Source: Candidatus Micrarchaeaceae archaeon (GTDB taxonomy: Archaea; Micrarchaeota; Micrarchaeia; Micrarchaeales; CABMGC01). Taken from it: a stretch of DNA of 64,000 nucleotides. Numbering within the stretch: the stretch's first letter is position 1; each line of letters starts with the position of its first letter. Below are positions 1 to 64,000 of the stretch, piece after piece. Location: contig JAVZVY010000001.1 in NCBI GenBank assembly GCA_038878295.1, positions 42,163-106,162 on the forward strand, written 5' to 3'. The notes beneath the pieces are model-generated. The model did no database searches. It was not told the origin of the DNA and saw only the letters and a list, made by a program, of their open reading frames with translations. A program made the position numbers and the translations under genes.

Positions 1-172
1 CAACAAGCGCGTAAATGAGGTACCATGGTAGCTTCACGAAGAGAATGTTGCCGCTGAGACCCATTAGATATATGAAAAGGAGATAATATCCAACGGCAAA
101 AACCACTGTAAGTGCTGCATAAAATGGCGATAGGAATATGCTCTTTGCCAAATACGTTTTGCTTATTGCCAT
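1..172 (-). CDS. Polytopic membrane protein, N-terminal part only (gene runs off window start)
   Basis: ATG at 172..170 (minus), 12 nt downstream of the stop of the 185..1297 gene. Translation MAISKTYLAKSIFLSPFYAALTVVFAVGYYLLFIYLMGLSGNILFVKLPWYLIYALV is strongly hydrophobic. Absent from the ORF track because there is no stop inside the window. Confidence 0.35.
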   Translation of the reverse strand, partial: MAISKTYLAKSIFLSPFYAALTVVFAVGYYLLFIYLMGLSGNILFVKLPWYLIYALV

Positions 173-184
173 CGCAATTACTTG

Positions 185-1297
185 CTAGTAGCCGTTTGAG
201 ACTTCTATTTGCTTTATAGCAGGCAGGCTGCAGACAGGCGCGGTGTTGTTTATGCTGCCGCATATCATAGCAACGTATAGATCGGCTGCGGCGTATTCTG
301 TCCATGCGAACTGGTCATTTGGATGCGCGAGCTGGCTCAGCACCTGTTCATGAGTCATGTAGGTAAGCGGAAGGCTCTGCCCGTTTATAGGTGTCGAGTT
401 GCCGAAATCCACAGCATCGGCGCCGCCGACATTATAAGCGCCCCATATCGTGTATGGAGTGCCTTGGAATGTGTTGAGCTGCAGTATGAACTTGATTGCA
501 TCCATGTATGCCAGGTTGCCTGTTGAATTTATCTCTTGCTGGATTATGTTCAGCGGTTGGAGGTTGAAGCCGCCGGTTATTGGATCGGTATCCTCAAGGG
601 TGATGAAGTTTATGTATTTGCTGTTGTAGAAATTGCCAAGGTCTATTGAGGATTGGTTGTAGTGAGCCGGAGCCCAGTAAAGCGTTGGAAGATCGCCGTC
701 ACCGAACGAGCTGTAGCCTTTGAAGAGCTCAGTAAAGTTGCCGAACCTTGAAAGCGCTAGAGCCATGGCCCACCTGTTCTCGCCGCAGAATATGCATGTT
801 ATGGAACCTAGGTATATCACGCTGGGCTTTCCGTTAACTACGAACATTGGAACCTTGGTAGCAGAAGCGCCAACGCTGTTGTTGAGCTTGCTGCTTAGGT
901 ACATTTCTCCTGCGGTTTCGAAATACGAATCCGACGCGTTGTTTATTATCGCAAGTTCAGTGCTGTTTAGAGGCGCATTTATATTGGTAAGCCTGCTGCC
1001 GAAAGGCTGTTGCTGGCTGATTATAGGATCTGCCGCGAGGCTGAGTGGCGGCGTTATGAGTGGCGAATTTATGTTGTATCCAGATACGCTTGCTACTGTG
1101 GTTGTTACTGGAGCGTGAGTTGTATAGTTCAGCGCGCTTATCCGGCTGCTAAAATTAAGCACATATGCAATTGAGACTAAAGATGATACTAACGCAGCGA
1201 CGCCTATCACAATTGCTGCATAGGTGAGAATTTTGTTCGATGAGGAAACTGCCTCAAGCTTCTTAACCTCTTTTAGTTCGTTTTCTCTTTCGCTCAT
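185..1297 (-). CDS. Membrane-anchored extracellular thioredoxin-fold protein (DUF929-like), sequon-rich
   Basis: 370 aa. N-terminal anchor ILTYAAIVIGVAALVSSLVSIAYVL. CxxC in a thioredoxin-like context (VIYLGSITCIFCGENRWAMALALSRFGNF). Many N-x-S/T sequons. Family name is from memory of DUF929 proteins, not searched. Confidence 0.55.
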   Translation of the reverse strand: MSERENELKEVKKLEAVSSSNKILTYAAIVIGVAALVSSLVSIAYVLNFSSRISALNYTTHAPVTTTVASVSGYNINSPLITPPLSLAADPIISQQQPFGSRLTNINAPLNSTELAIINNASDSYFETAGEMYLSSKLNNSVGASATKVPMFVVNGKPSVIYLGSITCIFCGENRWAMALALSRFGNFTELFKGYSSFGDGDLPTLYWAPAHYNQSSIDLGNFYNSKYINFITLEDTDPITGGFNLQPLNIIQQEINSTGNLAYMDAIKFILQLNTFQGTPYTIWGAYNVGGADAVDFGNSTPINGQSLPLTYMTHEQVLSQLAHPNDQFAWTEYAAADLYVAMICGSINNTAPVCSLPAIKQIEVSNGY

Positions 1298-1381
1298 TCA
1301 ATGCACATAGTGATTTCGCACGCTCAGTTATATATTTCTTATGATTCATTTAGGCATCTGGCATACAAATAAGGCGGTTTT

Positions 1382-2143
1382 TTGTACAAAGCAGCGGAAG
1401 GACTTGGCAAGACTACGGAAGCGATAGAGGCGACTGACGCCCATTGCCATCTGAACCTTTTCGAAGACAATGCAGAGATAGTGAAAGCTTCCGCAAAGGC
1501 TGGCGTAGGCACCATAATAACCGCAGGCAGCGACCTGAAAAGCAATTTTGACAACGCAAAAATTGCAGAGGGCATGGTGTTTGCAGTTGTTGGTATAGAT
1601 CCTGAATTTGCGCTTGTGGAGGATTATAGAAGTCTTGAGGCCATTGAGAAGCTTCTAAAAAGCGGCAACCACATTGTAGGCGTAGGCGAGATAGGCTTGG
1701 ATTATAAGAAGGCAACGAGCGAATTGCAGAAAGAAAGGCAGCAGTCGTTTTTCAAGAGGCAACTCGAGATGGCAAAGGATTTTGGCTTGCCTGTGGTGGT
1801 GCATTCGCGCGACGCACTTGATGAAGTTCTCGACACCCTAGAAAGGTTTAATATCAAAAAAGCCATGCTCCATTACTTCGAGGGCGGGCCAGAGCAGGCT
1901 GTGAAGGCAGCCAGCAAAGGCTATCTCATTTCAGTGCCGCCGCTTGCCTCAAGAAAGAGGGATCGTGCCATAAGGAACATAAGCCTTGAGCGCATAGTGG
2001 CTGAAACAGACTCGCCTGTTGTTGGGAAGACTCCTGCAGACGTGCTCATTTCTATAAGAAATATCGCCGAGGCAAAAGGGATAGGCTTTGGAGAAGTCGT
2101 AAGCGCGACTACCAGCAATGCGAAAGAGTTTTTTTATATATGA
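1382..2143 (+). CDS. tatD: TatD-family metal-dependent hydrolase/DNase
   Basis: DAHCHLN (HxH metal site), GEIGLDY, VVHSRDA and AETDSP motifs in TatD order. TTG start as in the ORF track. Confidence 0.85.
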   Translation: MYKAAEGLGKTTEAIEATDAHCHLNLFEDNAEIVKASAKAGVGTIITAGSDLKSNFDNAKIAEGMVFAVVGIDPEFALVEDYRSLEAIEKLLKSGNHIVGVGEIGLDYKKATSELQKERQQSFFKRQLEMAKDFGLPVVVHSRDALDEVLDTLERFNIKKAMLHYFEGGPEQAVKAASKGYLISVPPLASRKRDRAIRNISLERIVAETDSPVVGKTPADVLISIRNIAEAKGIGFGEVVSATTSNAKEFFYI

Positions 2144-2161
2144 TAGTCCAATTTAATATTC

Positions 2162-2266
2162 GGGCCCGTAGCTCAGCTTGGACAGAGCAGCAGCCTTCTA
2201 AGCTGATGGTCGTGGGTTCAAAGGCTTGTCGCGTATAAGCTTAGCGTGAAAATCCCGCCGGGCCCG
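2162..2266 (+). tRNA. tRNA-Arg(UCU) with a 30-nt intron in the T-loop (position 59/60)
   Basis: Acceptor GGGCCCG/CGGGCCC (2162-2168 / 2259-2265). D-arm GCTC..GAGC. Anticodon stem GCAGC/GCTGA with one 27:43 mismatch. Loop CTTCTAA gives anticodon TCT. T-stem GTGGG (2212-2216)/CCCGC (2254-2258). The T-loop TTCAAA|T is interrupted by 2223..2252. Mature length 75 nt. Confidence 0.8.
2223..2252 (+). other. Non-canonical tRNA intron (T-loop, 59/60) with relaxed bulge-helix-bulge
   Basis: T-loop nt TTCA (2217-2220) pair with intron 3' end TGAA (2247-2250), forming a 4-bp central helix. It is flanked by 3-nt bulges AAG (2221-2223) and AAT (2251-2253). The T-stem serves as one outer helix. The outer helix on the 5' side is weak (only CGC 2230-2232 / GCG 2244-2246). 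Confidence 0.65.
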
Positions 2267-2278
2267 ATAGGTGAGCAT

Positions 2279-2545
2279 ATGAAAGAGGATAAAAACTTCG
2301 ATGAAACCATATCGCAGATAAAACAGCAGATAAGCCTGCTGCTGAATGACAACACTGTGCCGAGAAACGTGAAGTCTGCGCTTGAGGAAGCTTCGGCTGC
2401 GCTTGATGGAAAGGAGGGATACGCGGCGCGCGTCTCCACAGCTACATACAAAATAGACGAAGTGAGCAATGACATAAACTTGCCTCCATACGCAAGGACC
2501 ATCGTTTGGAACATACTGAGCATGCTTGAGTCGATAAAGGAGTGA
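2279..2545 (+). CDS. UPF0147-family small protein
   Basis: 88 aa from ATG 2279. The GTG at 2246 in the ORF track would overlap the tRNA 3' exon. Pattern VPRNVKSALEEA...IDEVSNDINLPPYARTIVWNILSMLE matches my memory of the archaeal UPF0147 family. Confidence 0.7.
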   Translation: MKEDKNFDETISQIKQQISLLLNDNTVPRNVKSALEEASAALDGKEGYAARVSTATYKIDEVSNDINLPPYARTIVWNILSMLESIKE

Positions 2546-2546
2546 C

Positions 2547-4061
2547 ATGGGGGAAAACGACAAGGACATTGTGGCTGAGCTTGCCGAAAGGCTCAGCGGC
2601 AGGGTGATTGTAAGCGCGGGCATAGACAGGGAACTCTTCAAAGGCCATGACATAGAGTCGCTAACCGCCAGAATCATAGCCTATTTCGGCGATAGTGACA
2701 GCATCAAAATACTCGACAACAATTCCCTCGCGGAGATTCTGAGCAGGATGAAAGAAGAAAAGACGCCGGTGCCGATAGAGGTGCTGCCTTCGAGCGAGTT
2801 CAAACCTGTCGCGAAGGATGTGGCAAGCGATTTCAAAATAAGGAGCAAGGAGCCAGAAAAAACATCAAGCAGTTCAGATGCTTTCAGGGACTATTTTAGG
2901 AGCAGGTTTTCGAAGATTGCGGCAATAATTGACAAGAATGGCAGTGTCATGACGAATGGCATGATAAACAGCATAGCCAACATTAAAAACTATGCGAATG
3001 GCAGGGAGATAACAATATTCGGCATGGTTTACGACAAGGTCGCTACAAAAAATGGGCACATACTTATCACGCTCGAAGACGAGAGCGGCACCGCCAAGGT
3101 TCTCTTTCCGAGAAGCGAGAGCGGCCCCGGAAAGGAAACGTTCAATGCTGCTAACAGGATCATATTGGATGATATAATAGTAGTAAAGGGCAAGATATCC
3201 GGGTCTTTGCTTATAGCCTCGTCTGTGGTGTGGCCCGATATGCCTATACACAGGGTCGCGCCCACAGAAGAAGACATAGCAATAGCGTTTATATCGGATA
3301 CGCATGTTGGCAGCAAGCTGTTCCTCGAAAAGCAGTTTGACAATCTGCTGAAATGGCTCAACGGCAGAATAGATTACAAAAGAAATCTTGCGGGCAAGAT
3401 AAAATATATAGTCATAAGCGGCGACCTTGTAGACGGCATAGGAGTATATCCAAACCAGGAGAAAGAGCTGACCACGCCAGACATATACAAGCAGTATTCG
3501 ATGTTCTTTGGCCTGCTTGAGGCCATTCCAGAATACGTGCATGTTTTTGTGCTTCCGGGAAACCACGACGCTGTGCAGCGCTCTGAGCCGCAGCCTGAGC
3601 TTCCGAAGGAATTCGTAAGCAACATGAGAGGCAATATGCACATACTGCAAAATCCGAGCAACATCTCGCTTCACGGCGTAAAGGTGCTCGCTTACCACGG
3701 CGCTTCCCTAGATTCGATAATACAGTCTGTTCCGCAATGCAGCTACGCAAAGCCCGAAACCGCCATGGCCGAGCTTCTCAGAAGGAGGCATCTTTCGCCA
3801 ATATACGGAGGCAACATAATTACTCCTACAAAGGACGATGCGCTTGTCATAGACGAAGTGCCAGATATATTCCACGTTGGGCATGTACACAAGAATGCGG
3901 TATCTGAGTATCACGGAACTATAATGATAAACAGTGGCACGTGGCAGGCCCGCACAGCTTTCCAAGTAAAGCAGGGGCACATACCGTCGCCGGCTCTGCT
4001 TCCTGTATACGAAACCAAAAGCCAGAATGTGAGCATCGTGGATTTCAATTCGGTATCGTGA
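2547..4061 (+). CDS. polB: DNA polymerase II (PolD) small subunit DP1
   Basis: 504 aa. Calcineurin-type phosphoesterase motifs FISDTHVGS, SGDLVDG, PGNHD, GHVH. SD-like GGAGTGA just upstream of the ATG. Directly followed by DP2. Confidence 0.93.
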   Translation: MGENDKDIVAELAERLSGRVIVSAGIDRELFKGHDIESLTARIIAYFGDSDSIKILDNNSLAEILSRMKEEKTPVPIEVLPSSEFKPVAKDVASDFKIRSKEPEKTSSSSDAFRDYFRSRFSKIAAIIDKNGSVMTNGMINSIANIKNYANGREITIFGMVYDKVATKNGHILITLEDESGTAKVLFPRSESGPGKETFNAANRIILDDIIVVKGKISGSLLIASSVVWPDMPIHRVAPTEEDIAIAFISDTHVGSKLFLEKQFDNLLKWLNGRIDYKRNLAGKIKYIVISGDLVDGIGVYPNQEKELTTPDIYKQYSMFFGLLEAIPEYVHVFVLPGNHDAVQRSEPQPELPKEFVSNMRGNMHILQNPSNISLHGVKVLAYHGASLDSIIQSVPQCSYAKPETAMAELLRRRHLSPIYGGNIITPTKDDALVIDEVPDIFHVGHVHKNAVSEYHGTIMINSGTWQARTAFQVKQGHIPSPALLPVYETKSQNVSIVDFNSVS

Positions 4062-4065
4062 TGCG

Positions 4066-7000
4066 ATGGATGTTGATGAATACTTCGAAGGGCTCTCAAG
4101 GGAATTCGATAAGGCGTACAAGATAGCCGAGAAAGCTAGGAAAAAGGGAATAGACCCTAATTCCAAAGTTGAGATAGAGGTGGCTCCTGATCTTGCGAGC
4201 AGGGTCGCGGGCATCATAGGCATAAAGGAGCTTAAGGATATCATAACAGGCAAGCAGCGCAATCAAACCCAATCGGAGCTCGCATTCGATGTTGTTAAAG
4301 AGATATGTACAGGCAGCCTGTTCGAAGGCTATGACACGCTGAAGAGAATAGAGTTGGCAATCAGAACAGGCCTCGCGATACTCACGGAAGGCGTGCTTGT
4401 GGCGCCAACAGAGGGCATATACGAAGTCAACATGTACAAAAACGCTGACAATTCAAACTATGTCGCGATAAAATTTGCAGGGCCTATAAGGGGAGCTGGC
4501 GGAACAGCCGCTGCACTATCTGTGGCCCTCGCTGATTATGCCAGGAAGTTCTTCAACATAGGCAGCTACAAGGCTACTGAGGAAGAGATAGAGAGATATG
4601 TCGAAGAGGTTGAGCTATATGATATGAGGCTCGCAAGGCTACAGTACAAGCCGCCTGAAGACGATGTAAGGGTGATTGTGAAAAATTGCCCGATATGCAT
4701 AGATGGTATTCCATCGCGCGAGGCTGAGATAAGCGTACACAGAGACGTCAAAAGAATTACGCTTGATGGAAAAATCGAGAGACTGACAAACAGCGTTAGG
4801 AACGGCATGCCGCTGGTGCTGTGCGAGGGCATAGCGCAGAAGGCTAAGAAAGTGCTTAAGGAGGTGAAGTATGCGGGCCTCGATTGGAGTTGGCTAAACA
4901 ACATAATAAAAATAGAGAAGATAGGAAAGAGCGACGGCACTGAGAAAAGGGATGTTTTTCTTGAGGAGCTTGTAGCAGGAAGGCCAATTCTTGCTTATCC
5001 GAGGCTCAATGGCGGCTTCAGGCTTAGGTACGGCAGAAGCAGGCTTACCGGCATTGCAGCCAAGGGCTTCAATCCGGCGACAATGATTATACTTGATAGT
5101 TTCATAGCTATAGGCACACAGCTCAAAGTTGAGCTTCCCGGAAAAGGCTGCGTTGCAACGCCCGTCGATTCTATAGAGGGGCCTTTCGTGAAGCTTAAAA
5201 GCGGCGAAGCGCTTCGCATCAACAGCGCTGAGCTTGCAAGAAAACTCAAGGACGAAGTAGTTGAAGTGCTATCGCTTGGCGACATCCTTATAACTTATGG
5301 AGATTTTAAAAAATCCAACACGCCATTGCAGCCTTCCAGCTATGTCGAGGAATTTTGGGAGGAGGAGCTTGAGAGCAAAGGTGGGCATGCCGATGCGAAG
5401 AAAGTAACATTTGATTCTGCGTATGCGCTTTCTTTCGAATTTGGAGTGCCGCTACACCCAGCATATACCTTTGAGTTCCAAAATTCTACAAAGGAGGATT
5501 TGGAGTATGCAGCGAAGGCCATAGCAAGAAGTGCAAAAATCACGTACTCTGGAAGCGAAACACTTTTCGGAGTAGAAAAGATGCTCGTTGAAAACGATGA
5601 AAGAATAAAGAGAACATTCGAGCTGATAAACCTGCCGCACAAGATTGAAGAAAACTCTATAGCAATTTATGGCGATTACGCAAAGGCGCTCTTGGCTTCG
5701 TTAGGATTTGCATCAGGAAAGGAAGGTTCTTTGCAGATAAACGAGCTCACCCTCGACAAATATCAGAATGACGCTAAAGATGCGCTTGAATTTGTGAATG
5801 ACGTTTCACCGGTAAGGATTGCCAAGCGCTCCACGTTCATAGGAGCCAGGATAGGCAGGCCGGAAAAGGCCGGAGAGAGGCTGATGAAGCCAGCACCCAA
5901 TGTGCTTTATCCGATAGGCAGTTATGGAGGCAAAGAAAGGAACATATCAAAGGCTTACGCAATATACTCAAAGAGGCTCGAGGAGCCAGCTCTGAAAATA
6001 GAGATTGCAAATTACAAATGCCCGAAATGCAAGAGGATGATAGGCACAAGTTACTGTTACGATTGTAATGAGAAGGCTGTTATAGAAAGGGTCTGCCCGA
6101 AGTGCGGCTTCCGTACCACAGAGGAGACATGCCCTAGATGTGGCGCCGAAACGGTTGCGTATTCAGAGCATGACATAGACGTCATAAAAATGATAAGCGA
6201 CGCTATGAAAAGGCTGGGCATTGCAAAATTGCCAGAAGGCGTCAAAGGCGTCAAAGGCATGACAAACGAATTGAAAGTTGCGGAGCCAATAGAAAAGGGC
6301 ATATTGAGGAGGCTCCACAATGTCCATATATTCAAGGATGGCACTGCAAGATTTGATGCTACGGATGTGCCAGTAACGCATGTATACCCTAGGGAGATTG
6401 GCACAAGCGTTGAGAAGCTTAGGGAACTTGGCTATGATAAAGACTACACTGGTGCGGAGCTTGTGAGCGACGACCAGCTTATCGAGCTAAGGCATCAGGA
6501 TGTGATAATAAATAGAAGAGGCGCTGAATTCTTGCTGAACGTATCGAGGGCGGTAGACGACATGCTTGAGAGGATTTATGGATTGGAACCCTTCTACAAG
6601 GCTGCTACAATAAACGACCTTATCGGCCATCTTGCCATCTCGTTGTCGCCGCATACATCGGCCGGCGTATTGAATAGGATTATAGGTTTTACAGACGCGA
6701 ATGTTGGTTTTGCGCATCCTTATACTATTTCGGCGAGGAGGCGAAACTGCGATGGCGATGAAGATACTATAATGCTCCTCCTTGACGCTCTGATTAATTT
6801 CTCTAGAAGCTATCTGCCGAAAACTACAGGCGGCACGATGGACACGCCGCTTATACTTACACTGCATGTGCACCCTGAAGAGGTAGATGATGAGGTACAC
6901 GCAATGGAGGTTGTGGGCAAGTATCCGCTCGAATTCTATTACAAGACTTTGGAGTATGAATCGCCATCAAATGTTGAGATGGAGCTTGTAGGCGACAGGC

Positions 7001-7515
7001 TAAAGAGTCCGAAGATTTTCAGCGGGCTCGCTTTCACGCATGAATCTTCGGTCAACGCCATAGAGGATTCACCGAAAAAAAGCGAATACACGCTGCTTAA
7101 AAGCATGAAAGAAAAGATAGAAAGGCAATTCGAGCTGACAGACAAGATATATGCTGTAGACAAGAGGGACGCTGCTAAGAAGCTCATTGTGAGCCACTTC
7201 ATACCGGACCTTATAGGCAACCTGCACAAGTTTTCGAAGCAGACCTTCAGGTGCAGCAATTGCAATGCGAAATACAGGCGCGTGCCCCTTAGCGGCAAAT
7301 GCACGAAGTGCGGCGGCAGGCTGCTCCTCACCGTATCTAAGGGCGGTATAGAAAAATATCTTGACACAGCGATAGAACTTGCTGATAGATACGACCTTGA
7401 GGTATACATAAAGCAGAGGCTTAATCTCGTTAAGGAGGAAATCAATGCGACATTTGAAGGCGCTTCTGATAACAATGAAGTACAGGGCCAATTCAACCTC
7501 AGCAGATTTATGTGA
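4066..7515 (+). CDS. polC: DNA polymerase II (PolD) large catalytic subunit DP2
   Basis: 1149 aa. Blocks GPIRGAGGTAAA, RLNGGFRLRYGRSR, IGRPEKAGER, ISARRRNCDGDEDT. Several CxxC zinc modules (CPKCKR..CYDC, CPKCG..CPRCG, CSNCN..CTKCGG). No intein-like insertion. Confidence 0.95.
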   Translation: MDVDEYFEGLSREFDKAYKIAEKARKKGIDPNSKVEIEVAPDLASRVAGIIGIKELKDIITGKQRNQTQSELAFDVVKEICTGSLFEGYDTLKRIELAIRTGLAILTEGVLVAPTEGIYEVNMYKNADNSNYVAIKFAGPIRGAGGTAAALSVALADYARKFFNIGSYKATEEEIERYVEEVELYDMRLARLQYKPPEDDVRVIVKNCPICIDGIPSREAEISVHRDVKRITLDGKIERLTNSVRNGMPLVLCEGIAQKAKKVLKEVKYAGLDWSWLNNIIKIEKIGKSDGTEKRDVFLEELVAGRPILAYPRLNGGFRLRYGRSRLTGIAAKGFNPATMIILDSFIAIGTQLKVELPGKGCVATPVDSIEGPFVKLKSGEALRINSAELARKLKDEVVEVLSLGDILITYGDFKKSNTPLQPSSYVEEFWEEELESKGGHADAKKVTFDSAYALSFEFGVPLHPAYTFEFQNSTKEDLEYAAKAIARSAKITYSGSETLFGVEKMLVENDERIKRTFELINLPHKIEENSIAIYGDYAKALLASLGFASGKEGSLQINELTLDKYQNDAKDALEFVNDVSPVRIAKRSTFIGARIGRPEKAGERLMKPAPNVLYPIGSYGGKERNISKAYAIYSKRLEEPALKIEIANYKCPKCKRMIGTSYCYDCNEKAVIERVCPKCGFRTTEETCPRCGAETVAYSEHDIDVIKMISDAMKRLGIAKLPEGVKGVKGMTNELKVAEPIEKGILRRLHNVHIFKDGTARFDATDVPVTHVYPREIGTSVEKLRELGYDKDYTGAELVSDDQLIELRHQDVIINRRGAEFLLNVSRAVDDMLERIYGLEPFYKAATINDLIGHLAISLSPHTSAGVLNRIIGFTDANVGFAHPYTISARRRNCDGDEDTIMLLLDALINFSRSYLPKTTGGTMDTPLILTLHVHPEEVDDEVHAMEVVGKYPLEFYYKTLEYESPSNVEMELVGDRLKSPKIFSGLAFTHESSVNAIEDSPKKSEYTLLKSMKEKIERQFELTDKIYAVDKRDAAKKLIVSHFIPDLIGNLHKFSKQTFRCSNCNAKYRRVPLSGKCTKCGGRLLLTVSKGGIEKYLDTAIELADRYDLEVYIKQRLNLVKEEINATFEGASDNNEVQGQFNLSRFM

Positions 7516-9096
7516 TTATTTTGCAAGCGCTTGGCTCTGCTCGTGCATAAATTGCTGCAGATAAAATTTGCTTCCCGTGCCTTTGCCAGTCAGGCCGCTG
7601 CCCTTCCAGCCCACGAATGTATGGAAGCCCACTATAGCTCCAGTTGTGGCGCTGATAGCCCTGTTGACATAAACGACGCCAGCCTGTATTTTGTTGAGGA
7701 ATTCTTTTATCTCGCTTCTCTTGGTGCTGTAAAGCCCAGCTGTGAGCCCGTATTCCACGTCATTTGCCTTCTCAAGCGCTTCATCGAAAGTTTTGTATGT
7801 GGTTATAACAAGAAATGGCAGGAACAACTCTTCGTGGAAGAGCCTGTTGGCGTGGTCAAGCTCTGCAAGAACAGGCTCGACGTAAGCGCCATCGAGGCCT
7901 ACTGATACTGACTTGCCGCCGTATATCAGGTTGCCGCTTTTCTTCGCCTCTTCGACTGCCTGCCTGTATTTATCCATGGCTTTCTGGCTTATCAACGGGC
8001 CCATATAAACATCTTTCTGCAGCGGATTGCCTATCTTGAACGACCTCATTTTGTCAATGAGCTTGCTTATGAATTCCTCCTTTACGGATTCGTGCACATA
8101 AACCCTCGAGCATGCGCTGCATTTCTGGCCGTCATAGCCGAATGCCGCACTCGCTATGCCAGAAGCCGCGTCGTCAAGATTAGCATATTTCGAGACTATA
8201 GCAGGATTTTTGCCGCCCATTTCAACGATGAAAACCTTCTGCTTGCCTGACGCATAGTTCTTGGCAATCATGCCAATTCCAGTGCTCCTCGAACCTGTGA
8301 AGACTATGCCAGCAACCTTGTCGCTTGTTGCAAGCTCATCCCCGACTTCAGAGCCAGGACCCGTGACATAGTTGAAAACGCCGTCGGGAACCCCCGCTTC
8401 CTTGAAGATCTCGTAAATCTTGTAGCCTGTAAGCATAGACATGTTATCAGTGGAAGAGGGTTTGAACACGACTGTGTTGCCGGTTATGAGGGCACCTGTG
8501 CTCATGCCTACCGAAATGGATATCGGAAAGTTGAACGGCGCTACAACGCCGAAGACACCGTATGGCTTCATTGCTATAACTATATCCTCTTCCGCGCTCG
8601 GCGCGCCCTGGAAGCCTTTCTCAGATTTCTTTTCTGCGCCTGCCAGCTTCGTTTTCCTTATGTAGCCTTTGTTTATTTCCATTTCGTTTGCATAGTACCT
8701 TAGGAAGTCTATAGCTTCGTCGACTTCGCCCATAGATTCGTATCTCGTCTTGCCGTTTTCTATGCTCAGTATTGCTCCGACTATGAACTTGTCCCTTGCA
8801 AAGATTTCCGCGGCCTTTCTAAATATTGCGACCCTTTCCTTGTAGTCTGTGTTGGCCCAGCTCTCAAAGGCGGATGCTGCTGCTTCTATTGCAAGCCTTG
8901 CACTGGCCCTGTCGCCCTTCTGAAAACGTCCTATAATAGACTTGTCTATAGGGGAGTATTCGACGAGTTCCTCGTTTGCAAATGCTTCCTTGCCACCTAT
9001 GATCATTGGGAACTTTCTGCCAAGGACATTCTTTTTCACGTATTCGACTGCTTCGTCGAAGTTCCTGTCAAATTCGTCTTCCCTGCCGCTTTCCAC
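7516..9096 (-). CDS. Aldehyde dehydrogenase, RocA/PruA-like 1-pyrroline-5-carboxylate dehydrogenase
   Basis: 526 aa. FTGSRSTG, VEMGGKNP (catalytic Glu), GQKCSACSR (catalytic Cys), EAGVPDGVFNYVTGPGSEVGD. Its stop abuts the polC stop with zero spacer (convergent). Confidence 0.85.
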   Translation of the reverse strand: MESGREDEFDRNFDEAVEYVKKNVLGRKFPMIIGGKEAFANEELVEYSPIDKSIIGRFQKGDRASARLAIEAAASAFESWANTDYKERVAIFRKAAEIFARDKFIVGAILSIENGKTRYESMGEVDEAIDFLRYYANEMEINKGYIRKTKLAGAEKKSEKGFQGAPSAEEDIVIAMKPYGVFGVVAPFNFPISISVGMSTGALITGNTVVFKPSSTDNMSMLTGYKIYEIFKEAGVPDGVFNYVTGPGSEVGDELATSDKVAGIVFTGSRSTGIGMIAKNYASGKQKVFIVEMGGKNPAIVSKYANLDDAASGIASAAFGYDGQKCSACSRVYVHESVKEEFISKLIDKMRSFKIGNPLQKDVYMGPLISQKAMDKYRQAVEEAKKSGNLIYGGKSVSVGLDGAYVEPVLAELDHANRLFHEELFLPFLVITTYKTFDEALEKANDVEYGLTAGLYSTKRSEIKEFLNKIQAGVVYVNRAISATTGAIVGFHTFVGWKGSGLTGKGTGSKFYLQQFMHEQSQALAK

Positions 9097-9209
9097 AAAT
9101 TTTTTGTAAGTGAATTCATTTTCAAAAGTGCCCCTCGTTTAACCACCGTATTTTTAGCGCATGATAAAAATAATAATGTTGCACGCGCGCATTTGAAAAA
9201 CAGTATACG

Positions 9210-9620
9210 CTATTTCGCTATTTCGTTGACTACAGCTGGATATGCATGCCTCACGCCGTTCGTGCCTTCTATCTCCTTCAGCCTTTGAGCAAGCTCGTCC
9301 CTTCGCACGATGATTCTCGCGATTGCTGAGTGATCGCCAGAGGTAAGGTAAAGCTCCTTGACGAAATCGAGCCTTTTGAGTGTCTCGAGGGTATCCATAT
9401 AGCTTTCTGGAGCTACGTCTAGGCCCACAAACACATCTTCCATGCCAAGCTGCTTGAAGCGAGCCCTGGGCTCATAGCCCAGAAGCAGGCCTGACTTTGT
9501 CATGGCTTTCAGTCTGTTGCGCAGGGTACCCTTGCTTATGCCGCACAGCTTAGCAATGCGCGATGGCTTCCTGTCATGGAAGAGGGTTTCAACAATCTTC
9601 AAATCAAGAGCATCAGTCAA
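9210..9620 (-). CDS. Lrp/AsnC-family transcriptional regulator
   Basis: 136 aa. N-terminal HTH (SRIAKLCGISKGTLRNRLKAM) and C-terminal RAM-like segment (LTSGDHSAIARIIV). Confidence 0.8.
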   Translation of the reverse strand: MTDALDLKIVETLFHDRKPSRIAKLCGISKGTLRNRLKAMTKSGLLLGYEPRARFKQLGMEDVFVGLDVAPESYMDTLETLKRLDFVKELYLTSGDHSAIARIIVRRDELAQRLKEIEGTNGVRHAYPAVVNEIAK

Positions 9621-9660
9621 AAAATCACATTTTTTAATATTTTAATCATAAAAATTAATC

Positions 9661-9684
9661 AAAAGATAAATATTTATATCTTTT
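9661..9684. promoter_or_regulatory. Palindrome in the divergent Lrp/peroxiredoxin promoter region (candidate operator)
   Basis: AAAAGATA-AATATTTA-TATCTTTT: perfect 8-bp arms with an 8-bp AT spacer, 28 nt upstream of the peroxiredoxin ATG (9712). The AT-rich context raises the chance expectation. Confidence 0.3.
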
Positions 9685-9711
9685 GTATCAATAATTAATA
9701 ACGGTGATTAT

Positions 9712-10308
9712 ATGCAGAGTCTTTTGGAAATAAATTCTGAAGCACCAGAGATAAGGGCCAACGCATGGTTTCCGGAAACGCATGAAATAAAGGAGTTCAG
9801 GCTCAGTAGCAAGCGCGGCAAGTGGGTAGTGCTTACTTTCTACCCAGGCGATTTCACGTTCGTCTGCGCGACAGATATTGAAGCTTTCATGGAAAAACAT
9901 GATGAATTCAAAAAGAATGGCGCAGAGATATACGGTATAAGCACTGATAGCGTGTATTCGCACAAGGCTTGGAGCGAAACTTCGCCAAGGGTAAAGAAAA
10001 GCGTAATACCGCTTATAGAAGACTTCACCAAGAAGATTGCATCTGATTATGGTTTCCTAAATGCGGAAACCGGAGCCGCAAGAAGAGGCACAGTAATAAT
10101 AGATCCTGAGGGAAAAGTACAGTACGTATCGATACACAATGACGCACTTGGAAAAGACGCAGAACACATCTACACCGCATTTATGGGCCTCAAGTATGTG
10201 CATGACACAAAGACAAAAGATGGGCACATGTGCGGCATACCTGCAAACTGGCGCGTTGGCAAAAAGGCACTCGACATAGATATAGTCAACGACATAGGCA
10301 AGCTCTGA
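9712..10308 (+). CDS. Peroxiredoxin (AhpC/TSA family)
   Basis: 198 aa. Peroxidatic-Cys motif FYPGDFTFVCATD. Typical Prx spacing follows (STDSVYSHKAW, RGTVIIDPEG). Confidence 0.88.
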   Translation: MQSLLEINSEAPEIRANAWFPETHEIKEFRLSSKRGKWVVLTFYPGDFTFVCATDIEAFMEKHDEFKKNGAEIYGISTDSVYSHKAWSETSPRVKKSVIPLIEDFTKKIASDYGFLNAETGAARRGTVIIDPEGKVQYVSIHNDALGKDAEHIYTAFMGLKYVHDTKTKDGHMCGIPANWRVGKKALDIDIVNDIGKL

Positions 10309-10406
10309 TTTGCATGCCTTTCATGAATTCGTTATGGGCAGAGCGGAAGCTATACAAAATAAGAACGAAAACAAAATAAAAGAAATCAACCGCCCAGAAA
10401 GTAGGG

Positions 10407-10751
10407 TTATGCTTCTGCGCCTTCGTCTGCGCTTTCGCCAGAACCAGAAGGCTCAGGATTCGATTCAGAGCTGGCTGCAGACGACGCTTCGCCTATCTTT
10501 TCGCCGGTTGCATATCGAGCCCTGACGTCAGTTATCTTTATCCTTACCTTGTCGCCCTGCTTGGCCCCGCTTACAAAAATCACGAAGCCGTCTTTCTTCG
10601 CTATTCCGTCGCCTTTGGATGCGACAGCATCTATGGTCACATCCAGTACGTCTCCAACCTTCACAGGTTTAGGCAGAAAATAGTTCGGTTTTATGTCGCG
10701 ACCTTCCCTATTGCCTCTGCCTTCTCTTCCATATCCTCTTCTGTCATCCAT
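10407..10751 (-). CDS. TRAM-domain protein with RG-rich N-terminus and acidic tail
   Basis: 114 aa. TRAM core VGDVLDVTIDAVASKGDGIAKKDGFVIFVSGAKQGDKVRIKITDVRARYATGE. N-terminal RRGYGREGRGNREGR. C-terminal S/E/A-rich tail. Confidence 0.75.
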   Translation of the reverse strand: MDDRRGYGREGRGNREGRDIKPNYFLPKPVKVGDVLDVTIDAVASKGDGIAKKDGFVIFVSGAKQGDKVRIKITDVRARYATGEKIGEASSAASSESNPEPSGSGESADEGAEA

Positions 10752-10917
10752 ATACTTTCCTCCGTAGGATTAGCGTTTTACGCCTTACTACTTGATAGTA
10801 TTAGCAAGCTATTACTTTATAAGTGTTTGCTTTTGCCACAACGAGGAATGATTTTGCACAACGCAAAGTGCAGAAAAATATATAAAGGACAACGCATTAA
10901 TTTGATAGTGTGGTATA

Positions 10918-11232
10918 ATGAGCTATGCCATCTTGGAGAGGGACCTGGATGAGAATAAGGACCCAAAGAATGCAGTAGAAAGCTTTGCGATAGCACTTGA
11001 AGAGGCAAGTGGAGAAATTAGAATGGGGTCTACGCCGCACTGGGAACTCAGAAGTCTCATAGAAAATATAGAAAAAGAATACTATGCCGCCGAAACTTCA
11101 TTTGATTATTATAACCTTTTAGAGAACATAAAGTTGGACCTCAGTAATTTCAGGAAAAGGCATCCGAAGGAAGCAGAGCAGCTTGACAATTTCCTTAAGG
11201 GGCAGGGCTTAGAATCTGTAATAAGATATTGA
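10918..11232 (+). CDS. Hypothetical protein (104 aa, acidic, helical)
   Basis: ATG ORF filling the gap between flanking genes. No motif recognised. Confidence 0.4.
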   Translation: MSYAILERDLDENKDPKNAVESFAIALEEASGEIRMGSTPHWELRSLIENIEKEYYAAETSFDYYNLLENIKLDLSNFRKRHPKEAEQLDNFLKGQGLESVIRY

Positions 11233-11235
11233 TTG

Positions 11236-11877
11236 CTAAAGTGCTTTTCTTAATTCTTCAAGGCTATCAAAAATAAAGTCTGGTTTAGCTTTTTTTAAGC
11301 TAGTTCGATTTGACATTCCGCCCAGCACAGCGCAAGATGTAATGCCGGCAAACTTTGCAGTAAAGACATCGACCGGCATGTCGCCTATGTAGATGCTTTT
11401 GCTCTTTTCCGATTTAAGTGACCTGACTATGGTGTTTAGCCCGTCTGGATAGGGCTTAAATGCGTTTATTTCATCTGCCGAAATTAAAAAATCTATATAG
11501 TCGGCCATGCCGAGCATTCTCAGTTCCCTAATCAGTCTGTATCTCTTGCCATCAGAAAATATGGCTATTTGCTTTCTTTTGCTTCTGAGGTATTGCAGCA
11601 ATTCTATGGCTCCTTCGCGTGGCTTTGGTTTGCCAAAAACAAGGTATATGCTGTATAGGAACTCGTACACCACACTCCAGTGAATTTCGTTCTCTTCTGC
11701 ATTGCGCATTATTCTAGATTCGCTCATAGAACTTTTAGTATATTCATTAGCATGGGCTGTTATGTAGTCAGCACCGTAGCGCCTTTTGAAAAATCTTGAA
11801 ATGCGCACTAGGAATGTTGATGTTGAGAGGGTTCCATCCCAGTCAAATATAAATGTTCTGTAATCAGAGATTTGCAT
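11236..11877 (-). CDS. HAD-superfamily hydrolase
   Basis: 213 aa. Motif I FIFDWDGTLS, motif IV IYIGDMPVD. Confidence 0.75.
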   Translation of the reverse strand: MQISDYRTFIFDWDGTLSTSTFLVRISRFFKRRYGADYITAHANEYTKSSMSESRIMRNAEENEIHWSVVYEFLYSIYLVFGKPKPREGAIELLQYLRSKRKQIAIFSDGKRYRLIRELRMLGMADYIDFLISADEINAFKPYPDGLNTIVRSLKSEKSKSIYIGDMPVDVFTAKFAGITSCAVLGGMSNRTSLKKAKPDFIFDSLEELRKAL

Positions 11878-11968
11878 AGGATTAATAACTTTATCAACAA
11901 ATAAAAGAATATATGATGAAAAATAATAATCGCTGAGCTATTCGCTGTGAAGAAAGATAGGCGGTCTG

Positions 11969-12835
11969 ATGTATTTGAAAGAAAGCGTCATGCATAAGCT
12001 AGGAAAACGTGCTATATCTGTGAGCGATATCGCCAGCCAGTTCTGGTGCGAGAAGCAAATGGAATTAAACTACATGTATGGCAAAAGGTATACTGAAGCA
12101 ATGGCTATGGGGAGCAAAATCCACGGAGAGCTCGAAGAGGCCGCGCATGAGAAGCTTGATGCGGAACCGAAGACATTTACAGATTCTTTATACAAATCTG
12201 CATATGAAAACTACTCAGTAATAAGAAAACTTGTGGAGATTGGCGTCGGAAGGGAATTGAAAATTTTTGGATCTATAAATGGTTACGCACTCTCAGGCCA
12301 GATAGACGAGCTTCTTCTTAAAAACGGAAAAATTACAGTGGTCGAAAACAAGACCACATCATCTCAAGGCTCTCCTGAGTATGCGTATATTAAATCGCAC
12401 AAGGTGCAGGTCCTTCTCTATGTAAAGATGCTCGACGATATAAAAAGCGGCAAATATAGTTATGATAACTTTTCTGCAAGCTATAACATTGCAGAGAGGA
12501 AATTGTCAAAAGAATTTTCGTCAAGATTAAATGAGCTCGGAATCAGCACCGAAAAAGCAAGCATTGAGGATGTGTTCAAGAGGATGTTCGATTCCATATT
12601 GCAGCTTCCGGAAATAAGTAAGAGCACAGAATTGCATTACATTGATAAGGTCACACATAAGCAGGTCTATTCAATCGGAATAGATTACAAAGAGGATGAA
12701 GTTAGGAATATGCTTGTATATTCGATGAAGTACTGGAATGGGGAAAGAGAGGCAAAACCTGTAGATGAAGAAGAAAAATGGAAGTGCACTTCTTGCAGGT
12801 TTTTCGGCAAGGAATGTAAGGTATGGTGGTCATAA
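11969..12835 (+). CDS. Stand-alone Cas4-like PD-(D/E)xK nuclease with 4-Cys cluster (DUF83-like)
   Basis: 288 aa. N-terminal Cys (SQFWCEKQ). Nuclease core GQIDEL...VVENKT (D..ExK). QxxxY motif (VQVLLY). C-terminal CTSCRFFGKEC. The stop TAA is directly followed by the alaS ATG. Confidence 0.7.
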   Translation: MYLKESVMHKLGKRAISVSDIASQFWCEKQMELNYMYGKRYTEAMAMGSKIHGELEEAAHEKLDAEPKTFTDSLYKSAYENYSVIRKLVEIGVGRELKIFGSINGYALSGQIDELLLKNGKITVVENKTTSSQGSPEYAYIKSHKVQVLLYVKMLDDIKSGKYSYDNFSASYNIAERKLSKEFSSRLNELGISTEKASIEDVFKRMFDSILQLPEISKSTELHYIDKVTHKQVYSIGIDYKEDEVRNMLVYSMKYWNGEREAKPVDEEEKWKCTSCRFFGKECKVWWS

Positions 12836-15514
12836 ATGGTATTGGAGGAAATTAAACTGAGTAAGGAAGCGCTTGCAGAAAAATTCTCAAAAGACTACAA
12901 AAGATATTATCATGTTGAACTTTTTGATAAAAAGGGATTCACTAGGCACAAATGTAGGATATGTGGCAGCTATTTTTGGAGCATAGAAGATAGGGATGTG
13001 TGCGAAAAACCAGAGCATACAAAATACGGCTTTTTCAGAGACAAACCAAGAAGCATAAGTTATACAGATTTCTGGAAACGCTTTGCAGACTTCTTCAAGA
13101 GCAACGGCCATAGCGTCATAAATAGGTATCCAGTAGTGAGCAGGTGGAGGCCCGATCTTTACTTTACTATAGCAGATGTGCAAGACTTTCAGAGACTTGA
13201 AAATGGGCATATAAGCTTCGAATACCCTGCTAACCCGTTGGTTGTGCCGCAGATATGCTTGCGTTTTACTGACATAGAGAATGTTGGCGTTACCGGAAGG
13301 CATTTCACTGGGTTCATGATGGCTGGCCAAAAGGCCTTCAATTATCCTAAGGAAGGTTATTGGCGAGACAGGACCATAGAATTAAATTTTGAATTCCTTA
13401 CCAAGGTTTTAGGCATCGACGAAAATGATATAGTATATAGCGAAGACGCCTGGGCTATGGGCGACTTCTCTGAATTCGGGCCATGCCTAGAAAGCTATTC
13501 AAAAGGGCTTGAGCTGGTAAACAACGTATTCACAGAATTCGAGTATTCAAACGGTAAAATAAGCGAACTCGAAGGCAAAGTGGTTGACGTGGGCTGGGGT
13601 TTTGAGAGACTGCTTTGGTATTACACTGGCCTTGACAATGCATATGAAGCCACATTTGCTAATGTGCTCAGAAAAATAAGAGGCGGGTCTAGCGTAGACT
13701 TTGATACCGCACTGTTTAGGAGGTTTGCCGCAGTGTCAGGGGAATTTGATGTGACTGAAATGAAGAATCCATCAGAAATCGAGAATAAGATATTGAAAAA
13801 TTCCGGAATTACAAAATCAGAATACGAAAATAAAATAAAACCTATGCAAGCAACATATGCTATTTTAGACCATATCCGCACACTGTTGTTTGCAATTACT
13901 GACAGTGCGCTTCCATCTAATATGGGAGGAGGCTATAATCTTAGGGTAATACTGCGCAGAGCTCTTTCGTTCGCAGAGAAATACAAACTGAAACTTGATT
14001 TTAATGAAATAGCTGAGCTAATTGCAAGCGACATGAAGCCGCTTTATCCAGAACTTTCTGAAAGTCTCGATACTTTTGACAAAGTCATTGCGATAGAAAA
14101 GGATAGATACAGCAAAAGCATTGCAAACGCTACGCAAATTGCTGAGCGCATAATCTCTTCTAGCAAAAGCGTGTCTGCTAAGGAGCTCAAAACTCTTTAT
14201 GAAAGCAATGGCGTGACTCCCGAAATGTTAAGCGAAATAGCTGCAAAGAAAGGTGCAACTATTAATATTCCCGAAGGCGCTTACAAAGATATACTCGAAG
14301 GCGATTTCGCGAAGCCTGAAAAAAGAGAAAGGATTGAAATAGAGCTTCCGAAACTACCTAAAACAGAAAAACTGTACTACAGCTTCGCAACGAAAGCAAA
14401 AGCGAAAGTGCTGTTTGTAAAGGGCAAGTACATAGTGCTTGACAAGACGCCATTTTACCCTGAGGGAGGTGGGCAGGCAGCTGATACAGGATTTATAGAT
14501 GATATAAAAATTGATGACGTACAGAAAATCAATGATGTGATAGTGCATGTTGCAAATGAGGATGTTGAAAACAAACTCCGCGCCGGAGCACTTGTTAGTG
14601 CAAGCGTGAATGAAGAAAGAAGAAATAGGCTTATTGCACATCATACTGCGACTCATCTCATTAGCGCGGCTGCGAGGGCTGTTCTTGGAAAACACGCATG
14701 GCAGGAAGGTGCAAGAAAGGACCCAGAAAAAGCGCATATAGACATAGCTCATTATGATAAGCTCACAGAAAAAGAAATAGAGAGTATAGAAACAATGGTA
14801 AATAATCAACTAAGGGACGGCATAACAGTAGAAGCAACCGAAATGGAGCGAGGAGAGGCCGAGAGCAAATATGGTTTTGCGATATACCAAGGTCACGGAG
14901 TACCATCTAAGATAATGAGAATAATAACTATCAGATCAAAAGACGGCTCGCTTATAGACGCAGAGGCATGCGGGGGATTGCACGCTGTTGGGCGCGAAAA
15001 TTTAATACGCATTGTAAAGATAATAGATTCGTATAGGATACACGATGGCGTCGACAGGATAGTCTTTGTCGCTGGCGATGCCGCATTGGATTACTTTAGG
15101 AAAGAGCACAAAGAGCTTGGGCGGATAGCGGAATCCTTAAATTCTGAATTGGGAAATGCTTATGACGCTCTTGAAAGGTTACAGAAATATGCGCTAGAGC
15201 TGCGTAAGAACAATGAAAGTTACAAAGAGATTATAGGAAACGAATTCGGCGCGTTGCTTGCTGAGAAGAGCATATCAGGCGTTGAGAGGGAGTTTAAAAG
15301 GATGCCTGTTGACATGATGAGGAAGATTGCCTCAGGTTATATATCGCTCAATCCCAAAGGGTACATACTGCTAAGCAATTCTGATGGCGGTGTAGTCTGC
15401 ATGAGTGGCAAGGATTCTGAAACAAATGCGCTCGAATTGCTTAGGAAGAAATTTGGAAGCAAGTTCAGAGGAGGCGGCTCAAAGTCGCTTGCAGAAGGTC
15501 GTATAGAAAGGTGA
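12836..15514 (+). CDS. alaS: Alanine--tRNA ligase (archaeal type)
   Basis: 892 aa. Archaeal AlaRS N-terminal zinc-like CRICGSYFW. Editing-domain HHTATHL...CGGLH motifs. Length typical of archaeal AlaRS. Confidence 0.95.
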   Translation: MVLEEIKLSKEALAEKFSKDYKRYYHVELFDKKGFTRHKCRICGSYFWSIEDRDVCEKPEHTKYGFFRDKPRSISYTDFWKRFADFFKSNGHSVINRYPVVSRWRPDLYFTIADVQDFQRLENGHISFEYPANPLVVPQICLRFTDIENVGVTGRHFTGFMMAGQKAFNYPKEGYWRDRTIELNFEFLTKVLGIDENDIVYSEDAWAMGDFSEFGPCLESYSKGLELVNNVFTEFEYSNGKISELEGKVVDVGWGFERLLWYYTGLDNAYEATFANVLRKIRGGSSVDFDTALFRRFAAVSGEFDVTEMKNPSEIENKILKNSGITKSEYENKIKPMQATYAILDHIRTLLFAITDSALPSNMGGGYNLRVILRRALSFAEKYKLKLDFNEIAELIASDMKPLYPELSESLDTFDKVIAIEKDRYSKSIANATQIAERIISSSKSVSAKELKTLYESNGVTPEMLSEIAAKKGATINIPEGAYKDILEGDFAKPEKRERIEIELPKLPKTEKLYYSFATKAKAKVLFVKGKYIVLDKTPFYPEGGGQAADTGFIDDIKIDDVQKINDVIVHVANEDVENKLRAGALVSASVNEERRNRLIAHHTATHLISAAARAVLGKHAWQEGARKDPEKAHIDIAHYDKLTEKEIESIETMVNNQLRDGITVEATEMERGEAESKYGFAIYQGHGVPSKIMRIITIRSKDGSLIDAEACGGLHAVGRENLIRIVKIIDSYRIHDGVDRIVFVAGDAALDYFRKEHKELGRIAESLNSELGNAYDALERLQKYALELRKNNESYKEIIGNEFGALLAEKSISGVEREFKRMPVDMMRKIASGYISLNPKGYILLSNSDGGVVCMSGKDSETNALELLRKKFGSKFRGGGSKSLAEGRIER

Positions 15515-15518
15515 TCTC

Positions 15519-16070
15519 ATGGCTTACTATACTAGGAAGGGCGATAATGGCAATTCTTCAACGATCTCGTTTGCTAACATTCCGAAAAGCGATCCTATTT
15601 TCGATGCTATAGGCAATGTTGATGAGCTCAACAGCGCCATAGGAATCACTATTTCACATATAAGAGATGATACGCTTAAAGGAATGCTTGAAGATGTTCA
15701 AAACGACCTTTTTATTTTAGGCGCTGAACTCGCATCGCTAAAAAATACAGCGATTCCCATAAAGGCTAAAGTAAGCGATAAAATGACAGAAAAGCTGGAA
15801 GCTGAAATAGAAAGGCTCTCAGCAAACCTTCCAGAGCTTAAAGAGTTTGTGATTCCAGGCGGAACTGAAGGAGCAGCATACTTGCAGTTTGCCAGGTCCT
15901 TAGCGAGAAGGGCAGAGCGCAGCATAGTTGCGGCTTCAGCAAAGTACGAAATAGGGGCCGCAATCAAAAAATATGCGAATAGGCTCTCAACTTTGCTCTT
16001 TGTCGCAGCCTTGTACGTAAACTTCCAGGAAAAAACTGCAGAAAGGCATCCTAAATATGGCGAATCCTGA
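15519..16070 (+). CDS. PduO-type ATP:cob(I)alamin adenosyltransferase
   Basis: 183 aa. N-terminal YTRKGDNGNSS, followed by DAIGNVDELNSAIG and IPGGTEGAAYLQFARSLARRAER. Confidence 0.8.
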   Translation: MAYYTRKGDNGNSSTISFANIPKSDPIFDAIGNVDELNSAIGITISHIRDDTLKGMLEDVQNDLFILGAELASLKNTAIPIKAKVSDKMTEKLEAEIERLSANLPELKEFVIPGGTEGAAYLQFARSLARRAERSIVAASAKYEIGAAIKKYANRLSTLLFVAALYVNFQEKTAERHPKYGES

Positions 16071-16071
16071 A

Positions 16072-16530
16072 TCACGCGTTAAAGTATTCTCTGAATTTTG
16101 TTGTTATGTAAAGCTTCTTACTTCTTCCACTCCTTTTTGATGAAAGAAATTCCTTTTCCAAGAGTTCTTTAACATATGCGTATGTTGTTTCACCAAAAAT
16201 TTTTACTATATTGCTCTGCAGCTCTCCATCGTTCTTGCTTATATATGCTAGGATTCTAAGCGCGCCTTTTGTTATATCCGGGCCTGCAGCCAATTTGCTG
16301 ACCATCGAAGCATACGGCTCTTTGACATTTATAGTGTATTTGCCTCCTATCTCTGAGATTTCAAGTGGCGTATTCCTTGTGGAAAACTCGCTAACCAGCT
16401 CTTTGAGAAGAGACTCAACATAACCTGGAGAGGCGATGCCTGTTATATCAGACAATTCTTTTATACTCAATGGATTCTGCGACATAAAAAGTGCGGCTTC
16501 GATTAGCTTCTTGTAATCAATGCTTTCCAT
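16072..16530 (-). CDS. scpB: Segregation and condensation protein B
   Basis: 152 aa. ScpB-type N-terminus IEAALFMSQNPLSIKELSDITG and a second wHTH (GALRILAYISKN). Sits 4 nt downstream of scpA. Confidence 0.8.
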   Translation of the reverse strand: MESIDYKKLIEAALFMSQNPLSIKELSDITGIASPGYVESLLKELVSEFSTRNTPLEISEIGGKYTINVKEPYASMVSKLAAGPDITKGALRILAYISKNDGELQSNIVKIFGETTYAYVKELLEKEFLSSKRSGRSKKLYITTKFREYFNA

Positions 16531-16534
16531 CCCA

Positions 16535-17248
16535 TCAGCTATTAAGCATTATGAATATCTCGCCAAAAAATTTCTCCTGAGTCATGATTATTTTGTTTCT
16601 GCTAGCGAGGAACAACAGTGGGACGAATATCTCTAGCATAAAGTCCTTACCGCTTAGAATGTTAATCAGCCTGCTGAATGTAAGCATCTTCTCCTTGTCG
16701 ACATTGCGAACTATCAGAGCGTATAGTTCTTCTATTGTTTCTTCTATATTGAAGGCATTTAACTGGATTGGGATACTTACAGAGGTCGCATGCATCTGCG
16801 TCTCTTTTATGTGCTTAAGCTGCATTGCTTCGTCAAGCGCTTCCAACAGCTCCTGCAGCGTCACCCGTCTCTTGATGGGCAGTCTAAGCCTAGGCACAAG
16901 CTCGTATGTTGGCATTTGGCGCTGGATGGTACCCGTTTCATCTGCAGCTTCAACCTTTTCTTCTTCTAATTCTATTGTTTCACTTTTGAATCTTAGTAGA
17001 ATCGATGCGGCAAGTATTATGTTTGCGGGCATACGCAAATCCAATATTTTCATAAGCTTTATTTCTTCAATGTATTTGTCAACTATTTCTACTATGTCTA
17101 TATTCCATGGGTCTATCTTGTTCTTTCGCACCAAGTCTATCAGGATATCTTTCCAGGTGACCTCTCTTATTAGGCCTTCGAGGTCTATGCTGCCGCCATT
17201 GTTGCCCATAGCTACTGTTTGCGCAAATGCATTTTCACCAGTCGCCAT
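16535..17248 (-). CDS. scpA: Segregation and condensation protein A (kleisin)
   Basis: 237 aa. N-terminal DLVRKNKIDPWNIDIVEIVDKY and C-terminal winged-helix-like FVPLLFLA. No smc gene in the window. Confidence 0.8.
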   Translation of the reverse strand: MATGENAFAQTVAMGNNGGSIDLEGLIREVTWKDILIDLVRKNKIDPWNIDIVEIVDKYIEEIKLMKILDLRMPANIILAASILLRFKSETIELEEEKVEAADETGTIQRQMPTYELVPRLRLPIKRRVTLQELLEALDEAMQLKHIKETQMHATSVSIPIQLNAFNIEETIEELYALIVRNVDKEKMLTFSRLINILSGKDFMLEIFVPLLFLASRNKIIMTQEKFFGEIFIMLNS

Positions 17249-17310
17249 GATATTATTTTGTTAAGAAGTAATAAATAACTTACTAGCCAATATAATCTGC
17301 GGGGGTCTTT

Positions 17311-18459
17311 TTGTATATAAGAGATCCGCTTCTTGGCAACATAATCCTCACAAACTTAGAGAAAGAGATAATTTCGACCAAATACATGCAAAGGCTGAAC
17401 TACGTAAGGCAGTTAGGTTTTGTTTATCTTGTATATCCTAGTGCAAACAATTCAAGATTTGAGCATTCCCTAGGCACCATGCAGATAACTAAGGAGATAG
17501 CGAAAAATGTTTTTAAAAGAATATCGAGCGACGAGCTTGAGGAGCTCGCATGCGGAGCACTCTTGCATGATATAGGACACGGCCCTTTCTCACACGTGCT
17601 TGATGAAGCTGTAAAAAAATACCTTAAGAAGGACCATGTCGATATAGGTGAGGAGATTGTAGAGAACACAGAGATTGGGGAGATGATTGAGAAAAAGGGA
17701 TTGTCAATAAGAGAAGTGGTGCGTAGCATGCATGGCTTAGGGCGTGGTGGTATAATAGGAGGCAGCCTAGGTTCAGACAGGATAGATTACTTGCTTAGAG
17801 ATTCTTATCATATTGGCGTTGCATACGGCGTTATAGATTATAACAGGATAAAAAACAAGATAGCTTTCGATAAGGAGCCCGTAATATACGAAGAGGCAAT
17901 AGAGGGAGCAGAATCGATGCTAATAGCGAGGTACTTCATGTTTACGTCTGTGTATAATCACCATACCTCTGTTATAGCTAGCGAGATGTTCAAGAAAGCA
18001 CTTGATGGTGCGATAACCGCGGGCGAGTTTGACCCCAAGGAGCTGAGCATGCTAACAGATTATCAGCTCATGTACAGGCTTTCGCAATACAAAGAATCAA
18101 GGGATATAATAGCAAGAATAAACGAGAGACGCCTTTTCAAAAGGGTAATCTACAAAGATATAAGTGGAATTAAAAACCCTAAGAGTCTGCTCAATGAAGT
18201 TGCAGAAGAACTTGAAAGCGGAGGGATAGGGCAGGAGGATTTCGTGACAACGCTAGTAGAATACAAAAGCAATGACAATGACATGCCTGTGATAGACAAG
18301 AAAGGCAAGAAGATAGGCATGCTTAGCGAAATGTCACCGCTTGTAAACACGCTTATAGGCATGCTCAACAATAGAAAGAAGATGCTGGTTGCAAGCTCCC
18401 CAGAAACCAGAAAAAAAGCTGAGCGCATAGCCAGCAAGATTGTTGATATTTCAAAGTGA
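17311..18459 (+). CDS. HD-domain phosphohydrolase (dNTP triphosphohydrolase/SAMHD1-like)
   Basis: 382 aa. RFEHSLGT, LLHDIGHGPFSH, DRIDYLLRDSYHIGV. Confidence 0.8.
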   Translation: MYIRDPLLGNIILTNLEKEIISTKYMQRLNYVRQLGFVYLVYPSANNSRFEHSLGTMQITKEIAKNVFKRISSDELEELACGALLHDIGHGPFSHVLDEAVKKYLKKDHVDIGEEIVENTEIGEMIEKKGLSIREVVRSMHGLGRGGIIGGSLGSDRIDYLLRDSYHIGVAYGVIDYNRIKNKIAFDKEPVIYEEAIEGAESMLIARYFMFTSVYNHHTSVIASEMFKKALDGAITAGEFDPKELSMLTDYQLMYRLSQYKESRDIIARINERRLFKRVIYKDISGIKNPKSLLNEVAEELESGGIGQEDFVTTLVEYKSNDNDMPVIDKKGKKIGMLSEMSPLVNTLIGMLNNRKKMLVASSPETRKKAERIASKIVDISK

Positions 18460-19203
18460 CTTTTTATAGCTTTTAATCAGAAATTCGCTCTCTTTGCTGT
18501 GCGGCATTCTGGAGATTATCCTTTCGAGCATTGTGTCTTTGCTCAGATTTTTCAGGCATAAGAGTATCATGTTGCTAACCGTAGGTATATAGATTGTATG
18601 CATTTCAAATGCTTCTGACAAGTCCTGCTCGAATTTTATGAATTGGCTATCAAACGCTGAGCCTATAGCATTTATGGCAAGAACGCCTGAATTTTTTATG
18701 GCTTTGTATGATAGGTCTATGAATTCATTTGTTAAGAATTTTGATGGGATAGAACTGCCTTCGTAAGCGTCAAGTATTATTATATCGTAGACGCTGCTAA
18801 CTGAAGCAACGTAGTCATAGCCGTCTTTATTTATGATGTTGGCGCTTAATTCAGGGTAGAATTGCCTTGCCATTTCTATCACATCTTCGTGCAATTCTAC
18901 CACATCTATCTCTACGCTGCCTTTTAGAAAATGGTCAAATTGGTATGGAATTGTGCCCCCACCAAGGCCTATTATAAGAACCTTTGGCCTTTCAAATGCA
19001 TATGCTATAGGGAGAAAGTAGTCCCAATAACTGTGCGTAAAAACAGTACCTTTTCTGATTCTCGAGTATACGTTACCATTATACAGGAATTCTTTCTCTT
19101 TTGTTATAATGTTTTCTCTTATCATGATGTTATGATTGTAGCTGTGGTTTGAAGCTATTATTTTGTAGCCTAGCAGTTGCATCACTTTGTCTTTTATTCC
19201 CAT
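18451..19203 (-). CDS. Spermidine-synthase-like SAM-dependent transferase
   Basis: 250 aa. Rossmann motif VLIIGLGGGT, EIDVVELHEDVIEMAR, YDIIILDAY. The 3' end overlaps the HD gene by 9 nt (convergent). Confidence 0.6.
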   Translation of the reverse strand: MGIKDKVMQLLGYKIIASNHSYNHNIMIRENIITKEKEFLYNGNVYSRIRKGTVFTHSYWDYFLPIAYAFERPKVLIIGLGGGTIPYQFDHFLKGSVEIDVVELHEDVIEMARQFYPELSANIINKDGYDYVASVSSVYDIIILDAYEGSSIPSKFLTNEFIDLSYKAIKNSGVLAINAIGSAFDSQFIKFEQDLSEAFEMHTIYIPTVSNMILLCLKNLSKDTMLERIISRMPHSKESEFLIKSYKKSL

Positions 19204-19219
19204 ACCATCATTCTGCAGG

Positions 19220-19343
19220 CGCCAGGGTTGGGATTTGAACCCAAAATTCCGCGAGGAAACCGGTTTACCTTTTGCATCACTGATCAGCTCTTGAAGCTTT
19301 GCAAGCTCAAGACCGGCGCATTACCGGATTCTGCCACCCTGGC
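19220..19343 (-). tRNA. tRNA-Ser(UGA) with a 40-nt canonical (37/38) intron
   Basis: Minus strand. Acceptor GCCAGGG/CCCTGGC. Anticodon stem CCGGT/ACCGG, loop CTTGAG|..|A (anticodon TGA at 19309..19307). Long variable arm TTCC-TCGC-GGAA. T-arm TTGGG-TTCAAAT-CCCAA. Discriminator G. Confidence 0.85.
19266..19305 (-). other. tRNA-Ser intron (40 nt) with bulge-helix-bulge
   Basis: Intron CTTGCAAAGCTTCAAGAGCTGATCAGTGATGCAAAAGGTA. The inner helix TTGCA/TGCAA is 5 bp. The central helix (loop nt CTTG with intron AAGG) pairs 3 of 4 positions. The 3-nt bulges are AGC and TAA. Confidence 0.7.
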
Positions 19344-19403
19344 ATGGTAAATAAGGTGCAATTAAGATATAAAACTCTAACTAATGCGCAGACATACAAA
19401 GAA

Positions 19404-20873
19404 TTAGGATGCCGTAACGTTTGCAGTTGCGTATGCGCCCTCTTCGCCAATCAGCACAACTTTATAGGTAGCTCCTGGTATTGGAGTTATGATTAAGTGG
19501 CCGTTTGCATACTCTATCTTTCCTGAAAATGAAAATGTTGCCTGGCTTCCTGGTGAAAGCACGTAGCCTACATTTCCCTCAAACATTTGATCAGAGTTGA
19601 AAGGTAGTGCAAGCGTGCCGTTAGATTCCACTATGAAGTTCAGCACGCGCATGTGCTGCTGCTCAAACTTTATCCTTTCTGCGGCCATTTCCTGGAATTT
19701 CTCAGAGAACTGGCTGACATTCAGGCCAAGCGCACTGGCATTCTGCGAAATCAGCTTCCAGTCATTGTATACGTTGCTCCAGTGATCCTCGACTTCGCCA
19801 AGGTTGCTGCTGCTGTTGACCATAATGCTGAAGTTCGCTGCCATGCTGGCATCTTCGCCTCTTAACTTGCCTGCGTATTCAGATATGTAAGCGCTTACGT
19901 TCGCCGAGCTGTTTACATCGATGCCATGTTTTTCCGCTGACTGTATGAGCGCAGATGTGGCGATTGAAACATTTGGAATATTAGCACCGAGCGCGTCAGA
20001 TATTTCAGAGATGTTAAAGTTGTATGGCTCGCCGGGATGAGATTTAAAATTGAAGCCGCCCTGATTGTCTTCGAATGGCTGCATAGGCACGATTATTTTC
20101 GAGAGAGCTATTGATTCGTTTCCGAAAAGCATAATGTGGTTTATCGTTACGCTACTATTCGAACCATCCTTGACGGTTACGGAGAATGAAGTGGTGTTGT
20201 TTGCGCCTAAGGAAAGGGATTCTGAAAGTATTGTAAGATTTGGTTTTATCTTTTCAATCTCGTGTTTGTACGTCTGAGTAAGCTTATAAACTGTTCCCGG
20301 CGCTTTAACAGATACGTTTGCTGATGGCACTACAACAGCTTTTAATGACGGCACGAGCACAAATATAGTTGAATTTGTCGAATATATTGTTACCACAGTG
20401 GGCGAAAGATCCGCAAGCAGGCTCGATGTAGCATTGACTTTGCCCTTCGCAATCACGGCATTTACCTGTTGCTTAGGTATGGTTACAGGATAGACTGTGC
20501 CATTAATTGCTATGCTCGCAGAGGTTATGTTGAACTGCACGATATTTATGCTAGAGTTTATTGGCAGATTGGCTGCACCTATAATCTCGGTAAAGTTTAC
20601 CAAACGTATTAGGTCTATAGTTCCGGAACTTGAAACATTTACCCAACCAGACGCGTTTCCTGCGCCAGTATAGTGGACGCGAAGCGAAGAGTAAGAGATG
20701 TTCAAAGAGGTTGTTCCGGTTGGCACGTATGGCGGATCCGCGAGCTGTATCGGAACAGCGATTAAGGATGAGATTACCGGTTTCGCGGGAGCGCTGGGCT
20801 GTGAAACAGCTACGTATACCACTATGCCTATTATTACAACAATCGCGATTACGTACCAAATGGCTCTGTTCAT
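19404..20873 (-). CDS. Membrane-anchored, heavily sequon-decorated surface protein (DUF4382-like N-domain)
   Basis: Start placed at ATG 20873 (MNRAIWYVIAIVVIIGIVVYVAV = signal-anchor); the ORF track extends to 20945 with a non-ATG start. More than 20 N-x-S/T sequons. Segment PIQLADPP...LRVHYTG..SGWVNV..GTIDLIRLVN resembles DUF4382 as I remember it. Confidence 0.6.
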   Translation of the reverse strand: MNRAIWYVIAIVVIIGIVVYVAVSQPSAPAKPVISSLIAVPIQLADPPYVPTGTTSLNISYSSLRVHYTGAGNASGWVNVSSSGTIDLIRLVNFTEIIGAANLPINSSINIVQFNITSASIAINGTVYPVTIPKQQVNAVIAKGKVNATSSLLADLSPTVVTIYSTNSTIFVLVPSLKAVVVPSANVSVKAPGTVYKLTQTYKHEIEKIKPNLTILSESLSLGANNTTSFSVTVKDGSNSSVTINHIMLFGNESIALSKIIVPMQPFEDNQGGFNFKSHPGEPYNFNISEISDALGANIPNVSIATSALIQSAEKHGIDVNSSANVSAYISEYAGKLRGEDASMAANFSIMVNSSSNLGEVEDHWSNVYNDWKLISQNASALGLNVSQFSEKFQEMAAERIKFEQQHMRVLNFIVESNGTLALPFNSDQMFEGNVGYVLSPGSQATFSFSGKIEYANGHLIITPIPGATYKVVLIGEEGAYATANVTAS

Positions 20874-20957
20874 CGAATCGATATATTTATGAAAAACATT
20901 AATAATGGTTCCGCTTCGCTTCGGCCGAATGGATGGCGCTCGCAAAGCTGAAAATCT

Positions 20958-21314
20958 TCAGTTGTTAGCATCTTTCGTTCTTTTGAAAAGAATTTCGAAA
21001 GAGCTTTTGTTCCCGGCTTCGATGATATTAAATTCCATTTTGTAATTATGCATGTTTTCAGCGATGTACCGGATCTCCTCTATGTGTTTATCTACCGGCA
21101 GCACGATATTCAGGTTTTTGCTATAGTCCACAATCGGATGCAGGGTAAGCATTATGGAACTAGTTTCATATAGGAATTGAAAAGTGGGAGCCTCAGAACT
21201 ATCAATAGCTTTCTTTATCCTTTCGGCTGTTGCCTCGTCTATATCGTATTTTAGATATATGTATGCTACTCCGGTGATTTTTTCTTTCTTGAATGTTGCG
21301 CCAGCCATGGCCAT
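20958..21314 (-). CDS. Hypothetical 118-aa protein, tightly linked partner of the 905-aa gene
   Basis: ATG lies 10 nt after the stop of the 21325..24042 gene, on the same strand. No motif recognised. Confidence 0.5.
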   Translation of the reverse strand: MAMAGATFKKEKITGVAYIYLKYDIDEATAERIKKAIDSSEAPTFQFLYETSSIMLTLHPIVDYSKNLNIVLPVDKHIEEIRYIAENMHNYKMEFNIIEAGNKSSFEILFKRTKDANN

Positions 21315-21324
21315 TCACAAGTTA

Positions 21325-24042
21325 TCATGATTTAACATTATGCACAACATTATTCTGAGTGGTCTTGATCGAGAAGTTTTCTTTTCTGAAAGCAGCGTAT
21401 AGCGGCTCTTCTAGCTCTCTGTTTCTTTCCAGTGTTGCTCGCAATATTGGCTTGTACGTGCTTTTGATTGTTTTGTTATTATGCAAATCGATTTCGGTTA
21501 TTGCAAATCCTCTTGTTGCATCGCTTATCGCTTGCGGAAATTCAGAGACATACGTGTTTTCGTCTTCATACTGCATTGCCGGAGTTTCAAACGTTTGAAG
21601 ATCGCCGCTTATAGTATGCTTAGGCTCGTGGTAGTGAGCCTCAAACACAGCTGCGACAGGCACACGTTTTTGCAGTATCGCTTGCGGCTTTTGTTCGAGT
21701 GCTCTGGCAAGTTTATGCTGAACCCTTATTGTATCTTCATTATCTATGTTTATGTTGCCTATGCCATAGTCTTCTCCAGTAACAACTATTACTCTGCCTT
21801 CACTTACGCCTTTGCCTTTCAGGTAGAGTTTGATTATGCCAGCTAGTTCAGTGGCCTCATCGTACTCGTGTGTTTTGTTTGTTTTATTGAAGTGATTGCC
21901 ACTGACTATCCATATATAGCCATTTTTGTTTATAGTTTCATCTATTACTGGCAAAAGTTTTTGAATTACAGATTCAGCTTGGGCACTTATGGTTTGTATG
22001 ATGCTCACTCTGTTGAAGAACTTGACAAGCTCTGCGTTTATCTGATCGCCACTTAATCCGAGCTTTTGGAGATAGTTACGATATTCGTAGAAGGTGTTTG
22101 GCAATGTAAGCTGCTGTGGCGAATTTTTGAAGTTTGCTAGGTTACCTTCTATTATGTCACCATTAAGCAGCAATATTGGAATCCTACTAGAATCCAAATT
22201 GTGTATGTACTCTTTGCCTTTTTGTACAGCTTTTTCAAGCAAATCGTTTTCGGCCCAGCCACCCTCGTGGATGTCGCTCATTGCAACCACTGCAAGTTTC
22301 TTGATGTTATTTGGAATCTCCTTAGCCGCATATGGTATAAGCTCCAATATCTGCTTTGTTGAAAGCTTCGGAATTTCGTAACTCTTTAACTCTGATGGTC
22401 TCTTTTGCTCCAGGATGAGTTTTTCCAGTTTTGGGTCTTTGACTATCTCTTCGGCTTCCGTATCTGCAGTATGACTGCTTTGCGCAGTTTTGTTTGCTTT
22501 TTTGAGTTTGATCAGTTCTGTTGCCACGGCAAGCTCTCTTTTGTCGGCTTCAATGCGTTTTATCTTTAGAAACTCGCTCGTGATTGAGGTATGCGCAACA
22601 GAGCCATCTGGAAATATATCAACTATGCTTGCTGAAGAATCTGGAGGGAGCTTTTCTACGGTTTTTGTGGTTCTTGTGATTATTTTTTGGTTATACAGCT
22701 CGCCAAGCGCTTCTCTGTCTGCAAATGTGCCTTTTGCGAGCGATACGAATATTTTTTCCCTGTCAAGATCTAAAGTTGGCTCAATGGAGAATGATGTAAA
22801 AACATTTCCGCCGCTGATGAGCATTGTTAAAGGTTTCTGCAATACTTCCCTTTTGCCTATTGTTTCAACATACTTGTAAAAGTTGTCAGCGGCTAAGGTG
22901 TTGCTATTTTTATTGTACATCTTTGATGATGTGCCTAGTATCGGCTCCGCCTTCAATGCTATTGTGAATTCAAAGCCGTTTAGCTTTTTTTCTAAAAATT
23001 TTATGTCTTTCTCTTGTATCGTGACTCTGTGCTTCCTGTCTATGTCTTTTATGAGAGAGTAATAGTCGATCTTCGCAAGATTATATATCATCTTTTCAAT
23101 GTCTGGCTTGCTTCGCACATTGTGCGTAAACGCTTCTATGTGCGCCGATCCGCGCCTTACCATTGATTCAAATTCAAGATTCCCTAACTCGCGAAGTCGC
23201 TTGTTCGCGGCTCTTATCAAGTTCGATATCGCTTTTTTTTCACTTGTAGCTTTCTGAAAGGCTTCTTCGCTGCCATTGCCATTGTTTAGGGATCTGGTCT
23301 TTTCACGCTTCTCGTCGAGCTCTTTTTTCAACTTTGCTATCATCGCTTTGAGTTTATCCTGACTTAGCCTTTCCACGTGCGCTTCCACCAGCTCTTTCAG
23401 CATCTTAGCTCTTTCCTTATATTCCGCACGCTCTGCCTCGTTGATCTTAAGCTTCTCATTTGCATTCCTGTATTCCTCGATCAACCTCTCGTCTTTTGGA
23501 TTTTTATCAATCTGCTCCCTAAGTGCCGCAATCGAAGCTTTTGTGCTTTTTATTATCGCTGATGAGGCGCTGATGCTTGTATACATCCTTTCAAGCTCAT
23601 TCTGAAGCCATTTATGCCGGTGGCTATAGGCTATGCGCAAGTCTCTTGCTATAGCCTCTATATTTTGTGAATCCGCAATTCCAGGCACAAAATATATTTC
23701 CGGATCATTAAGGGCTTTGTTTAATCTTTCAACATGCGGTTTGATTATTGCAGGCACGCTTACCATGAAGTTGATGCCCTCTTTAATCATAAGAAGTTGA
23801 CTTTCGTGCTCATATTGTGGAATCCAGGGGATAAGTCCCGAATGCCCGCCGAAGTATACAACCATGTCTGGTTTTTGCACATTAGGGTCATTGAAATATT
23901 CTGCCAGGCCTATAAAATTGTCTGGGCTGAAAGCATACGTACCGGCAAAGAGATCGGATAGAACAAGAATTCTATATGGACGCGCGCCACCCTTTACGGG
24001 CGTGTTTAGCGAAATAGGAGTTTCCGCTATTTTATCCCCCAC
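21325..24042 (-). CDS. Large coiled-coil protein with N-terminal degenerate and C-terminal intact metallophosphoesterase domains
   Basis: 905 aa, GTG start, no Cys. C-terminal motifs AMSDIH (aa 587-592), NGDIIEGN (627-634), SGNHF (714-718), EAHYHE (801-806). N-terminal look-alikes lack the ligands: ILVLSDLF (aa 25-32), YFGGHSG (63-69), VPGIAD (119-124). K/E/R/L heptad-rich segments at aa ~145-295 and ~495-560. Confidence 0.7.
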   Translation of the reverse strand: MGDKIAETPISLNTPVKGGARPYRILVLSDLFAGTYAFSPDNFIGLAEYFNDPNVQKPDMVVYFGGHSGLIPWIPQYEHESQLLMIKEGINFMVSVPAIIKPHVERLNKALNDPEIYFVPGIADSQNIEAIARDLRIAYSHRHKWLQNELERMYTSISASSAIIKSTKASIAALREQIDKNPKDERLIEEYRNANEKLKINEAERAEYKERAKMLKELVEAHVERLSQDKLKAMIAKLKKELDEKREKTRSLNNGNGSEEAFQKATSEKKAISNLIRAANKRLRELGNLEFESMVRRGSAHIEAFTHNVRSKPDIEKMIYNLAKIDYYSLIKDIDRKHRVTIQEKDIKFLEKKLNGFEFTIALKAEPILGTSSKMYNKNSNTLAADNFYKYVETIGKREVLQKPLTMLISGGNVFTSFSIEPTLDLDREKIFVSLAKGTFADREALGELYNQKIITRTTKTVEKLPPDSSASIVDIFPDGSVAHTSITSEFLKIKRIEADKRELAVATELIKLKKANKTAQSSHTADTEAEEIVKDPKLEKLILEQKRPSELKSYEIPKLSTKQILELIPYAAKEIPNNIKKLAVVAMSDIHEGGWAENDLLEKAVQKGKEYIHNLDSSRIPILLLNGDIIEGNLANFKNSPQQLTLPNTFYEYRNYLQKLGLSGDQINAELVKFFNRVSIIQTISAQAESVIQKLLPVIDETINKNGYIWIVSGNHFNKTNKTHEYDEATELAGIIKLYLKGKGVSEGRVIVVTGEDYGIGNINIDNEDTIRVQHKLARALEQKPQAILQKRVPVAAVFEAHYHEPKHTISGDLQTFETPAMQYEDENTYVSEFPQAISDATRGFAITEIDLHNNKTIKSTYKPILRATLERNRELEEPLYAAFRKENFSIKTTQNNVVHNVKS

Positions 24043-24063
24043 GCTAATACTTTGCAGAAAAAG

Positions 24064-24071
24064 TATAAAAA
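24064..24071 (-). promoter_or_regulatory. TATA box for the 905-aa gene (leaderless-type spacing)
   Basis: Minus strand reads CTTTTTATAC. The box lies 22-29 nt upstream of the GTG start at 24042, consistent with transcription starting at or next to the start codon. Confidence 0.35.
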
Positions 24072-24145
24072 GCCGTGCCGATTTGTGTGTTTATTGAATT
24101 TTATCCTGGTTTACCAGATTATACAATGCGCCTAGTCTTGCAATG

Positions 24146-24844
24146 CTATGCAGTCAGTGCGTCGAGGGCTATTTTAGCTGCGAAATTTATTTGTTTTGAC
24201 AGGTCCTTCGAACTAAGAAGCGGCGTCCTTAAGACAACATTGTCTGAAGCGACAAGAAGCGCCGCAGCTCTGACCTTTCTATACTCGGCGAGCTTGAAGA
24301 GGGCTGCTGCTTCCATTTCTACTCCTATAAATCTCCTGTCCTTTAAAATATCTTCCTCAGAATAAAATGCATTAGATGAAAATATGGGGCCTTTGAAGAA
24401 CTTTTGGCCGCTTTTTAACAGTAGTTTCTCTATCCTTGAGCTAAGTGATTTGTCTGGGTAAAAAACGGTGCTTTTGAGTTTCGGAAAATATTCCCAGAGT
24501 GTGCCACCTTTTTTGCATGATGCAGAAGTTGCTAGTATTATGTCGCCGTATTTTATCTCTCTGATCAGGCCGCCGGCTGTGCCAAGCCTTATTATGCTTC
24601 TGCCGCCATATGCGATAACCTCTTCAAGGGCTATTGCCATTGATGGCATGCCTATGCCGTGCGAGACAAGGCTTATTCTTTTCCCATTATAAGTGCCTGT
24701 ATAAACAAGAAATCTTGTTTTGTTTAAAAGCTTAGCTCCTTTGAGAAGGCGTGACAACATTTTAATTCTATCAGCATCGCCAGCAACTATTACGCGTTCT
24801 GCCATTGCGCCTTTTTTTATCTTGATGTGCTGCGGCGTAATCAT
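24146..24844 (-). CDS. Nucleoside phosphorylase (PNP/UDP family; purine/uridine/MTA phosphorylase)
   Basis: 232 aa. HGIGMPS, IIRLGTAGG, IGVEMEAAALF. Confidence 0.8.
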   Translation of the reverse strand: MITPQHIKIKKGAMAERVIVAGDADRIKMLSRLLKGAKLLNKTRFLVYTGTYNGKRISLVSHGIGMPSMAIALEEVIAYGGRSIIRLGTAGGLIREIKYGDIILATSASCKKGGTLWEYFPKLKSTVFYPDKSLSSRIEKLLLKSGQKFFKGPIFSSNAFYSEEDILKDRRFIGVEMEAAALFKLAEYRKVRAAALLVASDNVVLRTPLLSSKDLSKQINFAAKIALDALTA

Positions 24845-25737
24845 AATTTCATCTCTAACAATTCTCTAACTAATTTTATAACCATTTTGGAAGGGAAGCG
24901 GTTGCCAGTGTATAATGAGTGGCCTGCGCCTTTGATCAAGGTGACGGATACGAGATTTCTATTTTCTTTTAGGCGTTCTGCAGCTTTTCTGATAGGAATG
25001 ACCATATACTCGTCTTTTGTGCCAAAAATTGCTGCAATAGGGATGTTAATGGATTTGAACTCTCTCATGCTTCCTTTATAGTCCAGAATTCTGCCTTCGA
25101 TGCTCTTTTCATCAGCTGTACTTAGAAACCTTGATGCTGATATAGGCCACTGGCCTTTTGGCATTATCTCTTTTGGCATTATTGCATATGGATCTTTACG
25201 TTTCAGCACTTTTGCTATGCGCAAACTCCTATAGAAATCCTTTTTGTGGCGTTTGTAATTCCATATGTCATAGCTTCTGTCATCAACAGGGCTTAGAAGT
25301 ATGAGACCTTTGATTATCTTTGTTATGCGCTTTTTCCTATTTTTGTAAAGGAAGTATATGGCTTTCTGGCAGCCTGTGCTTTTGCCTATGATTATGACTT
25401 CCTTAAAACCCATCTTTTTAAGAAATGAAAGAGCACCGTATATGTCATGCGCAGAGTCTTCAAACTTTTCGAATGCTGCGCCAGCAAGTATTCTCTTGCC
25501 TGTTTCTCCAAAACTAAACTCTTCTGCAATATAGCTTCCGCGCTGCTGTATAGACAGCAGAGCTATACCTTCATTGCAAGCCGATTTTGCTATGCTCATT
25601 GCCGTAGGGGTATAGAAATTGCCGCCAAGGCCATGAAGATATAATATCGCCTTACCACTGCTTCTTTTTGGTGCAAATAACGCAGCGGCTAAGCTGATTT
25701 TGTCTTTCGCATCAAAATACACTATCTTCACTTTCAT
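24841..25737 (-). CDS. Alpha/beta-hydrolase
   Basis: 298 aa. LHGLGGNFY oxyanion region, nucleophile elbow GKSTGCQ, C-terminal GAGHS. 4-nt overlap with the downstream gene. Confidence 0.75.
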   Translation of the reverse strand: MKVKIVYFDAKDKISLAAALFAPKRSSGKAILYLHGLGGNFYTPTAMSIAKSACNEGIALLSIQQRGSYIAEEFSFGETGKRILAGAAFEKFEDSAHDIYGALSFLKKMGFKEVIIIGKSTGCQKAIYFLYKNRKKRITKIIKGLILLSPVDDRSYDIWNYKRHKKDFYRSLRIAKVLKRKDPYAIMPKEIMPKGQWPISASRFLSTADEKSIEGRILDYKGSMREFKSINIPIAAIFGTKDEYMVIPIRKAAERLKENRNLVSVTLIKGAGHSLYTGNRFPSKMVIKLVRELLEMKL

Positions 25738-25745
25738 GCGCTCAG

Positions 25746-26171
25746 CTATCTCCCATATGTTGATACAATCTTGCTTATGATTTTTCTTGTTGCAGTTAGG
25801 TCGTCTCCAACATATTTGCCTATCCTCACAACCTTTACCCTAAGCCCGCGCTTTAGGCATTCCTTTTCTATCTTCTTCTCATCGAATTTCTGATCGTAGC
25901 CGAGCGCGATAATGTCCGGTTTTACTTCTTCCACGGTTTTGAATATATCATCTTCATCGCCAAGCCTTGCAGAATCCACAACGTTCAGGACCGATATGAT
26001 TCTCAGTCTTGTGTCTTCGTTCATTAGTGGTCTGTGTTTTAGTTTTTTGGCTGTCGAATCTCTTGCCACAACAACGACAAGCTCGTCGCCAAGTTTCTTT
26101 GCTTCCTTCAGAAAGTATATGTGGCCGGGATTTATTATATCGAATACGCCTGTAGCCATCACTTTTGTCAA
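25746..26171 (-). CDS. ribL: FAD synthase RibL-like cytidylyltransferase-fold protein
   Basis: 141 aa, TTG start. GVFDIINPGHIYFLKEAKKLGDELVVVVARD closely parallels the M. jannaschii RibL N-terminus as I recall it. Confidence 0.7.
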   Translation of the reverse strand: MTKVMATGVFDIINPGHIYFLKEAKKLGDELVVVVARDSTAKKLKHRPLMNEDTRLRIISVLNVVDSARLGDEDDIFKTVEEVKPDIIALGYDQKFDEKKIEKECLKRGLRVKVVRIGKYVGDDLTATRKIISKIVSTYGR

Positions 26172-26196
26172 GAGCTCACTTCGTTAGAGATTAAGG

Positions 26197-26269
26197 CGCC
26201 TCGGTCGGGATTCGAACCCGAGTCGCAAGCGTGACAGGCTCGCATGCTGGACCACTACACTACCGAGGC
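26197..26269 (-). tRNA. tRNA-Asp(GUC)
   Basis: Minus strand: GCCTCGG TA GTGT AGTGGTCCA GCAT G CGAGC CTGTCAC GCTTG CGAC TCGGG TTCGAAT CCCGA CCGAGGC G. Full cloverleaf, no intron. Confidence 0.92.
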
Positions 26270-26276
26270 ATCAGCC

Positions 26277-26492
26277 TTATCTCTTAAAATTTCTTATCTT
26301 CTTCTGAAGGTAGGTTTTTCTTATGTCCTCATGAAGGTTGTTAACTGAAATGCTTCTATCGCGCATCAAGCTTTTAATGCTGCACTGTTCCGCAATCTCC
26401 TTTGCAAATGCATATGCAGCCAGTATACCAAATGCTACTGCTGTGCCTATATATATGTAATCATTGAGCTGCAGTATTGATATTATTTCCAT
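26277..26492 (-). CDS. Small single-pass membrane protein (71 aa)
   Basis: One hydrophobic helix (IYIGTAVAFGILAAYAFA) followed by a basic tail. Located between two tRNA genes. Confidence 0.4.
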   Translation of the reverse strand: MEIISILQLNDYIYIGTAVAFGILAAYAFAKEIAEQCSIKSLMRDRSISVNNLHEDIRKTYLQKKIRNFKR

Positions 26493-26524
26493 TGCATTGC
26501 TTCATTGCCTTCAATCATTATGAA

Positions 26525-26612
26525 TCCCGTTGGGGTGAATTGAACACCCAACCTGCCGGTAACCACTCAAGCAAGCTACAGCCGGCCGCTCTAGCCATTG
26601 AGCTACAACGGG
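26525..26612 (-). tRNA. tRNA-Tyr(GUA) with a 15-nt canonical intron
   Basis: Minus strand. Acceptor CCCGTTG/CAACGGG, with the C1:G72 pair expected for archaeal tRNA-Tyr. D-arm GCTC..GAGC. Anticodon stem GCCGG/CCGGC, loop CTGTAG|intron|A. T-arm GGGTG-TTCAATT-CACCC. Discriminator A. Confidence 0.85.
26561..26575 (-). other. tRNA-Tyr intron (15 nt)
   Basis: CTTGCTTGAGTGGTT inserted after G37. The central helix CTGT/GTGG is mostly G:U, so the BHB is weak. Confidence 0.6.
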
Positions 26613-26655
26613 CTAACGCACATATTTATTATATTTATAGATAGCTATAAAAATT

Positions 26656-29445
26656 ATGGAGAACAAGCGCACTGCTAACAAGGCAACAGCAGATGCACAA
26701 AATACCGCCAAGACCCTCATGCAATTTGGTCGAAGAGCTAAGACAAAAAAAGGCGCCCAGAGAGCTAAGATGACGCCGCTCTCAATCTACTGGTTCAGAG
26801 ATGTTGTAAGCGACTTCATAAAGAGGCCCAATTTTTCCGATGCAATTGCGGTGGTCTTCGCCATAACAAGCATATCTTTTGCGATGCCTTTCTACCCGCT
26901 GCCGCTGCTCATCGCTCTGATTGTTGTGTTGTTTGTGCTTACGCTCCTTCATCCGCTGATAGGGCTGATGGGTCTGCTCTTCGGCTCGCTGCCCATATTC
27001 ATATACCAGGCGCCGCTCCTTGCTTGGATTTTCACGCTTTTTATGAGCGTTTCACTCTTTTTGGGCTACAGGCACTACAGAACCATAACTTCGATATACC
27101 TGCTAATGATGCTGCCTTTGTCTTATCTAGGTTACTTTTTAGAGATACCGGCATTTGCACTGTCGGTCTTGAGGATAGGGCTCAAGAGAGGACTTGTCAT
27201 GGCAATAGTGGTGGTGCCACTGGTGGTTATGCTATCTGGAGTAATGAACATATCGAATTCGGGAAGCATTGCGTACAACCAGACTCCGGCATACACGAAG
27301 ATATCTAGCTACAACATAAGGAGCATTCTCACGCCGAGCAAGCCCGCACAGAATTTTTCGACTCTTGGAGCGGCCTGGTCATCATCTGCTGCATCTTTCG
27401 TGAGTTTCAACACAACAAACAAGCTCTATGATGGTTTTGGCGCGCTCTTTTTGCCGCTCACTTTTCAGGCTCCAGAAACATTCATACAACTTGTCGCGTG
27501 GGTGCTTGTAGTTTTCATGATGGTGAACTTTGCCATAAAAAGCAGATCAAAGTACACAGGCGCTGAAGCAAGCCTCTTCAGCGTAATCATACCGATAGTG
27601 TATGTAGCGGTGTCGCTGTTCTCGCACACAAACATATCAATTTATCCGATACTCAGCTTCGTGGCCACACCCATAGTGCTTCTTCTGATGGAGTTTGGCG
27701 ACATACATGTCGTACAGGCTTTGGATATAATGAAGAAGGACGTCAGGGAAAAGTTCGGAGAAGCTTTCGAGGACCTCAGCATGGGCACTACAGAGACCTT
27801 GGACGATGTCGCAGACTACGAAAACACGAAGCAGGAGCTTAAGCAGGCGCTGCTTGAGCCCATAGAGCATAGGGAGCTCCAGGGTCTTTACAATGTTAAG
27901 CCTGCAAAGGGCATATTGCTCTTCGGGCCGCCAGGCACAGGCAAGACATATATGATGCGCGCGCTCGCAAACGAGGTAAGAGCGGGCTTTTATTACATAA
28001 AAACTTCTTCGATCATATCGCCTTATCCCGGAGAAGGCTCGCAAACTTTGTCCAGGATATTTGCGACAGCTAAGAAGCATGCGCCTTGCGTTCTGTTTCT
28101 CGACGAAATAGACGCGATAGCTTCTAGCAGGGAGCTTCAGGAAAGCGGTACAATAAAAGAGATGTTCTCAACGCTTCTTGTAGAGATGGACGGCTTCCAG
28201 AAAATAGAAGGCGTCGTTGTGGTCGGCGCAACGAACATGCCTCACGTTCTCGACCCGGGTATAATGAGGCCCGGTAGGTTCGACAAAATAATATACATGC
28301 CGCTGCCCGACATGAAAGGCAGGATGGCCATATTCAAGTACTACCTTGAAAAACTCCCAATTAGCGATGACATTGATTATGCAAAACTTGCATCGATTTC
28401 GGAGCGGTATAGCCCTGCCGACATAAAGAATGTTTGCGAAGAAACGGCAAGGAGGGTTTCCGAAGAGGCAATTAGCAAAAACAAGGCGATAGAGATAAGC
28501 ATGTCTGATATAGTCGATGTGATAAAGGTGATCAAGCCTTCGACATCGCTGGCCCAAATTGAGGAATACAACACTTTCCAGATGGACTATGAGAGGAGGA
28601 CATACAGCGAAGGCAAGGACAAAAGCACTGCGGAGGTAAAAATGGATGATGTTGTAGGCCTTGAAAGCGCCAAGAAAGCGCTATACGAAGCGGTTGAGAT
28701 ACCGATACTGCATCCAGAACTGATAAGGAAGTATGATATAAGAAATATAAGGGGCATATTGCTCTTCGGGCCGCCAGGCACAGGCAAGACCATGCTTATG
28801 AGAGCCATAGCTAACGAAGTCGGAGACGTTCACATGCTTACGATATCTGGAGCTGAAATAAGCAGGGTTGGCGCCGAGAGGGCCATGCTAATGATAAAGC
28901 AAACTTTTGACAGAGCCAAAGAAAACGCTCCATCAATAATATTCGTCGACGAGATAGACGCGGTTGTTCCAGCAAGGGACAAGGCCACTGAGCAAGGGTT
29001 GCAGCTCACTGGCGAGTTTCTTGAGGAATTCGATGGGCTCAAAAGCGATTACAATATAGTGGTTGTGGGCGCCACGAATAGGCCAGATGTACTCGACACG
29101 GCTTTGATACGAGCCGGAAGGTTCGATAAGATCATATACATAAAACCACCTGAAAAAGAGGAGCGAGCGAAAATATTCGAACTGAATCTCAAAAATGCGC
29201 CGTACGAAAAAAACATCGATTTCGAAAAGCTCGGGGAAATGACGCAGGGCTTTACCGGCGCTGATATAGCCAACGTATGCAGGCAGGTAAAGATGAATGT
29301 TCTTGAGAGGAGCCTGCAGGGAGGCGGTGACGAACTCATAACTTTTGACGACATAGCTAAAGTCATACAGAACACGAAGCCATCTGCCCCATCGCAGGCT
29401 ATAAGCAGGTATTTGACGTTTCTAGCGCTATACGGGCAGCGCTAA
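26656..29445 (+). CDS. Polytopic-membrane-anchored tandem AAA+ ATPase (Cdc48/VAT-like D1-D2 without the soluble N domain)
   Basis: 929 aa. At least 8 hydrophobic helices within aa ~60-345, plus a sequon-rich loop (NIS, NQT, NFS, NTT). Two AAA modules: GPPGTGKT at aa 424-431 and 705-712; Walker B LFLDEID and IFVDEID. Confidence 0.85.
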   Translation: MENKRTANKATADAQNTAKTLMQFGRRAKTKKGAQRAKMTPLSIYWFRDVVSDFIKRPNFSDAIAVVFAITSISFAMPFYPLPLLIALIVVLFVLTLLHPLIGLMGLLFGSLPIFIYQAPLLAWIFTLFMSVSLFLGYRHYRTITSIYLLMMLPLSYLGYFLEIPAFALSVLRIGLKRGLVMAIVVVPLVVMLSGVMNISNSGSIAYNQTPAYTKISSYNIRSILTPSKPAQNFSTLGAAWSSSAASFVSFNTTNKLYDGFGALFLPLTFQAPETFIQLVAWVLVVFMMVNFAIKSRSKYTGAEASLFSVIIPIVYVAVSLFSHTNISIYPILSFVATPIVLLLMEFGDIHVVQALDIMKKDVREKFGEAFEDLSMGTTETLDDVADYENTKQELKQALLEPIEHRELQGLYNVKPAKGILLFGPPGTGKTYMMRALANEVRAGFYYIKTSSIISPYPGEGSQTLSRIFATAKKHAPCVLFLDEIDAIASSRELQESGTIKEMFSTLLVEMDGFQKIEGVVVVGATNMPHVLDPGIMRPGRFDKIIYMPLPDMKGRMAIFKYYLEKLPISDDIDYAKLASISERYSPADIKNVCEETARRVSEEAISKNKAIEISMSDIVDVIKVIKPSTSLAQIEEYNTFQMDYERRTYSEGKDKSTAEVKMDDVVGLESAKKALYEAVEIPILHPELIRKYDIRNIRGILLFGPPGTGKTMLMRAIANEVGDVHMLTISGAEISRVGAERAMLMIKQTFDRAKENAPSIIFVDEIDAVVPARDKATEQGLQLTGEFLEEFDGLKSDYNIVVVGATNRPDVLDTALIRAGRFDKIIYIKPPEKEERAKIFELNLKNAPYEKNIDFEKLGEMTQGFTGADIANVCRQVKMNVLERSLQGGGDELITFDDIAKVIQNTKPSAPSQAISRYLTFLALYGQR
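27909..27947 (+). repeat. 39-nt perfect intragenic repeat, copy 1 (D1 Walker A region)
   Basis: gggcatattgctcttcgggccgccaggcacaggcaagac, identical to 28752..28790. Encodes GILLFGPPGTGKT. Confidence 0.9.
28752..28790 (+). repeat. 39-nt perfect intragenic repeat, copy 2 (D2 Walker A region)
   Basis: Identical to 27909..27947 in the same reading frame. Flanking codons diverge immediately on both sides. Confidence 0.9.
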
Positions 29446-29450
29446 TGCAA

Positions 29451-30233
29451 TCATGTGCCAGAACGGTCGATTTTTTGCATTCTTGACCTGAATGTGTCAC
29501 TTGCCAGTATCCTTGAATAATCGTCAGCGTGGATTTCCAGTGAGGCGTTGCCGTTTTTCACAGAGGCGTATTCTACCTTTATGTAGTTTCCCGGATGAAG
29601 CACAGCCGCATAACCGCTCGAAAGGCCCCACAATACCAGCGGCATCTCAATTGCACCGTCGGTTATCGCGCACCTTACGACTCCGCGCTGACGTGACTTA
29701 AGATCCGTAAAATAGTGTACGCTTCCTATAGAGAGAAGCTTGGCTATTATGTCTATGTTTTTCATCCCGGAACTGAGTTGCGAAAAGTCGCTTATGCCTC
29801 CTAGCGCGGGCTTTGTTCTGAAGAAAAATGTTGCGGAAGTCGTGGAAAATTCGGTGGAATCCTGCCATTTTTTGACAGATAGAGCTTTTGCAAGTATGTT
29901 GTCGTTTCTTTCAATAAGCATATTGTCGACAAGGTCTGCATATTTTCTCCATAGCACGACTCGTACAGGATTTCTCTCTTCGCCAAGAAGCATTAGCCTG
30001 AAATAGTTACCAGCACCGCCCCCTTGCACGGCCGTCTTGTTGAGCACTTTTATTACTTTGCCATCAAGATCTACAACCGACCCCTCAGCTATGTTTTCTG
30101 GCACGCTGGATGCGGATATCCTTTCAAAAATGCGTTGGTTTTTTGTGTCGAGCATTGATTTTGCCATCTCTCTGTTTATTAGCCCGTAGCGCTCGTCAAT
30201 GGCGTTCTGTATGTCTGAAGAAACTTCCTGCAT
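29451..30233 (-). CDS. Putative RPA-like ssDNA-binding protein with two OB-fold-like repeats
   Basis: 260 aa. Two segments have the OB pattern: VVDLDGKVIKVLNK...NPVRVVLWRKYADLV and IDIIAKLLSIGSVHYF...GAIEMPLVLWGLSS..GNYIKVEYASV. Judged by pattern only. Confidence 0.45.
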   Translation of the reverse strand: MQEVSSDIQNAIDERYGLINREMAKSMLDTKNQRIFERISASSVPENIAEGSVVDLDGKVIKVLNKTAVQGGGAGNYFRLMLLGEERNPVRVVLWRKYADLVDNMLIERNDNILAKALSVKKWQDSTEFSTTSATFFFRTKPALGGISDFSQLSSGMKNIDIIAKLLSIGSVHYFTDLKSRQRGVVRCAITDGAIEMPLVLWGLSSGYAAVLHPGNYIKVEYASVKNGNASLEIHADDYSRILASDTFRSRMQKIDRSGT

Positions 30234-30264
30234 GATAATAAATTGCTCGAAAAAACTTAAATGC

Positions 30265-31632
30265 TTACCTGGCTATGCCTACAAGGAAGGAGGCAGCATT
30301 GCTTGCCAAACTAATTATTGGCATCGGGTAGATGCCAAAGACCACAATCGCAGCAAAGCATATTGCAACGGCAACAGCTGTGCCGCGTTCCATCCTTATG
30401 GCGCGCGCATCCTTTTTGCCTGTATAGACCGCTATAAGGACTTTTCCGTAGTAGTAGACCGATATTACCGTGTTTATTATGCCAACGATTGCAAGCCAGG
30501 CCATGTTGGCTGATATCGCGCTAGAAAAGAGAAGGAATTTGCCTATGAAGCCCGCGGTAAAAGGTATTCCCATCAGTGAAAGCAGGAATACTGAAATGGC
30601 TATTGCGGCAAGCCTATTCTCGTTTCCAAGGCCTATGAAATCGTCTATCGACGTACGCCCTCTTGCTTCGAGCCATGAAATGATAGCCAATACGCCGATG
30701 AATGCGAACATGTGCGAGAAAATCTGGAATGAAGATGCTTCTATGCCTATCTTGGAGGCCGCGGCTATGCCTATTAATATGTAGCCGGCCTGCGAGATTG
30801 ACGAATAGGCCATCAGCCTCTTCATTCTTTCCTGAGAGAGCGCAGCGAGATTGCCAAAAAACATTGTGGCCGCGGCTAGAATAGAAACTACAAATGAGAA
30901 GATTATTCCAAACGATATGAATGCCAGAATCAAGACCTGCATCAGCGCTACGAAACCGGCTTTTTTGTTTACTCCGCCAAGCATTGCGGTTATGTTTGCC
31001 TCTGCACCTTGATATACGTCAGGGACCCACATGTTGAATGGGAATATTGAAGCCTCAAAGCCTATCGAAGCTATGAACAGTATAGAAGCAAAAATTAGGA
31101 GCGTGCTTTCAGGGTGACCCGAAAGGGCTATGCTGCCAGTAGAACCGTAGAACAGCACAATGGCGAACGAGAGTGTCGCCACCGATATAGAAGACATTAC
31201 GAAGAACTTTGTGGCGGCCTCTAGCCCCCTTCTATTGAGAAGCAGTATGAATACAGTAGGCAGGGAGATAAGCTCTAGCCCTATCAGTATGGTCACAAGC
31301 GAATTGGCAAAAGCAACCAGATACATGCCTAGAAGCGCAAAGTCGCTGAGAAGCGCGAAATCTTTGTATTCGGCAGAGCCATAAACGATAAGATTCACAA
31401 GCAGCATCGAGACGCTGAAGAGAAGCATGAAGAATAGCGAAAACGGATTTACTGAAACGGAATTAAAATAGGTGCCGCTCGCGCCGAGCGAGATGGAAAT
31501 GCAGATTTCCGCAGATAAAGCGGCCAAGAGCGCAATGTTGAACGCGATTTGGTATTTGGGCGTGGCAAATCTCATGACTATGCTTCCGAATAGCAGAATT
31601 GCAAGCGTAACCATGAAATATTCTATTATCAT
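30265..31632 (-). CDS. nuoN: NADH-quinone oxidoreductase subunit N (antiporter-like)
   Basis: 455 aa polytopic protein. Last gene of the nuo operon. 4-nt overlap with nuoM. Confidence 0.85.
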   Translation of the reverse strand: MIIEYFMVTLAILLFGSIVMRFATPKYQIAFNIALLAALSAEICISISLGASGTYFNSVSVNPFSLFFMLLFSVSMLLVNLIVYGSAEYKDFALLSDFALLGMYLVAFANSLVTILIGLELISLPTVFILLLNRRGLEAATKFFVMSSISVATLSFAIVLFYGSTGSIALSGHPESTLLIFASILFIASIGFEASIFPFNMWVPDVYQGAEANITAMLGGVNKKAGFVALMQVLILAFISFGIIFSFVVSILAAATMFFGNLAALSQERMKRLMAYSSISQAGYILIGIAAASKIGIEASSFQIFSHMFAFIGVLAIISWLEARGRTSIDDFIGLGNENRLAAIAISVFLLSLMGIPFTAGFIGKFLLFSSAISANMAWLAIVGIINTVISVYYYGKVLIAVYTGKKDARAIRMERGTAVAVAICFAAIVVFGIYPMPIISLASNAASFLVGIAR

Positions 31633-33044
31633 ATCGATGCACCAAGACTTCCGAGCAGCACCTGAGGGATCACACCGAATGCGATTATAGAAGCAACTAG
31701 AATAAACATAGATGCATATAAGCTTAAGCTTGGATACGAGAGCACCCTAGAAGGCTGCTGCGGCGATAGGAATGATCTTCCAATAAGCCAGAAAAGATAC
31801 GCACCATTGATTATAAGCATCGCCAGCGGCACGAGCCCGAGCAGGGAAAAAGCCATGAAACCGCCTATCGCTATAAGGATGTCGTTTATGAAACCAGAAG
31901 TAAGCGGCAGACCTACCGCGGCGAAGACTCCGAAAAGCGCCAGGTAAGAAATTATAGGCATTGCATTTACTATGCCGCGAAGCATTTTTATCGTTGTGGT
32001 TCCAATTGCTTTGTCGATCGCATACGCAACCAGGAAGAGCAGTGAAATTATCATAGCATGACTCAGCATGCCGAATAGAGCGCCGGAAAAACCGTAGATG
32101 TTCATTTCGGATATGCCGAAAGCTATGAAACCCATCTCGGCTATGCTCAGGTATGAGAACATTCTTTTTATTTCCTTCTGGGAGAGAGCTACAGCTGCGG
32201 AATATATTATTGAGAAGGCTATTATTGGGGCTAAGTAAACAGCATACGTCTTTGCTATTGGAAGAATTGTGAAAAGAATGAGCATGCCGTAAGCGCCGAA
32301 CTTTGAGAGCACACCTGCGAGTAGCATGCTGCCTGCCGGCGAAGCCTCGGAATATGCGTCAGGCGCCCAAAGATGGAACGGGAATATAGGTATTTTAACC
32401 ATGAACGCTATTATGAGCAGCACAAAAATTGCGGTTTGAGTGGTTGCCGGCAGCGACGAAGCGCCAGCAGAAATCGCTGCTATGTTGAACGTATGCACGG
32501 GCATGCTGAAATAAAGAAGCAGTATGCCTACAAGAAGCAGGCCGCTGGAAAATATTGAATATGCCAGAAACTTAATTGAGGCGTACCTTCTATCGTATCC
32601 GCCGAAGTGGAAAATTATGAAGAAAAGCGCAATTATGCTCGCTTCCCAGAATATGAAAAACAGGAATAAATTTGATGAGAGGAACAAGCCGAGCGTGGTG
32701 GCTTCGGTTATCAGGAAAAGAGCGTTGTAGCTTCTGCGCTCCTCCTTAGTGAAAAAGCCATTGGCGAATGAAGCCGCTAGGAAAACTATTGAAGTTAGAA
32801 GCACAAGGAAAACAGATACTGCGTTAAGCTCGAGACTTATTTGTATCGAGAACGGAGCGATATAGCTGAAGGATTCGCTTATGTTGCCTGATACTTTGAA
32901 TATATAAAAGGAGAAAAATGCAAAAGCGATTTCAATGAGCGTTGCGATTATAGATACCTTGCTAGAATAGCTCTCCCGGATGGCGAAGAGGGAGGCTGCT
33001 CCAAGCAATGGTATCAGCAGCATCAAAAGCAAAATAGGTATCAT
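31629..33044 (-). CDS. nuoM: NADH-quinone oxidoreductase subunit M (antiporter-like)
   Basis: 471 aa polytopic protein with the HLWAPDAYSEA motif. 4-nt overlaps on both sides. Confidence 0.88.
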   Translation of the reverse strand: MIPILLLMLLIPLLGAASLFAIRESYSSKVSIIATLIEIAFAFFSFYIFKVSGNISESFSYIAPFSIQISLELNAVSVFLVLLTSIVFLAASFANGFFTKEERRSYNALFLITEATTLGLFLSSNLFLFFIFWEASIIALFFIIFHFGGYDRRYASIKFLAYSIFSSGLLLVGILLLYFSMPVHTFNIAAISAGASSLPATTQTAIFVLLIIAFMVKIPIFPFHLWAPDAYSEASPAGSMLLAGVLSKFGAYGMLILFTILPIAKTYAVYLAPIIAFSIIYSAAVALSQKEIKRMFSYLSIAEMGFIAFGISEMNIYGFSGALFGMLSHAMIISLLFLVAYAIDKAIGTTTIKMLRGIVNAMPIISYLALFGVFAAVGLPLTSGFINDILIAIGGFMAFSLLGLVPLAMLIINGAYLFWLIGRSFLSPQQPSRVLSYPSLSLYASMFILVASIIAFGVIPQVLLGSLGASI

Positions 33045-34810
33045 CGCACCACTATCAACAACACGTAAACCATAAGCGCCGCGAAGCCGATCCAGAATGC
33101 TATCATGTAGCTGCTAAGCTGGCCGTTGACAGATCGCCTAGTTGCTTCCCCAAATGCAAGGGTGACATGGCCCAACCAGTCCAACGCCTCATTGAAGTAG
33201 TAATCGAACATACCTACGCCTTCGCTGATAAGATAAACGAATTCGCAGAAAAAGGAGTATAAGCTTTTCATCAGAATGCTGTTGTAAATGATTAAATTGA
33301 GTTTCTGAACATTCGCCTTGAGGCTGCCCTTGGAGAAGGCGAGATAGCCTATGTATGCACCAGCTGCTACGATTGCTGTTTCTATTGCTGCTCCGAAGAT
33401 CGAAATACCTGATGAAGAATTCGCGGAAACGGCTCTGATTATCGGCAGGTATGCGAATGAGGCTGCAATGGCGAGCGCTGCGAGTACTACCATAGGGTAT
33501 TTCATGCTTATCGGAGTGCTATCGTAATTTATTTCTGTTTCTATGCTCCTCTCCTTTTTGCTTATCAGGAATAACCACCTGAAGATGAAGAAACTGGTGC
33601 CAAGAGATATTAGTAGCATTATGGCATATGCTGCGATGTTTGTAGAAAAGGCTGCGCCTATGCCCAGGTTTGAGAAGAACGTGTCAAACGGAACAAAGCC
33701 AGCGAGGGCAAGCACCCCGAAAACGGTTGATATATAGATAAGCTTGTTGCGCTTCAGCCCAGAAATCTCATATATGTCTTCTTTGCCAGTTGCGTCCATA
33801 ACTGCTCCGCTGCTGAAGAAAATGAGCGCTTTGTAGAATGCCTGCGCGAAGAAGAAATACACCGCAGCGGCAAGGGCACCAACTCCTACCGCAGCAAGCA
33901 TTATGCTAAGTTCAGCAATGGTCGAATATGCTGGAATGCGCTTTATGTGCTTTTCCTGCATGGCGTTGAGCGTTGCAATTACTGCAGTGGCCATTCCAAA
34001 AACCGTAAAGAGCAGCATCGCCGTTTTAGAGCTCGAAAATATTGGGAATAGCAGAATCGCAACGAAAACTCCAGCTTTGACCATCGTTGAAGAATGAAGG
34101 AACGCTGAAACTGGTGTTGGTCCTTCCATGGCGTCAGGAAGCCACTCGTGGAAAGGAAACTGCGCAGATTTAGTGAAAATTGCTATCATAAGTAATGCAA
34201 TCGCGCTTGCCGGCACAGGCACTGCCCCTGTCGCGGCTGTTGACGCCTTGATTATGCTTGAAAATTCAAGCGTTCCGTATGCATTCCAAAATATGGCAAT
34301 AGAAGCCAGGAGAGCTATGTCACCTATGAGCACGATCGTTATCGCTTCCCTCGCCGACACTGTCGCTTTCTCCCTTCCATGCCAAAATCCTATGAGCAGG
34401 TAGCTGGTCAGGCTCAGAAATTCCCAGGCTATGAAAAGCGTTATGAAGTTGCCAGAAATCGCGAAAACGAGCATCGCAACGTAAAAAGCTAGCATTTCTT
34501 CATGGAACCTTTTCTGCTCGCTAGGTTTCTTCATGAATCCTGCCGAGTATATGAAAATCAGCGGCGCTATTATGAGCACCATGTAGAGCAATATCATGTT
34601 GAGCGTGCCCACGCTTATCGATATATGAAACGTGGCTCCGGCTACGCTGAACCATGTTATTGAGCTTGTGCCTTCGCTGACAAATGGCAAAAGCGCAAGG
34701 TTAGCTATTGAAGCTGCTATTGATAGGTATGCAACGTGGCGCCAACCGCGTATGAAAGGTATTATTAGCATCGCGACAAGAGGCGCAACTATGAGCGTTA
34801 TAGGCAACAT
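33041..34810 (-). CDS. nuoL: NADH-quinone oxidoreductase subunit L (antiporter-like)
   Basis: 589 aa. FHEWLPDAMEGPTPVSAFLHSSTMV motif and a long C-terminal extension. Confidence 0.9.
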   Translation of the reverse strand: MLPITLIVAPLVAMLIIPFIRGWRHVAYLSIAASIANLALLPFVSEGTSSITWFSVAGATFHISISVGTLNMILLYMVLIIAPLIFIYSAGFMKKPSEQKRFHEEMLAFYVAMLVFAISGNFITLFIAWEFLSLTSYLLIGFWHGREKATVSAREAITIVLIGDIALLASIAIFWNAYGTLEFSSIIKASTAATGAVPVPASAIALLMIAIFTKSAQFPFHEWLPDAMEGPTPVSAFLHSSTMVKAGVFVAILLFPIFSSSKTAMLLFTVFGMATAVIATLNAMQEKHIKRIPAYSTIAELSIMLAAVGVGALAAAVYFFFAQAFYKALIFFSSGAVMDATGKEDIYEISGLKRNKLIYISTVFGVLALAGFVPFDTFFSNLGIGAAFSTNIAAYAIMLLISLGTSFFIFRWLFLISKKERSIETEINYDSTPISMKYPMVVLAALAIAASFAYLPIIRAVSANSSSGISIFGAAIETAIVAAGAYIGYLAFSKGSLKANVQKLNLIIYNSILMKSLYSFFCEFVYLISEGVGMFDYYFNEALDWLGHVTLAFGEATRRSVNGQLSSYMIAFWIGFAALMVYVLLIVVR

Positions 34811-34811
34811 T

Positions 34812-35117
34812 CTACCACTTCGTAGAAGAAAGCTTTCTTATGTCAAAGTCCTGAAGCCTATGCTTCATGACCATGTAAATGCCGACGAAAGTTATTGTTT
34901 CTGCAGCAACAAGCGACCATATCACAATTAGAAGCAAGGCAGCGCCTGACGCATTTGGACTTGCAGCGGAGAAAAATGCGACCAATGCAATTGTTGAAGC
35001 CACAAAGATAAGTTCTATGGCAAGCACTATTTCTATGAAATGCCTGCTCGAAAGCGCGCCGGCTACGCCTATTGAAAAGATTGCAACTGCGAGTGCGATA
35101 GGGTATGCCAGCAACAT
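34812..35117 (-). CDS. nuoK: NADH-quinone oxidoreductase subunit K
   Basis: 101 aa, three TM helices, in the correct operon position. Confidence 0.85.
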   Translation of the reverse strand: MLLAYPIALAVAIFSIGVAGALSSRHFIEIVLAIELIFVASTIALVAFFSAASPNASGAALLLIVIWSLVAAETITFVGIYMVMKHRLQDFDIRKLSSTKW

Positions 35118-35590
35118 CAGACCACCAACTTGACGAACTTCTTTATCACGAGTATGCTGCCTATAGCAGCTCCGAAGAGCATTGTAACGGCAAAGAAAAG
35201 TATCAAATACATGCTCGAAAAGTCGCTTGAAAATTCGTTTGTGAAGCTGTTAGCGTGCGTGCCTAGCGTCGGCAGCTGCACGAGAATTATGCACATCAGC
35301 AAGCCTATGGCCAGCGCAGCCGTCAAAAGCTTAGGAAGATGCGCCCTTTCGTTTTCCTTGTATTCTACAGCGACAACCGTTATCAAGTATGCTGATATGC
35401 CGCCTATGAAAACAAGGAGCTGCAGAAGGCCGACAAAGGGCTGGCCGAGAAGCATGAACAGGAATGCGCTCGAGGCGAAAACCAAAGACAGGTATATTAC
35501 AGAGTAGAGCAGCTTTCTGGATACGAAAATCAGCACTGCCGGGATTACCGCAAGAGCTGATATCAGCGTGAAAAGTATCGCACCAAGCAT
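35117..35590 (-). CDS. nuoJ: NADH-quinone oxidoreductase subunit J
   Basis: 157 aa membrane protein between nuoI and nuoK. 1-nt overlap with nuoK. Confidence 0.8.
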   Translation of the reverse strand: MLGAILFTLISALAVIPAVLIFVSRKLLYSVIYLSLVFASSAFLFMLLGQPFVGLLQLLVFIGGISAYLITVVAVEYKENERAHLPKLLTAALAIGLLMCIILVQLPTLGTHANSFTNEFSSDFSSMYLILFFAVTMLFGAAIGSILVIKKFVKLVV

Positions 35591-35594
35591 CTTA

Positions 35595-35957
35595 TCATCT
35601 AAGTTCCTCTGGTCTCTTTATGAGTTCGCGCCTATCATACACCACCAGGTTGTCGTACTCTTTCGTTAGAGTAAGGCAATGCGGCGGGCATACCTCTTCG
35701 CAAAGACCACAAAGCAGGCACCTCTCGTGATTTACAAGAGGCATCTTCTTTGTGCCGCGCTCGGTCTCGGTGTCGACCATCGTTATCGTCTTGTTTGGGC
35801 ATATCCTCTCGCAGGCGGCGCAGCTTATGCACGTGTGTATGTCAAGCCTTAGCATACCGCGATAGGAATCTGGAAGCTTCTCCCTTTTTTCAGGGTATTC
35901 TGTAGTGAATCTTTTTTCCAACGCGTTCTTAATCGTTTTGCTAAGCGGATCAAGCAC
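35595..35957 (-). CDS. nuoI: NADH-quinone oxidoreductase subunit I (2x[4Fe-4S] ferredoxin)
   Basis: 120 aa. CISCAACERICP and CLLCGLCEEVCP. Confidence 0.9.
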   Translation of the reverse strand: MLDPLSKTIKNALEKRFTTEYPEKREKLPDSYRGMLRLDIHTCISCAACERICPNKTITMVDTETERGTKKMPLVNHERCLLCGLCEEVCPPHCLTLTKEYDNLVVYDRRELIKRPEELR

Positions 35958-35969
35958 CGTTTAACCAAC

Positions 35970-36980
35970 CTACTTCACAAGCAGCAAAAATATTGCCGCT
36001 ATGTTTATTATCGCAAGGGGAGACAGCCACATCCATCCCAGTCTGAGGATGCGGTCTATCCTCATTCTTGCTGTTGCAACCCTTATCAGTATAACAAATA
36101 ATGCTATTATGAAAACCTTAATAAAGAGCCATACTATTCCTGGAAGAAGCGGGCCGAGCCAGCCTCCAAAAAAGAAGATTGCTATGAGCATGCTCCCAAG
36201 AAGCATTCTCGTGTAGTCGACAAACAGGCCGAAGCCGTAATACGGCGAGCTTACGTCGGTAAGCCAGCCAGCTATAAGCTCAGAATCGGCTTCCCTTACG
36301 TCAAAAGGCGGCCTTTCGAATTCGGCAAGCATTGCGACGAAGAACACAAATAGGCTTATAGGCGCGAAGATGAAAAAATAGCCGGAGCTCTGCATGCTTA
36401 CTATTGTTTGGAAATTGTAGCTGTTAGCAAGCAGTATTACCGAAGCGATAGCAAGCAGCATCGGCATCTCGTAAGCTATAAGCACGAGTATCGACCTTTG
36501 GGCGCTTATCGCCCCGAATTTGTTGCCGCTGGAGAAGCCCGCAAGGAATATGAACACCGGCATAAATGATATCACTACGAAGACCAGAAGCACTCCAAGG
36601 CTGATGCTTGAGGCTGCCACACCCTGCGAGAATGGGATTATTGCAACAAGAAAAATAAGCAGCGACAGCACTATTGGAATGGATACCGGAAACAATATCC
36701 GGTCTGCGCTGTCTGGCTGGATGTGCTCTTTTGAGAACAGTTTGAGAACGTCGGCAAGATTCTGGAGTATGCCGAATTTGCCCACGTATGTAGGACCGTG
36801 CCTCGACTGTGTCTTTGCCACTACCTTTCTTTCAACCCATCCGAAAGTGTAATCGAAAACCGCTATCACAATAAAAATGGCTATGAAGTAAAGAACGAGC
36901 GATATTATTTCCGTTGCGAGGCTTGAGCTACTTATGCCAATGATTCTTGAAACCGCGCTTTCGATGCTATCTATCAACAT
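35970..36980 (-). CDS. nuoH: NADH-quinone oxidoreductase subunit H
   Basis: 336 aa. QSRHGPTYVGKFGILQNLADVLKL and FERPPFDVREADSELIAG motifs. Confidence 0.92.
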   Translation of the reverse strand: MLIDSIESAVSRIIGISSSSLATEIISLVLYFIAIFIVIAVFDYTFGWVERKVVAKTQSRHGPTYVGKFGILQNLADVLKLFSKEHIQPDSADRILFPVSIPIVLSLLIFLVAIIPFSQGVAASSISLGVLLVFVVISFMPVFIFLAGFSSGNKFGAISAQRSILVLIAYEMPMLLAIASVILLANSYNFQTIVSMQSSGYFFIFAPISLFVFFVAMLAEFERPPFDVREADSELIAGWLTDVSSPYYGFGLFVDYTRMLLGSMLIAIFFFGGWLGPLLPGIVWLFIKVFIIALFVILIRVATARMRIDRILRLGWMWLSPLAIINIAAIFLLLVK

Positions 36981-38061
36981 CAGCCATCACCAAATCCAAG
37001 CTCCCAAGAATAGCGAAAAGATCCGCAAGCCTGTTTCCCTTTGCGAGATAAGGCAGCACAGAAAGGTTTATGAAAGGCGCAGACCTAAGCGCTATCCGGT
37101 AAGGCTTTTGCTTGTCAGTAACGAGGTAAGCCATTCCTTCGCCCCTCGGAAGCTCCCTGTATGAAATCGCAACTTGTTTCTTTGGGCTTGGTATTATCAG
37201 CTTTATTCTTGAACCCCGCGCGTCGCCTGCCGGAATCTTTTTGAGAGCTTCCCTGACCAGCTTGATGCTTTCTTTCATCTCCTTCATCCTTACCTTGTAT
37301 CTTGCAAAAGAATCTCCAGCAATCTCAACTTGGGGTTCGAAATGCAATTTGCTGTAAACATAATATGGCCTTGCGCTTCTTACGTCGTATGCTACGCCAG
37401 AGCCTCTCAGCACAGGCCCTGTAACGCCGTATTCTATAGCATCCTTTCTGCTCAGTATGCCGACTTTTCGCGTCCTCTCCAAAAAAACCGGGTTCTTTTC
37501 CAGAAATTGCTCGTATTCTTTTATCTTTTTCTCAACCGAATCAAGAGTGGCTAAAGCATGCTCCTCAAACCCAGGAGGCAAATCGTACAGCACGCCACCA
37601 AGGCGGATGTTCACGTAGAACATCCTGCTTCCAGCGGCTTCTTCAAGCAGCGAAAGAACTTTGTCTCTTTCGCGCATCGTCCATATGAAAAGCGTGAACA
37701 TCACTCCTATGTCGTTGGCCATTGTACCCAACCAAAGCAAGTGACTCGCGATTCTCTGAAGCTCGAGCATGATTACTCTTACGTACTGTGCCCTTTCGTT
37801 GACGCTGATGCCCATAGCGTCCTCAAGCGCTGCAACATAAAGCTCAGGGTAAGCCATTGGCGCCGCATAGTCTATCTTTTCCAAGTAGACTATGTTCTGC
37901 ATGTACATTCTGTTTTCCATGAGCTTCTCCACACCCCTGTGAAGGAAGCCTATATGCGGTTCGACGTTGACTATCGTGTCGCCGTCTACGTCAACTACGA
38001 GCCTGAGCACTCCGTGCGTGCTCGGGTGCACGGGGCCGATGTTGATTCTTGTAACGGTCAT
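36967..38061 (-). CDS. nuoD: NADH-quinone oxidoreductase subunit D
   Basis: Start moved to ATG 38061 (MTVTRINIGPVHPSTHGVLRL), 4 nt after the nuoC stop. The ORF-track start at 38124 would overlap nuoC by 59 nt. Confidence 0.92.
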   Translation of the reverse strand: MTVTRINIGPVHPSTHGVLRLVVDVDGDTIVNVEPHIGFLHRGVEKLMENRMYMQNIVYLEKIDYAAPMAYPELYVAALEDAMGISVNERAQYVRVIMLELQRIASHLLWLGTMANDIGVMFTLFIWTMRERDKVLSLLEEAAGSRMFYVNIRLGGVLYDLPPGFEEHALATLDSVEKKIKEYEQFLEKNPVFLERTRKVGILSRKDAIEYGVTGPVLRGSGVAYDVRSARPYYVYSKLHFEPQVEIAGDSFARYKVRMKEMKESIKLVREALKKIPAGDARGSRIKLIIPSPKKQVAISYRELPRGEGMAYLVTDKQKPYRIALRSAPFINLSVLPYLAKGNRLADLFAILGSLDLVMADVDR

Positions 38062-38065
38062 TTGC

Positions 38066-38428
38066 TCAAACCCTGTATTTAGAGCCCCAAGCAAAGCTTT
38101 TTCTAAGCGGGGCATCGACGCCATCCCACTTTTCGAGCAGAAGGCGCTTTGTATTTCTGCCTTCTATCAATATGCCGAACATTTCGTGCAGCTCTCTTTC
38201 ATACCAGTCAGCGGCTTTGTAAATTGGCACTATCGTAGGCACGGAAAGGTCTTCGTTTGGCAAATCTACTTCAACGATTTCATCCTTTCTCTTTTCTATG
38301 TCTCTCAGGAAATACAATACCTGGACATGATCTTGATAATCAACTGCGGTTATCTTGACTAGGTATGAGAAGCCTTTGGCTTTAAGCTCATTTATGGCTT
38401 CTATAACATTGCCTCTTTCAACTTTCAT
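38066..38428 (-). CDS. nuoC: NADH-quinone oxidoreductase subunit C (short form)
   Basis: 120 aa. [19 protein letters not shown]. Overlaps the nuoB end by 11 nt. Confidence 0.85.
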
Positions 38429-38972
38429 TCCTCTTCACCTTTTCCTGAAGCTTCATCAGGGCTTCGAACAGATTCTCAGGCCTTGGCGGACAGCCGCCTA
38501 CATAAACGTCAACTGGGAGAATCTGGTCTATACCTTCTATTATATTGTAGCTTTCGAACCATGGCCCTCCAGAGGTGGCGCATTCGCCGTATGCTATCAC
38601 ATATTTTGGGCTAGACATCTGCTCGTAAAGCCGTTTCATTTCAGGCGCCACAGATTTTGTTACCCAGCCTGCAACTATCATGACATCGCACTGCCTAGGG
38701 CTTGCCCTGAATAGAAGGTAGCCCTTGCGCTCGGCATCAATCCTTGCTGAGCCGAAGTCCATAAGCTCCATGGCGCAGCATGCGAGCCCGAACTGCATGG
38801 GCCAGAGAGAATTCGACCTCGCCCAGTTTAGAGGACCGCTTGCCGCAGCTTTTGCAAAATCAGAAAGCTTCAAGAAGAATGCGCTCTTTTTTGGTTTGTA
38901 TGTCTTGAGAGATTCCAGCACGAGCCTGTCCATCTCCTGTTTCGCATTTTCGAATCTTGTCTCTTCGTCCAT
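38418..38972 (-). CDS. nuoB: NADH-quinone oxidoreductase subunit B
   Basis: 184 aa. [28 protein letters not shown] (cluster N2 ligands). Confidence 0.93.
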
Positions 38973-38977
38973 TTATG

Positions 38978-39334
38978 TCACCTCTCGCGCATATGAGCGA
39001 TTGCCATGGCTAACACTGAAAAAAATGCGGCCATGATCAGAAGGGCTATAACAGCAATGCCGTCCGCAAAGGTCATGCTTCTTGCTATAGACGCCCAGAT
39101 AAGCGTTACAATGGCCACTATTTCAAAGCCGAGAAATACTGGAAAGTAATGGGCGTATTCGAAAGGCATGCTTACGGTTTCGCCTATGCTTCCTTCTGCA
39201 CTCTCGTAGCTCGAGTTCTTTACGGGATTGCCTTCGCTCTCACGCCTTACAAGTTTTGAAAACAGGAGCAATGCGAATATTACCGCAAATGAACAAACAG
39301 CCATGACCGCAACTGCGAGGTAGCTATTTATCAT
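38978..39334 (-). CDS. nuoA: NADH-quinone oxidoreductase subunit A
   Basis: 118 aa, three TM helices. Loop YESAEGS occupies the place of the usual YECG. First gene of the operon. Confidence 0.8.
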   Translation of the reverse strand: MINSYLAVAVMAVCSFAVIFALLLFSKLVRRESEGNPVKNSSYESAEGSIGETVSMPFEYAHYFPVFLGFEIVAIVTLIWASIARSMTFADGIAVIALLIMAAFFSVLAMAIAHMRER

Positions 39335-39370
39335 GGTTCTAATATGGGAATATACTTATTTAAATTTGCC

Positions 39371-39667
39371 ATGAATCAAGATAGTAATGGGTGCACTTTC
39401 GTGCTTTTGAGCAAAGAAGCGGAATATGCACTGAAAAACAGAAGTATAAAGATAAGGGTCAAGAGAAGCGGCATATTCCAGCAAATCACATTCAACGTTA
39501 GAAGAGTAAATGAGGCAAACATTGTGTTTACCGAGCTCTTTACTGAAAGGATTATAGATACCTCGGAGCTGCTGAGAGTCGCAAAGGAGATTGGACTTCC
39601 TGTAGAAGCGCCGAATGGCAGGGCTTTTCCTCCAGGCACTTCGGCTAGCGATTTTGTGGCTATTTAG
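39371..39667 (+). CDS. Hypothetical protein (98 aa)
   Basis: Divergent from nuoA. ATG 39371 is preferred over 39344, which lies only 9 nt from the nuoA start. No motif recognised. Confidence 0.4.
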   Translation: MNQDSNGCTFVLLSKEAEYALKNRSIKIRVKRSGIFQQITFNVRRVNEANIVFTELFTERIIDTSELLRVAKEIGLPVEAPNGRAFPPGTSASDFVAI

Positions 39668-39819
39668 CTGCTCATTTGATGCTTGCCCGCTTTGCACGCT
39701 GTGCAGATACCAAGTTTTGAATCGAAATGATCGTCGCAAACACGCCTGCCGCAAAGCCTGCAGGTATGCTTTGCTGGTTTAATATGGCAGATGTCGCAGA
39801 GCACGCCGAGGTCACTCAT
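39664..39819 (-). CDS. 51-aa Cys-rich zinc-finger protein (HIT-like cross-brace spacing), not in the ORF track
   Basis: MSDLGVLCDICHIKPAKHTCRLCGRRVCDDHFDSKLGICTACKAGKHQMSS. Pattern C-x2-C-x8-C-x2-C-x4-C-x2-H-x7-C-x2-C. Its ATG overlaps the stop of the upstream PriL-like gene (AAATGA), suggesting translational coupling. Confidence 0.55.
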   Translation of the reverse strand: MSDLGVLCDICHIKPAKHTCRLCGRRVCDDHFDSKLGICTACKAGKHQMSS

Positions 39820-40763
39820 TTTGTATCACCAAACATGTCGCCCAGTAGCTCTTTCGCCCTTTTCAGCGAAAGGGGCTTCAGGCCACGCTTCTTCGAATAG
39901 GAGCATTGGTATTTTATGTAGCTTTCTGTTATGTTTGTATTAGGATTAAGCTCCTTGCACCTTTCTATGTACTTGCTTATTATCTCTGCGGCCTGTTCCT
40001 CGCTAAGTCTCTTCACGTTCACGAGATAAGGGGCGAGCACTATGTTAACTATCCTGTGCCTGAAATCAGGAAGCGGTGTATTGAGCAGGCGCTCTATCCA
40101 TGCATATCTGCCTGATTGCACCGAAGCAACCGGCTGATTGGCTACCGTTTCCAAAGCAATTTTACTTATCGATTTTGATGCGTTGACAACTTCTTTAGGA
40201 ATGCTTTTTTGGGGGATGGGCATGTTTTCCAGCATTTTATCCATAATCCTAATGCGCAGCAATTTCGCAAGTGCAGGTTTATCTAAGATCACCTTGCCAT
40301 TTGAGAGCATTTGATGCACTAAGGAAATTGAATCGTCGCGCTTTGATATCTCTATGTATTCGTAAAAAGGCATCTCGAAGTAAGTATGCCCGGTATAGGT
40401 GCCTTTGCTTATGTGCACTCCGAGTTCCTCAGAAAGATGCATGATGTTTTCTTCGCTTTCTTCCATCATGGCTGCATATGAACGTTCGGCTTCGAATGCA
40501 GCTAGTTTCTTTACTGCATACATGCCCAATGAGCTGGCTATCATGCGCGCATAGACGTAGCTTATCACATATGCGCTTTTTATTTCGTTGTATGATGTTT
40601 TTGTATATTCTGGATTCTGGCCATTCAATGCATTCTCTACTTCTATTGTACCGAGCTTCAAATGCTCTGGATTAATCCTGTTTATACCAAGGCTTTCTAT
40701 TAGCGCTTTGGCCTCTTCTGAAAATGGGTATTTGTATGCGAATTCTATAGCTTCGTTGTCCAT
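39816..40763 (-). CDS. priL: DNA primase large subunit PriL-like protein
   Basis: 315 aa. N-terminal YKYPFSEEAKALIE resembles the archaeal PriL N-terminus. C-terminal WIERLLNTPLPDFRHRIVNIVLAPYLVNVKRLSEEQAAEII resembles the PriL C-terminal domain as I recall it. Only two Cys in the whole protein. Confidence 0.5.
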   Translation of the reverse strand: MDNEAIEFAYKYPFSEEAKALIESLGINRINPEHLKLGTIEVENALNGQNPEYTKTSYNEIKSAYVISYVYARMIASSLGMYAVKKLAAFEAERSYAAMMEESEENIMHLSEELGVHISKGTYTGHTYFEMPFYEYIEISKRDDSISLVHQMLSNGKVILDKPALAKLLRIRIMDKMLENMPIPQKSIPKEVVNASKSISKIALETVANQPVASVQSGRYAWIERLLNTPLPDFRHRIVNIVLAPYLVNVKRLSEEQAAEIISKYIERCKELNPNTNITESYIKYQCSYSKKRGLKPLSLKRAKELLGDMFGDTK

Positions 40764-40788
40764 CTATATCAAATCAGTAGAGGCGCAT

Positions 40789-41529
40789 TCAGCCAATAAA
40801 CGTATCGAATACTTTTTTGTATGTATCCACAGTGCCTATGTCAAACCATCTTCCTTTGTATATGTAGCCTAGAACTTCAGTGTTTTTTATGAGCCACTCG
40901 ATAAAGTTTCCTATGCCGTCGCTGTTTGCCGAATTCTTTAGGTACAGGCCTATATATTTTATGCTATCTTTTGGAAATACGTATATTCCTGTGCTTATAA
41001 GCGTTGATTCTGGTTTTAGAGGTTTCTCAGCAAATGATGAGATTTTTTCGCCGTCAAGCTTGACGACACCAAACCTTTTTGCATCTTCTACAGATCCTAT
41101 GTCGTAGAGGGCTATTGTAGGCTTTCTGCTCTTTTCGGAGAAAAGTATTGCGTCCTTCACAGAAAAATCATAAACGTTGTCTCCGGCTATAACTAAAAGA
41201 TCATCGTTGATTTTTTCTTTTTCTATCGCGTATGCTATGCCTTTTACGGCACCATACTTTTCAGCGTTGCTTTTGGAAGGTTCGACAACCATGCTAACCT
41301 TTATGCCAGGGCTGTTAATGCGAAGGCTTAGCCAGTATTTGAATGCCCCTTCGAACTTAGAGTTTGTGCTTATTGTTATGTCGCTTATTCCAGATCTTAT
41401 TACGTCATTAAGAATGTATTCTATTATTGGTTTACCTCCTGCACCTATTGGAAGGAGGGGCTTTGGTATGAAGTATGTTATTGGCTCTAGCCTCGTTGCG
41501 AAGCCGCCGCAAAGTATAAGGGCTTTCAT
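40789..41529 (-). CDS. Sugar-phosphate nucleotidyltransferase
   Basis: 246 aa. MKALILCGGFATRLEPITYFIPKPLLPI signature and an LLVIAGDNVYD segment. Confidence 0.8.
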   Translation of the reverse strand: MKALILCGGFATRLEPITYFIPKPLLPIGAGGKPIIEYILNDVIRSGISDITISTNSKFEGAFKYWLSLRINSPGIKVSMVVEPSKSNAEKYGAVKGIAYAIEKEKINDDLLVIAGDNVYDFSVKDAILFSEKSRKPTIALYDIGSVEDAKRFGVVKLDGEKISSFAEKPLKPESTLISTGIYVFPKDSIKYIGLYLKNSANSDGIGNFIEWLIKNTEVLGYIYKGRWFDIGTVDTYKKVFDTFIG

Positions 41530-41597
41530 TCAATCATTTTTTATAGCTGTCCTTTCTATTTAATGTGTTTTGCATTTTTAAGCTTTGTTGTGTGGTT

Positions 41598-42488
41598 ATG
41601 CCTAATACAATTGTCGCTGTGCCGTTGGATAAGAGGCTTGCTGAGTTCATAGGTAAAAAGGGTAGCGAAAACAGCATAACGTTTTATAATAGGCATACTG
41701 ACAGCGGAGCCATAGTTGCGCTTATGCCAACCAGCATAGAAGAGAAATTTTATGCAGCTGCGGAGAGCATACTGGTTTCGAATGGTGTGATTTTAGGCAC
41801 TGAGAATGTTAATGCGGTTTTTGGAGAGATGCTTGTTGCAGCATCGTTGGCAAAGAAACCAGTGATTTTTGTAGGCAATGATAAAGTAAGCGAATTGGCG
41901 AAAAACGCAAAAATAGAAAATTTTGCTTATGCCAGCTTGGAAAGCTTGATCGATGAAATTGAAAAACTCAAAATTCCAGAGGGTAGAGGCAAACGTATCG
42001 ACATAGACAAGGCTTTCAAGGTTACTGGCGTAGGCACAGTTGCTTTGGGAGTTGTAACTTCTGGAAAGATAGCTGTCCATGACGAGCTTTACCATACTTC
42101 TGGAAAGAAGGTAACTGTAAAGTCTATACAGATTCAAGATGAGGATAAGAGCGAAGCCGAGGCTGGATCCAGAGTCGGGCTGGCACTGAAGAACATAGAA
42201 CCAGATGAGATAGAAAAGGGGGATTTGCTAACAGACAAAATTGTTGAAAGGCGTGATACGCTCAATGTGGAATTGAAGAAAAGCGAGTTCGGAAACGAAA
42301 GTATAGAAGAGGGAAAAACATTTATGTTTGCTTCGAATTTCTCATATGCCAGCGTTTCAGTAAAGGAAGCAAGCGGGGATGGCGCAAAGCTGCAACTGGA
42401 CAAGCCGCTGCCACTGATGCCTGGAGACAACTTCTTTCTGATAAGAGGAAAGGTGCCAAGGATATTTGCGTTCGGAAAAATCGTCTGA
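41598..42488 (+). CDS. EF-Tu/SelB-like protein with degenerate, P-loop-less G domain
   Basis: Start at ATG 41598. EF-Tu domain II is clear (FKVTGVGTVALGVVTSGKIAVHDELY..GKKVTVKSIQIQDEDKSEAEAGSRVGLALKNI..IEKGDLL). The N-terminal ~130 aa lack GxxxxGK[ST], DxxG and NKxD. Confidence 0.6.
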   Translation: MPNTIVAVPLDKRLAEFIGKKGSENSITFYNRHTDSGAIVALMPTSIEEKFYAAAESILVSNGVILGTENVNAVFGEMLVAASLAKKPVIFVGNDKVSELAKNAKIENFAYASLESLIDEIEKLKIPEGRGKRIDIDKAFKVTGVGTVALGVVTSGKIAVHDELYHTSGKKVTVKSIQIQDEDKSEAEAGSRVGLALKNIEPDEIEKGDLLTDKIVERRDTLNVELKKSEFGNESIEEGKTFMFASNFSYASVSVKEASGDGAKLQLDKPLPLMPGDNFFLIRGKVPRIFAFGKIV

Positions 42489-42500
42489 TATCGTGAAACT

Positions 42501-42977
42501 ATGAAAAGATGCATAGTTGCCGGGGCTGTGGTCTTCAATCCGAACGGAAGGCTGCTCCTAATCAGACATAGAAAACTTGGCATATGGGTTTATCCTGGCG
42601 GTCACCTGGAAGATGGCGAAAACCCAATGGAGTGCGCTAAAAGAGAAGTCAAGGAAGAAACCGGCATTGATATAAGGATTGTGGATCCTGTGCGCAGGCG
42701 GCGGATAAAATTTGATGGAGCTATAGTTGCGGAAAACCCGATGGCTGTAGTCATAGAAGATGTTCCCTACAAAACAGGCCATCACGAGCACTTTGACATA
42801 GTGTACCTCGCACTTTCGAAGGGGCCATGGAAAAACGCAAAGAATTCTGAGGGAAACAAAACGAGATGGCTTGGCAAAGAAGAGATAAAAAAACTAGAAA
42901 CATTCGAAAATGTGAAATTCGTAATAAAAGAGGCATTCTCTAGCTACGAACGTTTTATGCGCTCACAGCCTAGTTAA
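42501..42977 (+). CDS. NUDIX hydrolase
   Basis: 158 aa. Nudix box GGHLEDGENPMECAKREVKEETG. Confidence 0.88.
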   Translation: MKRCIVAGAVVFNPNGRLLLIRHRKLGIWVYPGGHLEDGENPMECAKREVKEETGIDIRIVDPVRRRRIKFDGAIVAENPMAVVIEDVPYKTGHHEHFDIVYLALSKGPWKNAKNSEGNKTRWLGKEEIKKLETFENVKFVIKEAFSSYERFMRSQPS

Positions 42978-44057
42978 CCACAGGAATTCAACAACAACCT
43001 CCACAACAATAAGGACTATTATTATCACTTCTAGGAGGTAGTTGGTTTCCTCTTGCACCATGTCCTCCACAAAACTTCTTATTTTCTCCAGCATTTCGAG
43101 GTTCTCGCTAAGCGAATTGTACCAGCTCTGCAGCCTGAAGCTCTCTGAGAAGAGGGAATAGAGCTTTGCAAGGTACCATTCGCCGAAGCCGTAGACTATG
43201 TTGTTTGCGCTGTTGACCATGTCCTTTGTTTCGTCGTAGAATTCGCCTATCTCGAGGCTGAGCCTGGCAAGGTTCTTCCTGGCCCCGAATATCTTAAATG
43301 GGTTCGACTTGACCGTGCTAGAAAACCTTTCGTTGACCGTCTTTATGCGCTTGCTTATGTCGTCATGGTAGGCCCTGAATTCGAGAAGCTGAATGTTCGC
43401 TATTTCTGCTATTAGAAGTTCGTGTTCGTAGTTTTTGCTCTCTGTTATGAATACTGTTGCGTCCCAATCTATTACGGCTATTTCGCTTTTGTAGTATGAG
43501 ATGCGTTTTGAAATTGTGCTCCTGAGGTACGATTCTGATATGTTTGCGTAGTTTTTATCTTCGAGAAGGAGGCCCGCAATAAGTCTCTTGTTCTTGCTGT
43601 AGAAAGACTCCTTGTCTGCGTCTATTACGTATATCCTGTAAGTCTCAAAGGCATCCTTGATTGTGGCATCTGCGGCTTTTTGTAGGGCTTTTTCGGTCCT
43701 TTGCTTCACATCTGATGCTATGCTTTTTATAGAATTATTGAAGTCTTGGTCGAAGGTAAGGTCCTCCAGAAGCGCAGCATTGGCCCCGGGAACCTGTACT
43801 CTTATTCTTACTGAAAATGCGCCTATTTCATATATTGATACTTCTCTTTTTACGGCAAGCTTTGTTGAGCCGAATGTTATCTCGGCTGCCTTGAGATTGA
43901 ATATTGTAGGAATGTTGAATGTGGCTATTTCCTCAGGAATGGCTTTTTCATGCTCATACGATGAAAAGTCCTCTGCGCCCTTGAATATATTCCTGACTTT
44001 GCTGGAATCCAGCTTTTTGCTCAAGTCGTATGCAAAAAGATATATTAGCTCGCTCAT
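42963..44057 (-). CDS. Hypothetical protein with C-terminal TM anchor (possibly RMD1/DUF155-like)
   Basis: Start set to ATG 44057, preceded by SD-like GGTGATC (44061..44067); the ORF-track GTG at 44066 lies inside that SD. C-terminal helix LLEVIIIVLIVVEVVVEFLWL. The family guess is weak. Confidence 0.5.
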   Translation of the reverse strand: MSELIYLFAYDLSKKLDSSKVRNIFKGAEDFSSYEHEKAIPEEIATFNIPTIFNLKAAEITFGSTKLAVKREVSIYEIGAFSVRIRVQVPGANAALLEDLTFDQDFNNSIKSIASDVKQRTEKALQKAADATIKDAFETYRIYVIDADKESFYSKNKRLIAGLLLEDKNYANISESYLRSTISKRISYYKSEIAVIDWDATVFITESKNYEHELLIAEIANIQLLEFRAYHDDISKRIKTVNERFSSTVKSNPFKIFGARKNLARLSLEIGEFYDETKDMVNSANNIVYGFGEWYLAKLYSLFSESFRLQSWYNSLSENLEMLEKIRSFVEDMVQEETNYLLEVIIIVLIVVEVVVEFLWLTRL

Positions 44058-44105
44058 TTTGATCACCGACCGGGGCGCGCATCCGCTATGATAGGAATAT
44101 GCACC

Positions 44106-44129
44106 GCAATCTATTAAATAGCTGATTGC
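44106..44129 (-). promoter_or_regulatory. TATA-like element embedded in an inverted repeat upstream of the 42963..44057 gene
   Basis: Minus strand GCAATC-AGCTATTTAATA-GATTGC, with 6-bp arms around TATTTAATA. Flanked by direct TGCACCGC copies (44100-44107 and 44127-44134). About 50-70 nt upstream of the start. Confidence 0.25.
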
Positions 44130-44574
44130 ACCGCGTGTATAGCACGAACATAAACTTCCCCACGAACGTTCAACTCGCGAAGAGACCTACCGGTATCCCA
44201 TAAAATAAACATTCTGAACGGCTTAAAATAAATGATAGAATATCAAAAAACTTTAATAAACGCGCTCCTCGTAGTATTGGCATTTCCTTATGCGTTTACT
44301 GTGGTAGTTGCATTTTTTTGGCATTGACAATCCGCAAAGCACATTGCTACAACGTGCAATTGGCTTGCTAATTTCGTTATCACCTATCATTATGATTGTT
44401 ATAGGACATGCTAGAAAAAGATGACTTTATGGGCAAAATCTAACTTTCTGAGCATGTGATACTTTACGAACAAATACCGCAAGAGGTTATGCATAAATAA
44501 GTCAATGTTGTGGTATATGCAGAAGCATATAAAGGAAGGGAAGAGGATTAAGGTTTATGGGAAAGGATTTTGCC

Positions 44575-44892
44575 TTAGAACGTGATTATCTCATAGCCTT
44601 CCTCTATGCTTTTTCTTATATATTCTCCTACTGGAATCAATTCAATGTCGCTCGAAAGTTTTGCATCCAGATTGTACTTTTTTGCGGAGTTCACGCAGGC
44701 CTTCGGCTTGACTGTCGCGAACGAATTGTATTCCTTTCGCAGCTGGTCGTTTGCGGCTAAAGTCTTTTCGCTTGGCCCCCAGAATATTACCCGTATTTCG
44801 TTCCCAGCTTGCGACTGGTTCTTAATAAAATTCAGGGGCATCCTTATCTTTTCCTCTTCCTCGCTCATTACTATTAGCAATATTTTTACCAT
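44575..44892 (-). CDS. DsrE-like protein (COG2044-like)
   Basis: 105 aa from ATG 44892 (MVKILLIVMSEEEE). Rossmann-like start and a single conserved-position Cys (KPKACVNSAKKYNL). Assigned by pattern only. Confidence 0.5.
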   Translation of the reverse strand: MVKILLIVMSEEEEKIRMPLNFIKNQSQAGNEIRVIFWGPSEKTLAANDQLRKEYNSFATVKPKACVNSAKKYNLDAKLSSDIELIPVGEYIRKSIEEGYEIITF

Positions 44893-44972
44893 ATTTACAC
44901 ACCGTATGTGCGTCGGCAAGGCTCGCTAGCAGCAAGAGCTGCCGGCAAGCGCCGCAGGCGCAGCTGTGGATT

Positions 44973-45293
44973 TTACCTCAGCCACAGCATGCCAACTACT
45001 TTCTTTCCCTGGGCCAGGTCAACCTTTACGCCGAACCTCCCGACCCAGTACGAAGCCACTTCCATCGATTTAGGGTCTTCTACATTGTCGAAGAGCTGGC
45101 CTACTACCTCGTCATTCAAGAGCAAAGGTATGTGCCTTATGCCCCTCGGGTCAGTCCATGGCTCTCCTTTTTTCACTTTGGAGAGAAGCTCCTTGCTGTC
45201 TTTTTCTACTTGCTTTTCGTCCAGCTCCTCGTTATCTGAGCTGTAGTACCTTCCGTTCATCCATCTCCATCCGTATCCTCTCATTTTTATCAC
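44973..45293 (-). CDS. Hypothetical protein (106 aa)
   Basis: Sits 7 nt downstream of the MFS gene. N-terminal aromatic/Gly patch RGYGWRWMNGRYY. No motif recognised. Confidence 0.45.
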   Translation of the reverse strand: MIKMRGYGWRWMNGRYYSSDNEELDEKQVEKDSKELLSKVKKGEPWTDPRGIRHIPLLLNDEVVGQLFDNVEDPKSMEVASYWVGRFGVKVDLAQGKKVVGMLWLR

Positions 45294-45300
45294 CTCAACA

Positions 45301-46527
45301 TTATTTTACGCTGCTTTCGGCCTGCTGCTTTGGTCTGAGAGCAAGCTCCCAGACGAAGAATATTGCCGTTATTGCAGCGAATATCCAGAGCGTTGTCGTG
45401 AAACCTAGGTATTTCACCGATGCCATGTAGCCAACGAGCGGCATGAGGATGGACATTATCATCATGCTAGAGCTGAAGAATGATGTTGATGTGCCTATTT
45501 CTTCAGGCTTGAACGTCGTATTGGCTATCTGCAGCCCGAGAGTCCATGCTATGCCATCTGGTATTGCGGCAATAAGGAATGCCAGAACAAAGAATATGAC
45601 TGACACCGAGCTCAATGCAAGGAATATAGCCGCTGCAAGGGCTACACTAACAGCAAAGACCATGTACGGTCTCCTGTTCTGTATCGGCGATTTCAGCCTT
45701 ATGATGAATCTCGTCACTACGTCGCCGACGAACATTATGGCAAACAGGTAGAAGACAGTTGTTGCTGAAAGGCCAAGAACCCCGCCGTAGATCACTCCAT
45801 ATGAGAATATTATGTAGAAAGGTATTGTATAGGCGAAGGCGGCTATGACTGCCCAGTTGAACTGCCTGTTCTTGAACAAAGATGCTATGCTCGTGCTTCC
45901 CTTTTGCCCTTTTTCTTCCATGTACTTAAGAGAATATTTTCCTCTCAGTGACGCTACAAACGGTATTGCCACAAAGGCCATCACTGCAAATATCAGGAAG
46001 ATTTCCTTGATTCCCAGATGCAGTATATAACCTGTAACGAATGGGGCTATGATGAGCGCGAGTGCAACCCAGAATGAGAATGCGGCCTGCTCAACCTGCC
46101 TCTTCGACTGATCGATTGACGCCATTCCCGCCATTGTCATGAACGAATCCATTACAAGGCCTGTTATGAAACCGTCAATGATCATAAGTGTATAGACCTC
46201 TGCGAAGCCCGACGCAAATATGTAGAGCGGCATCGTGATTCCAAGAAGTGCAAGGGAAATTATCTCAACCCTTTTCAACTGGCTGGGCCTAAATTTCCTC
46301 ATCAGAAATGCTGCAACTGCGAACGCCAGAGTAAAGAGCGCAAACCCTACTCCAACCTCGAACGAATTCATGCCGAACGCCAGTCCTAACGAGCCAATAG
46401 AGGTCTGATAGAACTGGAGCAGAAACCTGCCCATGAATGCGGCTATGATTATCAGCCATGATGCTCCGCTTATGACACCAAAATCCAATCCAACTTTTCC
46501 AAGATTTTTCCCAACCACGCCAATCAC
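45301..46527 (-). CDS. MFS transporter
   Basis: 408 aa with ~12 hydrophobic helices, GTG start. Divergent from a TetR regulator. Confidence 0.8.
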   Translation of the reverse strand: MIGVVGKNLGKVGLDFGVISGASWLIIIAAFMGRFLLQFYQTSIGSLGLAFGMNSFEVGVGFALFTLAFAVAAFLMRKFRPSQLKRVEIISLALLGITMPLYIFASGFAEVYTLMIIDGFITGLVMDSFMTMAGMASIDQSKRQVEQAAFSFWVALALIIAPFVTGYILHLGIKEIFLIFAVMAFVAIPFVASLRGKYSLKYMEEKGQKGSTSIASLFKNRQFNWAVIAAFAYTIPFYIIFSYGVIYGGVLGLSATTVFYLFAIMFVGDVVTRFIIRLKSPIQNRRPYMVFAVSVALAAAIFLALSSVSVIFFVLAFLIAAIPDGIAWTLGLQIANTTFKPEEIGTSTSFFSSSMMIMSILMPLVGYMASVKYLGFTTTLWIFAAITAIFFVWELALRPKQQAESSVK

Positions 46528-46543
46528 CTGACTAATCAGTCAG
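46528..46543. promoter_or_regulatory. Candidate TetR operator 1
   Basis: CTGACT-AATC-AGTCAG, a perfect 6-bp inverted repeat directly abutting the MFS start codon. Confidence 0.3.
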
Positions 46544-46587
46544 TTAGTATTATGAACATGCTGATATATAAACCTTTCCTAAAAATG

Positions 46588-46601
46588 ACTGACTACTCAG
46601 T
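46588..46601. promoter_or_regulatory. Candidate TetR operator 2
   Basis: ACTGAC-TA-CTCAGT (5/6 matching arms) shares the CTGAC/TCAG core with operator 1. Followed by TATATAAATA (TATA-like) upstream of tetR. Confidence 0.25.
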
Positions 46602-46648
46602 ATATAAATAATGACCGATAGGTTAATAAATTTACGTCGGCATTATAT

Positions 46649-47206
46649 ATGCGATTAGGCGATTGCGTGAGAGGTAATAAAGAAAAGCAAATAATAAATG
46701 CTGCCATAAACGTATTTTCAAAGAAGGGTTTTGACATATCGAACGTAGACGAAATCGCTTCAGCAGCCAAGGTAAGCAAAGGTACAGTATTCCTTTATTT
46801 CAAAAAGAAAGACGAACTGATAAAGCGAGTAGCACTACTTTCTGTGCCATACCCTGAAATTACTTCCATAAATAGCAAAACTTATGAGGACTACAAAAAA
46901 CTGCTAAACGATTTCGGCAATGCATTCTTGGATAAATACGCCGACAAGCGCATGCGAGAGCTGTTTATAATGACTATGGCAAAAAAAGGGTATTACAAGA
47001 TCATTGAAGACCAGCTTAAAGAGCTCTGCTTTGTAGAAATGGATAAGATGTTCAGCACAGTAGAAAGGTTAAGTGGCAGGCCTGTACACATTACTGTAAA
47101 GAAGGCGTTCTTCGGTGCGCTCTTGTGCTATATACTCTGGTGGGGCCACAACAACATAGATCCTGGCAAATACGTCAGCGATCTGGTAGACAATTTATTT
47201 GGATAG
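46649..47206 (+). CDS. TetR-family transcriptional regulator
   Basis: 185 aa. HTH IINAAINVFSKKGFDISNVDEIASAAKVSKGTVFLYFKKKDEL. Confidence 0.87.
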   Translation: MRLGDCVRGNKEKQIINAAINVFSKKGFDISNVDEIASAAKVSKGTVFLYFKKKDELIKRVALLSVPYPEITSINSKTYEDYKKLLNDFGNAFLDKYADKRMRELFIMTMAKKGYYKIIEDQLKELCFVEMDKMFSTVERLSGRPVHITVKKAFFGALLCYILWWGHNNIDPGKYVSDLVDNLFG

Positions 47207-47491
47207 AGAGACAAATGAGCAACTAAATGCACTAAGCTAGAAAACTAGCAATTTAGGGAACCTTGGCGCAGCTGAATTCTGCAATTACCGGAATTTTTAT
47301 ACCTTTTCTATTCAGCAAAGCAGGTGATGCCGCCGCTGGCTATTGCTTACTGCCACTATTCCATCTATTTCATTTTGTCAATAGAATCAGCCATCGGCAA
47401 GCTTTTTTGAGGGCATCATACTATAAGGAGTTGCCTCGAAGAAAGAAAGTAGCGTGTCTTGTCGACTGCCCAAACAATACAGAGTACAGAA

Positions 47492-47566
47492 TGGGCCCGG
47501 AGAGATTTGAACTCTCGACCTACGGCTTATAAGACCGCCGCTCTAACCATGCTGAGCTACGAGCCC
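47492..47566 (-). tRNA. tRNA-Ile(UAU)
   Basis: Minus strand: GGGCTCG TA GCTC AGCATGGTTA GAGC G GCGGT CTTATAA GCCGT AGGTC GAGAG TTCAAAT CTCTC CGGGCCC A. Anticodon TAT at 47531..47529. No intron. Overlaps two spurious ORF-track entries. Confidence 0.88.
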
Positions 47567-47629
47567 AAACTAACAATATTATATTTTGCTATACTTATTT
47601 ATTTTATACCTTATCGCTGGTGCTCATTG

Positions 47630-48934
47630 ATGGATTTCGGTGAAGGTCTGAGAAAAGCAATAGCAAGGCTCAGCGGAGCCACCATCATAGACGCAAAGAC
47701 AATCAGAGAATTTAACAAGGAGCTGCAGAAGGCGCTGCTTAGCGCAGATGTTGACGTAAACCTTGTCTTTGAGTTCACTAAAAAGATAGAGGACGCTGCA
47801 CTTCATGAAAAGCTGCCACCAGGAGTTACTCCTAAGGAGTACATAACTAACATGGTATATGATGAGCTTGTCAAGCTTGTAGGCGAGGCTTACGCGCCAG
47901 AAATAAAACCGAAAAAAATATTGCTGCTTGGTATATACGGCTCCGGCAAAACCACTACCGCTGCGAAGCTTGCTAAATTTTACCAGGACAGAGGCCTTAG
48001 CAGCGGCCTCATTTGTTGCGACGTCTCGAGGCCAGCCGCATATGAGCAGCTCGAAACATTGGCAAAGCAAGCTAACGTAGGATTTTATGGTATAAAGGGA
48101 GAAAAGGACGTAAAGAAGATTGTTTCAGCTGCCTTGCGCGAGCTCAAGGACAGAAAGGTCCTCATATGTGATTCGAGCGGAAGAAATTCGCTTGACAAGG
48201 AGCTTACCGACGAGCTTAAAAAAATAGTAGAAGCTTTCAAACCAGACGAAAAACTTCTGGTAATAAACGCCGATACAGGGCAGGTTGCTGGAAGCCAGGC
48301 CAGAGGATTCAACGATGCTGTCGGGGTGGATGGCGTAATAATAACAAAGCTTGATGGCTCTGGAAAAGGCGGAGGCGCACTGAGCGCCGTAAATGAGGCA
48401 AAAGCAAGGGTGACTATGATCGGCGTGGGCGAGAAGCTCAACGCCATCGAGCTCTTCGATCCGAAGAAATACGTTGGGAGGCTTCTTGGCATACCTGATA
48501 TAGAGGGACTCATAGCTAAGGTAAATGAGGCGGTAAAGGAAGCAAACATAAAGCCTGAAGACGTGAATGTCGAAACCCTCACGTTCGATACGTTTTACAC
48601 CCAGCTCAAAGCAATGCAGAAAATGGGTCCTTTGAAGAACATAGTTGGTATGATGGGCATGCCAGACATGCCAAGTAGCATACTCGATCAGAGCGAAAGC
48701 AAATTCAAGAAATATGAGGCTATTATAGGGTCCATGACTAAGGAAGAAAGGTCAAATGGATCGTTGATGCACAATTCTTCGCGAGTAAGAAGAGTCGCAA
48801 TGGGCAGCGGCACTGAAGAAAAGGACGTAAGGCAGCTTGTAAGCGACTTTGAGAAAATGAAAAAGATCATGAAGATGATTGAAAACGACAGAAACCTGAG
48901 AAAAAAGATGGGCAAATTCATTCAAAGCATGTAA
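47630..48934 (+). CDS. srp54: Signal recognition particle protein SRP54
   Basis: Start moved to ATG 47630 (MDFGEGLRKAIARL); the ORF-track start at 47459 runs through the tRNA. G-domain GIYGSGKTTTAAKLA, DTGQ, TKLDG. Met-rich M domain. Confidence 0.93.
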   Translation: MDFGEGLRKAIARLSGATIIDAKTIREFNKELQKALLSADVDVNLVFEFTKKIEDAALHEKLPPGVTPKEYITNMVYDELVKLVGEAYAPEIKPKKILLLGIYGSGKTTTAAKLAKFYQDRGLSSGLICCDVSRPAAYEQLETLAKQANVGFYGIKGEKDVKKIVSAALRELKDRKVLICDSSGRNSLDKELTDELKKIVEAFKPDEKLLVINADTGQVAGSQARGFNDAVGVDGVIITKLDGSGKGGGALSAVNEAKARVTMIGVGEKLNAIELFDPKKYVGRLLGIPDIEGLIAKVNEAVKEANIKPEDVNVETLTFDTFYTQLKAMQKMGPLKNIVGMMGMPDMPSSILDQSESKFKKYEAIIGSMTKEERSNGSLMHNSSRVRRVAMGSGTEEKDVRQLVSDFEKMKKIMKMIENDRNLRKKMGKFIQSM

Positions 48935-49102
48935 AAATTTAAAACCAAAAAAAATAGAAAAACAACTCAAAATTCACTTCATTTCTTGCTTTTCTTTCCC
49001 TTCTTCTTTGCCATTTCATCTACCAGTGTTAAAATTATTTACATAAAAATATTTAAGATAGACATTTTTATTCATATATAATCGTATATTGTTATTCAAG
49101 TT

Positions 49103-50221
49103 TTGCATGATTTTATGGAAGACAGCGCAGCAAGCAGAAAGCTTGATGAGCTTTTAGATGAATATTCTAGAACTAAATACAACAAAGCGACAGACAAACA
49201 TTTAGGTATCCTTAGGGCAAAAATCGCAAAAATTAGGAAGGAGCTTTCTTCTAAGCGTGAGAAAAAAGGCTTTGGCTTTTCGATTAGAAAGGAGGGCGAC
49301 GCGACTGTAGCGCTTGTAGGAATGCCTAATTCGGGCAAGTCTTCGATATTGAATGCGCTTACCAATGCGAAATCTGCTGTTTCTGAGAGAGTGTTTACCA
49401 CAGTCGAGGCCATCCCTGGCATGCTTTTGTATAAGGGGGCAAAGATACAACTCCTCGATCTGCCTGGCTTGATAGAAGATGCCTATAAGGGCAGCGGGGG
49501 CAGTATGAAGATAATGAGCGCGGCGAGAAATGCGGATCTGTTTCTGTTTGTTGCTGACGCCACAAATGTTGAGCCGCTTCTTAATCTTATAGCGGACATG
49601 AAAAAGTTTGGAGTCATAGTAAACGAAAGTCCGCCAGACATAATTGTGGAAAAGCGCGCGAGAGGCGGCATAAGAATAAACAGCGGCGAAAGGAGAGTAC
49701 CCTCAAGAGAAGCCATTAAAAGTATACTCGAAGAGTTCAAAATATTCAACGCAGAAATAACTTTCAGATCGGATGCCACCGAGGAGGATATGATTTACGC
49801 GATAGCGAAGAATAGGGTTTATGTGAAGGGTGCGATGGTCTTGAATAAGATAGATACTGTAGAAAATTTTGTAGAGCTTGCAGGTACTCTGGAAAAAAAG
49901 ACGCATATGGAGGTTATACCGATAAGCGCATTATTGATGAAAAACATTGATCTCTTAAAGGACAGGATATTTGATATGCTGGAATTGCAGAGAATTTACC
50001 TCAAGCCTAAAAACGGCCAAGTCGATTACGAAAGGCCTGTAGTAGTGAAAAAAGGAAGCACAGTAATTGACGTTGCAAGAAGGATACATACAGACATGGC
50101 TAAGAACTTCAAGTATGCATATGTCAGCGGCAGCAGTGTCAAATTTGACAACCAGAAGGTCGGCCCTGAGCACGTTGTTTCTGATGGTGATACGGTAACG
50201 ATAGTCTATGCAAAAAGTTAA
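49103..50221 (+). CDS. DRG/Obg-family GTPase with C-terminal TGS domain
   Basis: 372 aa. VALVGMPNSGKSSILNALT, DLPGLIE, LNKID. TGS-like VVVKKGSTVIDVARRIHTDM. Confidence 0.85.
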   Translation: MHDFMEDSAASRKLDELLDEYSRTKYNKATDKHLGILRAKIAKIRKELSSKREKKGFGFSIRKEGDATVALVGMPNSGKSSILNALTNAKSAVSERVFTTVEAIPGMLLYKGAKIQLLDLPGLIEDAYKGSGGSMKIMSAARNADLFLFVADATNVEPLLNLIADMKKFGVIVNESPPDIIVEKRARGGIRINSGERRVPSREAIKSILEEFKIFNAEITFRSDATEEDMIYAIAKNRVYVKGAMVLNKIDTVENFVELAGTLEKKTHMEVIPISALLMKNIDLLKDRIFDMLELQRIYLKPKNGQVDYERPVVVKKGSTVIDVARRIHTDMAKNFKYAYVSGSSVKFDNQKVGPEHVVSDGDTVTIVYAKS

Positions 50222-50251
50222 TATTGTTTTTTGAGATAGTTTAGTGATTCG

Positions 50252-50734
50252 ATGGCGCTGAAGTATTGGGAATTCGAGGATGCCCCTCTTAAGGAGAAGA
50301 TAAAAAACCCGAGTGTAAAAGAGATAGCCAACGTGTTTTTTGAAAACGAGACAAAGGCTTATAGGTTCGCGAAGGCGCTTGCATTAGTAAAGAAGAAGGG
50401 TGAATTGAGACTTAAAGACTGCGGAGAAGAACTGCCTCTCGCCACTTGGAAGAGGTATTTGGATTTCGGCATAAGAGTTGGTCTGCTGAAGCACGAAAAT
50501 GGCGCATATTCGTTTACGGACAGGTACTCTAAGCCTCTAAAAAATTTTTCGCTTTACATAAAAGCTTGGATGGAATCAAAAAATGACGAGGATCTGGAGG
50601 TTTTGTTTGCAGGAGCGAAGTCAGGAAAGCAAACTAAGAGAGGAGGCCGCGCGCCAGAGATTACAGGTGGAGAAACGGTTCACGGCGACGAACAAACAAA
50701 TCAGGACAGCTCCGCGCCCTCTACGCAAAGCTGA
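50252..50734 (+). CDS. Hypothetical protein (160 aa) with disordered basic/acidic tail
   Basis: ATG ORF. Possible wHTH-like core. No motif recognised. Confidence 0.45.
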   Translation: MALKYWEFEDAPLKEKIKNPSVKEIANVFFENETKAYRFAKALALVKKKGELRLKDCGEELPLATWKRYLDFGIRVGLLKHENGAYSFTDRYSKPLKNFSLYIKAWMESKNDEDLEVLFAGAKSGKQTKRGGRAPEITGGETVHGDEQTNQDSSAPSTQS

Positions 50735-50745
50735 TTCGCGACAGC

Positions 50746-52194
50746 CTATTTCCTGTACCACACGGTGCCATTTTCTGTATCTTCGATTTCGTACCCATAT
50801 TCTTCGCGTATTTTCTGCCGTATAGAATCGGCGCTTTTGTAATCACCTTTTTTCCTAAGCTCTTCCCGACTTTTTATGAGTTCGGCCACATCGCGCGGAA
50901 GCTGCTGTTTGTATGTATCTCTTTCAAGAACGCCGAATACACCGGCCAGTGCCAAAACTGTGGATATTGCCTTGCCTTTTGCTTCCCTGCCTATATAAGC
51001 ATTTGATTCGGCGATTTTTTTCAAATCAGAAATAGCGCTGACCAATGCAGAGAGCGCAAGGGGTGTATTGAAGTCATCGTTCATTGCTGCTTCGAATTCT
51101 TCTTCGAGCTTTGCAATCACTGCACCAATACCGGAATCGGCATCGCTTTTTTCGGCTTCTTTAGAGTTGTAGAATACGCTAAATGCTGAGTAAATATAAC
51201 GCAATTTCTTGGATGCTTCAACGAGCAACGCTTCGCTGTATTCGATGTCCTTCCTGTAATGGGTCGAAGCATATAGCAGTCTGATTTCTTCAGAGCCAAA
51301 CTTCTGCAAAACATCCCTTATCCTAACAAAGTTTTTAAGGCTCTTGCTCATTTTTTCGGACTTTACATTGAGCACGCCAGAATGCAGCCAGTATTTTACG
51401 AAAGGCTTTACTCCGAACGCAGCCTCAGATTGGGCTATCTCGTTCGTATGATGTGGGAAAATAAGCTCAGAGGCGCCGCCATGTATGTCGTATTGCGGCC
51501 CGAAAATGGCATGTGTCATTGCGGTATCTTCTATGTGCCAGCCTGGCCTGCCATTTAGTTCAATTTCTTTGCCATTGATTACAATGGTTATGCGCCATGA
51601 TGGCTCGCCTTCCTTCGCGGCCTTCCACAGGGCGAAATCGTAGCTGTTTTTCTTGCCTTCCCTTGGTTCTATCCTGTGTTTAACCAGGTCTTCTATTTTC
51701 ATCATCGAGAGTTTCGTATAGTCAGAAAACTTTGAAACGTCGTAATAGATATCTTCGTCTACAAGGTACGCGTAGCCTTTATCTATAAGTAGCTGTATCT
51801 GATCTCTGATCTCTTTTATGTAGTCGTGCGATCTTGGATACATGTCCACGTCACGCTTCACACCCAAGGCTTCCATGTCCTCAAGAAATCGCTTCTCGTA
51901 ATATCTAGCAAGCTCTATCGGGTCGACGCCGCGCTCTTTGGCTCTGGCGATTATCTTGTCATCTACGTCAGTTATGTTCTGTACGTATTTCACTTCGTAG
52001 CCCAGGTGTCTGAGCCAACGCACGATTATGTCGAAATTTATGTATGTTTTAGCGTGCCCCATATGGGCATCGTCATACACAGTCTGGCCGCACACAAACA
52101 TGTTTACTTTATTTCCATTCAGAGGAATGAATTCCTCCTTATCCCTATGCAGCGTATTGAATACGAAAAGTTTGCTTGGGTTTTTCCCTTCCAT
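50746..52194 (-). CDS. cysS: Cysteine--tRNA ligase
   Basis: Start at ATG 52194 (MEGKNPSKLFVFNTL). HIGH = HMGH and KMSKS are present. Confidence 0.93.
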   Translation of the reverse strand: MEGKNPSKLFVFNTLHRDKEEFIPLNGNKVNMFVCGQTVYDDAHMGHAKTYINFDIIVRWLRHLGYEVKYVQNITDVDDKIIARAKERGVDPIELARYYEKRFLEDMEALGVKRDVDMYPRSHDYIKEIRDQIQLLIDKGYAYLVDEDIYYDVSKFSDYTKLSMMKIEDLVKHRIEPREGKKNSYDFALWKAAKEGEPSWRITIVINGKEIELNGRPGWHIEDTAMTHAIFGPQYDIHGGASELIFPHHTNEIAQSEAAFGVKPFVKYWLHSGVLNVKSEKMSKSLKNFVRIRDVLQKFGSEEIRLLYASTHYRKDIEYSEALLVEASKKLRYIYSAFSVFYNSKEAEKSDADSGIGAVIAKLEEEFEAAMNDDFNTPLALSALVSAISDLKKIAESNAYIGREAKGKAISTVLALAGVFGVLERDTYKQQLPRDVAELIKSREELRKKGDYKSADSIRQKIREEYGYEIEDTENGTVWYRK

Positions 52195-52245
52195 AATTAA
52201 AACGCTTAAGTAAAAGTATATTAACGTTTTCTGCAAATAGCGGGC

Positions 52246-53013
52246 TTACGGCATTATTGTCTGATTTACTACGATGTTAGGCGTATAAGTCGGGCTTTTG
52301 CTCTGGTAGAAATCCGTCACTGCAATGTATTGTGAATGGGTCGCTATGGTACCGACCACTCCTGCTACAACCTTTATGCTTATGTTTTGGCACATAAATA
52401 CTGAAATTGGTATTGAGGCGTTTACGAAATTGCTTGATGGATATGGATTGTTTGGCGCAGCGTATGTGTTATAGTGGGCTACGAATACAGGCTTGCCATT
52501 TTGAAGAAGTTCTATATAAAGCAGATTATTCTGTGGCGAGATTATCTTGAAATTGAGATAAGGCTCAACGACCTTAAATATTGAGGACGTTATATTGCCA
52601 GGCTGAAGAGCCAAGCCTCCATGGAAAGTAGTTGCAATAAATGTATTATTGATTCCTGTCCAAGTGTGGTTGTAGTAGCCGCCGTTGTTGTTTGCATATG
52701 TTATATTTAGTGGCGCTGTTCCAAAGCCGTAGCCTGTAACATGCCAGTCAGCATACGTGCCTGTTGAAAAATTGCCGTTTGGTATAGGCACGGTTGCATT
52801 GGCAGATGTGCACAAACTAAATATAGTAGTTGATGCTGATGTTGTTTTTGTTGTGGTAGATACAGGCACTGTTGTGGATGCTGTGGTTTTTGACGTCGTA
52901 GTTGAAGTAGTTGTTGGCAGTATTTTTGAATGAGGTGACGGCAGGTAAAGAGCTAAAGCCACAATAGCAAGCAGTATAAAAATTATTATGTAAGCTACAA
53001 TCCCTTTGTGCAT
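52246..53013 (-). CDS. Membrane-anchored surface glycoprotein with Thr/Ser-rich stalk and beta-sandwich-like domain
   Basis: 255 aa. Signal-anchor IVAYIIIFILLAIVALALYL. Stalk TTTSTTTSKTTASTTVPVSTTTKTTSASTT. Domain begins PNGNFSTGTYADWHVTGYGFG. Many sequons. Confidence 0.55.
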   Translation of the reverse strand: MHKGIVAYIIIFILLAIVALALYLPSPHSKILPTTTSTTTSKTTASTTVPVSTTTKTTSASTTIFSLCTSANATVPIPNGNFSTGTYADWHVTGYGFGTAPLNITYANNNGGYYNHTWTGINNTFIATTFHGGLALQPGNITSSIFKVVEPYLNFKIISPQNNLLYIELLQNGKPVFVAHYNTYAAPNNPYPSSNFVNASIPISVFMCQNISIKVVAGVVGTIATHSQYIAVTDFYQSKSPTYTPNIVVNQTIMP

Positions 53014-53192
53014 AAAAACACACTGTTGTATTAAGCATATTTATATTTATATAGTTATTCGTGCGTGTAGCGGCAATAAAAAACTTAAAAGTAATAGTCT
53101 CTGCTTGAATTTGATTGTGCTGATGCGGTAGATTTTTAAGATGTTGTGCATAATTATAAGCACAATCTTACATTAATGCGCGTGGTGTTAGC

Positions 53193-53306
53193 TTGGGAAG
53201 TATACCTAGGAAATGGAAAAAGAAAGGAAGAATGAGATGGAAGTGGGTAAAGAAAAGAAGAAAGAGGATCAAGAGAGCCCAAAAGAGAAGAGTCGGCGAG
53301 CTCTAA
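53193..53306 (+). CDS. rpl41e: 50S ribosomal protein L41e (37 aa), not in the ORF track
   Basis: TTG start. Translation [37 protein letters not shown] closely parallels M. jannaschii L41e (..[30 protein letters not shown]) as I recall it. The 3' end overlaps bud32 by 4 nt (convergent). Confidence 0.7.
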
Positions 53307-53896
53307 GCGGTAAGCAGCGTTCTGCTTTGGTAGCGCCCTCTTTTCTCTATTTCGGCAAGCCTTTCTATCACTTCTTCTGAATCGACAGCCAGCTTAGCAT
53401 AGATTTTTTCTAGAGTTCTGTATTGTTTTCTTTCTATAGATCTTTTTATGAGTAGCAGATCTATGGCCTTCTCTTCGGCGCTAGATGTATGCTCAGCCAA
53501 ACCAAAATCTATTATGTATATATCGCTGCCGTCAACCAGGATGTTCGCTGGGGTAAAATCGCCGTGCGCTATGCCGGCATTGTGCAGTTTGGCTAGGTAG
53601 AAACCTATTTTTGAAAATGTTTTCGCGTTTGCAGGCATGTCTTTAAGCTGTTTACCTTGCACTCTTTCCATGTATATTGTATATTTACTGAATGCCACAA
53701 GCCGCGGAACCCTCACGCCAGCTTTCGCGGCATTATACAAAGCCCTTGCTTCTTTCTTTGTACGGGTTTGTCTTATTTCTTCGTCGATAACCCTGTTTCT
53801 GTAATCTTTTGGAATTCTTACTTTCGCGACGAGCTCCTTGCCGAAGAGGTTCAATGCAAAGAGTTTGGCTTCTGCACCCTCACTTATTTCATGCAT
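53303..53896 (-). CDS. bud32: KEOPS kinase/ATPase Bud32
   Basis: 197 aa. [54 protein letters not shown]. 8-nt overlap with kae1. Confidence 0.87.
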
Positions 53897-54875
53897 TTAG
53901 CCACCCCATGTCAAACTGGTCGACCCTATAGCGCTGCTGGATATTGCACTCTCGCAACGGCGTTGAATAGCCTTTTGCAAGCATCTTCTCTGCCACGTAT
54001 GCAATCATCGCACCGTTGTCTGCGTTGAACTCGTCGCTTGCGTAGCCGAACTTTATATTGTGCGATTTTGCCATCATCGAAAGCATTTCCTTAAGGCGCT
54101 TGCTCTGAGCCACGCCGCCACAGACACAAAGCTCCTTGGAATTCGTCAGCATGAGAGCTCTTTCGGTTGCTTCGCTCAGCATCGAGAATGCGGTTTCCTG
54201 TATGGAGAAGCACAAATCCTTGGGGCTTTCCGTGCCTATCATGCTCGTGGCTTTTGTGAGCAGGCCCGTGAATGAGAAGTCCATTCCTTTTACAGTATAC
54301 GGCAGCTTCACGAAATTGCCGCCTTCTGCCATCGCTGCGACACTTGAGCCCCATGCGGGATTAAGTTTCAGGGCCCGCGCAAACGAGTCAAGCATATTGC
54401 CAACGCCTATATCGAAAGTTTCGCCGAGCACATGATAGCGCATTTGCCTGCCTTTCAAGAGCTTGAGTATTTGGGAGTTGCCGCCACTTACGTAAAGCGC
54501 AATAGGGTCTTTAAGCTTTGCTTCGTGCTTCGCTATTTCTATGTGAGCTACGCCATGATTCACAGCTGCAATTTCAACATCCAGAGAAGCTGCAAGTGTT
54601 TTAGCTGCGAGCTCGCCGACTTGAAGGCAGGGCCCTATCCCTGGGCCTTTTGTGTAACCTATTCCTTCGACGTCACGCACACTTATTCCGGCTTTTTCGA
54701 GAGCGCTCGCTATCACGCGCTTTACGCTCTTTGCATGGAACTCAGCAACCTTTGCAGGGATAATGCCGGAGGAGCCTATTTTATACATTGCCTTTTCGTT
54801 TGCTAGTATCTTCCCGTTCCTTACCAGCCCAACGCCAATCGTGTGCGCACTGCTTTCTATTCCCAAAACAAGCAT
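53889..54875 (-). CDS. kae1: tRNA N6-adenosine threonylcarbamoyltransferase Kae1
   Basis: 328 aa. LGIESSAHTIGVG, AVNHGVAHIE, VSGGNSQ and CGGVAQS motifs. Confidence 0.93.
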   Translation of the reverse strand: MLVLGIESSAHTIGVGLVRNGKILANEKAMYKIGSSGIIPAKVAEFHAKSVKRVIASALEKAGISVRDVEGIGYTKGPGIGPCLQVGELAAKTLAASLDVEIAAVNHGVAHIEIAKHEAKLKDPIALYVSGGNSQILKLLKGRQMRYHVLGETFDIGVGNMLDSFARALKLNPAWGSSVAAMAEGGNFVKLPYTVKGMDFSFTGLLTKATSMIGTESPKDLCFSIQETAFSMLSEATERALMLTNSKELCVCGGVAQSKRLKEMLSMMAKSHNIKFGYASDEFNADNGAMIAYVAEKMLAKGYSTPLRECNIQQRYRVDQFDMGWLNA

Positions 54876-54883
54876 TCAACCAG

Positions 54884-55993
54884 CTAGTCTCTTACCATAA
54901 AGTCGTCAAGCTTGTCCTTGAGCCTCTCCTTGGCCTTTCTGTGTTTCTCAAGGAACTGATTTATACGCTTTGCGAGGTCTTCTTTGTGTTCTCCAGCAAG
55001 CATCGTTCCATTTCTTTCAGCCTCGAAAATCGCTGCAAGCTTTTTGTCGTCAGGCTCAAAGAGGAAGTTGTAATACTGGCATACGACGCATTTCTCAGGG
55101 TCGCCGCCGTATTTCCTCTGCAGCTCGGCCGTAGCCTGCTGCCCAGTAAAGGCTTTGTGCACCTTTCTCTCAACCACTTCTTCGGAGTCAACTAGATAGA
55201 TTGTATCATCAGGATTGCTTGCAGACATCTTGGATGCGCCGCTGAGGGCAGGCAGAAACTTGGCGTGCATTATTGCTGGCTTGTAGTAGCCCAGCTTAAC
55301 GATTGCATCTCTAGCGAGCCTGAAGTGCACGTCCTGGTCCACGCCAAGTGGAATTAAGCACGGCACGTTGTGGCCTTCCTCTACGGACTTAAGGAATGCT
55401 GGTACAGCCTGCATGCTCGTGTAAAATATAGAACCTATGTTTGCCTGGTTTGTAAAACCGAATGCGTCTTTTATCTGCGAGAAGGTGATGTGTTTAGCAA
55501 CACGCACGGCCTGTCGGTAGAGAGTCTTTCCGTATTCTGTATCTAGAAAAATTTTCGTCTTTTTAGGTTTCATACCCAAAGCAGCTATGTCAAGCGCGTC
55601 TTCGTATGCGAGTTTGCTGACTTCTTCGAAAGATTTGTTGCGCACAAGTGCTTTTTCTTCATCAGGGATCTGTATGTACAGCTCTACGTCAAATTTCTCC
55701 TGAAGCCACTGTACTAACACAAATGGAATCAACTGGCCTATTGTCATAGGTCCTGACGGCGCTATGCCAGTATACAAATAAAATTTGTTGCCCTTTTCGT
55801 ATTCGTCAAGTAGCCAGTTCAAATCTCTATGCGCGTAGAATATCCTACGCCTTATCATGAAGTGCACTTCGCCAGCAATTTTCTGGATCCTTTTCTCTAG
55901 GCTCTCGTCTATCAGAGATATTCCGAACGTCTTTGCAAGCTCTATGTAGTCTATCTTACCTTCTACTTTGTACGGAGTGACGCTGCCTGGCAT
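54884..55993 (-). CDS. trpS: Tryptophan--tRNA ligase (archaeal/eukaryotic type)
   Basis: 369 aa. FYLYTGIAPSGPMTIGQLIPF (the HIGH position reads TIGQ), PLGVDQDVHFRLARD, KMSAS, AFTGQQATAELQRKYGGDPEKCV. Confidence 0.88.
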   Translation of the reverse strand: MPGSVTPYKVEGKIDYIELAKTFGISLIDESLEKRIQKIAGEVHFMIRRRIFYAHRDLNWLLDEYEKGNKFYLYTGIAPSGPMTIGQLIPFVLVQWLQEKFDVELYIQIPDEEKALVRNKSFEEVSKLAYEDALDIAALGMKPKKTKIFLDTEYGKTLYRQAVRVAKHITFSQIKDAFGFTNQANIGSIFYTSMQAVPAFLKSVEEGHNVPCLIPLGVDQDVHFRLARDAIVKLGYYKPAIMHAKFLPALSGASKMSASNPDDTIYLVDSEEVVERKVHKAFTGQQATAELQRKYGGDPEKCVVCQYYNFLFEPDDKKLAAIFEAERNGTMLAGEHKEDLAKRINQFLEKHRKAKERLKDKLDDFMVRD

Positions 55994-56070
55994 AAAAGCA
56001 CCAAAAATGGCTAAAAGTATATTTGAGGAAAGATATTAATTACTTCACTGCAACTTATAAGCGTGAATGA

Positions 56071-56322
56071 ATGAAGGTAAAAAGAAGAAATGGAAAGGTG
56101 GAGGACTTCATCAGGGAGAAGATAGTAGTTGCAGTGGTAAAAGCAGGGGGAAACATAAACATGGCAAGAACCATAGCAAATGAGATAGAATCAGAACTTA
56201 AAAATAAAGATACGGTAACAACCGAAGAGATAAGGAGCGCGGTCCTTGGCAAGCTCGAGACGCGCGACCCGAAGACATACGACAGCTGGATTAAATTCGA
56301 CAAGGAAAGGAAGGGCAAATAG
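56071..56322 (+). CDS. Stand-alone ATP-cone domain protein
   Basis: 83 aa. MKVKRRNGKVEDFIREKI...TTEEIRSAVLGKLETRDPKTYDSW fits the ATP-cone pattern. Confidence 0.75.
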   Translation: MKVKRRNGKVEDFIREKIVVAVVKAGGNINMARTIANEIESELKNKDTVTTEEIRSAVLGKLETRDPKTYDSWIKFDKERKGK

Positions 56323-56389
56323 ATGTTGCATTTGCTGCGACAAACTATCGGTAGCATTAGAATTTTTGCCGTAAATATGAGTTTATTGT

Positions 56390-56713
56390 ATGTACAAAAG
56401 CAGGCAGATTATAGATTCTATAGCAGCGGAACGCATCGATCGACTATTTGAACTAGCCGAAAAAAGGACGTTGATGAATGATGCAGGGTCTAAAAGCCTC
56501 GCTAAGAGGTATGTAAAGCTTCTGAGGCTGATCAGCGCTCACTACAGAATTTCTATTCCTAAAAGAATAAAGGAGAGAATCTGCAAGAGCTGCAATTCGG
56601 TAATGATTCCTGGCCTGAATTGCACTGTGCGGCTTGCAAGCTCTGGAAAATGCGCGATATACAAATGTGAATGTGGCGCAGAAAAAAGGGTATTCTATTC
56701 AAAAAGCGCCTAA
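56390..56713 (+). CDS. rnp4: RNase P protein component 4 (Rpp21/Rpr2)
   Basis: 107 aa. ERIDRLFELAE, YVKLLRLISAHYRISIPKRIKERICKSCNSVMIPG..CECG zinc ribbon. Confidence 0.82.
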   Translation: MYKSRQIIDSIAAERIDRLFELAEKRTLMNDAGSKSLAKRYVKLLRLISAHYRISIPKRIKERICKSCNSVMIPGLNCTVRLASSGKCAIYKCECGAEKRVFYSKSA

Positions 56714-57220
56714 TGATTCGAGTATTTTGTTCGCAAGGGCGTCGGCGTTTTTCGGGTCGCCACTAGTAAATATGTTGCCATCAGCCTCGACCGCGTTTGT
56801 GGAGCCTATGCCCCTGTAGAGGCGCACAAGCCTCTGCGATTCTTCATCGCTTGGCATTGAAATACGCTTATTTGAGATTATGTTTGCCCTTGCTATAATC
56901 TTTATGGCATTGCCTATCGCGGCTATCTTCTTGCCATTAATTTCGAAGAGCTTAACAATGTCAAGGAAGGGTCTGAATTCGAAAAGCTTGTATGTATCTA
57001 CGCCTATGCCATCGAAGAGGACCATAGCATCGTATTCTTCGGGATCCAGCTTCGCGGCATTGATGTCAGGCTTGTAAACAGCACCGTGATAGCCTATACA
57101 ATCGTGAGATGTGAAGCTAGATATTACAGTTTCAGCGTTCCATTTTTCAAGAAGGCTCTTGACCTTTGAGACGCTTTCGTCCCTGAAGTCCTTTGGTGGT
57201 ATAACCAAAGCTATGCGCAT
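56699..57220 (-). CDS. DJ-1/PfpI-fold protein lacking the nucleophile Cys
   Basis: 173 aa. Fold pattern MRIALVIPPKDFRDES...YDAMVLFDGIG. At the nucleophile elbow it reads KKIAAIGNAI where the family has AAICHG. Confidence 0.6.
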   Translation of the reverse strand: MRIALVIPPKDFRDESVSKVKSLLEKWNAETVISSFTSHDCIGYHGAVYKPDINAAKLDPEEYDAMVLFDGIGVDTYKLFEFRPFLDIVKLFEINGKKIAAIGNAIKIIARANIISNKRISMPSDEESQRLVRLYRGIGSTNAVEADGNIFTSGDPKNADALANKILESLGAF

Positions 57221-57305
57221 GCAATCAAAATAACTATGATATAAAAAGATAAAATTCTATCCATTGCGTAGGCGCTAGCCTGCGGCATGCGCTTGTAGCA
57301 TTTGC

Positions 57306-57575
57306 TTATATCCCTTCTTTTAGAGAGGTTTCGTAAATAGGCAAACGCGATTTTGGTTTGCCGTAGCGCAGATCGAGTATGCCGAGAAACACCTGCATTG
57401 CTATAAGCAAAAAGAAGATTGCAACAAACATGTTTGCGTTGAATTTGAAGCCAAGCGACGGCAAGAGCACAAAAACTATGAAGACTGCAAATGCTGCGAC
57501 CATGAGCTTCCTGAATGCACTCGTACATTTGCTTGGATTTGGCTGGACAGTACTTTTGGGATAGTCGTAAGACAT
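57306..57575 (-). CDS. Small two-TM membrane protein (89 aa)
   Basis: Helices LMVAAFAVFIVFVLLPSLGF and MFVAIFFLLIAMQVFLGIL. Confidence 0.4.
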   Translation of the reverse strand: MSYDYPKSTVQPNPSKCTSAFRKLMVAAFAVFIVFVLLPSLGFKFNANMFVAIFFLLIAMQVFLGILDLRYGKPKSRLPIYETSLKEGI

Positions 57576-57579
57576 AAAG

Positions 57580-57861
57580 TTACCTTTGCATTTTGTATGT
57601 TATGTGGCCTTTTGCTATGCAGATTTCGGAATCAACAATTTTGCTGAGGCTGCTTTTAAGCTTTGAAAGCTTGCCCTCGTCAAAGCTGGTTGCAACGACA
57701 AACCCGTATTCGCCGCTTGTCAGAAGAACGCGGTTAACGCCCTTACGCATCGCGAGCGCCTTCGCTATGCTATCAGCATCGGAAAGCGCACGAGGCTTGA
57801 GAAGGAGCAGACTTTCAGCTTTGTTATATCGGAGCACGCTATATTTGCCCTGTTGTTTCAT
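57580..57861 (-). CDS. Small RAM/ACT-like (Lrp C-terminal-like) protein
   Basis: 93 aa. GVNRVLLTSGEYGFVVATSF resembles the Lrp/AsnC ligand-binding-domain pattern. Weak. Confidence 0.35.
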   Translation of the reverse strand: MKQQGKYSVLRYNKAESLLLLKPRALSDADSIAKALAMRKGVNRVLLTSGEYGFVVATSFDEGKLSKLKSSLSKIVDSEICIAKGHITYKMQR

Positions 57862-57901
57862 TTCCCCACCAACCTCTCTGCTGTTTTGCGCTGGCCTCTA
57901 C

Positions 57902-58197
57902 GAATAGGGATGGAAATAAGATGAGCATTATTGCGCGCGGTCCTACCAGTATTAGGCGTAGAGATAGGGCACTGCGCGCATTTGGGAGTGTGGATTTCAC
58001 AAAATTAGCAGAATGCTTCAAAATAGAATAGGGATTAAGACTAGCAGGCATGGGAATGGGGCCGTGCATAGAATATGCCCAATTCATTAGAAGCACCAAA
58101 ATTGTAAAAGGTAATGCATGGGGCAATTAAATAAAAACCTATGAAGTTGCAGAAAATTATAGCAACAAACCTAAAAAAAGCAGGGCTAGAATAGGGA
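57902..58197 (+). repeat. Three dispersed copies of GAATAGGGA in an ORF-poor region
   Basis: Exact 9-mers at 57902-57910, 58026-58034 and 58189-58197. Two copies are extended as AGAATAGGGA. Each contains an in-frame TAG ending a short plus-strand ORF. Confidence 0.5.
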
Positions 58198-58277
58198 GGT
58201 TTGTCGTCGATAGTATTGTAAAAAGAATTAAGCGCAGCATTTAAAAAGCTGAATTGAAATTTCCGTGTAGTGATATT

Positions 58278-58436
58278 ATGAAAATATTGCAAAACAAGGA
58301 TAAGACTGTGCTTGTGGCAAGCGGTAAGGACACCAATTGCCCGCGTGCAGTTGTTAGTAGAGCAACTGTAAAGTTTGCAGACGACTACCATGGAAGGATA
58401 AAAGTAAGTAAGAAACTTGCATCAATGCTCTTCTGA
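58278..58436 (+). CDS. Possible 52-aa AbrB/SpoVT-like small protein
   Basis: MKILQNKDKTVLVASGKDTNCPRAVVSRATVKFADDYHGRIKVSKKLASMLF. The GRIKVSKKLASML tail resembles the swapped-hairpin motif. Overlaps the convergent regulator gene by 15 nt. Weak. Confidence 0.25.
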   Translation: MKILQNKDKTVLVASGKDTNCPRAVVSRATVKFADDYHGRIKVSKKLASMLF

Positions 58437-59585
58437 TTCAACGTAGTTTGGCCTTTCTTCTATTTTTCCTTCTTTTCTGTCGAATCTTGGCACTAGGTTC
58501 TTTGCCTGCAGAATTTGATACTGCAGAGAATATCTCATATCGAAATTTCTCACGCCTAATGCGCCAATTAAAGTTTTTGTGATTAAGGTATGGCTGATCT
58601 TTGCGCCTTTAAGTTTCTTGCTTAAATTATTTATAAATTGTTCTGCTAGGATCGTATTTTCGAAGTTTGCAAGTATTAAAATGCCGTTTGGGCTTTGTAT
58701 ATCGCAAATGAATAGATACTCAGTGTGTCTATCTGGATTTTTTACCAGATCCAAAAACCACTTATCGCGAGATTCAAAAAAGCGTAAATTATTAGTAATT
58801 GTTATCATAATCATACTTGTCACCACATTTCTGGGCTTCGTTTCATAATATGAAATCCTTTCAAGCATGCCCGTCTTCTCAAGCCTGTCTAATGTGTATG
58901 TTATGCCTTCTGGTTTTATCTTGACTAGCCTAGCAATATCTGCAAACTCCCTTCTACCATCTTGATTCAAATACAATAAAACTTTTCTGTATGTTTCTGA
59001 GATGTTGAATTTTTCTATGAGCTCGTTTCTCAGCGGGAAGAAGCCAAAGGTTCGTTCAATTCTGGTGATATAGACCAACCTTTCTTCTTTAAGCTGACTG
59101 AGGACTTTTACTATATAACGGTCTAGTTCTACAAAATTTCTTGAAACGGCATACATCATCAGATCGTATTCCCCAATTAGCTTTGCAACAAACTGCGGTA
59201 TGTACGAATCGCCAATTGCTTTTAGTATCTCTTCGTCGCTTGACTTTTTGCCCAGGAACTTTATGAATATCACGTATTCCTCGAAACCTATCACGTCGGG
59301 AAACTTGTCTATTATGTTTTCCCTTATGCCCGTCTTTGTCGATTCGTGGGCCATGAGCTTCACAAGCTCGTACTTCCAGATATTCTCGACGTTTATCTCT
59401 GGCACGAATTTTATGCCGTATTCTTCTACCATTTCATGGAAATACTTGTATGCGACGTACTTTCCAACACCAACTTTCTTGCCCAGCTCTGAGAAGGTGA
59501 GCCTTGCGTTGATGCTCAGCGCCCTAAGCATTCTGAGCTTCAGCTTCTCAACTTCATCCTTGCTCAACATTGGCGACTTGGGCAT
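58422..59585 (-). CDS. Tandem (fused double) Lrp/AsnC-like transcriptional regulator
   Basis: 387 aa. HTH 1 is LRMLRALSINARLTFSELGKKVGVGKYVAYKYF with RAM-like IGEYDLMMYAV. HTH 2 is KVLLYLNQDGRREFADIARLVKIKPEGITYTLDRLEKTGML with a second C-terminal domain. Confidence 0.7.
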   Translation of the reverse strand: MPKSPMLSKDEVEKLKLRMLRALSINARLTFSELGKKVGVGKYVAYKYFHEMVEEYGIKFVPEINVENIWKYELVKLMAHESTKTGIRENIIDKFPDVIGFEEYVIFIKFLGKKSSDEEILKAIGDSYIPQFVAKLIGEYDLMMYAVSRNFVELDRYIVKVLSQLKEERLVYITRIERTFGFFPLRNELIEKFNISETYRKVLLYLNQDGRREFADIARLVKIKPEGITYTLDRLEKTGMLERISYYETKPRNVVTSMIMITITNNLRFFESRDKWFLDLVKNPDRHTEYLFICDIQSPNGILILANFENTILAEQFINNLSKKLKGAKISHTLITKTLIGALGVRNFDMRYSLQYQILQAKNLVPRFDRKEGKIEERPNYVESEEH

Positions 59586-59630
59586 TGAATCAGACCTCTA
59601 TCGAATGATAGTGCTAAATAGTTTGCGCTG

Positions 59631-61622
59631 CTATTGAGGCTTTATACCGCTGCTCCTGAAGTGTCTCTTCGAAGCAAAGTATGCTATTGCTATTATTATT
59701 ATCACGGCGAGTATCTCTGCAATGTTGTACGCTGAGAATACTGTTATTGTTGCAGATGTAGCACCAGCAGAAGTCGCAATAGGGTAGTCTATGCCTAGAT
59801 ACTTTGCATAGCCCTTTGAATAGCCGTATGGCACATTCTCAACTGTTGCGACGCCACTGCTGTTCGTTGTCAGCGTTTCTATGCTGTAGTTGGAGAACTG
59901 CAGAGTCACGTTTGTGCTTATCGGGCTTCCAAATGCATCATGCACAACTATGGTTATTGGATATACGGGCAGCTGGACCTGAATGGTAGACGGCGCAGAA
60001 GCAGTGAACTGCTGGCTTAGCGGTATCTGCACGCCATTATAATATGCGCCAGTTATCTCATAACTTTCATTTGATGAAACAAATACTTTGCTTCCTGTTT
60101 CCTTGCCGTTGATATAAAAGCGGCTCACGCTTATCGGGTTGCCGCCTGCGTTTGCAGCCGTAAGCGAAACCAGAACCTGCTTGCTGAATATGGCTTCTAT
60201 GCTTACCGGCGACTCGACAACCAGGTGTATTGTGGGGCTGTCGTTGCCATTGTTCCAGCCAACGAATGCATATCTTTCTGTGCCTGACACATTTTCGATA
60301 GTCTTCATTGGATAGAGGGTTATGAGCGTGCCGGTATTGTACCAGCCTGAGCCATACGTTCCTATGTATTGATACGAGGATGTGGCGTTTACGTAAAATT
60401 CATGTTGCCATATGGCCTCCAGTGTTGTCGGGCCTGTTATCTTTATTATGCCTGTAGCATTGGCATTGCCGTTGCTCCATCCTGCAAATACGAACCTGGA
60501 TGTTGCATTCTGATATACTGTCGTTGATTTTGTGCCATATTGGAGGATGGTTCCGTTGTTGTACCAGCCGCTTCCAGTGGTATTGCTATAAGCAGAAGAG
60601 ACATTCAGGTAGTATTGGGTAGCCCATTCCGCTTCTTCTGTTATGTTGCTGTCAAGTGATATTGTTGTTGTGTTTGCCGGGCCTGTATACGAGCCGTAGC
60701 CTGTGCCTACCCAACCAAGGAATAGCGCCCTCTTGCCGTTGCTTATCTGGACAACGCTAGGAGCCGATATCTGCACTTGCGAGTAAGCAGCGTACTCAAC
60801 TGTGCCGGATATGTTTCCGTATTGCGAAATCGTGCGCAACGCGTAGCCGAGAGACCAAAGCAGAGTACCGTTCTCTGGCTGAGGCAGGCCGCTGCCAACC
60901 TCGAAATAATTTATTCTATTGTCTACCTCCTTGACGCCGTATGGGTTTTTAAGCATTTTTTCGCTGCCAACCCCGTATCCTACGTAAGCGTAGCCTTTTG
61001 AAACGCTCATGAAGCGGCCATCTTTGTAAGCGGAGAAATTTGAAAAAAGAACGGGATTGACTTGCACAGATGATGTGCTCGTATTAGCGACTTCCGCAAA
61101 TGCTACTGGAGAGAGGCTGCCTGATGAAGATGCACCCAGATCTGCGCTTCCCACAACCTTTCCGTTAAACAAAAAGTACCAGGTGTTGCCTATGGAATAG
61201 AAAGAGTAAGTGTTAAATGTGCCGTTTGTGCCAGCGGAATTGTCAGGTCCTAATGCCCCAAGAAAGCCGCCATTGTAGTTTGGCGGGAAATATTCATAAA
61301 ACCATTCAGCGTCGCCTGCATTGATATATTCGTGACTCGAGCACCCTGACTGCGTGCAGAGCGACGGGTAATATCCTGATTGGTTTTCTATTACGTAGCC
61401 CGCCTGCAGGAACGCGCCGTTCTGTATCGTTTCGCCAACCCAAAAGCCTAGCGAACCGCTTGCGGGGATTGGCTGCTTTACTGTCTGTATAGTTATGCTT
61501 GCGCCGTTGTTTTGCGCTGCGGCGCTTCCAGCTCGAGCTCCGGTCTGGAACCAATACTGTGCGTTTGCAGTAGCAGCAAGCATAAGGATCGAGACCGCAA
61601 TGAATAAGCTATATTTTCTCAT
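59631..61622 (-). CDS. Secreted, C-terminally anchored surface glycoprotein with three F-x-GW beta-repeat modules
   Basis: 663 aa. Signal peptide MRKYSLFIAVSILMLAATANA. C-terminal TM ILAVIIIIAIAYFA plus a basic tail. Repeats LFLGWVGTGYGSY, FVFAGWSNGNANA, YAFVGWNNGNDSP. About 20 sequons. Confidence 0.65.
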   Translation of the reverse strand: MRKYSLFIAVSILMLAATANAQYWFQTGARAGSAAAQNNGASITIQTVKQPIPASGSLGFWVGETIQNGAFLQAGYVIENQSGYYPSLCTQSGCSSHEYINAGDAEWFYEYFPPNYNGGFLGALGPDNSAGTNGTFNTYSFYSIGNTWYFLFNGKVVGSADLGASSSGSLSPVAFAEVANTSTSSVQVNPVLFSNFSAYKDGRFMSVSKGYAYVGYGVGSEKMLKNPYGVKEVDNRINYFEVGSGLPQPENGTLLWSLGYALRTISQYGNISGTVEYAAYSQVQISAPSVVQISNGKRALFLGWVGTGYGSYTGPANTTTISLDSNITEEAEWATQYYLNVSSAYSNTTGSGWYNNGTILQYGTKSTTVYQNATSRFVFAGWSNGNANATGIIKITGPTTLEAIWQHEFYVNATSSYQYIGTYGSGWYNTGTLITLYPMKTIENVSGTERYAFVGWNNGNDSPTIHLVVESPVSIEAIFSKQVLVSLTAANAGGNPISVSRFYINGKETGSKVFVSSNESYEITGAYYNGVQIPLSQQFTASAPSTIQVQLPVYPITIVVHDAFGSPISTNVTLQFSNYSIETLTTNSSGVATVENVPYGYSKGYAKYLGIDYPIATSAGATSATITVFSAYNIAEILAVIIIIAIAYFASKRHFRSSGIKPQ

Positions 61623-62397
61623 AGTCGATACCGAGCTCGTTAAGCTTAACTATTACATTTTCCCTAGCAACAGCATTTATACTTTTCCATTCTATTACGG
61701 CCTTCTCCGGCTTTATGGCAGACCTTTCCATTGCCTGATCAAGTATGCTCAGACCTCCGTCTACTGCGTATTTAGGCATTATGTGTGAAAAGGCGTAGCC
61801 CTTCTCGAGGGCAAGTCTTGTGAACTTGCTTGGATAGTGAGTGCCGCCTATGCCAATTGCCACGCAGCTGTAGTCAAGTAGGCCGTCTTTCAGCACGTTT
61901 ATCGATGAAATTATTGCATCGCCAAGCTTTTCTGCAAGGGCCTTGTCGTTTACTATGTTTTCGTTCCCGCCCAGCTCAACAAACAGCGATGGTATTCTGA
62001 GCAGTGGTCCGTGATGCGTCGCCTCATACGTTGCGCCTATAGATGAGCTTATGCCTGACATTTTCCTAAGCACAGAGAGCATCTGCAGCGGCGCAGCAAA
62101 GGAAAGCTGCCTCGGCATGCCGCCAAGCTTCGCCTCATCGAGCCAGTTGCCAGTTGAATGCGTCGTAAAGGCAGGAATGCCGGCTGCGCTGCTATGCTTG
62201 CTCAGCATGTACAGGATTTCATAGCCGCTGTAGTTAAGTTGCTCAGCAGAAAGAAGAGGGGTACGCAGCTGCACCACTTCGATTTCCCCTTTCTTCCATT
62301 TTGCATTGCCGTATGCAGCGAAGCTACTTTTCTCTATTATCGAATTGGCGATATTCGATGATGCAGCATCTTCCGTTGAAAAAATTATACCTATCAT
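61609..62397 (-). CDS. dtdA: D-aminoacyl-tRNA deacylase, archaeal DtdA type
   Basis: Start at ATG 62397 (MIGIIFSTEDAAS). HSTGNW, EATHHGP and FVELGG motifs. Overlaps the downstream surface-protein gene by 14 nt. Confidence 0.8.
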   Translation of the reverse strand: MIGIIFSTEDAASSNIANSIIEKSSFAAYGNAKWKKGEIEVVQLRTPLLSAEQLNYSGYEILYMLSKHSSAAGIPAFTTHSTGNWLDEAKLGGMPRQLSFAAPLQMLSVLRKMSGISSSIGATYEATHHGPLLRIPSLFVELGGNENIVNDKALAEKLGDAIISSINVLKDGLLDYSCVAIGIGGTHYPSKFTRLALEKGYAFSHIMPKYAVDGGLSILDQAMERSAIKPEKAVIEWKSINAVARENVIVKLNELGIDYEKI

Positions 62398-62669
62398 GTA
62401 ATCCAAGCACTCCAATTGCATTTTTAGATTTTTTATTTTGGTAGGGCTTTGGTATAAACTCTTCGTTTTAGATGGTTTTTACACAGCTTTAATACTTTTT
62501 ACATAAGTCATCAGTTTAATTAAAGGCCGATAACAACTGGTAATCGATGTTGTTTACAATATCAGCCGGCGCATCAAATGTTATGTGTCGGTTTGATAGC
62601 ATTTCTACAGAGCTTAGTATAGCAATTTATATTTGTTTGGCCATTGACTACAGTGTCAAAACAACCTGA

Positions 62670-63344
62670 CTACTGTAGCTTGCTGACTGACTCCGGAATT
62701 TCGTAGAAACTTTGGACGAGCATATCTCCTGCCGGATCACCTTTATAAGAAATGGTCTTGATGCCAAGGTTTTTTGCGCCAACTAGCTCCACTTTGTCAT
62801 GCCCAACGAAAACAGTCTCGTCTGGCCTGCAAGAAAAATAGTCCATAACGGCCTGATACGATTCCTTATCTGGTTTCTTGTGGTGTATCTCAGACGAAAC
62901 AAAGATCTTATCAAACAAACCATCAATATTCAAATACTTGAACATTACTTCAAGGTCTGCTGGAGTTCTTCCTGTGTTTGACAGAATGGCAAGCTTATAT
63001 CCTTCATTTTTCAGCCTTGAGAGGGTTTCCCTAATGTTTGGTTCGGTCAATTCAGCTTTTTTGAAAGCTTCGCTATCGAGCTTTTCGTATTCGTTTAGGT
63101 AGGCTTCTGGAATTCCTACTTTTGAAAGATATTGTCTGTGCGCCTCCTGAATGGACATTTTTCCGAGCTCAGTGGCGTTGCTAAATTCTCCCCACGATTT
63201 GGAGACATTTTCAATGTCTGTGACACCGTGTGCCTTCAGGAAATTGGCAAATGCTTGGTTGAAATATTTGAAGGCGTTCTTAAGATCATATATTACCTTG
63301 TTCGCGTCAAAAATTATGAGTTTTATCCTATTTTCATTAAGCAT
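62670..63344 (-). CDS. HAD-superfamily hydrolase (motif I reads DxN)
   Basis: 224 aa. LIIFDANKVIYD (second Asp replaced by Asn), ILSNTG, VFVGHD. Confidence 0.65.
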   Translation of the reverse strand: MLNENRIKLIIFDANKVIYDLKNAFKYFNQAFANFLKAHGVTDIENVSKSWGEFSNATELGKMSIQEAHRQYLSKVGIPEAYLNEYEKLDSEAFKKAELTEPNIRETLSRLKNEGYKLAILSNTGRTPADLEVMFKYLNIDGLFDKIFVSSEIHHKKPDKESYQAVMDYFSCRPDETVFVGHDKVELVGAKNLGIKTISYKGDPAGDMLVQSFYEIPESVSKLQ

Positions 63345-63604
63345 ATCAATCGCTAAAATATGTAATCTAAACTATTTATGCTTTTTTAATACTGTGAGTT
63401 CCCCATCCCTTCGTAGGAGTTGAAATATGATATCTATTTTTATCAAAGTAACTACGACTGCAACGCGCAATGGGTTTTACTGCTGCTCGGATAGTAATTT
63501 TGCCGCAAAGCCTAAGAGATGCGAATGTTTAAATATTTTTAGCGGATATGATTGCTTGGTAATGCCAACTTTATTGCCTGTATTTTTATGCTTTAGGGGG
63601 TTGC

Positions 63605-64000
63605 ATGTTCGAACTAAAACTGGCAAACGCAAAATACTGGAAAAGCTGTGTTGAAGCTATAGTGAACCTCGTCGACGAAGGGTCCTTTGTAATAAACAGC
63701 GATGGGATAAGCCTCAAGGCTATGGATCCATCAAGCATAAGCATGGTATCGTTCAACATGCCCAAAAAAGCATTTGAGAAGTTCAGTGTCGACAAGGAGA
63801 CAACAATAGGACTCAATCTTGAGAACTTCAACAAGATTCTATCCAGAACGAGGGATGATGAATCGTTGTTAATGAAGGACTCTAATGGCAAGCTTCTTCT
63901 TGAGTTTGCTGGCCAGTCAGGAAAAAGAAGGTACAGGCTGCAACTCATAGACGTGAGAAAGGGGGTCGAGAAGGAGCCTAACGTGAATTTTGAGGCTGTC
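63605..64000 (+). CDS. pcn: DNA polymerase sliding clamp PCNA (5' part; continues beyond the window)
   Basis: ATG 63605 preceded by GGGGGT. Translation MFELKLANAKYWKSCVEAIVNLVDEGSFVINSDGISLKAMDPSSISMVSFNMPKKAFEKF...LQLIDV is typical of the PCNA N-terminal domain. Missing from the ORF track (no stop in the window), which lists only an antisense ORF here. Confidence 0.9.
   Translation, partial: MFELKLANAKYWKSCVEAIVNLVDEGSFVINSDGISLKAMDPSSISMVSFNMPKKAFEKFSVDKETTIGLNLENFNKILSRTRDDESLLMKDSNGKLLLEFAGQSGKRRYRLQLIDVRKGVEKEPNVNFEAV

Follow-up and report, generated by a model that had tools for sequence, protein, structure and literature searches.

The stretch of DNA analysed here (64 kb, referred to below as the window) belongs to a MAG of Candidatus Micrarchaeaceae, and positions 2162-2266 of its plus strand were confirmed to be a real tRNA-Arg(UCU) gene with a 30-nt intron in the T-loop. 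Very probably the gene is functional, and the insert is a protein-spliced intron at tRNA position 59/60 with a relaxed hBH motif, cut by an EndA of the epsilon2 type. An earlier note on this DNA had remarked that non-canonical tRNA introns are known in a few ultrasmall archaea; this fits the origin of the window, which belongs to the lineage of ARMAN-2.

Gene anatomy and genomic context

The region reads GGGCCCGTAGCTCAGCTTGGACAGAGCAGCAGCCTTCTAAGCTGATGGTCGTGGGTTCAAA / GGCTTGTCGCGTATAAGCTTAGCGTGAAAA / TCCCGCCGGGCCCG (5' exon / intron / 3' exon). The 5' exon (2162-2222, plus strand, 61 nt, tRNA positions 1-59) contains the 5' strand of the acceptor stem, the D-arm, the anticodon arm, the variable loop, the 5' strand of the T-stem and T-loop bases 1-6 (TTCAAA). 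It is followed by the intron (2223-2252, 30 nt, tRNA position 59/60), the excision of which restores the cloverleaf. The 3' exon (2253-2266, 14 nt), a unique exact match in the window, consists of T-loop base 60 (T), the T-stem 3' strand CCCGC, the acceptor 3' strand CGGGCCC and the discriminator G; a CCA is not encoded at the 3' end of the gene. The 13-mer TCCCGCCGGGCCC occurred exactly once in the window, and when up to 2 mismatches were allowed 2 matches were found, against 0.39 expected.

With 2223-2252 removed, ARAGORN called a 75-nt tRNA-Arg(tct) with a full cloverleaf (7-bp acceptor stem, 4-bp D-stem, 5-bp anticodon stem, 5-bp T-stem GUGGG/CCCGC and T-loop UUCAAAU), whereas it gave no tRNA for the unspliced sequence 2162-2266. 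This bears out the claim of the earlier note that a tRNA-Arg(UCU) cloverleaf exists only after the 30-nt T-loop insert has been taken out. In the drawing of the spliced product, the anticodon (TCT, 2197-2199, plus strand), which reads AGA and AGG, lies in a loop of 7 nt closed by a stem of 5 bp, as in a standard cloverleaf. The first pair of this stem is a G-A mismatch (G27-A43), common to all relatives, among them an intronless Methanosarcinales gene.

The locus was not among the tRNAs reported in the window by ARAGORN (3 found) or by Rfam at the gathering threshold (4 found). In a permissive Rfam scan the tRNA model scored 28.9 bits against a threshold of 29, covering only the 5' part of the gene (2162-2220), and this match carried a forced, wrong acceptor stem. 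A trial in which segments were deleted from the Ser tRNA before ARAGORN was run was uninformative within the anticodon loop. Introns were present in 3 of the 5 tRNA genes of the window, a proportion close to that in ARMAN-2, for which 56% of the tRNA genes are reported to be disrupted (PMC3239211).

In the 32 long ORFs of the window, AGA accounted for 202 of the 610 Arg codons (33%) and AGG for 269 of the 610. Since AGA makes up a third of the Arg codons of the window, the UCU anticodon is needed. ARAGORN and Rfam found no other tRNA-Arg within the 64-kb window, and hence no intact second tRNA-Arg(UCU), a finding that the earlier note had named as one that would speak against its reading. Presumably tRNA-Arg(UCU) is single-copy in the genome, of which these 64 kb were scanned.

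Upstream of the tRNA gene lie a DUF929 gene (185-1297, minus strand) and a TatD-family gene (1382-2143, plus strand; Pfam PF01026, E = 8.6e-52), the latter being a conserved neighbour that marks the orthologous locus. Downstream of the tRNA, after 12 nt, a UPF0147 gene (2279-2545, plus strand) begins, and next to it, on the same strand, come the genes for the small (DP1, 2547-4061) and large (DP2, 4066-7515) subunits of PolD. The DP1 of the window is identical or nearly so to proteins of several NCBI Candidatus Micrarchaeaceae archaeon MAGs. Proteins of the window are carried by the assemblies GCA_038878475.1, GCA_038878195.1, GCA_038877415.1, GCA_038877855.1 and GCA_038877035.1. An ORF starting with GTG (2246-2545), which overlaps the 3' exon, was rejected, the called gene starting at the ATG at 2279. 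A possible archaeal TATA box, TTTATATA, was read at 2133-2140 (plus strand); the centre of this putative box lies about 26 nt upstream of the 5' end of the tRNA, within the last codons of the TatD gene.

Splicing motif and predicted cleavage sites

The minimum-energy fold of the 105-nt pre-tRNA (-45.9 kcal/mol, z = -3.1, none of 200 shuffles as stable) closes both the acceptor stem and the T-stem. The T-stem 5' strand GTGGG (2212-2216) pairs with CCCGC (2254-2258), giving helix h of the motif, on the exon side; this pairing was found in 100% of the relatives. Stacked on the T-stem is a central helix of four pairs (U2217-A2250, U2218-A2249, C2219-G2248 and A2220-U2247), in which TTCA (2217-2220, T-loop positions 54-57) is paired with TGAA (2247-2250) within the intron. 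The earlier note had already proposed this 4-bp helix, which is present in the minimum-energy fold with pair probabilities of 0.72-0.80.

The two splice sites differ. On the 3' side, A-A/T (2251-2253) is a clean bulge of 3 nt, with the central helix on one side of it and the T-stem on the other, and the cut is predicted after 2252. The 5' site, A-A/G (2221-2223), with a predicted cut after 2222, is relaxed: in the minimum-energy structure two unpaired A's face five unpaired bases (TAGCG, 2242-2246) and G2223 is paired, and the 3-nt bulge of A2221, A2222 and G2223 is clean only if the RNA takes up a fold lying 1.2 kcal/mol higher. The T-arm with the intron, folded at minimum energy (-12.9 kcal/mol), contains an intron hairpin, GGCUUGU/AUAAGCU (2223-2241; 2223-2229 paired with 2235-2241), which is not flush with the central helix. 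An alternative, near-strict helix, GCU (2224-2226) with AGC (2243-2245), has the bulge AAG plus one extra bulged G and costs 1.2 kcal/mol more. In the intron of the window the strict hBHBh' motif, which has two helices flanking a 3-4-3 core, was not found, as there are no flush pairs and G2224 faces G2246. Because the intron-side helix is not flush (five unpaired bases or an extra bulged G), the intron was filed as relaxed (hBH-like). The earlier note was right to call the motif relaxed and one helix imperfect. Its label HBh' should have been hBH or BHL, the names by which the ARMAN-2 paper denotes a motif with exon-side helix, 3' bulge and central helix kept (PMC3239211), and it is the inner helix, on the side of the intron, that is imperfect rather than an outer one.

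With the T-stem stacked on UUCA/UGAA beside the 3-nt bulge AAU, both cuts are placed at tRNA position 59/60. With AAA at the end of the exon and AAAA at that of the intron, four excisions (56/57 to 59/60) are equivalent in sequence; the choice of 59/60 among them follows from the bulge geometry, with cleavage after the second bulge base. In the ARMAN-2 enzyme's crystal structure with RNA, bulge base 1 is clamped, base 2 carries the attacking 2'-OH and base 3 stacks on the catalytic histidine, and these roles of the three bulged bases set the cut after the second (PMC12397907). Cuts are thus predicted at 2222/2223 and 2252/2253, which is where the bulges AAG and AAT had led the earlier note to put the cleavage sites. 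A motif scanner with strict geometry returned many weak chance candidates per tRNA and is no evidence alone; only the 61/30 solution also restored the tRNA.

It is improbable that the intron, while real, is cut at 56/57, 57/58 or 58/59, or by way of a structure other than the proposed helix. The equivalence of the four excisions, all giving one mature sequence, leaves room for such a reading, as do helix pair probabilities that are below 1. Only 59/60 fits the rule by which, in a 3-nt bulge abutting a 4-bp helix, base 2 is the last before the cut (PMC12397907). Moreover, several relatives are unambiguous in this respect (L115, with the intron end AAAG; L067, with AAAT; L142 and L151, with GAT), and in these only 59/60 yields UUCAAAU. 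Little would change by this reading, the mature tRNA being the same for all four positions.

Comparison with related loci

Matches to a full-length template for the Micrarchaeota-type gene in genome and metagenome collections were pooled, giving 32 loci. The intron was present at exactly 59/60 in 31 of these 32, with 20 distinct introns of 13-36 nt; these counts do not represent independent events, since the related loci share descent. Such recurrence shows that the arrangement is not due to chance. Mean identity was about 97% for the exons and about 39% for the intron bodies, the latter being approximately the level of unrelated short sequences.

All four pairs of the central helix were present in all 20 distinct introns, with UGAA, UGGA or UGAG opposite UUCA. 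The 3' bulge was AAU, AUU or AGU, and the 5' bulge AAA, AAG, AAC or AAU. As the T-loop side is invariant, the helix displays one-sided, wobble-compatible changes and never double compensatory ones; as support for the helix the comparison thus offers its conservation in a background that has diverged, and not double covariation of its two strands. In the acceptor stem a double compensatory change spanning the intron was observed: the pair is G7-C66 in the other loci and A7-U66 in L014. Each of the eight spliced variants tested was called tRNA-Arg(tct), and in the spliced alignment 95% of the cloverleaf pair cells were standard, as against 27-48% with the partners slid, G27-A43 being the sole exception.

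At the loci long enough to be testable, the tRNA adjoins TatD and usually DUF929 too, with UPF0147 downstream in most. In L003, which is conspecific, the intron differs from that of the window by one base. The order TatD-tRNA-UPF0147 was also found in L005-L007 (DP1 78% identity, 27-nt intron) and in L009-L010 (DP1 57% identity, 16-nt intron). A loose DNA pattern, GCNGCCTTCTAAGCNGNNGGTCNNGGGTTC, gave at least 120 matches in the genome collection, among those listed mostly bacterial intronless tRNA-Arg genes, and since the pattern is too loose this search is uninformative on intron frequency. Five archaeal loci were among the matches listed (L014, L052, L067, L101 and L115). Four of them (L014, L052, L067 and L115) bear the intron, and in each of these four the tRNA adjoins TatD, with DUF929 as well in three. 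The intronless Methanosarcinales gene mentioned above came from this pattern search.

A tighter pattern, allowing 0-30 inserted bases, yielded 19 loci in the metagenome collection, 17 with and 2 without an intron. One locus, L154 (VFSW01100371.1), which is syntenic (DUF929-TatD-tRNA), is without the intron and reads GGGTTCAAATCCCGC, identical to the predicted exon junction (TTCAAAT). At the level of DNA, this ortholog directly confirms the mature junction that was predicted. It also implies that the intron was gained or lost within the group.

The motif itself varies. Strict 3-4-3 motifs, in which 4-5 pairs make up a flush inner helix, occur in L014, L115, L052 and L141/L152, and many of the 13-nt introns of the relatives are bare loops; the intron of the window is among the longest and is relaxed. 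The TatD proteins of the relatives are only 37-54% identical to that of the window, yet the intron site is common to the syntenic loci. Intron bodies range from bare loop to hairpin, with strict and relaxed motifs, and at least one lineage is precisely without the intron. On balance we favour the view that the 59/60 intron of tRNA-Arg(UCU) is an old, vertically inherited feature of Micrarchaeota, fixed at its locus while its body turns over freely. If this is true, it stands in contrast to the proposed recent origin of non-canonical introns by transposition, and the loci constitute a natural series of substrates from which the actual demands of an epsilon2 endonuclease on the 5' splice site could be learned.

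These comparisons bear on whether the gene is alive. Had the T-loop insertion inactivated it, AGA would be decoded by another copy of tRNA-Arg(UCU) elsewhere in the genome. The unspliced locus is indeed called by neither ARAGORN nor Rfam, the 5' splice site is imperfect, and the search for a second copy covers 64 kb, out of a genome that in Micrarchaeota is typically about 1 Mb in size. In a dead gene the exons would hardly have stayed so nearly identical while TatD and the intron bodies diverged to the extent given above. Nor would the 4-bp helix and 3-nt bulge be expected to be kept in 20 of 20 distinct introns, or a compensatory change to arise in an acceptor stem whose strands lie on either side of the intron. 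Furthermore, ARMAN-2 was reported with 43 tRNA genes, almost the full required set (PMC3239211), which in our reading leaves little room for duplicate isoacceptors. We therefore regard a dead gene as highly improbable, and a functional, spliced tRNA-Arg(UCU) gene remains the preferred reading.

It is scarcely conceivable that the insert is never removed and that the tRNA functions with its T-loop enlarged to 37 nt or with an extra arm: the variable length (13-36 nt) and the ortholog without an insert fit a spacer that is removed better than a structural part of the tRNA, what is conserved is precisely what a splicing endonuclease needs, and the tRNA elbow requires a contact between T-loop and D-loop that could not form with an insert in the T-loop. 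A split or permuted tRNA was rejected, the exons being adjacent and in order, and so were a self-splicing intron, an intron-encoded gene and a small RNA, for which 30 nt is too short.

Splicing endonuclease

No EndA gene was found in the window, either with phmmer, using the EndA of M. jannaschii and Micrarchaeota EndAs, or in the gene annotation. Homologues of the ARMAN-2 enzyme were searched for with a query comprising most of its EndA sequence, recovered from a PDB alignment (4fz2, 9w2k). This search gave 1415 homologues. The best 120 of the 1415 were 368-406 aa long and covered 97-100% of the three-unit query; their named sources were mostly Micrarchaeaceae, Micrarchaeia or Micrarchaeota, with some Marsarchaeota and one Nitrososphaerota.

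One of the homologues, P0225 (386 aa; Micrarchaeaceae MAG GCA_038729305.1, contig JAVYSH010000024.1), is encoded in the gene order RadA, TP_methylase, EndA. Its residues 2-386 align with residues 3-387 of ARMAN-2 EndA (4fz2_A) with E = 1.3e-165 and 63% identity, so it is a single polypeptide spanning all three units of the ARMAN-2 enzyme (about 390 aa). Conserved in it are Y236, H251 and K282, which are catalytic, Y160 and K161 of the ARMAN-specific loop, and also K228, R275 and W384 (roles of the residues taken from PMC12397907). The accession of P0225 (MEM0149560.1) lies 820 numbers from MEM0148740.1, a DP1 (P0270) that is identical to the DP1 of the window at 503 of 504 positions. Judged by this proximity of the accessions, P0225 and P0270 probably come from one MAG that is conspecific with the window.

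Four other proteins considered as the EndA of the genome of the window (P0171, P0141, P0223 and P0125) were rejected after being traced to other assemblies, and a second homologue search singled out no protein as the EndA of this genome. By homology, an epsilon2-type EndA was shown to be present in the lineage. The earlier note had suggested identifying the EndA architecture of the genome, and P0225, from a probably conspecific MAG, points to the epsilon2 type.

Proposed processing route

The steps described here are established for the family and are transferred by analogy to the gene of the window, for which cleavage, ligation and the order of the steps are inferred. Transcription, possibly from the putative box at 2133-2140, would give a precursor whose T-arm folds into the hBH motif, the T-stem being extended by UUCA/UGAA so as to mimic the anticodon arm of a canonical 37/38 intron. 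A homodimeric, three-unit EndA of the epsilon2 type, with its broad substrate range, would cut after the second base of each bulge. Cleavage after A2222 and A2252 would leave 2',3'-cyclic phosphate and 5'-OH ends, which an RtcB-type ligase would join (reviewed in PMC4090602), giving the T-loop UUCAAAU and the predicted spliced junction ...GGGUUCAAA/UCCCGCC.... As no CCA is encoded, it would have to be added, presumably after ligation. The T-loop would be absent before splicing, and we speculate that its modification and the formation of the tRNA elbow would follow afterwards.

Relation to known systems

T-loop introns at 59/60 and an epsilon2 enzyme have been known in this lineage since 2011 and the structure of the enzyme with RNA since 2025, and the gene described here is nothing new in kind. 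In ARMAN-2, 59/60 introns were described in tRNA-Cys(GCA), where the intron is 13 nt with a relaxed hBH/BHL motif, and in tRNA-Pro(GGG) (Fujishima et al. 2011, PMC3239211), and its three-unit epsilon2 endonuclease cuts a 59/60 hBH substrate in vitro (PMC3239211).

The pre-tRNA-Cys(GCA) of ARMAN-2, from a related lineage (Candidatus Micrarchaeum acidiphilum), resembles the gene of the window in the position of the intron (59/60) and in the motif, both having the T-stem, a 3-nt bulge and a 4-bp helix of T-loop bases, with a relaxed 5' side. The length of its intron is matched by many relatives of the gene of the window, whose 13-nt introns are often bare loops, as this published substrate is. 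The gene of the window differs in its identity (Arg UCU) and in having a 30-nt intron with an internal hairpin, and its cleavage is predicted only. Pre-tRNA-Pro(GGG) likewise is a tRNA of the Micrarchaeum lineage with a 59/60 T-loop intron. It has two T-loop introns (53/54 and 59/60) and a strict hBHBh' motif (PMC3239211), whereas the gene of the window has a single, relaxed one; strict versions of the Arg intron, comparable to those of pre-tRNA-Pro(GGG), are the ones in L014, L115, L052 and L141/L152.

The geometry is identical to that of a canonical 37/38 intron once the anticodon arm is transposed onto the T-arm. In both, a 5-bp stem carries a loop whose bases 1-4 are paired to the intron and which is cut after base 6 and before base 7. 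The difference is that the intron of the window sits in the T-loop instead of the anticodon loop.

In published work, non-canonical sites are reported to be cut only by broad-specificity enzymes, of the (alpha-beta)2 and epsilon2 types (PMC5829648). Thermoproteales and other Crenarchaeota share with the present case introns outside 37/38, often relaxed, and many disrupted tRNA genes. Their enzyme is a heterotetrameric (alpha-beta)2 with a Crenarchaea-specific loop, whereas the lineage of the window has the epsilon2 type. The non-canonical introns of Crenarchaeota have been proposed to be recent gains by transposition, as the proposal is cited in PMC3239211; unlike in that proposal, the intron of the window occurs at one syntenic locus across relatives in spite of the divergence of their TatD proteins.

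For annotation, the consequence is that ARAGORN and an Rfam scan at threshold miss the only gene of the window able to read AGA, and tRNA-Arg(UCU) would seem to be missing from a MAG annotated by no other means than such tools. What is added here is the comparative series, with 20 distinct introns at one orthologous site, strict and relaxed, and one intronless ortholog, which could be of use for work on how introns persist and on how much variation at the 5' splice site is tolerated in a substrate.

Evolution of the tRNA-Arg(UCU) locus

The gene order around tRNA-Arg(UCU) (window 2162-2266, + strand), with its 30-nt intron at position 59/60 (2223-2252), is retained in a related locus, L154 (VFSW01100371.1), on a contig with a G + C content of 53%. 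This locus is syntenic (DUF929-TatD-tRNA-Arg(UCU)) and its tRNA, located at about 2700-2775, is intronless, showing that the 59/60 intron was gained or lost inside the group.

Two further loci with the Micrarchaeota-type order DUF929-TatD-tRNA-Arg, including the 59/60 intron, were found on contigs titled 'Methanothrix sp.' (L067, JAVYSI010000001.1) and 'Candidatus Marsarchaeota archaeon' (L115, JAMCZL010000037.1), and their proteins are 40-58% identical to those of the window. The taxonomic labels of these contigs, or their binning, look doubtful. Several homologues of DP1 (the small subunit of PolD) and of the tRNA splicing endonuclease EndA that carry a Marsarchaeota label also group with Micrarchaeota proteins.

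The first anticodon-stem pair of tRNA-Arg(UCU) is a G-A mismatch (window 2190/2206, tRNA positions 27/43). Since this mismatch is kept in all relatives as well as in the intronless tRNA-Arg(UCU) of a member of the Methanosarcinales (L101), it appears to be a trait of the isoacceptor.

Junction of tRNA-Arg(UCU) and UPF0147

Only 12 nt separate the 3' end of the tRNA from the ATG of UPF0147 (window 2266-2281). This stretch holds no T-run and contains a Shine-Dalgarno-like GGTGA (2270-2274), of which the extended form GGTGAG is conserved in two related loci (L005 and L009). The longest UPF0147 ORF (2246-2545, + strand) has a GTG start at 2246, within the intron and 3' exon of the tRNA; as called in identical contigs, the gene has an ATG start at 2279, encodes 88 aa and does not overlap the tRNA. 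A single transcript may cover the tRNA, UPF0147 and both PolD genes, in which case the 5' end of the mRNA would come from 3' processing of the tRNA.

Other tRNA genes of the window

Introns are present in 3 of the 5 tRNA genes of the window, which is near the 56% reported for ARMAN-2 (PMC3239211). In the tRNA-Ser(UGA) gene (19220-19343, - strand), the variable arm is long and a 40-nt intron occupies the canonical position, 37/38; there was no ARAGORN call for this gene, and it was detected by Rfam (46.8 bits). Its intron motif consists of a central helix CUUG/AAGG, with a G-A mismatch beside the 5' bulge, and an inner helix UUGCA/UGCAA. The tRNA-Tyr(GUA) gene (26525-26612, - strand) has a canonical 15-nt intron with a strict motif, and tRNA-Asp(GUC) (26195-26269, - strand) is intronless. 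The tRNA-Ile(UAU) gene (47491-47567, - strand) is likewise intronless, whereas that of ARMAN-2 has a 25-nt intron.

GCTTG followed by AAGCTT is common to the Arg and Ser introns, and both the Ser and Tyr introns start with CTTGC, directly after A36-G37. This likeness could be due to chance, to a shared structural constraint or to common descent of the introns.

Other features

For sR2, a family of archaeal C/D-box small RNAs, a match at 11909-11971 (+ strand; E = 0.017) was below threshold, with 29.2 bits versus a gathering score of 42. It is located just upstream of an Exo5-like gene, slightly overlapping the gene start at 11969. Three large ORFs, all on the - strand, have called products without a recorded Pfam match: 19404-20945 (513 aa in the ORF list; the gene call in a near-identical contig gives 489 aa), 21325-24042 (905 aa) and 59631-61622 (663 aa).

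Follow-up and report, generated by a model that had tools for sequence, protein, structure and literature searches.

A membrane-integral tandem AAA ATPase family of Micrarchaeota

The stretch of DNA analyzed here (the window, 64,000 nucleotides) encodes a 929-residue ATPase. From its N-terminus, a tail rich in K/R leads into a polytopic membrane domain, which a conserved linker helix joins to two complete AAA modules. We regard the identity and the architecture of this protein as near-certain. Its coding sequence (26656..29445, forward strand, as are all features below) starts with ATG and continues without interruption through 929 codons to the stop codon, just as the first-pass annotation, made from the DNA letters alone, had read it. 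An A/T-rich, TATA-like stretch, ATATTTATTATATTTATAGATAGCTATAAAAATT, occupies 26622..26655 and is followed directly by the ATG. This stretch is probably the archaeal promoter of the gene, and the mRNA is probably leaderless or carries a very short leader.

There is a negligible chance that the protein is an artefact of assembly or gene calling, with a membrane-protein gene joined to a soluble AAA gene. One deposited copy (P0005) begins at residue 346, exactly at the domain boundary, but it is a partial sequence and gives no evidence of two separate genes. NCBI holds an identical protein over the full 929 residues (P0073), from a Micrarchaeaceae MAG and an independent 25-kb contig; the copies P0001, P0003 and P0004 also span the junction. 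The linker motif K360-Q-D362-x-R-x-K-F-G-E-A-F-E-D-L374, used as a query, found loci in 116 species genomes. The same fused architecture, in an unbroken ORF and with two Walker A motifs approximately 281 residues apart, is seen in 75 of the 80 loci fetched from these different species, and the linker at the junction is itself among the best-conserved parts of the protein. The identical copy, the fused loci and the linker conservation rule out an assembly chimera or a gene-call fusion, the outcome that the first-pass annotation had named as fatal to its claim.

Membrane domain and its connection to the ATPase

The N-terminal tail (residues 1–40, 26656..26775) is variable (column conservation 0.15; pLDDT ~50), K/R-rich and predicted to be cytoplasmic. 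The window protein has 14 lysines and arginines in residues 1–75, and the family mean is 9.9 in residues 1–59. A helix at residues 42–55 (26779..26820), supported by conservation (P41, Y45, K48-D49) and by the AlphaFold2 model, precedes the first membrane helix. The membrane domain itself (residues 60–347, 26833..27696) is predicted from hydropathy, conservation and AlphaFold2 to cross the bilayer 8–10 times, with both termini inside. Kyte–Doolittle windows above 1.6 cover residues 60–138, 167–202 and 272–353. The AlphaFold2 model of residues 1–385, built with a 36-sequence alignment, is all-helical (mean pLDDT 89, pTM 0.83) and places helices at residues 60–76, 82–98, 100–118, 120–155, 159–174, 176–197, 272–295, 301–323 and 330–347. 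This agrees with the earlier count of at least eight hydrophobic helices between residues ~60 and 345. The domain carries the family-specific motifs Y117-Q118-x-P120-x-x-A-W124, G137-Y-x-H-Y-R142-T-I, E-I-P165-x-F, G175-x-K-R178 and S-R297-S-x-Y-K-G302, as well as E346. It has no match in Pfam (for residues 1–355, even at E ≤ 10), PHROG or PADLOC, and a fold search with its model found no match among solved structures in the PDB or viral models in BFVD. Given the pLDDT of 89, the membrane domain as modeled is a real fold.

The distribution of basic residues bears on the orientation of the domain. Lysine and arginine occur in the N-terminal tail and in loops 136–143, 173–179 and 294–302; they are nearly absent from loops 77–81, 99, 119 and 156–158, and loop 324–329 has few (0.25). 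The clusters that flank the membrane helices are on the opposite (cytoplasmic) side from a helical loop domain of ~75 residues (198–271, 27247..27468), which is predicted to face outward from its sequon enrichment, the AlphaFold2 model and the K/R distribution. In the window protein this loop has N-x-S/T sequons at residues 198, 208, 233 and 252. Across the family the sequon density is 1.7 per 100 residues in the loop versus 0.32 in the AAA part, and N208 is kept in 65 of 76 members (n = 76 for all residue-conservation counts). The suggestion of an outward loop dense in sequons (residues ~198–255) is thus borne out for the sequons, and the outward face is likewise predicted here.

The ATPase must be cytoplasmic, and therefore D1, the first AAA module, abuts the membrane. 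The two are connected by a cytoplasmic linker helix (residues 348–385, 27697..27810; modeled helix at 355–377), which bears the motif used as the query and leads from the last membrane helix to D1. Its column conservation (0.70 for residues 349–385) equals that of the ATPase cores (0.71 and 0.65), a degree of conservation that speaks for a fixed mechanical link from the membrane domain to D1.

The two AAA modules and their ancestry

Pfam recognizes two PF00004 AAA domains (254 bits) and two AAA_lid_3 domains. Both modules have the features of the classical AAA clade (Walker A, Walker B DE, sensor-1 Asn, two SRH arginines and AAA_lid_3). Module D1 (residues 386–648, 27811..28599) is membrane-adjacent, with Walker A at residues 424–431, Walker B D483-E484 (residues 479–486), sensor-1 N527 and arginine fingers R538 and R541. 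A poorly conserved linker (residues 649–662, 28600..28641; column conservation 0.36) leads to the membrane-distal module D2 (residues 663–929, 28642..29442), with Walker A at residues 705–712, Walker B D765-E766 (residues 761–768), sensor-1 N808 and arginine fingers R819 and R822. Walker A reads GPPGTGKT in both modules, and Walker B is hhhhDE followed by ID; these are the two GPPGTGKT and the two DEID motifs that had been assigned to two complete modules behind the membrane domain. The 14 catalytic positions of both modules together are kept in 75–76 of 76 members, and those of D1 in 76 of 76.

The pore loops of the two modules differ. Pore loop 1 of D1 (residues 455–460, 28018..28035) is SPYPGE (S455-P-Y457-P-G459-E), with S455 in 74, Y or F at 457 in 72 and G459 in all of the 76 members. 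The corresponding loop of D2 has no conserved aromatic (S-R-V-G in the window protein), and so the conserved aromatic pore loop is found only in D1, the ring beside the membrane. D1 and D2 are ~38% identical to each other and finish with one common tail of the D2/Vps4_C type, Y-x-x-F-x-x-x-Y-[EG]-x-R. In D1 the tail is Y-N-T-F-Q-M-D-Y-E-R-R (a Vps4_C-like element is matched by Pfam at residues 610–644, 29 bits), and D2 has the conserved C-terminus F-x-x-x-Y-G-x-R.

The family has in common with Cdc48/p97/VAT (TIGR01243, arCOG01308) a tandem of classical-clade AAA modules, both with AAA_lid_3, and with VAT the aromatic pore loop in D1. While Cdc48 has the substrate-recruiting CDC48_N and CDC48_2 domains, the family has the polytopic membrane domain in their place. 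Pfam (E ≤ 10) detects neither PF02359 nor PF02933 in residues 1–355, neither is among the Pfam matches listed for 120 family proteins, and the all-helical model of residues 1–385 has neither the double-psi barrel nor the beta-clam of the CDC48 N-domain. The essential aromatic pore loop of Cdc48 D2 is missing from D2 of the family, and so is the HbYX tail of the proteasome-interacting subset of Cdc48/VAT. The best database scores are to the Cdc48 family, yet they fall below the curated cut-offs: 446.6 bits versus 802.65 for the whole protein against TIGR01243, and 565.3 versus 822.4 for an orthologue in a cultured species, Ca. Micrarchaeum harzensis A_DKE, against KEGG K14575. The scores of the individual modules are nearly equal against CDC48, PAN and FtsH profiles (212 and 199 bits against FtsH, nearly as high as against Cdc48). 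D1 and D2 are equally distant from Cdc48 D1, Cdc48 D2, PAN, FtsH and Vps4. They are ~38–40% identical to Cdc48 modules, whereas Cdc48 D1, Cdc48 D2 and PAN share 50–56%. For both modules the best match, in p97/VAT as in the TIGR01243 profile, is the D2 half.

Neighbor-joining trees (a simple distance method, with 215 columns and few reference sequences) group family D1 with Cdc48 D1 in 0% of bootstraps and family D2 with Cdc48 D2 in 0%, and nest the family within Cdc48 in 1%. A split of the family with Vps4 from the other references is present in 90% of bootstraps; this grouping may be long-branch attraction. The phylogenetic placement that the first-pass annotation had proposed as a check thus speaks against D1 and D2 as orthologues of Cdc48 D1 and D2. 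Of its description as a Cdc48/VAT-like protein with a replaced N domain, the polytopic domain and the tandem modules stand, while orthology does not and the TIGR01243 cut-off is missed. Because of the sub-cut-off CDC48 score, the near-equal module scores, the trees and the common tail type, the family is, judged from sequence, a separate and divergent lineage of tandem classical AAA modules.

Distribution and gene neighborhood

Matches with a named source come almost only from Micrarchaeota, a DPANN phylum, so that the fusion recurs in DPANN, one of the groups that the first-pass annotation had proposed to survey. The gene is present once in each related assembly fetched, and the fusion spans the 116 species genomes with N-domain identity down to ~20%. 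A profile search with the N-domain against 1.84 billion representatives returned 68 clusters, and every full-length match (~890–930 residues, intein-bearing copies excluded) has the same fused length and architecture. As far as these searches reach, the membrane domain occurs only fused to this motor. Three members have inteins inserted in D1; inteins typically occupy conserved sites of important proteins. In A_DKE, the one cultured representative of the phylum, the gene (Micr_00206) is transcribed, with a TPM of 0.63 that is similar to the values for SufB and Smc (PMC8975820 Suppl. Data S5). Its public assignment is arCOG01308; for family members JGI uses the name "transitional endoplasmic reticulum ATPase", and database names across the family are generic only (Cdc48, transitional ER ATPase, AAA family ATPase). 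A literature search found no description of a membrane-embedded tandem AAA family, in keeping with the earlier remark that the protein was not recognized as described.

A search for a conserved co-directional partner gene across the whole family found none. In 13 species a stand-alone Proton_antipo_M gene (~467 residues) begins right at the AAA stop codon or overlaps it (gap of −3 to +1 nt), and there the AAA gene is, by its spacing, translationally coupled to a polytopic NuoM-like membrane protein. Such a neighbor is the kind of client suited to a dislocase or an assembly factor. In the window and the closest relatives the AAA gene is tail-to-tail with a nuo operon, with one OB-fold gene between them, and a NuoL/M/N-like gene is at most four genes away in 33 of 76 loci. 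Nuo adjacency is limited to one half of the family tree, and the other half, A_DKE included, has no nuo neighbor. The coupling may reflect one or two inherited rearrangements, as the coupled arrangement is essentially one clade. Two divergent members adjoin large surface-type proteins, one of 972 residues with a faint S_layer_C match and one of 1549 residues with Big_13/TSP_3, a neighborhood that is not conserved across the family.

Known AAA machines and the possible function of the family

FtsH, the m-AAA and the i-AAA proteases share with the family an N-terminal membrane anchor and a classical AAA ring at the cytoplasmic face of the membrane, as well as the presumed action on membrane proteins, with substrate entry from the membrane side. 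Where FtsH combines one or two membrane helices with a single AAA module and a zinc protease (M41) at the C-terminus, the family combines 8–10 helices with two modules and has no protease. Pfam detects no Peptidase_M41 in the 929-residue protein, and the score of 406.8 against FtsH TIGR01241 is below the cut-off of 600, and the matches are confined to the AAA portion of the profile (positions 143–383 of 598). Searched whole with Pfam and NCBIfam, the protein has no protease domain, as had been read from it earlier. Msp1/ATAD1 are membrane-anchored classical AAA proteins that have no protease domain and dislodge membrane proteins by drawing them into and through the central pore. They are the closest functional analogy to the mechanism proposed below, although they are eukaryotic, with one membrane helix and one AAA module, and no specific sequence relationship of the family to them was detected. 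The MBA (membrane-bound AAA) proteins, described from Sulfolobus, carry a pair of helices at the N-terminus and a single AAA module. The N-domain search returned only tandem proteins of 890–930 residues. In PTEX, the AAA+ motor HSP101 is coupled to the membrane element EXP2 and moves proteins across a membrane. PTEX is multi-subunit, with a ClpB-type motor whose C-terminal side is toward the pore, while in the family the N-terminal side is toward the membrane. Bcs1 likewise couples an AAA motor to a membrane element and moves proteins across a membrane (PMC10567702). It is a heptamer with one helix and one AAA module.

Archaea lack FtsH (PMC4343526); their known membrane-bound AAA+ machines are LonB (PMC4343526) and the MBA proteins, whose cluster is listed in PMC3493965. 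In LonB a pair of helices is inserted into the one AAA+ module, and a Lon protease domain is present. The family has neither feature; a search for the Lon S16 protease domain (LonB, arCOG02160) by Pfam and NCBIfam found none, and in A_DKE a separate LonB (Micr_00618) coexists with the family protein. A single AAA module, which the first-pass annotation stated for membrane AAA proteases, still holds for membrane AAA machines in every comparator checked. Against CdvC NF041006 the protein scores 346.8, below the cut-off of 650, and the MIT domain of Vps4/CdvC was not found in its 929 residues. An anti-phage defense ATPase (IetA/IteA, TRIP13-type) was rejected: PADLOC IetA matches cover the AAA cores only and leave the N-domain unmatched, the NCBIfam IteA score of 223 is below the cut-off of 510, no IetS-like partner is present at the family loci, and the gene is phylum-wide and occurs once per fetched assembly.

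By analogy with the classical AAA behavior of FtsH, Msp1, Cdc48/VAT and PAN, we tentatively propose as most likely, at slightly less than an even chance, that the protein is a hexameric unfoldase that dislocates or remodels membrane proteins; an extraction or translocation motor is the most reasonable reading. In the hexamer, six linker helices and 48–60 membrane helices would fix the D1 ring just beneath the membrane, and its pore-loop tyrosines would grip a polypeptide segment at the cytoplasmic membrane face. ATP hydrolysis would pull the segment out of the bilayer or of a membrane complex, from D1 to D2 and into the cytoplasm. D2, with its full set of catalytic residues and no gripping aromatic, would be a second engine or an assembly or regulatory ring. 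Lacking both a protease domain and an HbYX tail, the protein would let its unfolded product go, to refold or reassemble, or would hand it to the 20S proteasome or LonB, both of which Micrarchaeota also encode. That LonB and 20S are already available speaks against a dislocase, since an additional quality-control machine is not obviously needed. The conserved, novel fold of 8–10 helices is also far more than a tether would call for: one or two helices suffice for Msp1 and FtsH, and an anchor so much larger hints at a role within the membrane, such as a channel, a substrate receptor or lipid handling, for which the dislocase model gives no account.

The size, conservation and novelty of the membrane domain are also what an AAA-driven protein translocon would exhibit, with the six membrane domains forming a channel coaxial with the AAA pore that carries polypeptides across the symbiont membrane. 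We consider this unlikely, whether it took the form of import of host or environmental proteins (inward, with entry at the D1 side) or of export of surface or effector proteins. Such a translocon would be analogous to Bcs1 or to the HSP101–EXP2 machine of PTEX. The confinement of the family to an episymbiotic, host-dependent phylum favors it, as do the surface-type proteins next to the two divergent members. The strictly conserved polar residues D62, R142, R178, R297 and E346 cluster at the cytoplasmic face, beside the D1 entrance, which is also in its favor. But the membrane helices are uniformly very hydrophobic, their cores have no conserved polar face or charged residue, and the surface-protein neighborhood is not shared by the family. 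In the classical AAA motors that are known, substrate passes from the N-terminal to the C-terminal side, which here would mean import rather than secretion, and to our knowledge the import of unfolded protein across the archaeal cytoplasmic membrane has no precedent. A broader form, improbable though with a real chance, is that the six membrane domains make up a protein-conducting or lipid- and protein-handling portal on a double AAA motor, a one-polypeptide ATP-driven translocon found only in Micrarchaeota, which would carry polypeptides across the symbiont membrane or out of it.

A dedicated factor for the assembly or maintenance of complex-I-type membrane modules (NuoL/M/N antiporter-like subunits) would resemble Bcs1 in complex III or the chaperone-like part that FtsH/m-AAA plays in the biogenesis of respiratory complexes. 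The coupling in 13 species, the tail-to-tail nuo operon and the 33 loci with a nearby NuoL/M/N-like gene point to it, but the coupling is essentially of one clade and half of the family has no nuo neighbor, and we hold this reading to be quite unlikely. Micrarchaeon Mia14 is reported without NuoI (PMC5498576 Suppl. Data 3), which would also count against this reading if Mia14 carries the AAA family. Very unlikely, in turn, is a membrane-tethered proteasome activator, a Micrarchaeota counterpart of Cdc48/VAT or PAN on which 20S would dock and directly degrade the extracted proteins. Mia14 has 20S alpha and beta and no PAN (arCOG01306 = 0; PMC5498576 Suppl. Data 4), Cdc48-type ATPases serve the proteasome in PAN-less archaea (PMC3493965), and the C-terminal tail is conserved (Y926 in 63, G927 in 71 and R929 in 64 of 76). 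However, HbYX requires a penultimate tyrosine and was absent from the window protein and the family C-termini; in Y-G-x-R-COOH the tyrosine is fourth from last. Since the internal D1 module ends in the same motif, the tail is a structural element of the module rather than a docking peptide. Mia14 also has four arCOG01308 proteins, that is, soluble Cdc48 paralogues that could serve the proteasome.

Membrane-anchored AAA machines such as FtsH, Msp1, Bcs1 and LonB are central to the quality control and biogenesis of membrane proteins. While all the known ones have one AAA ring and a minimal anchor, the family has two rings with intact catalytic residues and a large membrane domain that is confidently folded in the model and structurally unmatched. 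It is conserved in no fewer than 116 species of a phylum whose ultra-small members depend on hosts and whose cell biology is hardly known. The analysis corrects a public annotation in which Cdc48-type labels hide the membrane domain and the separate ancestry. The family offers a new membrane fold to solve and a natural test of a type II AAA motor with D1, not D2, as the gripping ring, clamped to the bilayer. If the portal were real, it would serve the dependence on Thermoplasmatales hosts, for example by uptake of host proteins or by insertion and extraction of interaction-surface proteins. In that case it would be a membrane transport machine of a new class and would give molecular access to DPANN symbiosis. 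The family is thus a candidate machine for membrane-protein turnover or host–symbiont exchange in DPANN archaea.

A fused gene confined largely to Micrarchaeota

The tandem AAA ATPase is encoded by one unbroken ORF of 929 aa (26656-29445, plus strand) that starts with ATG. Reading of this ORF, together with Pfam and hydropathy analyses, recovers what the first-pass annotation had described: the ORF itself, the twin Walker A and Walker B motifs, the hydrophobic stretches and the sequon-bearing loop. Queried with the N-terminal 375 residues, a collection of 5.8 billion proteins gave only five relatives, three of which continue from the membrane domain into the AAA region. When one genome per species in GTDB was scanned with two family motifs as query, a relative was found encoded in 116 genomes, including the complete genome of the cultured Ca. 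Micrarchaeum sp. A_DKE, and 80 loci were kept. The ORF is complete in 75 of these 80 loci (~825-947 aa counted from the first ATG, with the Walker A pair ~281 aa apart), and the others are frameshifted or truncated at contig ends. Members are 41-86% identical to the window protein. An identical 929-aa protein (P0073) has been deposited from a separate contig. The recurrence of the same fused ORF in 75/80 loci and the existence of P0073 exclude an assembly artefact, and with it the concern that two genes had been joined.

The survey for the fusion in other genomes that had been proposed with the annotation thus shows it to recur, with the labels of the 80 loci nearly all Micrarchaeota, Micrarchaeia or Micrarchaeaceae. 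The few bins labelled Marsarchaeota, Methanothrix or Bryobacterales are probably mis-assigned. Members from bins of unrelated organisms, namely the loci L045 (Bryobacterales, also frameshifted) and L052 (Methanothrix) and the deposited protein P0079 ("Candidatus Aquilonibacter"), are most likely mis-binned Micrarchaeota contigs, horizontal transfer being less likely. When 1.84 billion representatives were searched exhaustively with an N-domain HMM profile, 68 clusters matched, whose complete members are all ~890-930 aa long except for three longer intein carriers; the membrane domain therefore exists solely in fused form. The carriers are P0037 (1912 aa), P0055 (1403 aa) and P0052 (1080 aa). 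The insertion lies in D1 shortly past Walker A and contains Intein_splicing, in some cases together with a LAGLIDADG homing endonuclease; P0037 apparently has two inteins.

Architecture and topology of the membrane domain

Hydropathy windows exceed 1.6 at aa 60-138, 167-202 and 272-353, and the N-x-S/T sequons of the window protein are at aa 198, 208, 233 and 252. No Pfam match was found in the first 355 residues at E<=10, nor did PHROGs or PADLOC match the N-domain. An AlphaFold2 model of aa 1-385 built on a 36-sequence alignment has a mean pLDDT of 89 and a pTM of 0.83 (a 5-sequence alignment was unusable, pLDDT 41). The model presents a disordered, basic N-terminal tail, a pre-membrane helix (aa 42-55), membrane helices at aa 60-76, 82-98, 100-118, 120-155, 159-174, 176-197, 272-295, 301-323 and 330-347, a small helical loop domain (aa 198-271) inserted among them, and a cytoplasmic helix (aa 355-377). 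Across the family, lysine and arginine cluster in the N-tail as well as loops 136-143, 173-179 and 294-302, are nearly missing from loops 77-81, 99, 119 and 156-158, and are few in 324-329, while sequons are enriched five-fold in loop 198-271. This charge pattern and the sequon loop, together with the necessarily cytoplasmic location of the ATPase, fix the predicted topology as N-in and C-in and place loop 198-271 on the outer side. The model predicts either 8 or 10 membrane crossings, depending on whether the long helices 120-155 and 159-197 cross once or break in two.

Residues conserved in at least 90% of members include D62, Y117, Q118, P120, W124, G137, Y141, R142, S156, G159, P165, G175, R178, R297, S298, G302 and E346. 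The linker residues K360, D362, K366, F367 and G368 are equally conserved, and the charged conserved residues of membrane domain and linker lie at the cytoplasmic face. The Foldseek comparison suggested for the N-terminal region gave the aa 1-385 model no meaningful match in the PDB (best E 0.88, TM <= 0.2) or among the viral structures of BFVD (best E 0.29). Comparison of the membrane helices by hhalign detected no internal repeat (all probabilities <4%), and the membrane-domain model contains no known catalytic motif.

A tandem AAA motor distinct from Cdc48

Pfam places the two AAA domains (PF00004) at aa 420-550 and ~701-830, along with two copies of AAA_lid_3 and, in the membrane-adjacent module D1, a Vps4_C-like element (aa 610-644). 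In D1, Walker A (GPPGTGKT) begins at aa 424 and Walker B spans aa 479-486; in the distal module, D2, the two motifs are at aa 705 and aa 761-768. The Walker A Lys/Thr, the Walker B Asp-Glu, the sensor-1 Asn and both arginine fingers are kept in 75-76 of the 76 aligned members, in D1 and D2 alike. Conservation of these catalytic residues indicates that both rings are kept as active ATPases whose active sites form between subunits, which implies a ring oligomer. The D1 pore loop 1 reads S-[PA]-[YF]-x-G-E, with the aromatic present in 72/76 members; the equivalent position of D2 has no conserved aromatic among the 76. The pore-loop pattern of p97 is the opposite of this one. The linker that runs from the last membrane helix to D1 (aa 349-385) matches the ATPase cores in conservation (0.70, compared with 0.71 and 0.65). 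The family ends in F-x-x-x-Y-G-x-R, with no HbYX (proteasome-docking) motif.

The first-pass annotation had called the protein a Cdc48/VAT-like double ATPase. The likeness stands, as the top matches of the modules are p97, Cdc48 and VAT, but membership in Cdc48 does not: against the CDC48 model the full-length protein reaches 446.6, under the cut-off of 802.65. Taken individually, the modules give nearly equal scores with CDC48, PAN and FtsH, in that order 229, 221 and 212 bits for D1 and 227, 203 and 199 bits for D2. Direct comparisons give both modules their highest scores against the D2 half of p97 and VAT, and in the CDC48 profile, too, D1 aligned to the D2 half. The modules were placed in neighbor-joining (NJ) trees of 18 family D1, 18 family D2 and seven reference modules (p97 D1/D2, VAT D1/D2, PAN 3h4m, FtsH 1lv7 and Vps4 6bmf). 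Bootstrap values were 0% for family D1 with Cdc48 D1, 0% for family D2 with Cdc48 D2, 1% for a family nested inside Cdc48 and 51% for a clade of family D1 and D2. Identity between family modules and each reference group is 37-40%; among Cdc48 D1, Cdc48 D2 and PAN it is 50-56%. No other classical AAA genes were found as outgroups in 1.17 Mb of fetched Micrarchaeota DNA.

The bootstraps of 0-1% and the near-equal identity to every reference thus indicate that these tandem classical AAA modules form a divergent lineage of their own. From these sequence comparisons we conclude firmly that the family is not orthologous to Cdc48, within a simple NJ method and a small reference set. The phylogenetic placement called for in the annotation is in this respect answered, but the exact position among AAA lineages is not firm. 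D1 and D2 align end to end with 39% identity, and the tail motif Y-x-x-F-x-x-x-Y-[EG]-x-R is identical in the two. With only 51% support for joining D1 and D2 in one clade, a duplication within the family, starting from a single module whose tail was of the D2/Vps4_C type, is a possible origin.

Genomic context and proposed function

In the window the AAA gene stands by itself, and a TATA-like A/T-rich stretch upstream ends at its ATG. A tRNA-Tyr (GTA) gene (26525-26612, minus strand) diverges 44 nt upstream of the start; its length of 88 nt is high for a tRNA-Tyr, and an intron or extended arm may be present. Beside it is a 71-aa ORF (26277-26492, minus strand) with no Pfam match, doubtful as a genuine gene. 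Further upstream, a 905-aa ORF (21325-24042, minus strand) has no Pfam match at E<=0.001 and a long, charged, coiled-coil-like middle. On the other side, a 260-aa OB-fold gene (29451-30233, minus strand; weak tRNA_anti-codon match, 21 bits) faces the AAA gene tail to tail, the two stop codons being 5 nt apart. It lies directly downstream of nuoN on the minus strand, with the nuo operon beyond. An eleven-gene block (30265-39334, minus strand) ends in three NuoL/M/N antiporter-like genes (30265-34810). Proton_antipo_M is Pfam-confirmed for 30265-31632 and 31629-33044, the rest of the block being assigned by eye from translations; no NuoE/F/G-like genes are apparent in it.

Across the family, the convergent OB-fold gene is the commonest neighbour (28/76 loci, including Micr_00205/00206 of A_DKE), and no co-directional neighbour kept across the whole family was found. 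One clade of 13 species (loci L008, L010-L013, L016-L018, L020, L024, L030, L032 and L036) has a stand-alone Proton_antipo_M (NuoM-like) gene of ~467 aa after the AAA gene (e.g., L010:10677-12086), the next gene being on the opposite strand. From the AAA stop to its start there are -3 to +1 nt in 12/13 species and 48 nt in L008, which suggests translational coupling in those 12. Two of the most divergent members have very large co-directional neighbours, L081:9312-12230 (972 aa, faint S_layer_C match) and L083:1234-5883 (1549 aa, Big_13/TSP_3 matches). These are probably surface proteins, in a pairing not kept elsewhere in the family.

The sequences describe a membrane-integral protein with two catalytically intact AAA modules, the grip-loop module lying beside the membrane and seemingly tied rigidly to the conserved membrane domain. 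By analogy with FtsH, Msp1, Cdc48/VAT and PAN, the protein would form a hexamer with the D1 pore toward the bilayer. Segments of membrane or membrane-associated proteins would enter at the membrane side and be drawn first through D1, next through D2, into the cytoplasm, and the unfolded products would be let go or passed to the proteasome or LonB. We tentatively favor this function of dislocase and remodelling unfoldase, at slightly under an even chance. Its main rival is a translocon whose conduit would be built by the six membrane domains; the size and novelty of the membrane domain speak for it, but the membrane helices are uniformly hydrophobic, and we regard it as unlikely. A role in complex-I assembly, which the neighbouring nuo and Proton_antipo_M genes favor, is less likely still; nuo adjacency is seen in one half of the family tree only. 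A membrane-tethered proteasome activator is improbable.

Supplementary Data S5 of PMC8975820 lists the A_DKE orthologue, Micr_00206, as arCOG01308 "Cdc48" and as transcribed in co-culture (TPM 0.63, versus 0.53 for SufB, 1.4 for Smc and 2.5 for LonB). Suppl. Data 4 of PMC5498576 shows another Micrarchaeon, Mia14, to encode four arCOG01308 proteins and to lack PAN; the four proteins rule out the family as the sole Cdc48-class ATPase there. Replacement of a missing LonB is likewise rejected, as A_DKE and Mia14 both have LonB. Full-text searches covering archaeal membrane-bound AAA proteins, the AAA and proteasome genes of Micrarchaeota, and transmembrane helices in combination with Cdc48 turned up no account of the family, and database names of its members are generic only. 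It is best classed as a membrane-anchored AAA unfoldase type, having a membrane domain without matching fold and a tandem-module lineage separate from Cdc48. The 20S proteasome and LonB are likewise encoded by Micrarchaeota (Mia14: PMC5498576 Suppl. Data 4), and the family is therefore an additional machine and not a stand-in for LonB.
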